Source: Macrostomum lignano (Eukaryota). Taken from it: DNA of 64,000 bases. Positions 1 through 64,000 of this stretch are shown in pieces (the stretch's first letter is position 1; each line of letters begins with the position of its first letter). The translations under genes and the position numbers were made by a program. The notes under the pieces are model-generated. The model ran no database searches and was not told the origin of the DNA. It was given only the letters and a program-made list of their open reading frames with translations. The stretch lies in the NCBI GenBank assembly GCA_002269645.1, contig NIVC01000854.1, positions 248,001 to 312,000 on the forward strand. Reading direction: 5' to 3'.

Positions 1-90
1 CTGCTGTTGGCCTGCGAGAATCGCCACATGCCACCGGGCCTGATGCTGGAGCCTGGCATTGTGATGATATTCGCGCACGGAGTCGAATGA
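1..90 (+). CDS. 3' end of an unidentified protein-coding gene
   Basis: Open frame 1 LLLACENRHMPPGLMLEPGIVMIFAHGVE, stop TGA 88-90, GC-rich codons followed by an AT-rich UTR. Confidence 0.55.
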   Translation: MLLACENRHMPPGLMLEPGIVMIFAHGVE

Positions 91-1074
91 CTCATTTTAG
101 ATATTTAAACTACTGATAGTAGCTAGCGAGCATTTTTGCCGCTAATAAATGGGGAATTTCTGAACCGACTCAAGCATTCGTCTATTTTAGTGGCTATGGC
201 TACAGACTTGAACGCTAAAAGTTAAGCAGGATTGGTCAGGGTTAGTACACGCAGCCTTTATTTGCTTTTAGCCTCAAATCTTCTTGAAGCTTCTTAATTA
301 GTTAGGAATATTGTTGTGTTGCATTTGTTGCTCTCTCCAGTAAATATCATTCTCATTTTTCATCAGTTCCTGTCTAAGAGATGCGCTTTGCTCAGTTTAA
401 TGATCCAGTTCGCGATGCGAATATACTAATAATAATTAATTTACCTAATTATGTAATCGCAGATTTTGTGTGATATTAAGTATACCGGATTACAGTTCGC
501 ATTGAAGAGTTTTCTTACTGAGGCGTGACGTAAATGCAAGCTGAATTGAAATATTGCATTATAAAAATTATATTGTTCTTGCTGGTCATGGCTGGGGCGA
601 AGTCAGCATGGTTTCTATACGAAAAAAGACATCCATTGTATGAACAAAGCTCAAGGATATTAGCTTTCAAGAGAACATTTGATCTGAAAAAGTTTTCAAG
701 AGTCTGATATATTAACAAATTTTAATACAGAAAACAAACACAACAGATACTACTCGTAAATTCCTAGACAGTAGAAGAGTAGGATAACAAGAAATGTGCA
801 TTAGATAGGGACGGACAGAATCACACTATTATTCGTAATTTTCAGCAAAAGAAAAAACATTTTTACGACTTGTAGAGGTCGCAACACTACAAGCGTATAG
901 TGGCAAAAGCAAGCACCGACAAAATTCAATATTGTGGCACGGAGTGCATAAATTATTAATAAAACTGCGACACTGGAATGTTACCTAGCAAATTATCAAC
1001 AGTCTAAAAAGAGACTTACAGTAAAACATGGACGAAAACAAATCTAGGTAAAATTTAGAGAAACTTTAACTATT

Positions 1075-1378
1075 CGCTGATTGGTCAGCAGGGAGAATCC
1101 AGCTAGTCGCTGATTGGTCAGCAGGGAGAATCCAGCTAGTTGCTGATTGGTCAGCAGGGAGAATCCAGCTATTCGCTGATTGGTTAGCAGGGGAGAATCC
1201 AGCTAGTCGCTGATTGGTCAGCAGGGAGAATCCAGCTAGTCGCTGATTGGTCAGCAGGGAGAATCCAGCTAGTCGCTGATTGGTCAGCAGGGAGAATCCA
1301 GCTAGTCGCTGATTGGTCAGCAGGGAGAATCCAGCTAGTCGCTAATTAGTCAGCTGGGAGAATCCAGCTAGTCGCTGA
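1075..1378. repeat. 33-bp minisatellite (GCTGATTGGTCAGCAGGGAGAATCCAGCTAGTC), about 9 copies
   Basis: Directly visible tandem units between converging gene ends. Confidence 0.95.
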
Positions 1379-1446
1379 GTGATCTCGACAAGAAAAATGT
1401 TAATAAAGCCAACTAAAAGCAGCAATCAATGGTAACAAAAAGAAAA

Positions 1447-1881
1447 CTATTGCACAGAACAGCCCGTGTTAGAATTGGCCCCAGACCCTCCGCGCCGTTC
1501 AGCCCGCGCCACCAGAAAGGCGCTCATCCACATGTCTAAATCTTCGTCGGATTCGGCGCTAAGCGCCACAGTCTGTCGGCCATCACCGGTAAGAATTTCG
1601 AAGGCGCGCTCTCGGCCAGCCAGCGGCCGGATGGTGCAGGCGCTAAGCTGCAGGCATTTGGCCCGCTTCACTGCCCAGTCGGAGGCTGTTGACTCGCCGT
1701 TTGGCGGCTCGGAGGCGTAGGCCAAGCGGCCGCCATCAAGCAGACGGCAGTAGACTCGCTCCCAGCGATGAAGGATTCTGGATCGCTTCTGCAGGTAGCC
1801 TTCGGCTGCTGCCGCTGCTGCTGGCGGGGCGGCCGGGGCTTCCGAAGCGTTGCCGCCGCCTGCAGGTACTTCTTCCGACAT
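1447..1881 (-). CDS. Small single-exon PH-domain protein (144 aa) ending in CSVQ
   Basis: GYLQKRSRILHRWERVYCRL...AFEILT...LSAESDEDLDMWMSAF is a typical PH fold pattern; TTCCAG acceptor-like site 6 nt before the ATG. Confidence 0.85.
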   Translation of the reverse strand: MSEEVPAGGGNASEAPAAPPAAAAAAEGYLQKRSRILHRWERVYCRLLDGGRLAYASEPPNGESTASDWAVKRAKCLQLSACTIRPLAGRERAFEILTGDGRQTVALSAESDEDLDMWMSAFLVARAERRGGSGANSNTGCSVQ

Positions 1882-1920
1882 TTGCCGCTGGAAGTAGTAT
1901 GGCTTGATTCAATTTGGCAG

Positions 1921-2175
1921 CTTTTGAGTTTGAGATGATCTCAGGAATGCGATGATCATGTTTTGAGCTGAGTTTGAGATGATCTCAGGAATGCGATAAT
2001 CATGTTTTGAGCTGAGTTTGAGATGATCTCAGGAATGCGATAATCATGTTTTGAGCTGAGTTTGAGATGATCTCAGGAATGCGATAATCATGTTTTGAGC
2101 TGAGTTTGAGATGATCTCAAAAATGTGATAATCATGTTTTGAGTTTGAGATGATCTCAGGAATGTGATAATCATG
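1921..2175. repeat. 44-bp minisatellite (TTTTGAGCTGAGTTTGAGATGATCTCAGGAATGCGATAATCATG), about 5.5 copies
   Basis: Tandem units; each contains the palindrome TGAGAT-G-ATCTCA. Confidence 0.95.
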
Positions 2176-2417
2176 ATAATTTGATAATCATTAGATAGAA
2201 TAAAGTAACAGATTTTGTAACCTCACACTAGGTCGTAATTATTAATAGCTTTATTGAATTATATCGAAGTTTTAAGCACAAAATGACCAATAAAAATCGA
2301 AACCATAAAAAGGTACACAAAAGGGAATGGTCATAAACACAATTATTAGAATGAATAATAAAAACATTGGACGGACAAATAGGTAAAATTCAGCTACAAA
2401 AGTCTCAGTCAGTCTGG

Positions 2418-5400
2418 CTACTTGGCGAACACCAGATGCGCGTCTTTCTCCGGGTCGAGCTGGCGCAACGGTTTGGCGCCGATGCTGGCAGCAAAAGTGG
2501 CAACCCGGTCGGCGAACTGGGCCACCTGGTCCTGCCGCAGCTCCAGCATGTAGCTGCGAGTGAAATTTATAATTATTAATTCATATAATTAATATAATAA
2601 TAATAATAATTGATTACACCTGCCCCAATTGGGTCAGATGTGCAACCGACAGCTTAGCCGCAGCTATTGCGCGGCGCATCTGAAGGCTGCGTACGGCTGT
2701 TCAGTCCAATGACCGGGGGGTCGCCACACACAGCCTCAATTACCCCAGCTACTGCTGGCAACCCATTTTACAGCTGGGTGAACTGAAGCAATGCAGAGTA
2801 AAGTGTCTTGCTCAAGGACACAAATTGTTCCAAGTGGGATCGGGAATCGAACCCCCGACCTTCAAGTCGTGAGTCCGACGCTCTGACCACTAGGCTGCAG
2901 CCCCTCGCCTAATTACTATGAATTGAAGCATTTTTTCACACAGCCAGCGCCAAAGCCCTGTGCCTGGCGTTGCACACATACGCTACAAAATCGGTGGCTC
3001 ACAGCGCAGATTCCACAACCAGAACGGCCGATTCAGAAAACAGCTGAGCGACTCCTTCATCTGCCAGCAGATGCGCCGTGCTGTTTGAGAAGCTGGCCAG
3101 TTGAATTTGGCCGCGAAATTTTGCTTTATTGGCCAGAGTTAGCAGGCAGCCAAGCGGCAGAAATGTGATTGACACATTGTCCATGGAGAGGAGGCCTGGG
3201 TGCAGGGGTTTAAGGGCGATTCTTGGAATGCTTGTTGGGACGATTCTTAGAATAGCTGCTAGGGCTGTTTTTTAAGATGTTGCTAAGGTTTATTCTTGGA
3301 ATGGTTGCTAAGGGCGATTTTTGGAGTGGTAGCTAAGGGCCGATTCTCAAAATGGTTGCTAGGGGTGACTCTTAGAATGGTTGCTAGGGGTGACTCTTAG
3401 AATGGTTTCTAGGGGTGACTCTTAGAATGGTTGCTAGGGGTGACTCTTAGAATGGTTGCTAGGGGTGACTCTTAGAATGGTTGCTAGGGGTGACTCTCAG
3501 AATGGTTGCTAGGGGTGACTCCTAGAATGGTTGCTAGGGGTGACTCCTAGAATGGTTGCTAGGGATGACTCTTAGAATGGTTTCTAGGGGTGACTTTTAG
3601 AATGGTTGCTAGGGTGACTCTTAGAATGGTTGCTAGGGGTGACTCCTAGAATGGTTGCTAGGGGTGACTCTTAGAATGGTTGCTAGGGGTGACTCTCAGA
3701 ATGGTTGCTAGGGGCGACTCTTAGAATGGTTGCTAGGGGTGACTCCTAGAATGGTGGGGTGACTCTTAGAATGGTTGCTAGGGGTGACTCCTAGAATGGT
3801 TGCTAGGGGTGACTCTTAGAATGGTTGCTAGGGGTGACTCTCAGAATGGTTGCTAGGGGTGACTCCTAGAATGGTTGCTAGGGGTGACTCTTAAAATGGT
3901 TGCTAAGGGCAATTCAGTTTATCAGGGTTAGATATAAGATTGACAGGTTAATTTAAAGCATCGAAAAGTCAAAATCTCACCGTCTCCTTTGTCACTGGAC
4001 TCGGGCAATTTCTCCACTTTGCTGTCATCCTGTTTAGCTTCACCAGCTTCCTCAGTTTCCTCCTCAATAATCTCTGTAACAGTGGCTGTCGCACCTTCGG
4101 CCTGCTGCTGCTGCTGCTCATACCTGGTCCCAGTGCTCAGCTCGTGCATCACGCTGCACACATTGTACTCGCACACGGCGCCAACAGAGTTCACGCGCTG
4201 CCCGTTGGCGCTCCTGTCATAGTCTGGCCACTCGGACACCAGGCCCCAGCCCAGGTAGGGGCTGCACACGATGTCGCCCCAGTAGCCACGCCTGGCATGC
4301 CGCTCGCCAGCCACGCTGAGCACAATTCCGCTGCACAGGGTTCGATTGGAGGCGTCGTAGGCGGCCTCTCGAAGCCGGAATGCCACGCCTTTGGTGCGCC
4401 AGTGCAGGTACTCGGGCCGGCTTACCTGGGCGCCGTTGGGCCGCTCGACCAGCCGCATCTGGTGGTCCCAGTCGAATACGTTGGGTATGGCATCGTACCT
4501 GGGGGATGGGATCGGAAGATTGGCAAGACTGGAATATTGGGAAGATTAGGGAGAATAGGGACAATGGGAAAGATTAGGGATAGGAAAGATTAGGGATGGG
4601 GAAGATTAGGGATGGGGAAGATTAGGGATGGGGAAGACTGGGGACGATGGGGAAGATTGGGGACATTGAGAATGGGGAAGATTAGGGATGGGGAAGACTG
4701 GGGACGATGGGGAAGATTAGGGATGGGGGAGATTGGGGACGGGGAAGATTAGGGATGGGGAAGATTGGGACGATAGGGAAGATTAGGGATGGGGAAGATT
4801 AGGGATGGGAAAGATTAGGGATGGGGAAGATTGGGGATGGGGAAGATTGGGGATGGGAAAGATTAGGGATGGGGAAGATTAGGGATGGGGGAGATTGGGG
4901 ACGGGGAAGATTAGGGATGGGGAAGATTGGGACGATAGGGAAGATTAGGGATGGGGAAGATTAGGGATGGGAAAGATTAGGGATGGGGAAGATTGGGGAC
5001 GATGGGGAAGATTGGGTACGATGGGGAAGATTAGGGATGGAGAAGATTGGCGACGATGGGGAAGATTGGGGACGATGAGGAGAATGAGGGAAAATGGAGA
5101 TAATTGAGATAATAACAATATTAAAGAGGATTGGGAGGATTGGGGATAATGGGGAGAATCAATAAGATTGGGGAGAATGAGAAAGATTTGGGGAGATTTA
5201 GGGAGATTTGGGGAGAATTAAAATGGAAGCAACTTTACGCCGTTAAAAAAAGAATCTAGCCAGCAGAGGCGACTAGAAGGGTGGGAAATTCGAAGTTATG
5301 ATAAAAGACTGACCTGACTCCCAGGTGCTGCCTGAGCCGCAGATCCCAGCACAGCTGTGCATCGAAGCCTTTCCTATCGGCCAGGCCCTGCTTCCAGAAC

Positions 5401-6706
5401 TTGAACACAGCTTCCATAATGTCGCGCTCGCGAAATTTCAAATCGCCCAGCTGCAGCATTGGCGCAGTCTGCTGGCAGAACTCCGGGTCGGTGACCAATC
5501 GGATTAGCATCGGGCACAGTCTGGTCACGTGATCCACGGTCTGCTCTCGCACAAGCGTGTTGCCGTAGAGCTCCAGAAACAGTTCGGCCCGCTCCTGCAC
5601 GCTGGCTCGAGTGTCCAGACACAGAAGCAGCTGCAGCATTGCCCGGCAGTACAGGCTGCAGTCAGTCTCCAACACGAAGATCTTCAATGGTGTCGAGGAT
5701 GTACAGTGCCGCCTGAGCCTGGCAAGGGTGGTCAGCAGGTGTCTCTGATCGCCCGAGCCCACAATCAGCATGGTCTGGGCCGGCTCAGGGCGGTTGGCAT
5801 CGAGCCAAACCTGTTGCAGATCCAGTGCCGGACTGAAGCCCCACCAGGTGATGCTGCCAAGGCCAGTCTCGATTGAGTGCCGATCGAGTGCTGGGCTGTC
5901 CTGCGACATGTCTCTGGGCTCTGCAGTTCGGGTTTCCAATTCATTAATTGTATCAGACTGCACACTACTTGTGGGTTTCTGTAACTAACTTGACTATTCA
6001 CTGTGACTAATCATTCACTGTGACTCCTCATTCACTGTGACTCCCTATTCACTGTGACTCCTCATTCACTGTGACTTCCTATTCACTGTGACTCATCATT
6101 CACTGTGACTCCTCATTGACTGTGACTCCTCATTCACTGTGACTTCCTATTCACTGTGACTCATCATTCACTGTGACTCCCTATTCACTGTGACTCCTCA
6201 TTCACTGTGACTCCTCATTCACTGTGACTCCCTATTCACTGTGACTCCCTATTCACTGTGACTCCTCATTCACTGTGACTCCTCATTCACTGTGACTCAT
6301 CATTCACTGTGACTCCCTATTCACTGTGACTCATCATTCACTGAGACTCCTTATTCACTGTGACTCCTCATTCACTGTGACTCCTCATTCACTGTGACTC
6401 CTTATTCACTGTGACTACCTATTCACTGTGACTCCTCATTCACTGTGACTCCTCATTCACTGTGACTCCTCATTCACTGTGACTCCTCATTCACTGTGAC
6501 TCCTCATTCACTGTGACTCCTAATTCACTGTGACTCATTCACTGTGACTCCTCATTCACTGTGACTCATCATTCACTGTGACTCCTCATTCACTGTGACT
6601 CCTCATTCACTGTGACTCCTCATTCACTGTGACTCCTCATTCACTGTGAATTTCTGCTTACGTGATTTACTACTTCCTTTGTAGAGTTTTCAAATTCTGC
6701 AGACAT
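2418..6706 (-). CDS. DNAAF3: Dynein axonemal assembly factor 3 (PF22) homologue, 5 exons, 518 aa
   Basis: Exons 6706-6662, 5978-5314, 4498-3981, 3195-3003, 2553-2418; all GT-AG and phases add up. Motifs GLGSITWWGFSPALDL, RYDA..VFDWD..MRL, NRTLCSG, GDIVCSPYLGWG. Confidence 0.93.
2598..2904 (-). mobile_element. tRNA-derived CORE-like SINE in DNAAF3 intron 4
   Basis: Minus-strand head GGGGCTGCAGCCTAGTGGTCAGAGCG...GGTTCGATTCCC (A and B boxes), CORE-like TGTGTCCTTGAGCAAGACACTT...CAGCTGTAAAATGGG, (TTA)n tail; near-copy at 39352-39632. Confidence 0.85.
3340..3905. repeat. 25-bp minisatellite (GGGGTGACTCTTAGAATGGTTGCTA) in DNAAF3 intron 3
   Basis: More than 20 tandem units. Confidence 0.95.
4540..5075. 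repeat. G-rich 16-17-bp minisatellite (GGGGAAGATTAGGGAT) containing TTAGGG, DNAAF3 intron 2
   Basis: Tandem variants visible. Confidence 0.95.
5995..6650. repeat. 17-bp minisatellite (ATTCACTGTGACTCCTC) filling DNAAF3 intron 1
   Basis: About 38 tandem units. Confidence 0.95.
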
Positions 6707-6924
6707 ATCAAGGGAAAAGTGACCGATAAGTTATTGCTATTAAAGAAAATCAATTTTGACGTAATAAATTTTTTATATTTCAACAAAAAAGTGTTAATTA
6801 AATACAAATAGATGTCCAGTAAAATCAAATCTGTCAAATGCATTACCGGTAAAAAAGAATAAAAAATGCAACAAGTACTTGAAATCGTTTTACAATTAGG
6901 ATAATCTATCGAGCAGTCATCTAG

Positions 6925-7308
6925 AATGGGAGATGGGGAATGGGAGATAGGGAATGGGAGATGTGGAATAGAAGATTAGGAATGTGAGATGGGGAATGTG
7001 AGATGGGGAATGGGAGATGGGGAATGGGAGATGAGGAATGGGAGATGCGGAATTGGAGATGGGGAATGTGAGATGGGGAATGGGAGATGGGGAATGGGAG
7101 ATGGGGAATGGGAGATTGGGAATGGGAGATGAGGAATGGGAGATGGGGAATGTGAGATGGGAAATGGGATATGGGGAATGGGAGATGGGAAATGGGAGAT
7201 GGGGAATGGGAGATGGGAATGGGAGATGGGGAATGGGAGATGGGGAATGGGAGATGGGGAATGTGAGATGGGGAATGTGAGATGGGGAATGGGAGATGGG
7301 AATGGGAG
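6925..7308. repeat. G-rich (GGGAAT/GGGAGAT) satellite in the spacer between the SAM50-like gene and DNAAF3
   Basis: Tandem 6-8-nt G3/G4 units. Confidence 0.95.
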
Positions 7309-7351
7309 TAGAACATAGTTGCAAATTCAATGATTGCATGATCACTCATCA

Positions 7352-10300
7352 TTACTCGGCCAGCACACAGGCAGACAGTCCCGGCACAGCAGCGTCAGTA
7401 TCCAGCCTGGGCCATGGAGCCCAGCACCAGTTTAGCTCCAGCCGGGCCGCACCCCCAGCCACCGGACAGGCCGCCCCCAGGCCGCAGGCGACCCCCAGAC
7501 CGGCGTCTTCCATCGACGCCACGCAACCGGCGTCCACAAAGGCGCGCAGACGAACGCTCGGCGCTAGTGGCGTCGCTATCGAAGCCTCTGAACCGACGGA
7601 CAGCCGGAAAAGACCGCCGACGTAGCGCCGGCCAAACCAGCGGCGATTGTCGCCAGAGCCCCAGTCGGCCAGAGGGGGCGGGAAGCTGGGGCCAGCGCGG
7701 TTTGGCGCGAACCCGCGGACGCCTATAGACACACAGTTGTGCGGTGAGGAGAGAGCTGATGAAGGGGTTCGCAAAATGAGGGATACCAGAGATGGGGAAT
7801 GGGAGATGGGAGATGGGGAGATGGGGAATGGGAGATGGGAATGGGAGATGGGAGATGGGGAAGGGGAGATTGGAGATGGGGAATAGGAGATGGGAATGGG
7901 AGATGGGAGATGGGGAAGGGGAGATTGGAGATGGTGAATAGGAGATGGGAGATGGGAAATGGGAGATGGGAGATGGGGAATGAGGAATGGGAGATGAGAG
8001 ATGGGAAATGGGAGATGAAAGATGGGGAATGGGAAATGGGAGATGGGGAATGTGAGATGGGAAATGGGAGATGGGGAATGGGAGATAGGGAATGAAAGAT
8101 GGAGAATGGGAAATGGGAGATGGGAGATGGGGAATGGGAGATGGGAAATGGGAGATGGAGAATGGGAGATGGGGAATGGGAGATAGGGAATGGGAGATGG
8201 GGAATGGGAGATGGGGAATGGGAAATGGGGAATGGGAGATGGGAGATGGGGAATGAGGAATGGGAGATGGGGAATGGGAGATGGGGAATGGGAGATGGGA
8301 TATGGGACATGGGGAATAGGAGATGGGAAATGGGAGATGGGGAATGGGAGATGGGGGATGGGGTTGCAGGAACTGAATTGAGAAATATCAGTTTGGGATG
8401 TATAGGTAACGGGAAAATGTGAAAAAATGATTAAGGAGCAGGAATATGAATACACTTTAATTAGGATAGACGTAGACATTGAAAAGTGAAAATAAAAGCA
8501 AATAACAAGTTTAGAACATAAATACAGTCTCTCACCAGCCGCTGCTCCACCAAAGGGAAACCGATCTTCGAAGGGCGCCCGGTCGTCAGCCGCGAAGCAT
8601 TTGCAAAAGTCCAGCCGAGCGCTTAGAGACGGACAGCAGTTGCCAAGGAGACGCTGCAGGGGAAGTCGCCAAATTGCCTGGCAAAGTTGGGAGGTAAGAG
8701 AAGATATATTCAAATGGGACAGGATAGTCGCTTGATGGGATCTGTGACATCTGTGAGTTAGTGATTTGGATCTGTGAGTTAGTGATTTGGATCTGTGAGT
8801 TAGTGATTTGGATCTGTGAGTTAGTGATTGGGATCTGTGAGTTACTGATTGGAATCTGTGAGTTAGTGATTGGAATCTGTGAGTTAGTGATTGGGATCTG
8901 TGAGTTACTGATTGGGATCTGTGAGTTAGTGATTGGGGTCTGTGAGTTAGTGATTGGAATCTGTGAGTTAGTGATTGGGATCTGTGAGTTAGTGATTGGG
9001 GTCTGTGAATTACTGATTGGAATCTGTGAGTTAGTGATTGGGATCTGTGAATTACTGATTGGGATCTGTGAGTTACTGATTGGGATCTGTGAGTTACTGA
9101 TTGGGATCTGTGAGTTACTGATTGGGATCTGTGAGTTACTGATTGGGATCTGTAAAATACTGATTGGGATCTGTGAGTTACTGATTGGGATCTGTAAGTT
9201 AGTGATTGGAATCTGTGAGTTAGTGATTGGGGTCTGTGAGTTAGTGATTGGAATCTGTGAGTTAGTGATTGGGATCTGTGAGTTAGTGATTGGGATCTGT
9301 GAGTTACTGATTGGGATCTGTGAGTTACTGATTGGGATCTGTGAAATACTGATTGGGATCTGTGAGTTACTGATTGGGATCTGTGAGTTACTAATTGGGA
9401 TCTGTGAAATACTGATTGGGATACTGATTAGGATATTGAAGAGTCACTGAATGGAATTTCGAAGGCCACCCAAGCACACCTGAGCCGTGGTCCGGTGCCG
9501 CAGCAGCACTCCAATGTCACCAGGCCGCTCTCCGCCGCCAGCATCAAAAGCTGCCAGTTCGTTCGAGCAGCGGATCAGCCAGCCGCTGGCGGGCGCGGCC
9601 GGACAGTCCCTGGCGTCCCACTCGGATTTGTGACGCAACGACAAGCGCCAGGCGCTGGGCAGCGCCACGACAGCTTCTGGCGAGTCGGCGAGAGCCGCCG
9701 TAGCCTCCTCCGGGGTGAGAGAGAACTGGCGAGCTGAGGCGTCCAACAGAAGCGAGTGCCGCCGGCGGGTACATTGTGCGGCCCGGATGGTGTACCTTGT
9801 GAGGCCGCAAAAGCAGCCGTGACTGCGGTTCTGAGGTGGGGAATGTGGGAAGACAAGGATGGGCAATTTGGGAAGACAAGGATGCTAAATGTGGGAAGAC
9901 AAGGATGGGGAATGTGGGAAGACAAGGATGGGGAATGTGGGAAGACAAGGATGGAGAATGTGGGAAGACAAGGATGGGGAATGTGGGAAGACAAGGATGG
10001 TAAATGTGGGAAGACAGGATAGGGAAAGTGGGAAGACAAGGATGGGAAATGTGGGAAGACTCACTTCAAAGGCGGCCTGCTCAAAAACCGTCCGATCCAG
10101 ATAGCAGCCAACCAAGGACCGCCAACTGGCCAGCCAGCCAGTGCCGGCCAGTGGCGGGGACTCCAGCCAGACTCGGCCGGAGAGGCTGTCCGACTGGCCA
10201 ATTACAGTGCCAGTCCATAGGCGCCAGGGCGCCAAGTTTTTAGCGCCAGAAAAAGCGGCGCCAATTGATAATTCTATGGAGGCAGCGCCGTCTGCGCCAG

Positions 10301-11466
10301 AGGCTACGGGGCCGCTGCGACTGGCCAGGAATGGCGGAGGCTGCGACTGAGGCTGGTGTTGCTGCAAATGTTTAATATAACTGGTGAGCACTGCTCAAGA
10401 TCTGGGGAATTATACCCCACTGATATTGAATCAAAATCAGGCAGAGAGGGCACTGCGATCGTTGGAGAGGCACTGAAATGGTTTCAGGTGCCAAGGGTCA
10501 AGGGGGGAGGGTCAGAGGGTCAAGGGGGAGACGGTCAAGGGTCAAGGGGGAGAGGGTCAGAGGGTCAAGGGGGAGAAGATCAGAGGATCAAGGGGAGAGG
10601 GTCAGAGGGTCAAGGGGGAGAGGGTCAAGGGTCAAGGGGGAGAGGGTCAGAGGGTCAAGGGGGAGAGGGTCAAGGGTCAAGGGGGAGAGGGTCAGAGGGT
10701 CAAGGGGAGACGGTCAAGGGTCAAGGGGGAGAGGGTCAGAGGGTCAAGAGGAAGAGGGTCAAGGGTCAAGGGTAGAGGGTCAAGGGTCAAGGGGGAGAGG
10801 GTCAAGGGTCAAGGGGGAGAGGGTCAAGGGGGAGAGGGTCAAGGGTCAAGGGGGAGAGGGTCAGAGGGTCAAGGGGGGAGGGTCAGAGGGTCAAGGGGGA
10901 GAGGGTCAGAGGGTCAAGGGATAGAGGGTCAGAGGGTCAAGGGGAGAGGGCCAGAGGGTCAAGGGATAGAGGGTCAGAGGGTCAAGGGGGAGAGGGTCAG
11001 AGGGTCAAGGGATAGAGGGTCAGAGGGTCAAGGGGGAATTGCTGAGGTGCGAGGGTCAGGGGGAATTGCTGAGGTGCGAGGGTCAGGGGGAATTGCTGAG
11101 GTGCGAGGGTCAGGGGGAATTGCTGAGGTGCCGAGAATTAAGGGGAAATTGTTGAGGTGCCGAGGGTCAAGGGGGAATTGCTGAAGTGCCTAAGGTCAAG
11201 GGAAAGGCACTGAAAGGGTTATAAAGGCACTGAAAGGGTTGGAAAGGCACTGAAATGGTTGGAGAGGCAATGGTTGGAGAATGGTTGGAAAGGGCTGGAA
11301 AGGCACTGAAATGGTTGGAGAGGCACTGAAAGGGCTGGAAAGGCACTGAAATGGTTGGAAAAGCACTAAAAGGGCTGGAAAGGCACTGAGAGGGTTGGAT
11401 CTCAAGGGAGTTGGAGAGGCACTGGGACATACCGTATAAATCTAAAAGGATATTGAGCAACACCAT
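7352..11466 (-). CDS. Divergent SAM50/Omp85 (BamA-family) beta-barrel protein, 5 exons, 407 aa
   Basis: Exons 11466-11433, 10390-10065, 9830-9480, 8677-8536, 7722-7352 give 1224 nt in frame. Segments LRHKSEWDARD..P.SGWLIRCSNELA, EDRFPFGG..GVRGF...AGP, LRAFVDAGC and ARLELNWC match recalled SAM50 segments (LSHAMVIDSRN..P.RGALLKVNQELA; DRFYLGG..SIRGF; THFFLNAGN; ARLELNYC). The first exon and its acceptor are least certain. Confidence 0.82.
7790..8362. repeat. G-rich (GGGAAT/GGGAGAT) satellite, SAM50-like intron 4
   Basis: Same unit family as 6925-7308. Confidence 0.95.
8745..9430. repeat. 21-bp minisatellite (GATCTGTGAGTTAGTGATTGG), SAM50-like intron 3
   Basis: About 32 units; source of the spurious LIGICEL ORF. 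Confidence 0.95.
9838..10060. repeat. 22-23-bp minisatellite (GGGAATGTGGGAAGACAAGGATG), SAM50-like intron 2
   Basis: About 9 units spanning almost the whole intron. Confidence 0.95.
10493..11420. repeat. Compound minisatellite (GAGGGTCAAGGGG-type, then GGGGGAATTGCTGAGGTGCGAGGGTCA, then AAGGCACTGAAAGGGTTGGA-type), SAM50-like intron 1
   Basis: Three adjacent arrays with gradual transitions. Confidence 0.9.
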
Positions 11467-11694
11467 AGTAAAACGCTGTATATTTTACAATATTCAAAGA
11501 CAGTAGCAACTGTACGCTTAATATTTATTTACAGGAAAGTAGAAGGGCCAATTTCTACTCAAACAGCTTTAACTAACAGGCTATTATGCAGCAAGTTGGC
11601 CAAATATTTTCAACACAAAGTACTGAGCAAAAATGCGCTTAATGATCGGATCGCCAAAATAGCCAAAAAGCCAAGAATTACATTCCTTCATCTT

Positions 11695-11960
11695 GCACAT
11701 TATCTTCATCCTAATCATTAGCTTAATTCTGATCATCACCCTAATTCTGATCATGAGCTTTATCCTGATCCTCAGCTTCATCCTGATCCTCAGCTTCATC
11801 CTGACCATCAGCTTTATCCTGACCATCCAGCTTCATCCTAATCATCAGCTTCATCCTGATCATCAGCTTCATCCTGATCATCAGCTTCATCCTAATCATC
11901 AGCTTCATCCTAATCATCAGCTTCATCTTGATCATCAGTTTCATCCTGTTCATCAGCCTC
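11695..11960. repeat. 18-bp repeat (GATGAAGCTGATGAT[C/T]AG on the minus strand) spanning the TRMT10 stop codon
   Basis: Units encode DEADDQ or DEADD*. Confidence 0.9.
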
Positions 11961-12833
11961 ATCCCCAGCATCATCGCCATCAACTGCTGTATTTTCTCCG
12001 ACCACAGCGCCGCCGGAAGTTTCACCTTTGCCGTCTTTCAATTCAACAATTTTGCGTTTCGGCACCACGGCCTGCAGTGTCTGGGCCCAATCGCGGCAGC
12101 TGGAATATTTGAGCAACAGGTGAAACACCTGATCCACAGTGAGCACCTGACGAGAATTCAATTTGATGTGCTGAGAAATTGGCAGCTTGGCAGTTCGCAA
12201 ACCCAGCTGTTTGGCCAGCTCAAAGCAGTGCCCAGGATAGTGGTTATGGTCCACAAGGCCGCCAATAACATACACACAGTTATCGCTCAGCTGATCGAGT
12301 ACAGTCTCAGATTCGCTGCACAGATAGACGATCTCATCCCTAGGGAAGAGACTCAAGTAGGATTCCTCACGCCAGTTGATATCCCAGTTCAGATAGTCGG
12401 CTGTGCCAATAGATTTCAGTTTGTCAAGCAGTTTGCCATTTAAATCGGTCACATAGAGCTGCATGGGGGCTTCACTGCGCCTGTTGTAACCATAGCAGTG
12501 CTGCAGCTGGTTAAACAGCTTGCAGATGTCCCCAATCGGCATCAGTGAGTCGAATGAGCAGTCTATGACTACGCGGATTCTACAGGAACTGTCGCTCATG
12601 CTGTTTGCAGCCGCTTTGGTCAGGCGTTTGCTATGCCGCTGCGGCTTCTGACCGCTGGCTTTTAACTGTTGGCGCTTGGCTTTGCGCAGCGCTTTCACTA
12701 ATTCGCGCTTCTTTAATCGCTTCTGCGCGCGTTTTGATAGCGGCTGCTGATTGGCTGGCTGCACTGCCACTGGCTCTGTGCTGGGGGCTTCGGGCGGCGG
12801 CATCTCTGTGCCTGCATGCTCTTTGGTGTCCAT
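11910..12833 (-). CDS. TRMT10A: tRNA (guanine-N1)-methyltransferase TRM10 homologue, single exon, about 307 aa
   Basis: VVIDCSFDSLM, YGYNRR, IVYLCSES..VL, YVIGGLVDHNH..G and ARLP-like TAKLPI...RQVLTVDQV motifs of the Trm10 SPOUT domain; ATG at 12833 preferred over upstream starts. Confidence 0.9.
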   Translation of the reverse strand: MDTKEHAGTEMPPPEAPSTEPVAVQPANQQPLSKRAQKRLKKRELVKALRKAKRQQLKASGQKPQRHSKRLTKAAANSMSDSSCRIRVVIDCSFDSLMPIGDICKLFNQLQHCYGYNRRSEAPMQLYVTDLNGKLLDKLKSIGTADYLNWDINWREESYLSLFPRDEIVYLCSESETVLDQLSDNCVYVIGGLVDHNHYPGHCFELAKQLGLRTAKLPISQHIKLNSRQVLTVDQVFHLLLKYSSCRDWAQTLQAVVPKRKIVELKDGKGETSGGAVVGENTAVDGDDAGDEADEQDETDDQDEADD

Positions 12834-13873
12834 GTGCGTCTCCAAAATGCGAATTGACATTAATTTATATTTGCAGTGTGCAGTGTATTCTTGATACATT
12901 TCTCATTCTTTTTGCTCATAACTTTGGTTGTGCTTTACTTTGTATCAAAAAACTTTTCGTAATGTACAAAGTTGCACATTTTATTATTATTCAAGTCAAT
13001 AATTGCCAGTTGTGAAAACTTATTTTTAAATCTATAGATAAGGTTTGTTTCACTATGCCCAACATTAAAGATATTTTTTAAAAAAATTGCATCTTTTTCT
13101 CATTTCTCTGTGTATTTTTGTGTTTGTTTGCTATTGGCCCACAATTGGGCCATGTTTGTGTGTGTAGTATTTAAAGTGTTTTATTTAAGTTCCACAATTG
13201 ATAATTTAGGATAATTAATCTAAGAAACTGCTTTAAGCAGAATAAAATTACTAGAGAATAAGCTATAACCCTCTGATCTTAATAATTCCTACACTAAATC
13301 TCATTAGGAATGAAAAAATATTTTAATAAATATTAATATATGTATAAAACACACAAGATATACATGCATCATAGAACCATTCAAGCTAGAAATATCATAT
13401 TTAAAATGTTATTAGAAATATATAATACACTATTTAATGTTTTATATAATAAAATAATAGCTTTAGTATAAAACTGACAGCATTTAATAAAATATCCTCA
13501 AGGTTACAAAATCTCTAGGATTAATTTAGTCTGTTAGTTAGTTATAAATTTATGTGAATATGGCTCATATTAGTTTAATATCTAAATTTTTGTAATTTGT
13601 AAATATTTTCTATATTTATGCACACTTTAATTCACTAACTCTATTTCCACCGATTGCAAAACTGGGCCTGTGTCCTTAGAGCCTGGTCCTATTTGTTTGC
13701 TAAAAAATTGCTTTGTTTACCAATAGACAAAATCACTGCACACTAAAAAATATAGTCAAAAGGCAGGCTCCAGGCTAGGCATTAGGGCTTAGGCCCTTTA
13801 ATATAGGCCTAGAAATGCAGATAGCACTAGCAGGGTGCAGGATATAACAGTTATAATTATAGGTCTAATCTTA

Positions 13874-14233
13874 GGGGGGCCGTAGCCCAGCGGTAGCGCA
13901 GCTGCTCTGGTATGCCAATGACCCAGGCTTGATTCCAAGTGTAGTCACATTAATTTGGGGCTGAATTGGAATCTCGGCTTGGCTCTGCTTGTGCAATTAA
14001 CGGCCTTGAGAGCCAACCCCCCAAGGCACAGTGAAGTGTACATGCCTAACAATAATATAAAGTTAGGGCCGCTGTACACTCCTGTGTGAGTATGTGCCTG
14101 CGTATGTATCCGCGCACTTGTGTGCCTGCTCAGGGATGTCAGTGGAATGGGCAGTAATGCCTCTCGCCAGTTGTGTGCCAATGTTGCTTAAAGTGCGCTA
14201 GAGTGCACACAACCCTCTGTCTCTAATAAAAAA
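13874..14233 (+). mobile_element. tRNA-derived SINE, second family, with 15-bp TSD
   Basis: A box TAGCCCAGCGG, degenerate B box GGCTTGATTCC, A-rich tail; TSD ATAGGTCTAATCTTA at 13859-13873 and 14234-14248. Confidence 0.8.
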
Positions 14234-15497
14234 ATAGGTCTAATCTTAACCAACCATGTATTCAAAATCATACATAAACATATTTAAGTTATTCAACATA
14301 AATAGGCCTAGTATATTAGTATATAGAAGCCGGACAAGTACTCAACAGAGTACTCAACATGTCGAATAATTGATTAGGCATATTTTTTCAACTATTCAAC
14401 TGTCAAGAAATTTTTATTTAGGTCAGGTCAAGTTGAGAAGTTGAGTACTTTTAATGGGTCTATATATAGATAATATGGGGTAAATTATGTCTTTCAATGT
14501 GAGAAATTTCAGCATGGCATTTTTCTTTTTTAACAATTGTATTAGTTTCAGTTGTATTGTTGCACACATCTTGGAATTTTTTATGATACAATATATTCCT
14601 ATAAATATTTGTATGAAATGACACTATGACAGTGTGACTATAGAAAAATGTGCAGATTACATGCTCAACATTTCTCAACTACTGATGTAAGCACTACTTT
14701 ATACTTGTTGACTTTATATTGCCTTGACTTTATACTTGGCTGGCTTAACCAAAAATCTGTGCTCATTTGGCCTCTAATAGTAAATAGCATATTCATATGT
14801 ATATAAAAAAGTAAATTCTAGGCCTAGACTATGCTCAACAGCTCAAGTAATTTTCCATAGCCTAGGCTCAGTTTTGTAATATGGTTTAAGAGAGCAGATC
14901 AAATTGAGACTGGGCAGGACTGCTCAATTGAGAATATATCTAGTATATCTTTTGACTCTCTATCTGACTAGTGAATGACCTAGTTCTATTTCTTGTAAAA
15001 TGGCACGTAGGCGCACTTGTTCATTTAAACTTTAAGTGTTACCTTAAAATGGCAGGCAATTAATGGCTATTCCAGGAAACTTTAGGGCTGTTTTCCAAAA
15101 AAAGTAGGAATAAAACATGAAAAACTCCCAATGCCTATTGAGCCATAACATGTTACCATGCTACAAAATATAGTAGATTTCCACTTTCTAGGAAACTATC
15201 TCTAATGTGCAATAGCTATATCAACTATAGCATTATATATAGCACAGACTAATTTTTATTAGATAGATATATTGAACCAGTATGATACTAATAGTGCATA
15301 ATAGTAGTAGTAATTGGCTAAGCTAACACCAATAGCAGTTATAAATGGTAGACAGTAACTAAAGGTAATAAAGTTGCTAGCTAAAGTTAAATCAAATATA
15401 TCTTGGCTTTTAAGTTTTGCATCTTTTTTACTAAGCATCAAGATTATCCTAATATTATTTTCTTTTTTTGCTATATAAAAAGGGCTACAAAGGATAT

Positions 15498-16383
15498 TGA
15501 AGTGAGCACTAGTTTAGTGTTAGGTGCCCCCTTTGTCAGCTGTGCCCTGCACCCTTCTGAGCTGTTGGCTGCAGCTCTCCCTCCCTCTCCCTCTCCTGCT
15601 CCCTTTCCCTCTCCCTCCCATTGTCCTTTTGCCTGCCTCTGCTCCTCCCTTTCCCCCCCTTCCGGTTTGTCTCTGTTCCCAGTGTCTGAGCTTCTCCGCT
15701 CAGCCTGTCCTTGATTCATTGTCTGTCTGGCCTTCCCCCCCCCCGCTTTCTTGTGTGGCTGCATTTGTTCTCTCTGTCTGGCCTGTACAGTAGCAGATCA
15801 CGTGCCCTAGTCGCTCTGTCCCTTTCTTGTGCTGCCTTGTACAATCTTGGGTGTCAGTCTCTAAATTTGAAATAGCGTCCTTGTCTCTCAGGCAGGGCTC
15901 CGCACTTAGAACTGAATTATGCCAGGTGAGGGGCACAGTAAGAGCGGCCTTGCGCACTCTGGCGCAATGGGGTGTTGCACGGTATGGTGAAATTGATCCG
16001 CTAGCCTATAAGTACAGGCCTCTTGTGCCTCTGTTTGGCAACCCTTCTGTTAACCTTTCTCTCTGCTAGCGCTCAGATAACCACTCTCTTAAAAGTCCAG
16101 CGCAGCCTGCGCTAGGCCTTAGCCAACCTATCTGATTTCTGATCCATCTTCGACTGTGTGTCTTTGAGTGTGCTAAATCCCAACCAAACTAACAGAGACT
16201 AGCATAGTTCCTCATCCCCACACTTGAGCCCGGCAGGACTGCTGACAAGGTGTGCACCAGTACGAACTGTTAAATCTGCACGGCGTGCTATCCGGAGTCT
16301 CCCTCTTCAAAGGACAAGATCCGAGCGAGCTGGTGGCAGCACTACCAACGCTACTAAGAACAGCTAGAAGGCTTCCTGGGAGA
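15498..16383 (+). repeat. 5' LTR, 3'-truncated by a deletion that joins it into RT
   Basis: Colinear with 24415-25341 until CTGGGAGA, then switches to (T)AFSVIDRGQF RT codons. Confidence 0.92.
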
Positions 16384-19300
16384 TGGCGTTCTCTGTGATT
16401 GACCGCGGACAATTCTGTTTCAATGTTCTACCAATGGGTCTCCACGATAGTCCAGGCAGCTTTCAGCGTTGCATCAATAAGCTCCTGGATGATCTGACAC
16501 CAAAGGCTACATGGATGACATCATGGTGCACTCAGTGACCTTCGAGGAGCAGCTAGACAACCTGCGGACTGTACTCCAGCGGATTATCGCAGCCAACCTC
16601 AAGGTCAAGCCGAAAAAGTGCCATTTGTTCCTCAAGGAGCTGCATTATCTAGGTCACATCGTGACTCCCGACGGACCGAAGACCTGTGAGGACAAGATTG
16701 CGCATATCCGTGATTGGCCTGTGCCATAGTCTGTTACTCAACTGAGACAATTCCTAGGCCTCCCCAATTACTACCACAAGTTTGTCGACGGCTACGCTGG
16801 ATATGCTGCGCCGCTGCATGCCCTGACTCAAAAGGACATCGGCAGCCTGCGGCAGCATTGGACTGATGAGCACCAGGTAGCGTTCGACACGTTGAAGAAG
16901 AAGTTGTGTTCGACTGAAGTTCTCGCTCTGCCTGAGTTCAACTCAGATCCTGATGTGAAGTTTGTCCTAGACACTGATGCCTTAGACATTCGCATAGGCG
17001 CTTGTCTTGGACAACGGCAATCTGACGGCGTCGAGCGCCCAATTGCATTCTTTAGCCGGAAGTTTCGTGATCCTAAGAAGCGCTACACGGTTACGAAGAA
17101 AGAGCTGCTTGCAATCGTGGACGCTATGCGACATTTCTGTCATTATTTAATTGGCAAGAAGTTTGAAGTTTGTTCTGACCATCTGGCCTTGCTGTAACTG
17201 CTGAACCAGACGTAGGTCACAGGTATCTTGGGCCATTGGATTGAGCGACTGAGCGAGTTCCGCTTCCAGCTTCACCATCGCAAAGACAAGGACCACGCCA
17301 ACGCTGACGCCTTGTCAAGACGCCCGGAGCACCACCGGTTGACTTTGAGCCTGGCCGATTGCTTGAGCATCCCAATTCTGCAGCCCAACACGATGATGAC
17401 ACCAGCTTGGAGCCGGACAGGGAAACCACTCGGAAGGCCACTGCAAGACCAGCCCTTTCAAAGAAGGTCCGTACTCACAACAAGGAGGCCAAAACTGCCC
17501 TGGCCAAAGACCTGAAGGCCACCGCGCCAGCAGCCCTTCAGCACGACGACTATCGCAGCAGTCAATGCCTGGAGACTGGCTTGGACACCAACCCGGAGGC
17601 CACTGATACCTCAGCCCTCCACAGCGATGCCAATGCCAACTGCCATTACTTGGAGATTCGCCCGGACAAAACCACGGAGGCCACTACTGACGTAGACCTC
17701 CTTGATGATGTCCAAGACTGCGAGTCTTGGAACCTGGACTCGCCCATGGACCACGACTCAGAGGCCACTGAACAAGCAGCCCTCCTGACGACAGCCCACA
17801 ACGCAGATCCAGAGCAACAATGTAAGTTCAACCCCCGGAGTTTTGCGCTGAGAGTTCTTGCCATGTTGACAGAGGCCAGACTCTCGCGACGGCTGCAAGG
17901 TCAACGCTCTGCCCCCCAAGCCGACAGACAGCTGCTCATCGCCTGTGCGGAAAGTCGAGTCTCCCTTTGCGATACCCCCCAGTGCTGGAGAAGACTCACC
18001 CAATGACGACGATGATCGAGCCGATGGCTACAGCTGCCTGCGACGAGGCGTGCTTCACGTGTTGCGTCTCGCCCTACAGCCAAGAGTCGCCTGGGCTGTG
18101 CAGTGGAGGCAAGTGCACTGCTCCAGCTGCGGAAATTCCTGTCAAGAGAGCGACGATGAGAACTTCGAAATGAGATCAGCGATCATACGCCGACATTGTG
18201 AGACAAAGTCCCTCAGAGCGACCTAATCTCGACGCCAACAAGACGGAGTCGCGTGATCAACTGCGAGCCAAAGAAGCGGAGACTGCGGGAGTCATGAACC
18301 CTCAGCCATGCCGCGCTGTGCTCACTGATTTTCTGAAGTTGCCGATGACGCGGCAACAGTTTGTTGACGCACAGCGCGCTGACAGAGCTATCAGCTACGT
18401 GCTCAATCTGGTCAAGAACGAAGCCCTGAAGCCTGAGTTTGATGCCCGATTGCGCCTATTGAAGGAGCAGCGGAACCTGCTCGGTTATTATGAGAATTTG
18501 CGAGTGGAGGACAACCTGTTGATGATCAACCTAACTGACGGTCAGCAGTCCCCGAAGGTTGTCCTGCCCGAAGCCCTCAATGCCCAGGTGCTCCAGGAGC
18601 TCCACAGTTCGCCACTGTGTGGTCACCTAGGCCAGACAAAAACGCTGAAACGACTGCGAGAACGATTCTGGCGGCCTGGATAAGCCCTTGTCACCGAGAA
18701 TTTTATCAGCAGATGCCGTGCCTGTCTCGAAAGCAAATCGCGAAGGCAAGACAAAGTTCCAGTTCAAAGCTTCCTAGTCTGCAAAGTACTAGGAAGAGTA
18801 CATTGCGACGTAGTAGGCCCTATTGCCCAGAAGAGCAAGAGCGGGAACCGCTACATATTGACCTTGTGCGATGCAACGTCGAAGTACCCATTTGCCTACC
18901 CGATGAGGAACCAGAAAGCCAAGACCATCATCAAGATCCTGCAGGAGCGCCACATCCCAGATGTTGGTGTACCCTGCTGGATCCACACGGACCAAGGCAC
19001 CAACTTCACTGGCTCCACCTTCAAGAAGTTCTGCAACCTGTTTGGCATTCGACATACTACAACAACACCACAAAACCCAGCTTCTAATGGTCAAGTTGAG
19101 AACCTCAACAAGCAGCTGAAGAGCGTTCTCAACTGCCTCCTCGAGCGAAACCACGATGACTGGGACACCTTCCTTCCAGCCTGCCTGATAGCTCTCCGCT
19201 CTAGTGTACACCCGGTGACAGGATTCACGCCCCACTACCTGGTGTTTGGTCGTGATTTCCGACTTCCAATTGACAACGCGTTGAAGAAGCTGCCTGAGTA

Positions 19301-19670
19301 TGCCGACTTGCCTGACTATGTCAAGGACTTCCAACGCCGTCTGGACGATGCCACTGAGCTAGTGAAGGATCGTCTACACCTCCATCAGCAACTGCGAGAC
19401 GAACACTACTCCAACCTGCCGAAGGCCAAGAAGCTCAAGCCCGGTGATCTGGTTTTCCTCAACAACCCAGTTCTCGAACTGGACGAGGTGGCAAAGTTTC
19501 ATCGACCCTGCAAAGCACTCTACAAAGTCAAAATTAGAACAAAATTTGCCGTAGACTGCCCAATCCGCAAGCCAGACGGGATGAACTTGTTGTTCATCGC
19601 CGCAACCTGCTCCACGTTTCTGACGCTGACTACGCGATGATTTCAGATCCCAAAGTCGAGAAGGCGAAGA
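16384..19670 (+). pseudogene. Gypsy pol remnant: RT, RNase H, long linker, integrase
   Basis: YMDDIMV, LHYLGHIV, FVLDTDA...RPIAFFSR...KELLAIV, HANADALSR, LHSSPLCGHLG, IHTDQG.NF, NGQVENLN; several stops and frameshifts. Confidence 0.92.
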
Positions 19671-22050
19671 CCCAGTGAAAAATGATTCATGGATTCCACG
19701 TGGGTTCCACGTGGCCATGTGGAATTTAAATGTTTCTTTAATTTTTGCGAATTAATGACTTAAAGATGACATAATGGTATGCAAAGTATTTTTTATGCAT
19801 TATTTTTTTTATTTTTACTGTCCTAATGTTGATGTGGATTTTACAAGGAATTCATGAGAAATAAGCGTATATTGATTCAACATGGAATCCACTTCGATAA
19901 AAAACTGTGATACACCACATTCAGACGTTTTTATGAAATTAATAAAATTAATTATTATATTTATACGCTTTTAAGTAAAAATTACTATCTTAAAGCTAAA
20001 TTATAATCGAATAATAAGACATTGTTTGTTAAAATAGACAAAATAGAAGTGAACAATAAAAAACGTTTCGTGCTTTTTAAAATTAAATTAATTTTATTTT
20101 ATTCGTCAATGTCTTGGTTCAAGGCCTTGAAAGATAAATTGCCTTGTTTATGGCTATCTAAGCACCTTAAAAATTTTAGTAGACCTAGCCTATAGGCAAT
20201 AACTTATAAGGCCATGGCCTTTTTAACTTAAATAGGCCTTTAGAAGTTCATAATTTCCTCTTAGTCCTACCTATCTATTTATATGTATGCTATTTTAAGC
20301 TAGGCCTATAACTATCAATTTAGGTCATTCTATTTTAATTAAGGTTGGGACTAGCTTGACTTTGTGAATTGTGACTAGTCAATCTAGTTAATCTGTTAAA
20401 AATCTATTAATTTATGATTTTCTTTAAAAAAGCCTGTTAGCATCTTTTGGACTTGTTGCATTTTTAAAAACAATATTATTAATTATAATAAATAATTCTG
20501 CAATTACACTTGCAACTTGCTTTTGGCATAGCTAGCCTAGCAGATCCCTAAGGTTGCTATTATAAATAAATAATGATTATTGTAAATTTGATCTGATTTA
20601 GACCAAGTCTAGAATTTAATAGCCATAGGGCATAGCTATTTAGGCTTAGGCCTAATGTTTAATCATACTAGGCCAGCAAATATAAAAAACATACATTGCT
20701 TTGCCTAAATACTTTATAGTCTAAAATCAATTTTAAAATAAAAAATTAAATTTATAGAAACATATATTAATTATTTTTATACTTATTATTTCATTGGTAA
20801 TTTTATTGATTGACTTAGGTAGGGTTTTCTTTTTTGCTAGAGACAGGGTGCAAAATCATACCCTATGCTCACTTTCAGGGTTTTATGATTTTAAGGCTTA
20901 GAATGCTATTTCTCTTTTTTCTTATATAAAGGCAGTGCAAATAAGGCTTCAATAGAAAAATAGGTAATGAGATTGCACCTAAACTGTATCCACTTTTTAA
21001 TTTTAATTTTCAAGGTGCAATTTTAAAATTTAGGGTGCATACGCACACTTTGTGCATAAAAAATAAACCTAGGACTTAGGCCTAGTTAATTTTAAAATAA
21101 ACTTTAATAAGTATTCATCCTTAAATTAGTTTTATGAATAATATCAATATAATCTATCAATCTTAATTGGCAACAATTATTTTTCTATTTCATTTCAGCC
21201 TAACATTACATGGCCCATCCTCAAACTTGGATGTCACCTTGGTCTTGCCTTTGAAGAAGCATGCAAAGCTACTTGGAATTTGAATTTAATATCTAGAATG
21301 CTAGGCCTACCTTTTGTGAAGCAATGGTAAGTTTTAGTTATAAACAGATTTTTTTCTGTCATCAAAATCTGTTATAAGATCAAAATCTATCAAAATCTAT
21401 TACAAAATGTGTCATCAATCTGTTATGAAATTCTGTAATTTAACCCCTTTCTTTTTTAAGGTTGCTCACCTGACCTGAAGAAGCAGCATTCTGGCAATAG
21501 GCAGCAGCATGTTTCTGACTGTTCTAATTCTGGTGCATTATATTATTGTTAATTAATTAATGCTATTGACAAGGTCAATTTAAAATTATATATTATATCA
21601 TATGCGCAGCGCAACTTTAAAGATATCAATATCTACATCAGTGTGTTTATTCTTTGTGTGCCAGTGACTCACTACTGTACATAAATACACCTTACTTATT
21701 GAGACATCCTTTTTGAATAAATATTTTGTGCAGAAATATTTTTGGCTATAGCTAATGTTTTTATCTGTGTTTCAGTTTCTTTTATATGGTATTGAGATCT
21801 GGGGTTTGTATGACATTTTGAGATCTGGTATTATTTTGAGATTTAGGATGCAACAATTTATTATGGCAACCAGTATAATGGCTGCTTACTCAATGACAAT
21901 GTGGATTCTATGTGAAATACATAATTATTTCCATGTGGATTTTCCATGTGGAATCTATATCTTGATTCCACATGGATGGACGGAGACAAATGCACATATG
22001 GATTTCATATGAAAAATCCACATGGAATCCATATCATTTTTTTCACTGGG
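19671..22050. mobile_element. Non-autonomous TIR DNA transposon (CMC/EnSpm-like) inserted in the Gypsy integrase tail
   Basis: TIR CCCAGTGAAAAA-TGA..ATGGATTCCA.GTGG at both ends, 2-bp TSD GA, subterminal CCA(C/T)GTGG repeats; removal restores the frame ...DPKVEKAK-KRRQQLDD. Confidence 0.85.
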
Positions 22051-22748
22051 GAAGCGCAGACAACAGCTAGATGATCCCGACAGTGCAGGACCCGCGACCC
22101 TGCCACCCATGCCCAAGGATGAGCTCGAAGATCCCGAAGACGACGAGGATGACGACGTGAGGCCGGCTCTCTGGTGGTACTTCTGGCCTCTGGCGATCCC
22201 GGAGGTGTAGCCAGGAGGTGGACCGATCACGACACCAGTGAACCAGGCAAGTGCACTTCGGCATGAGCCAGTGCCGTATGGTGAATGCCACTTGCGTGAG
22301 CCTGTTTCAAATGCATCTTTTGCCTGCTGCTTCTTTTTCACCCGTCCATGTCCCTACTCCCCCCGAACCTCTTGCTGCGGTACAGTCTCGTGTACCATCG
22401 CCATGCACCACTCCGGTGGAAGCGCTTGTAGAGCCTGTAGGTTTAGGTAGGCCAGCTAGGGACCGTAGGCCTCCAGAGAGGCTTCTTATTAGCGACACTA
22501 GGCCGCAAACGTACGCTAGTTGCACCGCCCGCATGCGCGCACAAAATTTAACTCATTTCAGCGAAGCAATGCATCACTCGCGCCCACCAAAGTGAGCTGA
22601 CCGCTCGAGCTCCGACGAGCGAGAGCGAGGCCGATCCCGACTGGCTTTCTGCTCAGCGTACCAAGGCCCCACGATCGGAGCAGCCGCCGGCCAAATTGAA
22701 GGTGCCCCGCGACTGGCTGCAGCCCCCCGGGTCCACCCTCGACTCCGG

Positions 22749-23771
22749 TTGGGCCCGCAGGATCGTGGGAGGTCCCAGATGCCTCAGCCAGGCCATCGGT
22801 CACCACCCTTGGAACCACAGGACCCCGCGCCGGCTCGAACACGCCACCCACTCCGCCGACGCGGCAGGCGCACAGTGTCCCCAGCCCCAGAGATCATCGA
22901 CCTCACCCGAGATTTGCCCCAGCAGGTTTGCCGGCTGAGGGATCCCGGGCCAAGCAGCGATGGATCCACGACACGCCACCTTCAGGCAAATGGCCCCGCC
23001 ATCCTTCGCACCCAGTTTCTGACGCAGGTGCCCAACAAGCTCCCCCAGCCTGCAACCCGCGGCCTGCCACGGGTGTCCAGCCCGGTGATGTTGAGCGAGC
23101 GACGGCCTAGCGCGGCCGGCCCGACGGCCGGCGAGTGCCCGAAAGAACTCAACAGCAGTTCCTACTCCATTAGGCCGGCTCCCGAAGCATCCAAGCTGCC
23201 GCCAAGTGAGACCTTGACCCCGGCCAACCAGTCTCTGCCACCGGCAGACATGGCTACGCAGACCTCGGATGCGGACTTTTGGAGCGACAATGAGGCCACT
23301 TATTCGTGGAGCCAGCTTGCTGCGGAGCTCCAATAGGCTCTGCCCGTGGCCCCACCGCCATCACCCACCGTCCCGACGCCAGTTGAAGATGCTGAAGCCC
23401 AAACAGATACGTTGTTGGACCCCCAGGAGGTCTTGCCGACCCCGGCCACCTTGGTCCAAGATGCGGCCGCAGACCTGGCCAGCTACCTGATCTGCACTGC
23501 AAGCACTGGCAAATGGCCGGCCTTTAATGACATCTTCTGGCCTCTTCTCCGAGCAGCACCGGACCACATTCGCCAAGCCAAACTCAATATAGCGGCAGAA
23601 ATTGCTGCCCCAGGCCTAGCCGCGGCATCCCACCCAATGGCGGTACAGGTGGTCGCCTGCCAGATGGCTAGGGAAATGACTGGCCTCCCGCTGACTGTCC
23701 CGGGGGCCTTAGCGTCTCAGTTGAGCTGCCAAGGAAGACCCTCACAGACTGTGAGACCGTCGAACAATTGA
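22749..23771 (+). pseudogene. Extra sense ORF in the Gypsy 3' region (about 340 codons, one in-frame TAG at 23334-23336)
   Basis: ORFs 22749-23336 and 23346-23771 share a frame; Pro/Ser-rich with EIIDLT; no env-like TM segment. Confidence 0.55.
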
Positions 23772-24414
23772 AGTTTGCTGCGTAGAGCCCATGAACCCTT
23801 TTTAAACCTATCCAGGCCTCCCATCTGTTGGCTTAAATCCTAGTTTGCCCCTTTTATTTTCCGCCATTTGGACAGTCTGAGGACTCCCTTGTTGTGCCAG
23901 CATCAGTTGCCCGGTCTGTGACCCGGTTTCCGGTAAGGTGCACCCTATCTGGGTCCCGCATTTCTAGATTGTCGTTGGCTGCGCCCCCTTCTCTCTTGCT
24001 GCTCACCCAACTATTGCTCATCATGCATTTTGACCCTCCCCCCTTTTGTGCATGCTCCCCAGGGCTCTGCCAATTGACTCCCGGCATCCCATCAAACATA
24101 TTTAGGTGCCCTTTTGTTTTATGTTATTAGTCGGGCCGGCACCCCTGTCATTAATTTAGACAATTAACAGGGCGTCAGCTTGCATTTTAAATTCAAAGTC
24201 AGTTTAAACTCCCATTTACTTAGCATTACTGCATTTACACTCAATTTGATCAGGTCAGCTGGTTATTAATTCAACATCACATCTCCTGCTCAATCTTTTC
24301 AGGTGGAACTTTTGTCAACTTTATGTTGCCTAATCTCAATTAAGGCCAAATATTTTTTTGTTTTAAATAAAGTGGCTACGCTTCCACTCTGCCTTATCAT
24401 TTGAACAGGGAGAG

Positions 24415-25569
24415 TGAAGTGAGCACTAGTTTAGTGTTAGGTGCCCCCTTTGTCAGCTGTGCCCTGCACCCTTCTGAGCTGTTGGCTGCCGCTGGCTGCA
24501 GCTCTCCCTCCTTCTCTTTCTCCCTCTCCTGCTCCCTCTCCCTCCCATTGTCCTTTTGCCTGCCTCTGCTCCTCCCTTTCCCCCCCCCTTCCGGTTTGTC
24601 TCTGTTCCCAGTGTCTGAGCTTCTCCGCTCAGCCTGTCCTTGATTCATTGTCTGTCTAGCCTTCACCCCCCCCTCTTTCTTGTGTGGCTGCATTTGTTCT
24701 CTCTGTCTGGCCTGTACAGTAGCAGATCACGTGCCCTAGTCGCTCTGTCCCTTTCTTGTGCTGCCTTGTACAATCTTGGGTGTCAGTCTCTAAATTTGGA
24801 ATAGCGTCCTTGCCTCTCAGGCGGGGCTCCGCACTTAGAACTGAATTATGCCAGGTGAGGGGCGCAGTGAGAGCAGCCTTGTGCACTCTGGCGCAATGGG
24901 TTGTTGCACGGTATGGTGAAATTGATCAGCTAGCCTATAAGTACGGGCCTCTTGTGCCTCTGTTTGGCAACCCTTCTGTTAACCTTTCTCTCTGCTAGCG
25001 CTCAGATAACCACTCTCTTAAAAGTCCAGCGCAGCCTGCGCTAGGCCTTAGCCAACCTATCTGATTTCTGATCCATCTTCGACTGTGTGTCTTTGAGTGT
25101 GCTAAATCCCAACCAAACTAACAGAGACTAGCACAGTTTCTCATCCCCGCACTTGAGCCCAGCAGGACCGCTGACAAGTTGTGCACTAGTACGAACTATC
25201 AAATCTGCACGGGGTGCTGAGTTCTTGTGTCTCGTTTATTTCACTTAGCCCGGAGTCTCCCTCTTTGAAGGACAAGATCCGAGCAAGCTGGTGGCAGCAC
25301 TACCAACGCTACTAAGAACAGCTAGAAGGCTTCCTGGGAGAGTCTACCAAGAGCTCAAGGTAGGCAGCTTGAGTGACTGAGTAGGAAGCGCCAAGCAACT
25401 ATACTTCACTGGTGGCAGCGGTGGGATTCCAAGACCTATGGCTAGGCCACCCAAGACAAACTAAAAACCACCAACAACTATACTTCACTGGTGGCAGCAG
25501 TGGGATTCCAAGACCCATGGCTAGGCCACCCAAGACAAACTAGAAACCACCCAAAACAACTGTACTTCA
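24415..25569 (+). repeat. 3' LTR including two terminal PBS-containing tandem units
   Basis: Matches the 5' LTR; ACTTCA end motif at 25403-25408, 25482-25487 and 25564-25569. Confidence 0.9.
25410..25429 (+). promoter_or_regulatory. tRNA-Leu primer-binding site (second copy 25489-25508)
   Basis: TGGTGGCAGCGGTGGGATTC is complementary to the 3' end of eukaryotic tRNA-Leu(AAG/TAG), ...GAATCCCACCGCTGCCA-CCA. Confidence 0.85.
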
Positions 25570-25859
25570 ATATATTGTGATTATTATTAATATTAGCTAT
25601 TATATATATTGATACTATTTATCAATATTTTATTTTTATGTTTATGCTTGTGGACCAAGTTATTATTATTAATTTATTCTAATCTAATATACAAAATATG
25701 ATAATCTAATAATAGCTCAAACTATCAATTAGGTAACAAAAGTTCTTTGCATTTATTCAATTGAAAACTATCTATATTTTCAAGTTAGTTAAAATGTAAA
25801 TATAGGCCTATATGAATATTAGGCATGTAGCTAAAATTCTTATCAAAGGGGACTTAATC

Positions 25860-26162
25860 AAAGAATGGGGAATGTAGGAGAATCTTTGAAGGATAGGGAG
25901 AAGGTGGAGGAATCCAAGAATGGGGGAGGGTAGGGGAATCCAAGAATGGGGAGGGTAGGAGAATCTTTAAAGGATGGGAAGAAGGTGGAGGAATCCAAGA
26001 ATGGGGGAGGGGAGGGTAATCCAAGAATGGGGGGAGGGTAGGAGAATCCTTAAATGATGGGGAGAGGGTAGAGGAATCCAAGAATAGGAGAGGGTAAGGG
26101 AATCTAAGAATGCAGGAGGGTAGGGGAATCCTTGAAGGATGGGGGAGGATAGGGGAATCCAA
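25860..26162. repeat. Degenerate G-rich minisatellite (GGGAATCCAAGAATGGGGGAG-like)
   Basis: Diverged tandem units. Confidence 0.8.
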
Positions 26163-26572
26163 GACTGTGGGCAGGCTATCAGACCTGGTTAAAGCTGCAC
26201 AGTGTTTTTTTATGATCTGCATTTTTCTGGATTTTTAGGTTTTCAGGATGGGGCACAATTGTCTGAAAAAGTCTCCATGGAACCCTGAAACTCCACTTTT
26301 CCTTGACAAAAACAAGAAAAATTCTTCTAAAAATTCTCAGAATCTAAAAATTCGAGTTGGCTCTTCAGCCTCCTTGGCAAGACAGTGCATGTATAATTTC
26401 TTATCTAGTGTACTTTTCCCAAAGTTTGAAATTTTCTTTAAATTAATATAATTTGCACTTTTATACACTTGTGTAACCAATATGCTATAATATTCTATCA
26501 TTGTGCTTTTACCATTTCATCTTCCCTCTTAGTTCTGTTCTACCATCTAGCATTGTCTCTTAAAGCATATCA

Positions 26573-27550
26573 TTGGCTGAGCCTATAGAAGTTGCAAGCA
26601 ATAAAGATAGGATTTTTGATGATCTATTTGGACAGCTCCCAAGCAGCTACCATGGCAGAGTGTTTGCAGCTGAGAGTTCATGGCTGGACATGCAAGCTTT
26701 GCTGAAATGCTCTTTTACAATATTTTTTGCCAACATAGGTCTGTGTTGCAATTATTCTGTTCAGGTATTGAATTTTGGGTGCACTGCTTGCCATCTTTTG
26801 CAAGTCTGTGAGGCTTGCCTTGCTATATATCATAGAGATCATCCTCTTCATGTAGTGGAAGAATGGAACATATGTAATTTGGCATCATATTGTTTTGTGT
26901 TTCCCTGCTTAAAGTCCAATATCCTATAAATGAAAACTTTTGATTCTAAAATTATTAAATATATCCAGTGTAGCAAGTGAATATCTGCATCTATAATACT
27001 GCAACTAAAAATTTATTCCAGGGCTACATGTTTAAACAAATGAAGAATGACATTCAGCTAAAGCGGCACTGTGGTTGCAAGCTTTCATATTCATCAAAAT
27101 TTGCAGTCTCATTGATAACCAAAAATGGCATGGTCTTGATAATATTGGTCTTTATATTTTCATTTCATTAGTGCAGTATTGACACTGATTGTAGTAAATA
27201 GTTAAAGGATGTATTTTTGCTTTTTAGTTTTACTTACTAAGACTCTTTAAAGGCTTTTACTTTATACTAAAAGTTCACTCTAGCAGTGAAACACTGGAAT
27301 GACTAGACATTTTAAATTGACATATTTTCAGCTGCTGAGCTTCAAGCAACTATAGAGGTCTGTGGCTGCACTTCAATCTATTTGGCTCTTCTGTCTTATG
27401 GTTTCATGATGACACATGCACCATCGCAGTCTCCAGCCATATGTCATGCCATGACCACAGCACTCATTCTTAGAATGGATTCTGTAGTATGTTCCTATTT
27501 TGCATCTATCATCAGTTTGTTCGACATTGAAGAATATCAACAGTCAAGTC
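26573..27550 (+). pseudogene. Spliced remnant of a CxC cysteine-cluster protein of the kind associated with KDZ (Kyakuja-Dileera-Zisupton) transposases
   Basis: Segments C..C...CEACLAIYHRDHPLHVVEEWN | GYMFK...HCGC..VSLITKNG | IEVCGCTSIYLALLSYGF...P; AG acceptors at about 27020 and 27330; no DDE domain seen. Confidence 0.6.
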
Positions 27551-27674
27551 TGGGGCATGCCTGCTATAAGTTTACAATGCAGTGTTGGAATTTTGCTTAT
27601 TTCTATTGAAAACAATTGCAAAAATTAAGTTTTTCTTGGCCATATAATTCCATTTTACTTTTTAGTTGATATTG

Positions 27675-28122
27675 GACTTCACCACTCCCCACATTTTGGA
27701 ACTTTCCCACTACCCACATTCTGGAACTTCCTCACTACCCATATTCTGGAACTTCCCCACTTCCCATATTCTGGAACTTCCCTACTTCCCACATTCTGGA
27801 ACTTCCCCACTTCCCACATTCTAGAACTTCCCCACTCCCTATATTCTGGAACTTCCCCACTTCCCACATTCTGGAACTTCCTTACTACCCACATTCTGGA
27901 ACTTCCCCACTTCCTATATTCTAGAACGTTCCTACTTCCCACATTTTGGAACTTCCCCACTACCCACATTCTGGAACTTCCCCACTACCCACATTCTAGA
28001 ACTTCCCCACTCCCTATATTCTGGAACTTCCCCACTTCCCACATTCTGGAACTTCTTCACTACCCACATTCTGGAACTTCCCCACTTCCTATATTCTAGA
28101 ACTTTCCTACTTCCTTTCCTAG
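27675..28122. repeat. 25-bp minisatellite (CTGGAACTTCCCCACTTCCCACATT)
   Basis: About 17 tandem units. Confidence 0.95.
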
Positions 28123-28236
28123 ACATATTTTATAAAGACAGACAGAAGACAGATAAATAGCTGGAAAGCCTCACTGAAACAAATTTAACTTCAATTATTT
28201 GACTCTAGTTAATTTCACTTTAACTGAAACAAATAA

Positions 28237-28621
28237 TGGCCGAAGAAACCATCGGAGAAGCAATGGTACTTGAATCGTCCAATTGGCAAAAACACCCTAG
28301 CAAAGTGTCTGCATGAAATGTGCACTGAAGCCAAGATTTCTGGCCACAAGACACAATCATAGTCTATGCGCTACGTGTGCTACACGTCTTTACCAAGCTG
28401 GCGTTGAAGAACAGCAAATAATGGAACAAACAGGCCACCGAAGTTTGGCTGGAGTCCACACGTACAAGCAGACGTCCGACATTCAAATCGCCAATTCCTG
28501 CGCTGTGTTGGATGCTAAAATACTACGCGAGGCTGAGACAGACGCAGCTAGGCCTAGCGTCTGCGGTGAGCATCAGCTGAATTTCAGTTTTAATAACTGC
28601 TCAGTCATCATCAAAAATTGA
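28237..28621 (+). pseudogene. Crypton-type tyrosine recombinase (DUF3504-like) C-terminal remnant
   Basis: WY..RPIGKNTL...GHKT/NHSLCATCATRLYQAGVEEQQIMEQTGHRSLAGVHTYK; +1 frameshift near 28351; HSLR mutated to HSLC. Confidence 0.8.
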
Positions 28622-30719
28622 TTACAAGCATGCAATGAACCCAACTGTTAGTAACTAAAAACTGATTAACCTTAAGCCGAAACTAACCAACTAACCTAAG
28701 TAAACTAAGCTACTTTGCTGCCTACTAATAAGACCCAGAAATTATCGTTTTCCAGTTATATTCATAATCTCATTTTTTGTCATCCAGAATCAAATATAAA
28801 ATATACAACCCGAAAAATACAAATTCTAGATTGGTGTTTTGTGTCTATGGTAAAAATACATCCCGGAAAAGAGCTTTGCAGGGATTTAAAAATAGTTAAA
28901 CAATAATTTGATATTTTAAAATTTATATTTAAATCATATAATACAAAGGAAAGAAGTATTATAAAAAGTTAGAGTTAAAACTTATATGTCTCTTGATAAG
29001 CTTAAACCAAAGTTGAAAATATAAAAAATAGATTTTAGCTGTTTAACTTGTTTAATTAAACAAATCTAACTTAGGCCTAGCTTTGAGTTATATTAGGCCT
29101 AACTTAGATTAGATATATGACCTTTGTATACCATTACAAAAGAGGCTTCTTAGCTAGATCTAGAATATTTTTATAATAGGCCTTATAAATATATATAATA
29201 ATAATATTCATATAGAATAGGCCTAAGCCTAAAATATTAATTTAAAATTATCAATGATATAAGCCCAATTGCAACAAATTTTCTTTTATTTATATTGAAA
29301 AAGGCTTTGTTCATTAATAAATCACTTTATTAGAAATATCACATTTTTAAATTATAACATTTGTTATACTATATGAATATTAGAAATGCATATTTTATAT
29401 ATTTTATATTTTGTCATTTTGTTTTAAATAGCAAAGGAAATTTTAGCATAAATAGGAGATAGCTAAAGACTAAACCAAATAAATTATGGTAAGTTTCATT
29501 GTATTATTCTTCTTTTTCCTTGCCTTTGAGCTTTATAAAAGTTAGAAATAGGCCCAGGGCTTGTATTCCCTCATGTTAATTATTTCAAGTATTAAATAAG
29601 CCTAGTGATTTAGAAATAGCCCTAAGATTGAGAGAATTTAATCCATTCCTAGAAAACAAAGTATCTAGATTTAGAATCTAAGAAATTGCCTTTAGGAGGC
29701 AAAAATCTTATCATAGGCCCTAGGGTAAAGTAATCTAGACTTAGAGTCTGAGAAACCTATTTTAGGGTAGAATACCCAGCAAATAACACCCAAGACTGAG
29801 AGAATAATTTTTTTAGAGGAATTTAGGGATAGGCCTAGACACTAAGGGCCTAGGCCTATAAGACCACTCAGGCCAAAAATAGGGCCTATAGTATATGTAA
29901 ATAGGCCTATGCTACCAGTAGGTAAATACATGCACTACGACTACTACCATGTCTACCAGTAGATAAACTGATAGACCTGTTAACTGGTATTAAAATAAAA
30001 TCAATGGCAAAAGATTTCTATTAGGCTAAATCAAGGGCCTAGCTTAATAGCCTTTTAATCACTAGCTTAAAATATATAATTATAATTGAGACAAGCCTAG
30101 ACCGATCTTGAAGCTGAAGCTTTACAAAATAAAAATTTTGTTTTTACTATTTTGTATAAAAAACATATATTAGACATTATTGTAGGGTATAATATGTACC
30201 AATATATTGTGATATTTCAATTTTAAGCTAGGGGTAGTAGGGCCTAGCATTTGAAATTTTTGCAGCACTGCCAACTAAGCAACAACAAAGCAACTACACT
30301 TGCTTTCTTAAGTGTAGGCCTAAGTCATAGTCATAGGTCTGGAACACCATGGCATATCAGGCTTTTAAGGCCATTTATATTATATTGAAATATCACATAT
30401 TTAATAGCCTACTATAGATAGAGTGGTACACATAAAATCTTAAGTCGTCCTTGAAAACCAAGTCTTATGGGGGGGGCTAGTGACTGGGTTATCTATAGTT
30501 ATACTATAGACAGTGGATAGAGGCTTTTTAGTGGATTCCATTATACTAATAATACTAGTGCTAGTGGTCGTGGATAGTATAGTGGATTTTTAGTTATATA
30601 ACATATATTATAAATTCTTTCATAGAAAACGGAATTCTACCCGTATTCTATACGGTAACATGCTACGGCTCGATAGATGGGTGCTGACCAGTTCGGCGAC
30701 AAACAAATTCGGCGACAGA

Positions 30720-30980
30720 GGGCCTTTTCATATTACCAATTCCAGAACCAGAATCGGTTTGGAATTCCAAGAAAAACAGCAGTATAACTATTAAACTCTG
30801 TTAATATTTGACTGCCTTAACAACCTCACTTAGCACAATTTTTTCAAATTCTTTTTGGCGATTGTCATTCAATAATAAAAACTTTATAGCACGTATCTCC
30901 CTCTAGTTATGGAGACAAAAAGTTATACTTCACAAATTGGTTCTGGTTCTGGAACCAGAACAAGCAATATGAAAAGGCCC
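30720..30980. mobile_element. Harbinger-like MITE nested in the left TIR region of the MULE-like element
   Basis: TIR GGGCCTTTTCATATT; TSD AGA (or CAGAG if the termini are GGCC); the empty site GCGACAGAGATTCAC survives in the host's right arm. Confidence 0.75.
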
Positions 30981-31519
30981 AGAGATTCACAATGGACTAA
31001 TTCGGCGAAAGCAAATTCGGTGACAATCTAGGCAAATTCGGCGACAATTAATCAAGGAGAAACAATTGCGTATGATTTGAATAATTCCTTTTGTAGAATG
31101 GTATTTTATAATGCAGATTAGCTTTCTCTTTTTAACTGAGTTTGTTTTATCTATCATTTATTCTTAGTGAGTCCTTTCCAAGACAAGTCCTTTCCAAGAA
31201 ATATTCAAATTTCAGGCTGAGCGGCCTGAAATTATGGTGGTGGCAGCTCTACCCTACTGAAAGTAACAAGCTCAGCAAATCGACGCATTAATCTACGGTG
31301 TCAAAATCTCGGTGTCTACCATTTGAACGACCGCGCCGCCACACGACCGCACCGCTACGATACGACTATCCTCCCCCCGGAATTTGAGGACCCCGGCAGT
31401 CGGAGTAAAACAGGAGAAATAGTTTCGTTGTGATTCGTCTGCGCGACATCTCCGGATTTATTCGTGCGAACGCAACGCCGGCAGGAATTCAAACGTGGAA
31501 TCCGCCCCCACCTCAATTC

Positions 31520-31975
31520 GGGGCGCTTTCATTAGGCCGAAATTTCACTTCGCCGAAAAGCAGCCTCTTTCACTAGGCCGAAACTTCATTAGGCCGAAAC
31601 TTCACGTTGCCGAAATGACTAGCACGCTCTTTAATTCATAAGGCCAAAACTTCATTAGGCCGAAACTTAACACTTTGCCGAAAAATCATTTTAGCAGCCT
31701 CTTTCTCACTAGGCCGAAACTTCACTAGGCCGAAACTTCACTAGGCCGAAAAATCATTTTAGCAGCCTCTTTCACTAGGCCGAAACTTCACATTGCTGAA
31801 AAATCATTTTAGCAGCCCCTTTCACTAGGCCGAAACTTTCGGCTTAGTGAAGTTTCGTCCTTCTGAAAGAGCGTGCTAGTCATTTCGGCAAAGTGAAGTT
31901 TCGGCCTAATGAAGTTTCGGCCTTGGGAAGATGCTTTCGGCAATGTAAAATTTCGGCCTAGTGAAACCCCCCCCC
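31520..31975. mobile_element. Second MULE-like MITE nested in the host
   Basis: Termini GGGG..TTTCA.TAGGCCGAAATTT; 9-bp TSD CCTCAATTC (31511-31519, 31976-31984); internal TAGGCCGAAAC repeats. Confidence 0.8.
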
Positions 31976-32169
31976 CCTCAATTCATCATGAGTGTCAGCA
32001 ACCGACCGATTTCAAGTCAAACCCCAAGTTTAATTTTCTTTCTCCACCCCACCTCATTTGCTTTAACTTGTCTTTAATTAGGCTAGCTATAAAAAGACGT
32101 GTCGCTGAATTTGTCGCCAAAGATTTGAATTGTTTGAATTGTTTGAATTGTTTGAAATTGTTTGAATTG

Positions 32170-32640
32170 TTTGAATTGTCGCCGAATTTGCCTAGATTGT
32201 CGCCGAATTTGCCTAGATTGTCGCCGAATTTGCCTAGATTGTCACCGAATTTGCCTAGATTGTCACCGAATTTGCCTAGATTGTCACCGAATTTGCCTAG
32301 ATTGTCACCGAATTTGCCTAGATTGTCACCGAATTTGCCTAGATTGTCACCGAATTTGCCTAGATTGTCACCGAATTTGCTTAGATTGTCGCCGAATTTG
32401 CCTAGATTGTCGCCGAATTTGCCTAGATTGTCACCGAATTTGCCTAGATTGTCACCGAATTTGCCTAGATTGTCGCCGAATTTGCCTAGATTGTCACCGA
32501 ATTTGCCTAGATTGTCACCGAATTTGCCTAGATTGTCGCCGAATTTGCCTAGATTGTCACCGAATTTGCCTAGATTGTCACCGAATTTGCCTAGATTGTC
32601 ACCGAATTTGCCTAGATTGTCGCCGAATTTGCTTTCGCCG
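32170..32640. repeat. 21-bp subterminal array (GAATTTGCCTAGATTGTC[G/A]CC)
   Basis: About 22 units; about 2 inverted copies near 31000-31050. Confidence 0.95.
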
Positions 32641-34332
32641 AATTAGTCCATTGTGAATCTCTGTCGCCGAATTTGTTTGTCGCCGAATTTGCGTGCATCC
32701 TCGATAGACATCGGGAGTTTTCATGTTTTACGCCTATTGCCGATGTTTATGGAAAACATCGGTACGGTTGCCCATGGAGCATCTTGCGTGATTTTCTGAA
32801 TTTCTATTAGCTAAGTTGTTGTATTGTTAATAATTATTTTGCTCTATTTTTAGTCACGCGTTATTCAAAGTACTTCTTAGTTTAGAGTTTATTTTTAGTG
32901 TGAACAGGCCAAAACAACCAGACGCAATTCAAGTCAAGTGACTCAGCGGAGGGTCGACAGTTTTCCAGTGTACCGCTTTGCGCGGCCAGCCTATCAAGAT
33001 CGTTCTGGACCCCTGGCACGTGGCAAACAAGTTCTACCCGGCCTGAGAGAGCGCCGCGGGTTCAATGCAATCTGGATTAGCAAGCGGCCGGCCAGACACC
33101 CACCACCCGGCTTGAAGGGTGGTTTGGAAGTGACTATATATAGGAAAGTGTTTTGGCGGTTCTCTTCTGCAGTTTTCGGCTCCTCTGGTTTGTTTCATCT
33201 CCCAGCCGTTTTGCCATCTGCCGTGCTTTGAGGCGCTTATTCGAGTTGAGCCCCGGTCTTTACTTTGTCCCCCCTGCCCGACCGCAATAGCCTTGCTGGC
33301 GTAACACTCGCGATAAACTTGTCCAGAGAGTGTCGTTGGCAAGCGCGGTTTAGACAGGAACTGACAGTTTTGACATAGTACGCGACCTCAATCCCGAGGG
33401 CCTCAGTGTTGCACTGAAGGGCAGATCTAGTAGAATTTGGCCAGAGATTCACTGAGAACTGTTAATCCGTGTCAGGGTCCTCGCCTGAGATCGAGTAGGC
33501 TTTGGGATTAGGCCAGTGGTTAGGTAGGGAGTTTTCTCCGTGGTCCTTGTTCGGTTTCTCCTTCTTTCCGTCTTCTTCCAGAGCTGAGATCCGCTCACCT
33601 AGTTGCGTCAATCATATTTATATCAATAATGTCATTAATGTGTTATTCTGACTGTGTGTACTTCGCTACTTTGCTACGCCGGGCCAGTCGGCCGTTCTCT
33701 CCCCCCTCCTCAGATATTTTCTGACTCACCCACCTGCAATTCTGCGCGTGCTTACCCCCCTCCCTGCCCAGGCCTTTTCCGTTTAGTCAAACCCCCCCCC
33801 CTTGCTCTGTGTGCGCCCCGTGCGACCCCGCCCCATTCTTTTGTTAGCTTTGCTGCCCCGCACCTGTTTGTGATTGGCTGCCAGTCCCAGTCTGCCGTGC
33901 TGCGCCCCGGCGATTGGCTGGTACGGCTCATGTTTTTCCTATGCTGATGTCTAAGCCCCCTTTTCTGCCTTTATCCCGCGCCCTCACCCCCCAGTTTGCT
34001 GCCTATTTATTCGGACCCCCTTGAGACCCCATTCTCGTCATCTTCGTGGCTCCCCGGTGATTGTGCCAGCGTTAATTGCGATACAAATACAATTAAAAGA
34101 ATATCGATCAATACTACGAGTACCACTGCTCTGACGGCGCTGTGTCTTGTTGTACGACCGAAATCGCGGCTGGAAAGCCTTCCAATTTGCAAGTCATTTG
34201 GGTCTGCCCAAAGTTTAAGATTAAGTGCGTCGTACGCCGGTCCCACCCCAAGCAGCTCTGCGTCGTACGCGAGTCTGTAGGCTGTCGTGCGTCGTACGCT
34301 CGAGCAGCCTAGTCCCGACGGACACCGCGTCG

Positions 34333-35370
34333 AGTGACAGCTGGAGCGATTCTGAAGTCCACTGTTACACTGACGGCTCTATGAAGCATGGTCTTTCAGG
34401 CTTCGGAGCGTGCGTCTTCTTCAAGGGAGAAGTGGCGTGGAGCTACTCCCAGCACACTGGGCTCAACTCCAGTGTTTTTCAGAGCGAGGTGCTTGCCATC
34501 AGCTCCTGCGCGGCAGAACTGCGCCGAAGGCAGCTTAGCGGTCGGAAGCTTATTTTTCACTCTGACAGCCAAGCAGCCCTTCGGGCCCTCTGCCGCTGCA
34601 CCACCAGCTCCAGGTCCGTCCTGGACTGCAACACCCAGCTCAACGGGCTTGCGCTAGGCAACCAGGTAGAGCTCAGATGGATCCCGGGCCACGCCGGTTT
34701 CCTCGGCAACGAGCGCGCCGACCTGCTGGCCAAGGCTGGCTCCGCCGGCGCGTTGCTGGGACCGGGCCCGGGGCCCCCATCCCCGCCTCGGTGATCAACT
34801 CCCGCGTTAAGCGCTGGGCTGACTCCGAGCATCTCCGCAGGTGGCACGACACCCGGAATTGTAGGCAATCCCGGGCGGCCGTCCCCTGCCCCTCCCCTCT
34901 CCTGCGTAGAGCCCTCCTCAGGCTCAACCGCAGAGACCTCAGAGCAGTTAGCATGGCCCTCTCCGGGCATGGCTGCTTCTCTCGCCACCGCTTCCTTCAG
35001 GGCCAGGTACCCGAGGAGCGGTGCCCCTTCTGCCGCTCAGGCAGTGAAAACGCCGAGCATTTTATCTGCCACTGCCCGGTTTTCACCAGGGCCAGGCTCA
35101 CTCACCTCGGGCCAAACCCGGTTCTCTCCGACGTTTGCAGGCCCGAGAGCATCCCGCCGCTCGCCCGGTACCTCAGGGACACGGGACGAGCCGATTTCTT
35201 CCCCACTGTCGGTGAGGAGGATCGCGCTGCAGGCGAGACCGACGGGTCCCCCTGAGCGACTTCACTTCAACGGAAGTCATTGGTCGCCAGGGGCTAGCGG
35301 AATGGGCGGTCTCCTCCGCCTCCCCGCTGCATCCGCCGGACGCCCCCTGCAGCTAAGTCAAGTAAGTCAA
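34333..35370 (+). mobile_element. 5'-truncated non-LTR retrotransposon (Loa/R1-group-like), RNase H plus C-terminal zinc finger
   Basis: CYTDGS, VFQSEVLAI, IFHSDSQAAL, WIPGHAG..GNERAD, LSGHG...CPFC...EHFICHCP; AGTCAAGTAAGTCAA tail; 12-bp TSD GACACCGCGTCG. Confidence 0.9.
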
Positions 35371-35744
35371 GACACCGCGTCGTACGCGTGTCAGTGGAGG
35401 ACCGCAGCCACGGTCAGTACGCGAACCCGGGTCTGGGAAAGGGGCACGAAAGGACCGAGCCTTTGAGCCCCATCACCACAATTATTACTGTTCGAGTTTA
35501 ACTGCGTTGCGAATTACGTTATTAAGAATTGTGTAACCTTGTATTGATTAATGATTAAATTAAAGCGTGAAGTCTTATCAGTCGTTCTTAACTAGGATTA
35601 TCACTCTCTAAATCTGCCTGGAATCGTTTTCAACCGCGTTCTTTATTTACTTCTACCGTACCTGCGACTATTGGAGAAAGTCTGGTATAGAGTCAGTTAC
35701 TTTCCCGTTAAGTGGCCTTAAGGTTATTACATGAATCCACTCGG

Positions 35745-35860
35745 ACAGTTTGTATCCTTGAGCAAGAGATTGAGACCTCCACTTCTCTCTGCATTGCTTC
35801 TTAGTTCACTAGCTGTAAAATGGGTAACAGCATTATACATGTACAGTAGCTGGGGTACAT
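35745..35860 (+). mobile_element. Degenerate CORE-like SINE fragment
   Basis: TTTGTATCCTTGAGCAAG...CTGCATTGCTTC..AGTTCAC.AGCTGTAAAATGGGT resembles the 2598-2904 SINE. Confidence 0.55.
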
Positions 35861-37088
35861 GTAATTAAAGGGTCCCCCAGTCCTTGCACTCAACAGCCGT
35901 ACGCATGGCCTTCAGTGGATGCACCCTGAGCTGAGCTGTCATTACACATCTGTCCATTTAGGGCAGGTTATATAATCAGAATTGTTATTATTCAGTGATA
36001 TGGACGTCGAGCATAGGCTAGAATGAGTTCATACTTTACCTATGCTTTTCATAGATTCGCTCACTGTGCAGCGCAGTGGAATTAGACCTCTCACTTCTCA
36101 GACCAGCTGATAGAGATACTAGACGTTGCTCAGCTCAGCAGCGACAGCCGCAATCCAGACAGGGTGTCGGGCGCTGACTGCAGCTTCGATTCCGGAAGGC
36201 TGCCTAATCAAATTTTAAAGCAGCTGATTGTGGATCTGCCATCACTGTTCCAAGCAAAGGATGAGCTGCCACCAATTAAATAACCTGCGGTCGCACCTGA
36301 CCCTCTGGCATGCGCTAATTAAGCTCCCGCGGCCTCCGACTCTGGCGCGTTGATCGTCCAGCATTGATATTGGGGCCTAAAAATCTAGCAGTGGCGCCTT
36401 TGATCCTTATTCGAGACGTTGACAGGCATCACCTGATCAATCAGACGTTTAAGTAGCTTACATGTAATCACTCCATTACTGGTAATTTATATTTACACTC
36501 GTTCCCGACCAAATAATTCCAAGCATTTACCTGACTTATTCAGTGGATAAGAAAGTGTAAATCAAACTTTCTGTTAATTTCAAAAGTAAAAAAGCTTTTA
36601 AACCATTTCCATTAGGTCAAGTGATTCTCCATTCAACGACAATTTTTCCCGCAAACAGTTTAAAGAAATACAATTGAGAACGCTCGACAAATTGAATCAG
36701 CTGCATGCTGTCCTTAGTTTTGGAGAGTATCGCAGACCTAGAATTCTTTATCTTATAACAGCTGCTGCACATGCTGAATAGGCTCTTGTGAAATTGCGGA
36801 TGCAGCTGCATGAACTCAGCTGTAAAATATTGCAGAGACGTTTATAATGCACTCTTCCGGAATCGCAAGAAAATATCGTCTTCTACAAATATGCTGCTTG
36901 AGTTGTGCGAGCTTATATTGTGGCAGAAGTATTGAAAAAGGGGAAATTTTTATTTAAAAACCAGTAGCTCTAACGCACATGCAGATAAGTATAGGAAATT
37001 GTCAAATTAGTAAGTTTCACCGAAATTTCAACCGGCCCCTTCCAACTTTCAAGGTCCTCCAACTAGAGCAACCAATAAACTAACCAAG

Positions 37089-37520
<432 letters not shown>

Positions 37521-37858
37521 ATACTCACTCTTAGCTCAGGCACTAGTCAGAGAAGAACAGGAAGCCGAGCAAACGGAGGGGGGGCTTGCAAGCTGAGTGT
37601 ACAGCTGCAGGCACTGCACATGGCCGGGGAATGCCCTACCCACCTCCCCGTACGCCTATCCAGTCCGTCGCCTAAGTACACGACAGCTATAATAAAACTC
37701 CCAGTCCCAGCTAACTTCCTCTGGCGCTATTCCTCTCCCATGCATCCCTTAAAGCAGACGGAGGAGCATTGGAATCCTTCCCAGTTTTTCTGTATGAAGA
37801 GAATTAGTCCATCCTGACCGACGAGCCGAGGCACACACAGTTACAAATACCTGAAGCA

Positions 37859-40089
37859 ATGACAGAAGCAAGTAAGAACGTGGAGCAGCAGCAGCAACAG
37901 CAGCAGAAAAAGCAACAACTAACTCGCCAGGAGAAAGATTTGTGCAACAAGAAACGACGCGAATTGAGCCTCATCACTAAGAGGCTGGAAGTGTCTGCCG
38001 AATTGAAGATAAAAATTATTCTAGTCGGTAATTCGTCTGTTGGCAAAACCAGTCTTATCCATAAATTTGTGGATGACAAAGCGGACATCAGGACTACTGA
38101 GGTCACAATGCTGTGCGACTTTTATCACTGCCTGGTGCCGCTTACTGGCAGGGCGGTTCACATTCGAATCTGGGACACGGGAGGGATGGTGAGAGATGGC
38201 ATCGAATGAGTACTTATGGATGTGCTTTTCTGTACTGTGACAGCTGTATTGGCTGAGAGTGGTCTGTAATCAGTGTTCGGAAGTGACTGAGAGTGGTCTG
38301 TAATCAATGTTCGGTAGTGTCTGAGAGCGGTCTGTAATCAATGTTCGGTAGTGTCTGAGAGCGGTCTGTAGTCAGTGTTCGGTAGTGTCTGAGAGCGGTC
38401 TGTAATCAGTGTTCGGAAGTGACTGAGAGCGGTCTGTAATCAGTGTTCGGTAGTGACTGAGAGCGGTCTGTAATCAGTGTTCGGTAGTGACTGAAAGCGG
38501 TCTGTAATCAGTGTTTGATAGTGTCTGAGAGCGGTCTGTAATCAGTGTTCGGTAGTGACTGAGAGCGGTCTGTAATCAGTGTTCGGTAGTGACTGAGAGC
38601 GGTCTGTAATCAATGTTCGGTAGTGTCTGAGAGCGGTCTGTAATCAGTGTTCGGTAGTGACTAAGAGCGATCTGTAATCAGTGCTCGGTAGTGTCTGAGA
38701 GCGGTCTGTAATCAGTGCTCGGTAGTGTCTGAGAGCGGTCTGTAATCAGTGTTCGGTAGTGTCTGAGAGCGGTCTGTAATCAGTGCTCGGTAGTGTCTGA
38801 GAGCGGTCTGTAATCAGTGTTCGGTAGTGTCTGAGAGCGGTCTGTAATCAGTGTTCGGTAGTGTCTGAGAGCGGTCTGTAATCAGTGTTCGGTAGTGTCT
38901 GAGAGCGGTCTGTAATCAGTGTTCGGTAGTGTCTGAGAGCGGTCTGTAATCAGTGCTCGGTAGTGTCTGAGAGCGGTCTGTAATCAGTGTTCGGTAGTGA
39001 CTGAGAGCGGTCTGTAATCAGTGTTCGGTAGTGTCTGAGAGCGGTCTGTAATCAGTGTTCGGTAGTGACTGAGAGCGGTCTGTAATCAGTGTTCGGTAGT
39101 GTCTGAGAGCGGTCTGTAATCAGTGATCGGTAGTCACTTACAAGTAAGTATTTTGGCATTTTACACGAACAGGAGCGCTTCCACGACTCCAACTTGACCG
39201 CCAACTTCTATCGCAACTCCGACGGTGTGCTGCTGGTATTCTCTGTAAACGACCTCGATTCATTCAACAGTTTGCCGCGTTGGCTCGAAAGGGTGAGACG
39301 GAGTTTTTCTTGTGTTCTTTGACCTGATGCAGCTGTCCATTCAGGTTTAGACAATAATTACACCTGCACTAATGGCCAGATGTGCAACCGACAGCTCAGT
39401 CGCAGCTACTGCGCGGCACATCAGAAGGCTGCGTACGGCTGTTCAGTCCAATGACTGGGGGGGTTTCGAAACACACACACTCAATTACCCCAGCTATGCT
39501 GGCACCCATTTTACAGCTGGGTGAACTGAAGCAATACAGAGTTAAGTGTCTCGCTCAAGGACACAAATTGTTCCAGTGGGATCGAAAATCGAACCCCCAA
39601 CCTTCTAGTCGTGATTCCGACGATCTAGGCTGAAAACCAGGCGTAGAGGATAATTCGAAGAGTGGAATGAAGTTTTCTGTAATTCAGATGCACTACATGT
39701 ACGTGCATCTCAAGCCTATTGACTTTGATTGCCTCAGCAAACAGGGCTACCCAAACGTCTCCCAGGTTCGTCAAAACGTCGGCCAGAGCAGCCAATTTGA
39801 CTGCGGCATCATCGGCAACAAGTCGGACTTGTCCGAGCAGCGCCATGTGTCCCACCAAGACGCGCAGCGATACGCCAACCAGCTGGGATTCACCTACATC
39901 GAAACCTCCGCTCTGGACGTTGTCAACGTACAGAAGGCGTTCACGGATCTCGCGCTGGCCGTGATCAGGCGCAACCAGACCGCTCAGCAGCTGGCTGGGG
40001 CCTCTCAGCAACAGTTGGAGAAGCCGCTGCGGCTGTTCCGGAGGGCAGAGAGCGGCGACCCAGCCAACAGGGCCTGCGGCTGCGGCTGA
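37859..40089 (+). CDS. Atypical Rab-family small GTPase, 3 exons, about 257 aa
   Basis: Exons 37859-38188, 39173-39292, 39766-40089. G1 GNSSVGKTS, G3 WDTGGMERF, FYRNSDGVLLVF, G4 NKSD, G5 ETSA, C-terminal CGCG. Confidence 0.9.
38230..39137. repeat. 34-bp minisatellite (GAGAGCGGTCTGTAATCAGTGTTCGGTAGTGTCT), Rab intron 1
   Basis: About 26 units. Confidence 0.95.
39352..39632 (-). mobile_element. CORE-like SINE copy in Rab intron 2
   Basis: Near-colinear with 2598-2904; head partly decayed. Confidence 0.85.
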
Positions 40090-40156
40090 GCCGAGGGCCG
40101 CATGCGGTTTTGCACACGATGAGACTTTCCCGCGTGACACGGTGAATAACCGTAAA

Positions 40157-40730
40157 GGGAGATTAGACCCATCGACATCTATTGGGAGATTAGACCCATC
40201 GACATCTATTGGGAGATTAGACCCATCGACATCTATTGCGAGATTAGACCCATCGACATCTATTGGGAGATTAGACCCATCGACATCTATTGGGAGATTA
40301 GACCTATCTCGACATCTATTAGGAGATTAGACCCATCGACATCTATTGGGAGATTAGACCCATCGACATCTATTGGGAGATCAGACCCACCGACATCTAA
40401 TGGGAGATTAGACCCCAACGACATCTATTGGGAGATTAGACCCCAACAACATCTATTGGGAGATTAGACCCCAACGACATCTATTGGGAGATTAGACCCC
40501 AACAACATCTATTGGGAGATTAGACCCCAACAACATCTATTGGGAGATTAGACCCCAACAACATCTATTGGGAGATTAGACCCCAACAACATCTATTGGG
40601 AGATTAGACCCTAACAACATCTATTGGGAGATTAGACCCCAACAACATCTATTGGGAGATTAGACCCTAACAACATCTATTGGGAGATAAGACCCTAACA
40701 ACATCTATTGGGAGATTAGACCCCGTCGAC
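40157..40730. repeat. 27/28-bp minisatellite (GGGAGATTAGACCCATCGACATCTATT)
   Basis: About 20 units with a progressive shift to a CCCAACAAC variant. Confidence 0.95.
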
Positions 40731-41171
40731 CACTGTAAGCGAAAGAAAAATGTGATTCGTACAAATTATAAATTTCTTAACTTTAATTAAACAAGTCTGC
40801 AAATTTTGATGTCAATAAAATTTTACTTATTTTCAAAGCAAGTTTTCAAACCAGTCTAAGGACCCCTTCTATCCAATTCATGCATTCATACCATGACGTC
40901 ATGACGTATTTGCATATTCAAGATTCGCTGGTTAAACTAAACTATTTTGAACTGCTTCCATAAGGTAATTCAGTGGTATTATGATATTTGATATTATTCA
41001 GAGAATTGTTTGCTAATTTTGAATACGTACTGTAGCTATTTTAAAACTGGCTTGGTATAACAAAGCAGCTAATTTTTATATTATTCAGCTACCGATAATT
41101 GAGAATATAAAGAAACGGGATCACATCTTAAATTTGAGTATATGACTCACCGATCGTAAGTCTATTTTGAC

Positions 41172-41890
41172 TAGTCAGTCAGTCAGTCAGTCAGTCAGTC
41201 AGTCAGTCAGTCAGTCAGTCAGTCAGTCAGTCAGTCAGTCAGTCAGTCAGTCAGTCAGTCAGTCAGTCAGTCAGTCAGTCAGTCAGTCAGTCAGTCAGTC
41301 AGTCAGTCAGTCAGTCAGTCAGTCAGTCAGTCAGTCAGTCAGTCAGTCAGTCAGTCAGTCAGTCAGTCAGTCAGTCAGTCAGGTTGTGTATTTGCTGTTG
41401 TGCCTGTGCTGTTGTGCCTGTGCTGTTGTGCCTGTGCTGTTGTGCCTGTGCTGTTGTGCCTGTGCCGTTGTCTCTTTGGTGTTGTGTCGTTGCTGTTGTG
41501 CCTGTGCTGTTGTGTCTGTGCTGTTGTGTCGTTGCTGTTGTGCCTGTGCTGTTGTCTCTTTGCTGTTGTGTTTGTCTCTTTGCTGTTGTGTTTGTGTCTT
41601 TGCTGTTGTGTCTGTGCTGTTGTGTCTGTGCTGTTGTGTCGTTGCTGTTGTGCCTGTGCTGTTGTGTCTGTGCTGTTGTGTCGTTGCTGTTGTGCCTGTG
41701 CTGTTGTGCCTGTGCTGTTGTGCCTGTGCTGTTGTGCCTGTGCTGTTGTGCCTGTGCCGTTGTCTCTTTGGTGTTGTGTCGTTGCTGTTGTGCCTGTGCT
41801 GTTGTCTCTTTGCTGTTGTGTCGTTGCCGTTGTCTCTTTGGTGTTGTGTCGTTGCTGTTGTGCCTGTGCTGTTGTGTCTGTGCTGTTGTG
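41172..41890. repeat. (AGTC)n microsatellite followed by a CTGTGCTGTTGTG-type complex repeat
   Basis: Directly visible. Confidence 0.95.
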
Positions 41891-42349
41891 TAGAGAGCTG
41901 GCCTTCAATTACGTGAATCGCACATGAGACATGACGTCAAACGTGAGCCACTGGCAAATTTTCGTGAACAGTGGGGCTTTCTAATAAAGCTGCATTTTAT
42001 AGCTAAAATGAATTTTTGACAAAAATTGGAATTTCCTATCTTTTTGCTAATTGCAAAATAAAATGCCTTTTATTTTGTCACGGAGAAGCCTTGTTGGAAG
42101 ACCGTGACAGTCCTGGCTCAATGTTTGCATGTCAAACAAAGCCAGCTGGGCTATCAGTAAAAGCTTTCTAACGTGAGCAAGTGATATTTGCTGCAGATAC
42201 CTTATCAACGCGTCGGCTGAAATTACCGAGTACGGTATTCATCTTCTTACACAGCGGATGTACGAGCTAACTGCAAATTATGCAGCCATGAAGCCATGTT
42301 TATACTTGTAGCTAGCTACTGTTGGCACGAATTCTCAAGGCTTTAGGGA

Positions 42350-42970
42350 AATTGCTGAGATGCCAAGGCTCGTGGAGATTGCTGAGATGCCAAGGCTCAT
42401 GGGGAGATTGCTGAGATGCCAAGGCTCATGGGGAGTTTGCTGAGATGCCATGGCTCATGGGGAGATTGCTGAGATGCCATGGCTCGTGGGAGATTGCTGA
42501 GATGCCAAGGCTCGTGGGAGATTGCTGAGATGCCAAGGCTCATGGGGAGATTGCTGAGATGCCATGGCTCATGGGGAGATTGCTGAGATGCCATGGCTCA
42601 TGGGGAGATTGCTGAGATGTCAAGGCTCGTGGGAGATTGCTGAGATGCCATGGCTCATGGGGAGATTGCTGAGATGCCATGGCTCATGGGGAGATTGCTG
42701 AGATGCCAAGGCTCATGGGGAGATTGCTAAGATGCCAAGGCTCGTGGGAGATTGCTGAGATGCCAAGGCTCATGGGGAGATTGCTAAGATGCCATGGCTC
42801 ATGGGGAGATTGCTGAGATGCCATGGCTCATGGGGAGATTGCTGAGATGCCAAGGCTCGTGGGAGATTGCTGAGATGCCATGGCTCATGGGGAGATTGCT
42901 GAGATGCCATGGCTCATGGGGAGATTGCTGAGATGCCATGGCTCATGGGGAGATTGCTAAGATGCCAAGG
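42350..42970. repeat. 29-30-bp minisatellite (GGGAGATTGCTGAGATGCCATGGCTCATG)
   Basis: About 20 units. Confidence 0.95.
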
Positions 42971-43139
42971 CTTTGCTGATATCTTAGGGTTTTCCAGCTT
43001 TAAACGCTACATTAAAGAAGCTAACAGACACAGTGACTGTCCAAGGTTTTTATTCAAATTTCTTTGCTGCCTCGCCAACAAAGGAATTTGATTTTTAGTC
43101 TGGCCGCTTAAATGTTGGCCCTCATGAATGTTAAACGTA

Positions 43140-43870
43140 CTCAGCAAGCAACTAGACTCAGCAAGCAACTAGACTCAGCAAGCAACTAGACTCAGCAAAC
43201 TCAGCAACTAGACTCAGCAAACTCAGAAACTAGACTCAGCAAACTCAGAAACTAGACTCAGCAAAATCAGAAACTAGACTCAGCAAGCAACTAGACTCAG
43301 CAAACTCAGCAACTAGACTCAGCAAACTCAGAAACTAGACTCAGCAAACTAGACTCAGCAAACTTTGAAACTAGACTCAGCAAAATCAGAAACTAGACTC
43401 AGCAAACTCAGAAACTAGACTCAGCAAACTCAGCAACTAGACTCAGCAAACTAGACTCAGCAAACTCTGAAACTAGACTCAGCAAACTCAGCAACTAGAC
43501 TTAGCAAACTCAGCAACTAGACTCAGCAAACTCAGAAACTAGACTCAGCAAACTCAGAAACTAGACTCAGCAAACTCAGAAACTAGACTCAGCAAACTAG
43601 ACTCAGCAAACTCTGAAACTAGACTCAGCAAACTCAGCAACTAGACTTAGCAAACTCAGCAACTAGACTCAGCAAACTCAGAAACTAGACTCAGCAAACT
43701 CAGAAACTAAGACTCAGCAAACTCAGCAACTAGACTCAGCAAACTCAGCAACTAGACTCAACAAACTCAGCAACTTGACTCAGCAAACTCAGCATGCAAC
43801 TAGACTCAGCAAACTCAGCAACTTGACTCAGCAAACCCATCAACTAGACTCAGCAAACTCAGCAATTTTA
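43140..43870. repeat. Minisatellite (GACTCAGCAAACTCAGAAACTA-type)
   Basis: About 30 variable units. Confidence 0.95.
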
Positions 43871-44243
43871 GACTCATCAACGGTGTCTAAATTGGTGCAA
43901 CTTTTGATTAAAAAAACTGAGGGGCAGTTTATTTTAAATTGATTTTTTTAGAAATTTAGACTATTTGATTGAATAAAATAGCTCGCAAGTTTAGAGTAAC
44001 TCCAGAGGTCTAAAAGTGATCTGAAATGTCTTGGAGAGTCCAGGAATGTCAATAATATCCTGGGAATGTCAGGAGCACGCCCATGAATTAAAAAAGTCCA
44101 TTCATGATGCCGGAGAAAGTCTGGGGATGCCAGAGCAGGCATCGTGTGTGCCAGGGAATGTAAAAGTTCATTCAGTAATGGTGAAATTCCGTCACTACTC
44201 CCATGATCCCAGACTGCACAGCGATTGTTGTCATCAACTTCTC

Positions 44244-45349
<1,106 letters not shown>

Positions 45350-45813
45350 AGTTTCAGGCACGAGTTCGAAAAACTCCAAAAAATTTCTGTACAATTTCAC
45401 TGGAAGGAAGGCTTTTTTATATTAATAGAATCGCCGATCCAATCAGAATTTCTTTAATAATGGGACTTCTGCTAGAGAGGCTCTCTGTATTGACAGATTT
45501 GACCACTTTGGTCACGTCGTGCTACTTACAATGCAGTAGAATTTACAGAATATAACTTTAAGCAGCAGGTAAGCATCGTAAAAGTTTGACAATCCAGAAG
45601 TTGTCGCATGCAGTGACTCTCAGAAAGTTTAAGAGTCGTCAGAAATTCTCCCAGAGCAAAGATGACATCCGATAACAAAACTAGGAACAATGACTAAAGT
45701 AACGAAGAATAGAAGAGGTACATGTAGTTTAAAAATATAGTTGATTGCTCTGTCTGTTAAGTAATCTAGGGGTTAATTCTCGCACAATGACCGACTTCGT
45801 CACTTCCAGCGAG

Positions 45814-48800
45814 TCACGGCTGTCGGCTCCGCACCGACTCTTCCAGACGGCGAATTCTCGAGTAGACTTCGTCCCAGCGCAGGTAGGCGCCCTCCAGGTG
45901 TCGTTCGGCGGTGCCGTGCACTGTGTAGGAGTTGCGACCGTGCAGCACTCGGCGGTTGTCGAAGGTGACAATGTCACCTGCGGGGTCGTGTGGCCAGGCA
46001 TTGTGAGTGGTGGATCACGAGTAGCCTTTGCAATTTAGATGCTTTATTTCTGTTGTGATTTTCTTTGAAAACAATTAGATTCTAATGCAAGTGATTAGGG
46101 TTTTATTTACCTAGTATTTAATTAAGGAACAAGAAATATTCAGTGCTACAGATCAAATGCAATCATTGATTTTGTGATGAAAAAAAGAAAATTTTCCCAT
46201 CTCCGCAGTGTATTTTTTCTTGGAAATTGGCCTTCAAAAATGACACGATCTTTGATTTTTACGTCCTGTTATGCTGCAGTGATGGCCCTGACTCTCTAAT
46301 CGTTAAGTACGTACACTGAAGAGCTCACCTTCTTTGAGTTTGGTAAAAACTGAGCACTGCTTCCCATGCAGCAGGGTGTCAAAGGCTTTCAAAGCGTCAT
46401 AGAAGAGCTGCACCTGGTACGCGGGCATGTTCAGGTAAGTGTCGCGCACCTGATTGTTGTAGCAGATCATCTCGTATTCACCGTCACTGGTCAAACTGGA
46501 AATGTTTGGTTGGGAAAATTGAGGTTTCTAAGCTAAGTATAAATTATATTGGAACTTTAATGATCAAATCAACTCGAATTCTGCTCATGACAGCGCTGGA
46601 CTTCTCGAATAAACTTCTCAAACTAGATGTTGTCATGAGCAAGCATCGTTCGAGGGCCTGAAGGGTTGTATTTTTCTGACAGAACGAGTTTCTTCTTTCA
46701 GCAAGGAAAAGCTAGAAAATTTGAGCTCTTGAAGCAAAGATGGAAAGAAAATTTAATTGACATTGAAGACCCTGGATAAATACTAGTTGCTTGAATACAT
46801 TTTGTTAATTTTTTCATGACCCAACAGGCAAAGGCCTGCTGAAGCCAGAACAAAAACTGCAGAGCTCCCTGACCTCCCCTCTCACGCCGTCCTCACCTGA
46901 TAACCCGCTGTCGGCAGAGCATGTGGAAGTCAGCCAGGTGGTCAGTTCCATAGTCGTAGAAGTCAACTAGACGAGTTGTCAGCATCTTGTACGCCTCCGG
47001 GTTGGCCACCTTCAACAGGTTGGCGGCGTGGAAGCCATCGGAGAAGAAGTTCTCGCCGCCTGTGATGTTGTCGGACTGGGCGAGGCAGTGCAGCAGCTGG
47101 ATCTGAATAGGATGATGAAGATGCTGTGCTGCGAAAGGAAGCTGATTTATTTCCATCAAATTCTGTCACTCAGCATGTACATGTACTTCAGTTTATATCC
47201 TGCTTTCTCGATTTCTGTACATGTGCATCTTGCTGCAGTGCCTCTGGTGCTGGCGCCCCTTGGTGCTAAAGCCCCTTGGTGCTGGCGCACCTGGTGCTGG
47301 CGCCCCTGGTACTGGCGCCCCTGGTGCTGGCGCCCCTTGGTGCTGGGGCCCCTTGGTGCTGGCGCCCCTTGGTGCTGGGGCCCCTTGGTGCTGGCGCCCC
47401 TTGGTGCTGGCGCCCCTTGGTGCTGGCGCCCCTTGGTGCTGGCGCCCCTTGGTGCTGGCGCCCCTTGGTGCTGGCGCACCTGGTGCTGGCGCCCCTGGTA
47501 CTGGCGCCCCTGGTGCTGGCGCCCCTGGTACTGGCGCCCCTGGTGCTGGCGCCCCTTGGTGCTGGGGCCCCTTGGTGCTGGCGCCCCTTGGTGCTGGCGC
47601 CCCTTGGTGCTGGCGCCCCTTGGTGCTGGCGCCCCTTGGTGCTGGCGCCCCTTGGTGCTGGCGCCCCTTGGTGCTGGCGCCCCTTGGTGCTGGCGCCCCT
47701 TGGTGCTGGCGCCCCTTGGTGCTGGCGCACCTGGTGCTGGCGCCCCTGGTACTGGCGCCCCTGGTGCTGGCGCCCCTGGTGCTGGCGCCCCTTGGTGCTG
47801 GCGCCCCTTGGTGCTGGCGCCCCTTGGTGCTGGCGCCCCTTGGTGCTGGAGCCCCTGGTGCTGGCGCCCCTGGTGCTGGCGCCCCTTGGTGCTGGCGCCC
47901 CTTGGTGCTGGCGCCCCTTGGTGCTGGCGCCCCTTGGTGCTGGCGCCCCTTGGTGCTGGCGCCCCTTGGTGCTGGCGCCCCTTGGTGCTGGCGCCCCTTG
48001 GTGCTGGAGCCCCTGGTGCTGGCGCCCCTGGTGCTGGCGCCCCTGGTGCTGGCGCCCCTGGTGCTGGCGCCCCTGGTGCTGGCGCCCCTTGGTGCTGGCG
48101 CCCCTTGGTGCTGGCGCTCCTTGGTGCTGGCGCCCCTGGTGCTGGCGCCCCTTGGTGCTGGCGCCCCTGGTGCTGGCGCCCCTTGGTGCTGGCGCCCCTG
48201 GTGCTGGCGCCCCTTGGTGCTGGCGCCCCTGGTGCTGGCGCCCCTTGGTGCTTAAGCCCCTGGGGAAGCATTTGGTCAAATTTCACAGAGACTTACCCCG
48301 GGTGGGTCTTTGTAGAACGGCAAGTCTACGTGAAGGCCCAACCTGGCTGGTGTGTAGGCCAGGTTGCTGGGATTCAGCTTGCTCTTCACTGTGAAGGTCG
48401 TGCCATAGTTGGTCTCCATGGGGAAGGCCACGCGGTTGCACAAGTCGGTGACCGCCCGAAGTCCTTCAGCGCCGGCGATGGGAGCGCCTTCGACCACAGT
48501 CAGGCCGAAGGCTTCCATGTCGTTGAGAAACTGCAGCAGACTGGAGTCCGACTTCATCAACTGTGGAAAGGCATGGTGCACAAATTCAGTGATACATCAT
48601 GGATCATTGAGATCAATACAGATATGTGTCATTATTGAGATCAATACAGATATGTGTCATTATTGAGATCAATACAGGTGTGTGTCACTATTGAGATCAA
48701 TGCAGGTATGTGTCACTAATGAGATCAATGCAGGTATGTGTCACTATTGAGGTCAATGCAGGTATGTGTCACTATTGAGGTCAATGCAGGTATGTGTCAC

Positions 48801-51362
48801 TAATGAGATCAATGCAGGTATGTGTCACTAATGAGATCAATGCAGGTATGTGTCACTATTGAGATCAATGCAGGTATGTGTCATTATTGAGATCAATGCA
48901 GGTATGTGTCATTATTGAGATCAATACAGGTATTGTATTGTTAGATATCATTTAGCATGAGTAAAGTTTAAAGAAAGTATGAAAATAGAGGAAGGAATCC
49001 TCCAGATCTCATGGGAAAATATGGGAGGGGATCCTACAGTGGTCTGGATCTGAGTGGACACAAGCCGAGACTAAACTCTGCATGGCCTCCTTCTAAAGAT
49101 GATTGAGTCGAGTCTTTATGCGTCTGTGTGCCCGGAGAAACAATCTAATTCTGCCTTGACTTGGATTTGTCTGCTGCAAGCCTTTAAAGCCGCTCCGGAA
49201 TCTCGATACGTTTATGTGGTCAGCAAATTGGCAAAGGTACTTGGATTTGTCTGCTGCAAGCCTTTGAAGCCGCTCCGGAATCTCGATACGTTTATGTGGT
49301 CAGCAAATTGGCAAATTTATGCGGACACAGTCGGATGTACTTTTGCGTTTAGTATGTATGAATATAGCCTTGAGAATATGCGTGACTAGAGCAAGGGGCG
49401 TGCCCAGTGCTTAGCTAAATCAAAAGCCCGGGGGATTTCTAAGGGATCAAGGGTACTGAAGAGTATTACAGTACTAGCACTGCAATTTGATTTCCAAACA
49501 TCATGGTTCAATTGGGATAAGCCACAAGCCCAGTGCATATAATTGATTGGTAACAGGCCGAGTATTTGTTAGAATGTTACTGTAACCGAAATTTTAAAAC
49601 AACACCGAAGGGAAAAAAAGCTGCTGCTCCTGTGTACATTTTGGGGACAGAGATTGACAGAAAGCAGCAGTGTACTTTCGGGACAATGATTGAGACGAAG
49701 CTACAGTGCACATTGGGGACAGAGATTTATAGAACGCTACAGTGTACATTCGGGGCAGAGATTTATAGAAAGCTACAGTGTACTTTGGGGACAGATTTAT
49801 AGAAAGCTACAGTGTACATTGGGGGCAGAGATTTATAGAAAGCTACAGTGTACATTGGGGGCAGAGATTTATAGAAAGCTACAGTGTACTTTGGGGACAG
49901 ATTTATAGAACGCTACAGTGTACATTGGGGGCAGAGATTGAAAGGAAGCTACAGTGTACTTTGGGGACAGAAATTTAGAGAACGCTACAGTGTACACTCG
50001 GGGCAGAGATTTATAGAAAGCTACAGTGTACTTTAGGGACAGATTTATAGAACGCTACAGTGTACATTGGGGGCAGAGATTGAAAGGAAGCTACTGTGTA
50101 AATTGGGGGCAGAGATTGAGCTAGAGGAAGCTACTGTGTAAATTGGGGGCAGAGATTGAGAGGAAGCGACAGTGTAAATTTGAGACAGATACTGAGGAGA
50201 CTTCGTTCTACGTTGAAGAGAGTTTGAGAGTAACCTATATCAACAATGTACGTATGAACCAGGTTTAGAGTGGAGCTAAGAGTATAGGGAAATATTTTAG
50301 AGTCATTAGCTGGTTTAGTTAATAATCAGTTGACCTGTAACCTACCTGATCAAACGGATGCCTGCGGATGACGTAATCAGATCCCCACAGCTCGTGCTTG
50401 CCGCTGTACCACAGGCTCCTCTGCTGCTGCGATTCTGAGTCAAAGCTGCGCCGCATCAGCCATTCGTATTTGTAAGTGCTCACGTGACCGTCCGACCAGG
50501 TGACGCTGCAGGTTTTGCTGGCATCGTCGAACTAGATAGAAGAGTACCAATAATAAGTGCATTAAATAACAGAATGCTTTGTACTTCTCAAGGTCAGAGT
50601 TTTGACGCTGAAAATATCGTCATTCAAAAACTAAAGTTAAAGTACATTTAACATTAATTGCCCTTGTTCTAACCTCTGCGTGTCGTCTACAAGGCTCATA
50701 AAAGGCACGCTTCAGCAAGCATAAAAGTCGAGATAAAGGCTCCTCACGCTCCTCTATACATTTTATTAGATTCCAGTGACGCGATAAGCCAATCTGAACT
50801 TCGGCGGTGACGTCTGATCCTTAGCGGTGTTCAAACTTTGAATCGCGATTTGGTTTATCGGAACGGTTTCTGTGTTAGCATTTTGCAGTCTGGAAAAGCA
50901 CTCGAATTTGCTTAACCGTATGAGACATTTGACCGAGAAGACCTTGATAATGAACGTCGTGGAGACGAACCACTCAAAATAGGGCTATTCGTAAACTAGA
51001 ACTCGGAACTGTGATTCAATTGTCAGTTTCAGCTGAGCTCAATTCACAAGCTGTTGGGGTCTCACCTGGACGCTGTCAGCGCCAATCTTCGGATCGAAGT
51101 TCTCCATCAGCTGCAGCCGGGACAGCGTGTCGGGATGGAAGCAACCGCTGCACTGACAGTTGTCCCGCAGCCAGGCCAACGGCAGCAGACTGTCCCGACG
51201 CGACTTGTCCGACCACCGAACCGTCAGCAGGCGCTTCTGCTTGTCAACTGATCCGACTGTGGTTGCTAGGGCTCGCCTCAGCGTTGACGAAGCAGCAAGC
51301 CCGGGTCCCTGTTTGCCAAGGACAATTTGTCGACCAATGAATCGAAGTGTAGCCATGGCCAT
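45814..51362 (-). CDS. BBOX1: Gamma-butyrobetaine dioxygenase-like (TauD/BBOX family), 6 exons, 427 aa
   Basis: Exons 51362-51066, 50531-50346, 48560-48297, 47102-46897, 46495-46329, 45977-45814 give 1284 nt in frame. WLRDNCQC..C (Zn site), LHVDLPFY..PPGIQLLHC (HxD), GGENFFSDGF, FDNRRVLHGR. BBOX1 versus TMLHE not formally tested. Confidence 0.88.
47245..48255. repeat. 16-17-bp minisatellite (CTTGGTGCTGGCGCCC), BBOX intron 3
   Basis: About 60 units; source of many spurious ORFs. Confidence 0.97.
48595..48930. repeat. 28-29-bp minisatellite (TTGAGATCAATGCAGGTATGTGTCACTA), BBOX intron 2
   Basis: About 11 units. Confidence 0.95.
49640..50185. repeat. About 35-bp minisatellite (GGGGCAGAGATTTATAGAAAGCTACAGTGTACATT), BBOX intron 2
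   Basis: About 15 units. Confidence 0.93.
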
Positions 51363-52082
51363 CGCAGTCAAGGATGGTGTATTAATTAGCTGGCAATCCT
51401 TCGGTTGGATAGAGGACTAACGGCAAGCAAACCCGTCTTTAACACTGCTGCTCTCCACTCGGCCTGCAGGATAGGGTAGAAACAGACCTCTTTGTACCTT
51501 TGAAGTCGGCAGACTCAAAAAGTCAAACAAAACGGCGTTCGTTAGTTGGCTTTTATGCTGCAATTTTCCTCTTTAGTACTTCACTGTGTCAATTCTCTTT
51601 TCTCTTCACCCCTGCAGCCTGTCAATGGACGGGGGCTGGCTCTGAAGCGCGCAGGCCTCTCGCCAATAAGCGCGCCGGAAAGCTTGACTTGGAAAATTCA
51701 ATCCCACACAACACTTCACTGCTGGACAGCACTGACTAGACTGCGTTTGAAAGAGAGAGAGAGAGAGAGCGGTGGCAGGCACACCAGCGGTCACGTGATT
51801 GGCAGTTTGCGTGCATGTCACCCCAGGTTTTCTGCTTTCTACCATTCTCTCTCTCTTTGAATTCATACTGCTAAATACATGCCACACACACAACGCACAG
51901 ACCCAACGCATATTTCTTGCACTAAGGGCACAGAAAAGTTTGTCAGTCAGCTATATACTGTAAAAGAATCTTGACAGGCCATACAAAAAGAAATTATTAA
52001 AATGTTTTGTGTGTAAATTTGGCATATAAGCATTGCGTGTTGGCTTCTGCCAAAACTATAACAGACTTATGAAATATTCTCC

Positions 52083-52261
52083 CAGGGACTACTCAAACAC
52101 CGGGACGGGAAACTAAAATTTTTTACGAGGCTGGCTGGCAATTATTTGCATTAGAGAGATGCTGTGTTACTTTGTTGTCTATGGTTATTCTCTACTGCTG
52201 ATAAAAGACCAGCCTCGTAAAAAATTCCTAGTTTCCCGTCCCGGTGTTTGAGTAGTCCCTG
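52083..52261. mobile_element. hAT-like MITE (179 bp)
   Basis: TIR CAGGGACTACTCAAACACCGGGACGGGAAACT; 8-bp TSD TATTCTCC/TGTTCTCC. Confidence 0.85.
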
Positions 52262-52884
52262 TGTTCTCCTAGATTATAAATGCTTTCTTTTGTGATCACC
52301 TTAGCGTTGTTATGCTAAATATGCACTATCTGCATGTATCTAGTTTTTCAATAATTTCTAACCTATCCACGGTCCCGAAAAGATGGAGAAGTTTTGTAGC
52401 TAACAGAAGATAACGCCCTGAAAAAAAACGCCTGAAATGCCCTAAAACTTGTGAGAAAATAACTCATTTCTTAATCTGATAAATCATATCATGCATTCAA
52501 AAGTTCGACTTTACGTGTGTGTTTACGTCGCAAGTACATGAATTTTTAACCAATATAAGTTGATGTGAATTCATTTAGGATTTAGCTATATCGATTTGCA
52601 GATTGTATATTTTCAGTTCATGCAGTTAGCTAGAGATCTCAACGATCTATATAGACCGCTTCAGTGTATTTATGTCGTGCTGTTTATAAAACTGATAAAG
52701 ATAAATTAAAATCTACGACTGAAAAACTAAAATACCTGGCATAACTATACTGAACTTTCACTTTATGCTCTACTAAATAGTAGAGTTATAAGGAAAATAC
52801 GCTCAGAAATATGTTCTGTACGTGTACTGTCTTACTAAACTAATATTTTTGTAGAAAACTACTGTATAGTTCTTGTTATATTAA

Positions 52885-53224
<340 letters not shown>

Positions 53225-53896
53225 CCGCCATAGTTCTAAACCACGCCTCTGCCAAGTCTCAGTCACGCCACCGCCACAGCCAATTCTCGATCACGCCACC
53301 ACCACCGTTCTGTAAAGGGTTCTCGCTACGAGTACCGCCACCACACGATCACTGCCATCACATCATCGCCATTGCCTCAGGCTCATCGATTCGCTCTACC
53401 GTCTATCATCTATCTTATTGTTGCGTAGCCGCCCAGTGCATTCCTTACGGATTCAGCAAGTACTCCGGCCCATCTCTATTAACTACCCATACGGAATCGA
53501 TAATAACGAGCCTTAACTATCCACTCATACGGTTACAATAAGTAAGAACTGCGGCCACCGTTCGCATCATTCGCTACTATCATCAAGTGCTATTGCTACA
53601 AAATTTGCCTCTGCTGTCTTCGTCTTCGTCAGTTAATTTCCAGTCTGCCGGTTAATCGTCGCAATAGAGCTCATGAAGTCAAGAAAAGAAAGAAAAGTGC
53701 TAAACGGCGATATTTTCATTATAAAAAATTGAGTTGCGAAAAATCATTTTCATTTTAACAAAGGGGACCAAAGAACGTCTTTTTTGAATTTCAGCCATAA
53801 AACAAATTCAATTCTTCCATTTATAGCTACTCGGTACTTTCTGTAGTGTCTGAATACGTTTGGAAAACAGTAGCGAACAACAGAAGTTTGTCAGAA

Positions 53897-54984
<1,088 letters not shown>

Positions 54985-55493
54985 CTGTTATATAGGCGCG
55001 TTGGAGCCCGGATCCCAGGTTTAGTCAGACAGAAATAAACTGGGATTCTATACTAAAAATAGCCTGCATTCCAGGTATGGTATAGAGCAATCGCTTATTG
55101 GAGGAAAGGGGAGAAGAGCGAGAAAGTTCGCGGATCAGAAGTCCCACGCAGCATTCGCATCCTGCAAAGGTTTTGTTGTGCTGCCACAGCACTCTCAGCC
55201 GTCCGATTGGGAAAGAAAAACAGACGTCCGGGGAGCCAAATTTGGTTCGAGGTTCAACCCATAGCCGACCAACTATAGGTGAAAAACTGTCCTGATGGCT
55301 GCAGTGACTAAAACTAGGGGAAATTTTAGAACCAAATAAGGAAAGCTCACAGCGTTTTGATTTGCTTAAAGCTGATTCTTCCATTGAAGAACGCCCGGCC
55401 GATCCAGTGACGGCAAAGTCACTTTGCCAGAATCTACGAAACCGCCAATGTACGAAGGTATCTGCATCTGCTGCCTCTAAAAACTAAGGATGA

Positions 55494-58459
55494 TTATCTT
55501 TTCCCGCGGCTGTTAGCTAATAGCCACGTTGCAAAACTGCGGCGATAACTATTATACATGCAGCGCTTTAGCGAGAAGGCCGATCTGTCGAAAGTGTATC
55601 CGCATTTCAGAGCCTGTGCGCGAACGTAGGCCGCACCACTATCGGTGTCCTGGGCGCCGGTTTCAGCCAACATGCAGTCGACAAAACGCCGAGTATGCGC
55701 CTGCCCCTTCCGGCTGGGTGCCTGCAGCGTCAGCAGCAGCACCTCCTGCCGTCCGAGGTGCCCGGCACCTCCTGCCCGGAACGCCGTCCGAGCCCTGAAA
55801 TCTGGAAAGGCACCCGGACAGGACGGAGTCAGTAATGATATGTTGAAACACCTACCACCGTCTACTGACAAAAGACTCCTGGAGCTCATTAACAGGTCAT
55901 GGATGGGAGGCAAGTGCCCGTGGCAGTGGAGAAAGGCTACCATTATCCCGATTCCCAAGAAAGGGAAGGACGCCAGCAAGCCGGAATCATATCGCCCAAT
56001 CGCCCTAACCAGCTGCGTGGCTAAGCTCGCAAAGCGCATGGTCCTCCAGCGTCTCCGTTACGCCCTGGAGGCCTCGGGTCGGCTGACCGCCAGCCAGGCG
56101 GGCTTCCGACGGGGGCGTTCCACTGAGGAGCTCATTGCCGACATCTCTCAGGAGATTTTCGACAAGCTCGAGGCCACCCCGCACATCAGGTCAGTGCTCT
56201 GCCTGCTTGATTTTAGCCGCGCCTACGACAGAGTCTGGAGGGCGGCTCTCTACTCGAAGCTGCGAGACTTGGGAGTGCCAGCCGACGTCATCCGGTGGAT
56301 CAAGGCCTTCCTGTCAGACCGAAGAGCCCGCGTGCGCGTCGGCGACTGCACCAGCAAAGAACGCATCTTCCGGGAAGGACTACCACAGGGGTCGGTGCTC
56401 GCCCCCACACTGTGGTTAGTCTACGTCAACGATCTGGCCGATGCGGTGCTAGACGCCGCCGCGGGTGTTTCCATCAAACTTTATGCCGATGACAGCGCCC
56501 TCCTGACCTCTAACAGGTCTCTGGACACATGTGAAGAGAAGCTGCAACCCGCGCTGAACGCCGTCTCACAGTGGTGCAAGGAATGGAAAGTGGAGCTCAG
56601 CGTGGAAAAGAGCGTGTACGGCACTTTCACGCTGGACGCAAAGGAATCAAACGGCAAAAAGAGACTCAACCTGCTCATCGATGACAAGCCAATAGCCTTT
56701 GACCCAGCCCCGAACTACCTCGGTGTTCGCCTAGACGGTCAACTCAATTTCGCGCAGCACGCCGCGACAGTCCGCGCCAAGATGTGCGCCAGACGCCGAC
56801 CGCTCGCAGCGATGGCCGGCAGGAGCACCGGAGCTGATCTACAAACGATCCGAACAGCCTACATCAGTACCGTCCGCGCTGTGGCCGAGTACGCCGCAGG
56901 TACCTGGCTATGCAGCACCGCCCCCTCCACCAGACGAGCTATTGAACAGCAGCAGAACGCGTGCGCGAGACTGATTACGGGATGTATCATGCCGACCAAC
57001 ATCCGCTCAGTCCTACAACTGGCCGGGCTCACACCGCTCTCATTCATCGCGTCCGAGAGGGCGGCACGCCTAAGGGAAAGAGTCCTCAGACTCGACCCGA
57101 GTGTCTCGGCGGGACAAGTAGCCTTGCGGAACACCAGGCCTAGACTGAAAAACCGTACCTACGAAGCTTTGGCACGCAACCACGGCCGCACCCACGGAGA
57201 CGGCGGCGCCGACGACGAAGCACAGCCGAACTCGCTGAACCTCATCGACCCGCGGGACGCCACCCGCCCCTTCCGGAACTGCTGGAGGAGGGCGGCACTG
57301 GAGCTGCCGTCGGTTGCCATGTTGGATTCCCACAAAAGAGGCGACCCGGTAAGCCCCGGCATCCCGCCGTGGGAGTGCGACGCACGGGACATTAACATCC
57401 GCCTGGACATCTCGGCCCGATGCCGCCGCACGGACCCCCAGGAGTCCCGGAGCGCGGCGGCAACGGAGTTCCTGCAGTCACTGCCTGAGGCTGACATCTG
57501 CGTGTGGACAGACGGATCGGTGGCGGACGGCACCGGACCCGGCGGCAGCGCCGCTATAACCTGCACGACCTTGGCGAGCCATGTGCGCAAGGCCCCGGCC
57601 GGAATCATCTGTAGCTCCTTTGACGCAGAAATGATAGCCATCCGCGAAGCACTGGTTTTTATTAAGAACAACTGCAGCCCGAGCGAAAAGAAGATTCGCC
57701 TATGTAGCGACTCATTATCGTCATTGACAGCACTAGGGGCCGGACCACTAGCCCAGGCGACTAAGACCGGTACGGACTGCTGGCGCCACATGCTAGACAT
57801 CAACGAAACGGCCGACATAGAATTAATCTGGGTGCCAGCCCACTGCGGCATCAGCCTTAATGAAGCGGCGGACCGCGCGGCCGGCATGGCAAGAGGCTTG
57901 CCCCAAGAGGAAGTGCCCATCTCCTTCAACGCCGCAAAAGCAGCCATTCGCCGCGATCGCCGGACCCTGGAGAAAGAAACCCTGCCGCAATCCTGGCCGG
58001 ACTTCAAAGCGAGAGACCGGCGGGAGCAAACGGCGGTGTGCCAGCTTCGCGCAGGCATGACGATGCTCTGCGCCGAGATCCAGCACCGATTCGGTATGAT
58101 CGATAACCCGCAGTGCCCGGACTGCGGAGAACTCGACGACAGCGCCCACGCGCTACTTCACTGCCACCGGGGAGACGCTCGACGGATGGCCCTGGTCGGG
58201 AACGATCACGAGGAGCTCCTCCGGAACCCGGGAAAATGTCTCTCGCTCCTTCGGAGCATGGGGCGATGGCCCCCGCAAATTTCGGCGCCGCCGCGCCGGT
58301 AAAGCGAGCGCTGAAGCAGAAGAAGAAGAAGAAGCACCTCCTGCACCGGTTGGGGGCAGTAAGACTCGGCTTGGATGATGTGGCTTGCCAGCTAGAGTCG
58401 CCGACGGTGCGCCGATAAAATGCCGCATTGGTGACGTGCTCGTATCCGATCTTGAATCA
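55494..58459 (-). pseudogene. Putative coding exon interrupted by the I-group LINE
   Basis: The empty site reads ...LASHIIQAESYCPQPVQEVLLLTLQAPSRKGQ...TWLLANSRGKR*; in-frame TAG at 58392-58394; no family recognised. Confidence 0.35.
55750..58332 (+). mobile_element. 5'-truncated I-group (Nimb/Ingi-like) LINE: RT, RNase H, zinc finger
   Basis: Uninterrupted ORF with KAPGQDG, YRPIALTS, QAGFR, DFSRAYD, GLPQGSVLAP, YADD, WTDGS, CSDS, WVPAHCG, CPDC..H..C; (GAA)n tail; 12-bp TSD AGCACCTCCTGC. Confidence 0.93.
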
Positions 58460-58664
58460 CTTAATAAACGGTAAAATATCGATTCATAGTGTCACCAGGA
58501 TCTGCCACCCCGAAGCCGCCAGCCATATAGTTTGACAGACATTATGCCTACATGTATTTCTGGCCAGACCTCCGAGAGAACAACATAACGATATCTCGTG
58601 CGATGATATCTCTCTAGCGCTCCCTACATCCCTACAGAGAAGAATGGATTCTGCACTGGTAGAT

Positions 58665-62930
<4,266 letters not shown>

Positions 62931-63650
62931 GGGTGTGGGGGGTCTTGGGGATGTTTTCTATGTAGGGGGAATGTCTGTTATCTTTGTGAAAACTATATTT
63001 TGTTGTCTTTCTGTTAATTTTAGAAAAAAAAGAGATTCATAGCTAACATCTTTCTTTGTCCGTGACAATTTTACTGGAATAAGGAGATTTATAAAACTGA
63101 AGAAGGAATTGGTTCTTAAGAAATGTGCTTTTTTAATTGTTTTCCATGAATATTTTTTGCTCTTTGCTTATTGCGCGCTACTAGAATTGCTAGTCCCATC
63201 TATACATGTATTGGTTCAGCTGTCAATAGAAAGTAGCAAGGGATGACTTTCTGGAGCTCATGACCGCTTATGTCCCCCAATGGTTTTGGCCCCTTCATTG
63301 CATTCATTTCAATAATGACAATGCGCAAAATGTCATTACGCCATAATGGCAATGCGATTGTATGACAATTATGGCGTGAATAAGCCACAACGCTGGCAAA
63401 TAGCTATCGTCCATATTCAAATGTACGTGTCTATTAATAGAATACTAGCTTGTTTCTCTCTTTCGTGTGCGCACGTTAGTGCATGGATACATGCATGTGC
63501 ACATTCGTCAGGAGGATTGGGGGTGGCTGCATTTTCTCAGTTAGAACTTACGTGTTTGTTTTGTACAAAAAGCCTCGCTATGCAGACTAAGAGAGACGAA
63601 GTTCTAGCACGAATTGAGCGCGAGTTAATAACATGCAAAGCTAGTTGGCC

Positions 63651-63937
63651 ATGTCTGTTGAATTTGCTGAACAGCACGAGGGTCTGACCTTCCGCACAGC
63701 CACCTTAGCGGATTCCGATGCCATCTGTCGACTTTGCCTGGCAGACTTCTATCCGCGAATGCCGCTATTTCGACACTTGAACGCCACGGAGGCAAGCGAC
63801 GTGGAGACAACGCTGGCGATGCTGCCGGCGGTGCTGGGACAGGGGGCCTCGCTGGTGGCTGTGGACAGCGACAGCGGAGAACTGGTCGGAGCCAGGCTGT
63901 CTACTGTTGAGTCATCGTCAATAGGAAGGAATCAAGA
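63651..63937 (+). CDS. First exon of a GNAT acetyltransferase (arylalkylamine/dopamine N-acetyltransferase-like)
   Basis: LTFRTAT..D...I...DFYPRMPL...GASLVAVD..SGELVGARL; donor GA|GTAGGT; continues beyond the window. Confidence 0.75.
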
Positions 63938-64000
63938 GTAGGTTTTATTGATACGTAAGGGGCAATTTTTAGCCAGTATCATTGGTTAGAGCGTCCGATT

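Follow-up and report, generated by a model that had tools for sequence, protein, structure and literature searches.

Long terminal repeat ends stacked with tRNA-Leu primer-site modules in Ty3/gypsy-type elements of Macrostomum lignano

Introduction

The junction at which U5 meets the primer-binding site (PBS) of an LTR retrotransposon is taken as single and fixed, since it sets both the start of the primer and the end that integrase uses. In the stretch of Macrostomum lignano DNA analyzed here (the window: 64,000 nucleotides, positions 248,001 to 312,000 of the forward strand of contig NIVC01000854.1, assembly GCA_002269645.1; all coordinates below count from its first letter), the 3' LTR of a decayed element ends in a short array of such junctions, each with a PBS and a new att-like end. 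This locus raises the question of whether the array belonged to the DNA that was integrated or arose afterwards at this one site, and, if it was integrated, which of the several primer sites is used and how the array changes.

The window element and its stacked LTR end

A decayed Ty3/gypsy element occupies window positions 15498-25569, with ATAT flanking both outer ends. Its features, all on the + strand, are as follows, with the basis of a row in brackets where there is one to name.

15494..15497, +, 5' copy of the target-site duplication (TSD), ATAT (sequence)
15498..16383, +, 5' LTR with its U5 end missing (a deletion joins the LTR to RT sequence)
16384..19640, +, broken pol remnant; gag and the start of pol missing (Pfam)
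16730-17197, +, RNase H within the pol remnant (Pfam)
18174-19640, +, integrase zinc finger and core within the pol remnant (Pfam)
24403..24414, +, polypurine tract, PPT (sequence)
24415..25569, +, 3' LTR, TG...CA, 1155 nt including both modules (PPT directly upstream)
24936, +, TATA-like motif in the 3' LTR (sequence)
25289..25304, +, inner half-PBS with a 10-nt match, then a short arm (sequence)
25396..25408, +, first att-like end, unused in the window insertion (sequence)
25409..25487, +, module 1: spacer C, PBS, arm, tail, second att end
25410-25427, +, PBS of module 1, exact 18-nt tRNA-Leu match
about 25435-25451, +, anti-PBS arm of module 1 (predicted fold)
25475-25487, +, second att-like end, closing module 1
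25488..25569, +, module 2: spacer C, PBS, arm, tail, att end
25489-25506, +, PBS of module 2, one G>A
about 25514-25530, +, anti-PBS arm of module 2 (predicted fold)
25557-25569, +, third att-like end, the one used for integration
25570..25573, +, 3' TSD copy, ATAT (sequence)

An earlier note on this locus had described three LTR ends and two PBSs, with a TSD behind the outermost end only. The three att-like ends (25396-25408, 25475-25487 and 25557-25569) and both PBSs (beginning at 25410 and 25489) lie where it had placed them, and ATAT follows the third end alone, the first and second being followed by CTGG. Spacing from att to att is 79 and 82 nt. The PBS is exactly complementary to the final 15 nt of tRNA-Leu(AAG/TAG) genes plus CCA, with 12 such genes in the genome, and its two matches in the window compare with 0.14 expected (0 of 100 shuffles reach two). 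The att 13-mer, with two mismatches allowed, occurs three times against 2.44 expected, a count that alone is not above chance, so the evidence for these ends comes from their position. The roughly 50 nt after each embedded PBS had been labeled as leader, a label that we drop because the true leader, found in relatives behind the outermost or boundary PBS, is a different sequence; the module middle consists instead of an anti-PBS arm and a variable tail.

Because its LTRs are only 96.2% identical (886 ungapped columns), the window copy is not young, and because its 5' LTR stops at 16383, before the array, the comparison of 5' and 3' arrays was made on relatives. Its pol remnant is 89% identical in DNA to the internal region of one of these. 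Contigs of runs X14 and X15, from different studies, match 25423-25630 with 0 differences and span module 2 and its flank. Traits of Ty3/gypsy elements comprise RNase H before integrase in the window remnant, TG...CA LTRs, a PBS, a PPT and a short TSD, and the best match of the RT to a solved relative is Ty3 (E=1e-82), a grouping by best matches and not by tree; the closest named RT-RNase H relatives by identity (58-59%) are proteins of the flatworm Macrostomum lignano. In a sister-family copy, L033, RT, RNase H and integrase lie within one frame, and a zinc knuckle above cut-off and a weak Retrotrans_gag match lie upstream of pol. No env family was matched by Pfam among the four ORFs of L033 and the 13 window ORFs scanned.

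Farther inside the LTR, a motif similar to the half-PBS at 25289 stands in the equivalent place in three families, and the short arm behind it could pair with it, as judged by eye. TTTATT (AATAAA on the opposite strand) also stands in the same place in the window LTR (25235-25240) and in the L033 LTR (position 824), forward AATAAA being absent from both LTRs scanned; it is a possible antisense poly(A) signal. The modules may lie in R instead of U5.

Several other features of the window were recorded. Inside the element, an AT-rich insert at about 19690-22050, absent from relative L122, carries TGGATTCCAC-type motifs near both ends and is possibly a nested DNA transposon, and between integrase and PPT (22596-23771, +) lie two GC-rich frames, 246 and 144 aa long, which are mostly unshared with L122 and gave no match in a Pfam scan. 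A frame with a tRNA (guanine-N1)-methyltransferase domain (11910-12902, -; PF01746, E=2.7e-27), 2.6 kb from the element, is likely a host gene or exon. RT and RNase H frames at 55630-58302 and 59486-62633 (+) are likely of non-LTR type, and about 34350-35260 (+) looks by eye like the 3' fragment of a non-LTR element, with no Pfam match in the two frames scanned. Within the inverted repeats that bound the element at 30679-32700 lie a 21-nt array, nested inverted arrays of 16 nt and, near 31237, a half-PBS motif resembling the inner relic of the LTRs. Unrelated minisatellites of 14-45 nt are packed very densely throughout the window (1-64000; 95 rows).

Modules as heritable and optional parts of related LTRs

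Across families the module measures 62-86 nt, with a spacer base, the tRNA-Leu PBS, about 45-65 nt and a new att end. The exact att+PBS pattern has 279 matches in the genome, and loci were fetched for most of the first 100 listed; exact copies of one module core number 221. A second Leu-type PBS motif has one match in the genome, and tandem Leu PBSs gave 0 matches in two scans of viral contigs.

The window's own family (family 1) was collected by its exact LTR-start pattern, which yielded 54 sites, 53 of which were examined after the truncated 5' LTR of the window was left out. Modules number 0 in 7 LTRs, 1 in 33, 2 in 11 and 3 in 2; six of the seven LTRs with none are truncated or interrupted, and the seventh (L105) looks whole. 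The position of the TSD was testable in 31 module-bearing LTRs whose 5' flank is known and which no leader follows, and it stands directly behind the last module in 24, whereas seven lack it there, one of these matching at an inner end. The assembly contains duplicated regions, as many insertions are present on two to four contigs; family 1 loci include duplicates of one insertion, and the 24 TSD-positive loci amount to about 19 independent insertions. The 5' LTRs of family 1 are followed by one more PBS and then by a leader unlike the module middle. The earlier note had proposed exactly these comparisons, of unit counts with TSD position and of intact 5' LTRs with what follows them, and both came out as it expected; the contrary pattern, in which other copies would end with their TSD at the first att, is not that of the window's family.

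A one-off event at the window locus, whether a duplication after insertion, a tandem insertion or an assembly error, draws its only support from the age and rearrangement of this copy, as seen in the divergence of its LTRs. Set against it are the 279 exact att+PBS sites and 221 exact module cores, the TSDs behind the last module in many insertions and the agreement between contigs of two studies, and its probability is negligible. That LTR ends stacked with primer-site modules are real and heritable we regard as practically certain.

The modules extend to a sister family (family 2), which shares 82% DNA identity with family 1 in the internal region, 70% over the LTR end and little elsewhere in the LTR. 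All 63 leader-defined 5' junctions of this family, once duplicates and inner tandem LTRs were removed, represent 51 insertions, with no module in 29, one in 16, two in 5 and four in 1. Modules are thus optional, since more than half of these insertions have none. Related LTRs bear 0-4 modules overall, and the module-bearing elements are coding and 8-10 kb long.

Variant structures were also observed among these loci. At one insertion site, a solo LTR is present on one contig (L095) and a two-LTR element on another (L099/L100). The subfamilies of L093, L095-L100, L030 and L044 carry half-PBS units (11-nt match), with a middle like that of an intact module in L044, and farther in an arm-like segment without its PBS. 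Three-LTR tandem elements within one TSD occur at G000:C4250, C3668 and C1903/C2137, the last LTR of C1903/C2137 having a different U5 end and one module. In L038, L050, L058 and L074, the leader behind the boundary PBS is made of short GATTCGA-type tandem repeats, like the complement of the tRNA T-loop.

Which primer site is used

In the standard scheme of LTR reverse transcription, as outlined in PMC7472051, the end of the 3' LTR is the att adjoining the PBS that primed. Paired elements with both LTRs on one contig, a TSD and at least one module were tallied by hand (n=22), comprising 15 of family 2, six of or near family 1 (C757, C2701, C130, C4250, C423 and C723) and C440 of a third family; 3' LTRs that were not reached, duplicates, C362 (TSD mismatch) and one pair split over two contigs were left out. 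Module counts at the 5' and 3' LTRs are equal in 20 of the 22, the 5' LTR then being followed by one further PBS. These equal counts, with the TSDs behind the last module, bear out the earlier claim that the modules belonged to the integrated cDNA. Under the standard scheme they also lead us to infer that the boundary PBS primes, and outermost priming is, on this reading of the sequences, very probable.

The same symmetry holds where the boundary PBS is bulged and the inner PBSs are exact. This bulge, a 2-nt insertion, is present in 40 of 67 boundary PBS contexts versus 0 of 147 embedded contexts, 118 of which match over all 18 nt. The predicted duplex with the tRNA is -26.8 or -33.7 kcal/mol for a bulged boundary PBS versus -39.8 kcal/mol for an exact inner one. 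The bulged PBS works nonetheless, because module-free, TSD-flanked copies carry it as their only PBS. One locus, L065 (G000:C255), has ahead of its bulged boundary PBS a module of only about 34 nt, consisting of PBS and then att with no arm.

Two elements are asymmetric. L150 (TSD TAAT; 1 difference in 996 nt) has one module at its 5' LTR and none at its 3' LTR, which could fit inner priming, gain at the 5' end or a deletion over a shared 7-nt suffix (microhomology). C440, with two modules at the 5' LTR and one hybrid module at the 3' LTR, would fit deletion between repeats better than landing on a PBS. Inner priming therefore fits at most one of the 22 elements (L150, with deletion as the alternative), and the inner PBSs appear to be seldom used. 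The earlier note had further proposed a self-extending LTR, into which priming at a downstream PBS would copy upstream PBS units. Copying of this kind survives the comparison, as outermost priming would carry inner modules into both LTRs of the symmetric elements; a one-way ratchet does not, given the 29 module-free insertions of the sister family and the fact that both asymmetric elements are poorer at the 3' end.

A predicted hairpin over the embedded sites

When folded, the module middle pairs back on its own PBS, with z of only -1.9 and -1.2 against full shuffles, and the same fold of 12-14 bp is predicted in most module variants. Opening an embedded PBS is predicted to cost 14.6 kcal/mol versus 10.6 when the 40 nt downstream are shuffled and the PBS kept fixed, and opening a boundary PBS 9.7 versus 9.8 kcal/mol. 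Masking reaches p<=0.05 in 26 of 53 embedded contexts versus 1 of 25 boundary contexts (40 shuffles each, near-exact PBSs only; the 53 include four metagenome rows, 0 of 4 significant), and these module counts are not independent, since the variants are related. In this test masking is absent from module type L044 and from the marine metagenome modules described below. When 32 variants with an exact PBS are aligned, 96.6% of 384 cells of the arm pair, compared with 20-54% in slid registers; the pair is kept in 22 cells that changed and is absent from 13. Because the PBS strand of this alignment was chosen invariant, no two-sided pair change is possible and the shuffle control is empty; moreover, C>T and A>G, which keep a wobble pair, are frequent as mutations in general, and it was on the same sequences that the structure had been worked out. 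On these folding predictions, masking of the embedded PBS by its arm is probable, with less assurance than outermost priming.

The modules might instead have been kept by selection as a shield, the arm of the last one pairing with the boundary PBS and hiding it from 3' fragments of tRNA-Leu until the tRNA anneals in the particle, the bulge of that PBS being a second route to the same end. The lowest-energy fold of the L033 junction does pair the arm with the downstream PBS (ensemble frequency 0.005), but the centroid fold pairs it with its own upstream PBS. Exact-length boundary PBSs are present in 9 of 22 module-bearing versus 4 of 28 module-free insertions (p=0.051), a borderline association among lineages that are not independent. 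Some subfamilies retain an arm without its own PBS, and mismatched PBSs dominate mouse ERVs, which the account in PMC7472051 reads as escape from tRNA fragments. Taken together, we consider such shielding of the boundary site improbable.

An even less probable function is that the extra PBSs act as a sponge for fragments of tRNA-Leu, which had been raised with the first description of this array, or recruit extra tRNA primer. The abundance of exact embedded matches would suit this, as would the pairing of the arm region with tRNA nt 1-27, which is better than in shuffles (p 0.003-0.07). This range was picked after the match had been seen and the pairing shares bases with the self-hairpin, so it is not claimed here; two unrestricted tests of module or leader pairing with the tRNA body were negative (90 modules and 11 leaders gave a whole-duplex mean z of -0.13 to 0.98, and 10 local-alignment tests a p of 0.02-0.77). 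The predicted fold-back, by which embedded PBSs would be harder to open than boundary PBSs, argues against the sponge, and this part of the earlier proposal is not upheld.

How the arrays change

The modules occur in the orders A-B, B-A, B-C, C-B and C-C, and one tail was found behind four different upstream ends. In L032 and L154, which have a TSD and are 99.7-99.9% identical in the upstream LTR, the two LTRs nevertheless have different U5 ends, an indication of two RNA templates. The upstream end and the module are the same in L180 and L212, whereas the boundary PBS is bulged in one and exact in the other, a contrast that suggests re-templating of the PBS from the tRNA. According to the account in PMC7472051, such re-templating takes place in retroviruses and not in Ty1/Ty3, which do not inherit the tRNA copy, so the landing of plus-strand DNA considered here requires a clade unlike Ty1/Ty3.

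These patterns can be placed in a stepwise mechanism, the starting point of which is seen directly, namely the TSD behind the last module and the 5' LTR richer by one PBS. As the symmetry of 5' and 3' arrays suggests, tRNA-Leu would prime at the boundary PBS, and minus-strand strong-stop DNA would copy the inner modules into both LTRs. Each embedded PBS, predicted to pair over 12-14 bp with the arm behind it, would rarely be used. Plus-strand strong-stop DNA would then end in the 18-nt copy of the tRNA and could pair with the complement of any PBS, whether on its own minus strand or on a co-packaged one; landing at an embedded site would alter the number or order of modules and leave a tRNA-exact PBS in the embedded position. 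The absence of bulges from all 147 embedded PBSs favors landing of a tRNA-copied end, as simple exchange should sometimes move the bulge inward. PBS landing is somewhat better than evenly placed to be the main route of array change, and ordinary template switching and slippage probably contribute too. Modules are thus likely added, dropped and swapped during reverse transcription, and the array is probably tolerated instead of needed.

Decayed inner units are found in the form of the half-PBS units and the inner relic, and in the marine contig L145, although the mismatch of the window lies in its outer module. As a lead, older modules may decay inward as on a conveyor.

The tails vary most. 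From 81 family-2-type insertions, a sample enriched for module-bearing LTRs by the choice of loci, 49 units were recovered with 33 distinct 16-nt tails, and these units differ pairwise by 0.29 on average in the tail, by 0.042 in the core and by 0.011 in the PBS. Most variable tail positions have two main letters. Reassortment is almost free in the stretch of 11 nt that precedes att, where all four combinations are present at 20 of 21 site pairs (46 tails), compared with 34 of 183 pairs within 9 nt in the upstream LTR (36 LTRs). Reassortment of tails could come from primer hopping at initiation, from patchy repair of heteroduplex or from repeated mutation at sites held to two letters.

An ordinary VNTR in U5 would account for several of these observations. 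One ancient duplication of the U5 end and PBS would have been followed by copy-choice switching, slippage and unequal exchange, the PBS being simply the longest shared stretch and the hairpin serving only to render extra sites harmless. Identical tandem modules (L018/L019, L176 and L085), the hybrid module and 3' loss at C440, the module-free majority of family 2 and the four-combination signal in the upstream LTR are what such a history predicts; the confinement of the bulge to boundary PBSs, the disagreement between the U5 ends of the two LTRs in young copies with a TSD and the recurrence of this layout, with another module, in the marine contigs are not, and we judge it unlikely. We give a probability of about 0.65 to the model as a whole, in which the LTR ends in a variable number (0-4) of modules, the outermost site primes, inner PBSs are folded shut and the array changes during reverse transcription.

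Similar modules in marine contigs

A scan of metagenome contigs recovered three marine contigs whose modules, 60-63 nt long, share the PBS and have a spacer of 3-4 nt and another middle, one that bears a hairpin; because these modules differ from those of this genome, the contigs are likely from another host. The first, L144, consists of a 48-nt palindrome of the module's own end and five modules, with TSD GCAT, and is about 360 nt long with no PPT. In L143, two modules stand behind a longer LTR-like stretch, and a TSD was looked for there and not found. The three modules of L145, of which the inner two have decayed PBSs, are followed by a further PBS. Closely similar modules are found behind three unrelated first LTRs.

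Tentatively, and with a probability well short of even, the PBS-arm-att module may be a hitch-hiking cassette that has attached itself, in at least two animal lineages, to the ends of various LTR families. The tRNA-copied PBS that ends plus-strand strong-stop DNA would then be a universal joint, and the tRNA primer with its first few nucleotides would hop between PBSs, reshuffling the attachment end for integrase.

Comparison with known systems and significance

A search of open-access papers found no description of natural PBS/att arrays in LTRs. The U5 of ERV-9/LTR12 has tandem repeats of about 70 nt said to hold tRNA-binding-like sites; the same search found no description of these sites, and, if present, they would be the nearest precedent and lower the novelty of the present arrays. 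Engineered retroviral vectors with two PBSs reportedly undergo frequent dual initiation, to judge by the title of Voronin and Pathak 2004 (J Virol). Both have two primer sites per RNA, but the inner sites here are natural, have their own att ends and are apparently seldom used (at most 1 of 22).

Like Ty3/gypsy elements (Metaviridae), those studied here have gag, a pol with RT, RNase H and integrase in this order, TG...CA LTRs, a PPT, a PBS one base past the LTR and a 4-bp TSD; unlike elements with the usual single U5-PBS junction, they carry further copies of the att/PBS junction, together with a fold-back arm, within the LTR. The strict inheritance of the PBS described for Ty1/Ty3 in PMC7472051 contrasts with the exact and bulged boundary PBSs of matching copies (L180 and L212). 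Tandem-array TRIMs, Cassandra and biv-TRIM, as presented in PMC7215508 and PMC6934838, likewise have repeated LTR-end/PBS junctions within one TSD, and template switching is proposed there as well. TRIM and Cassandra elements, however, are non-coding, less than 1 kb long and repeat the whole LTR and internal domain (PBS and PPT in canonical TRIMs), whereas the present repeat is 62-86 nt, without LTR start or PPT, in coding elements of 8-10 kb. In mouse ETn/MusD/IAP, by the account in PMC7472051, the commonest working PBS departs from the tRNA and exact forms are scattered among relatives, as in the sister family, but the departure here is a 2-nt insertion, with exact but apparently masked spare sites upstream.

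LTR finders that stop at the first CA and PBS would misplace the LTR ends of such elements, mistake solo LTRs for truncated 5' ends and overlook the TSD. Natural spare U5-PBS junctions are present in young copies, many of which have LTRs that are 99-100% identical, and each insertion would then record both the PBS that primed and the place where the plus strand landed. [quoted passage not shown]
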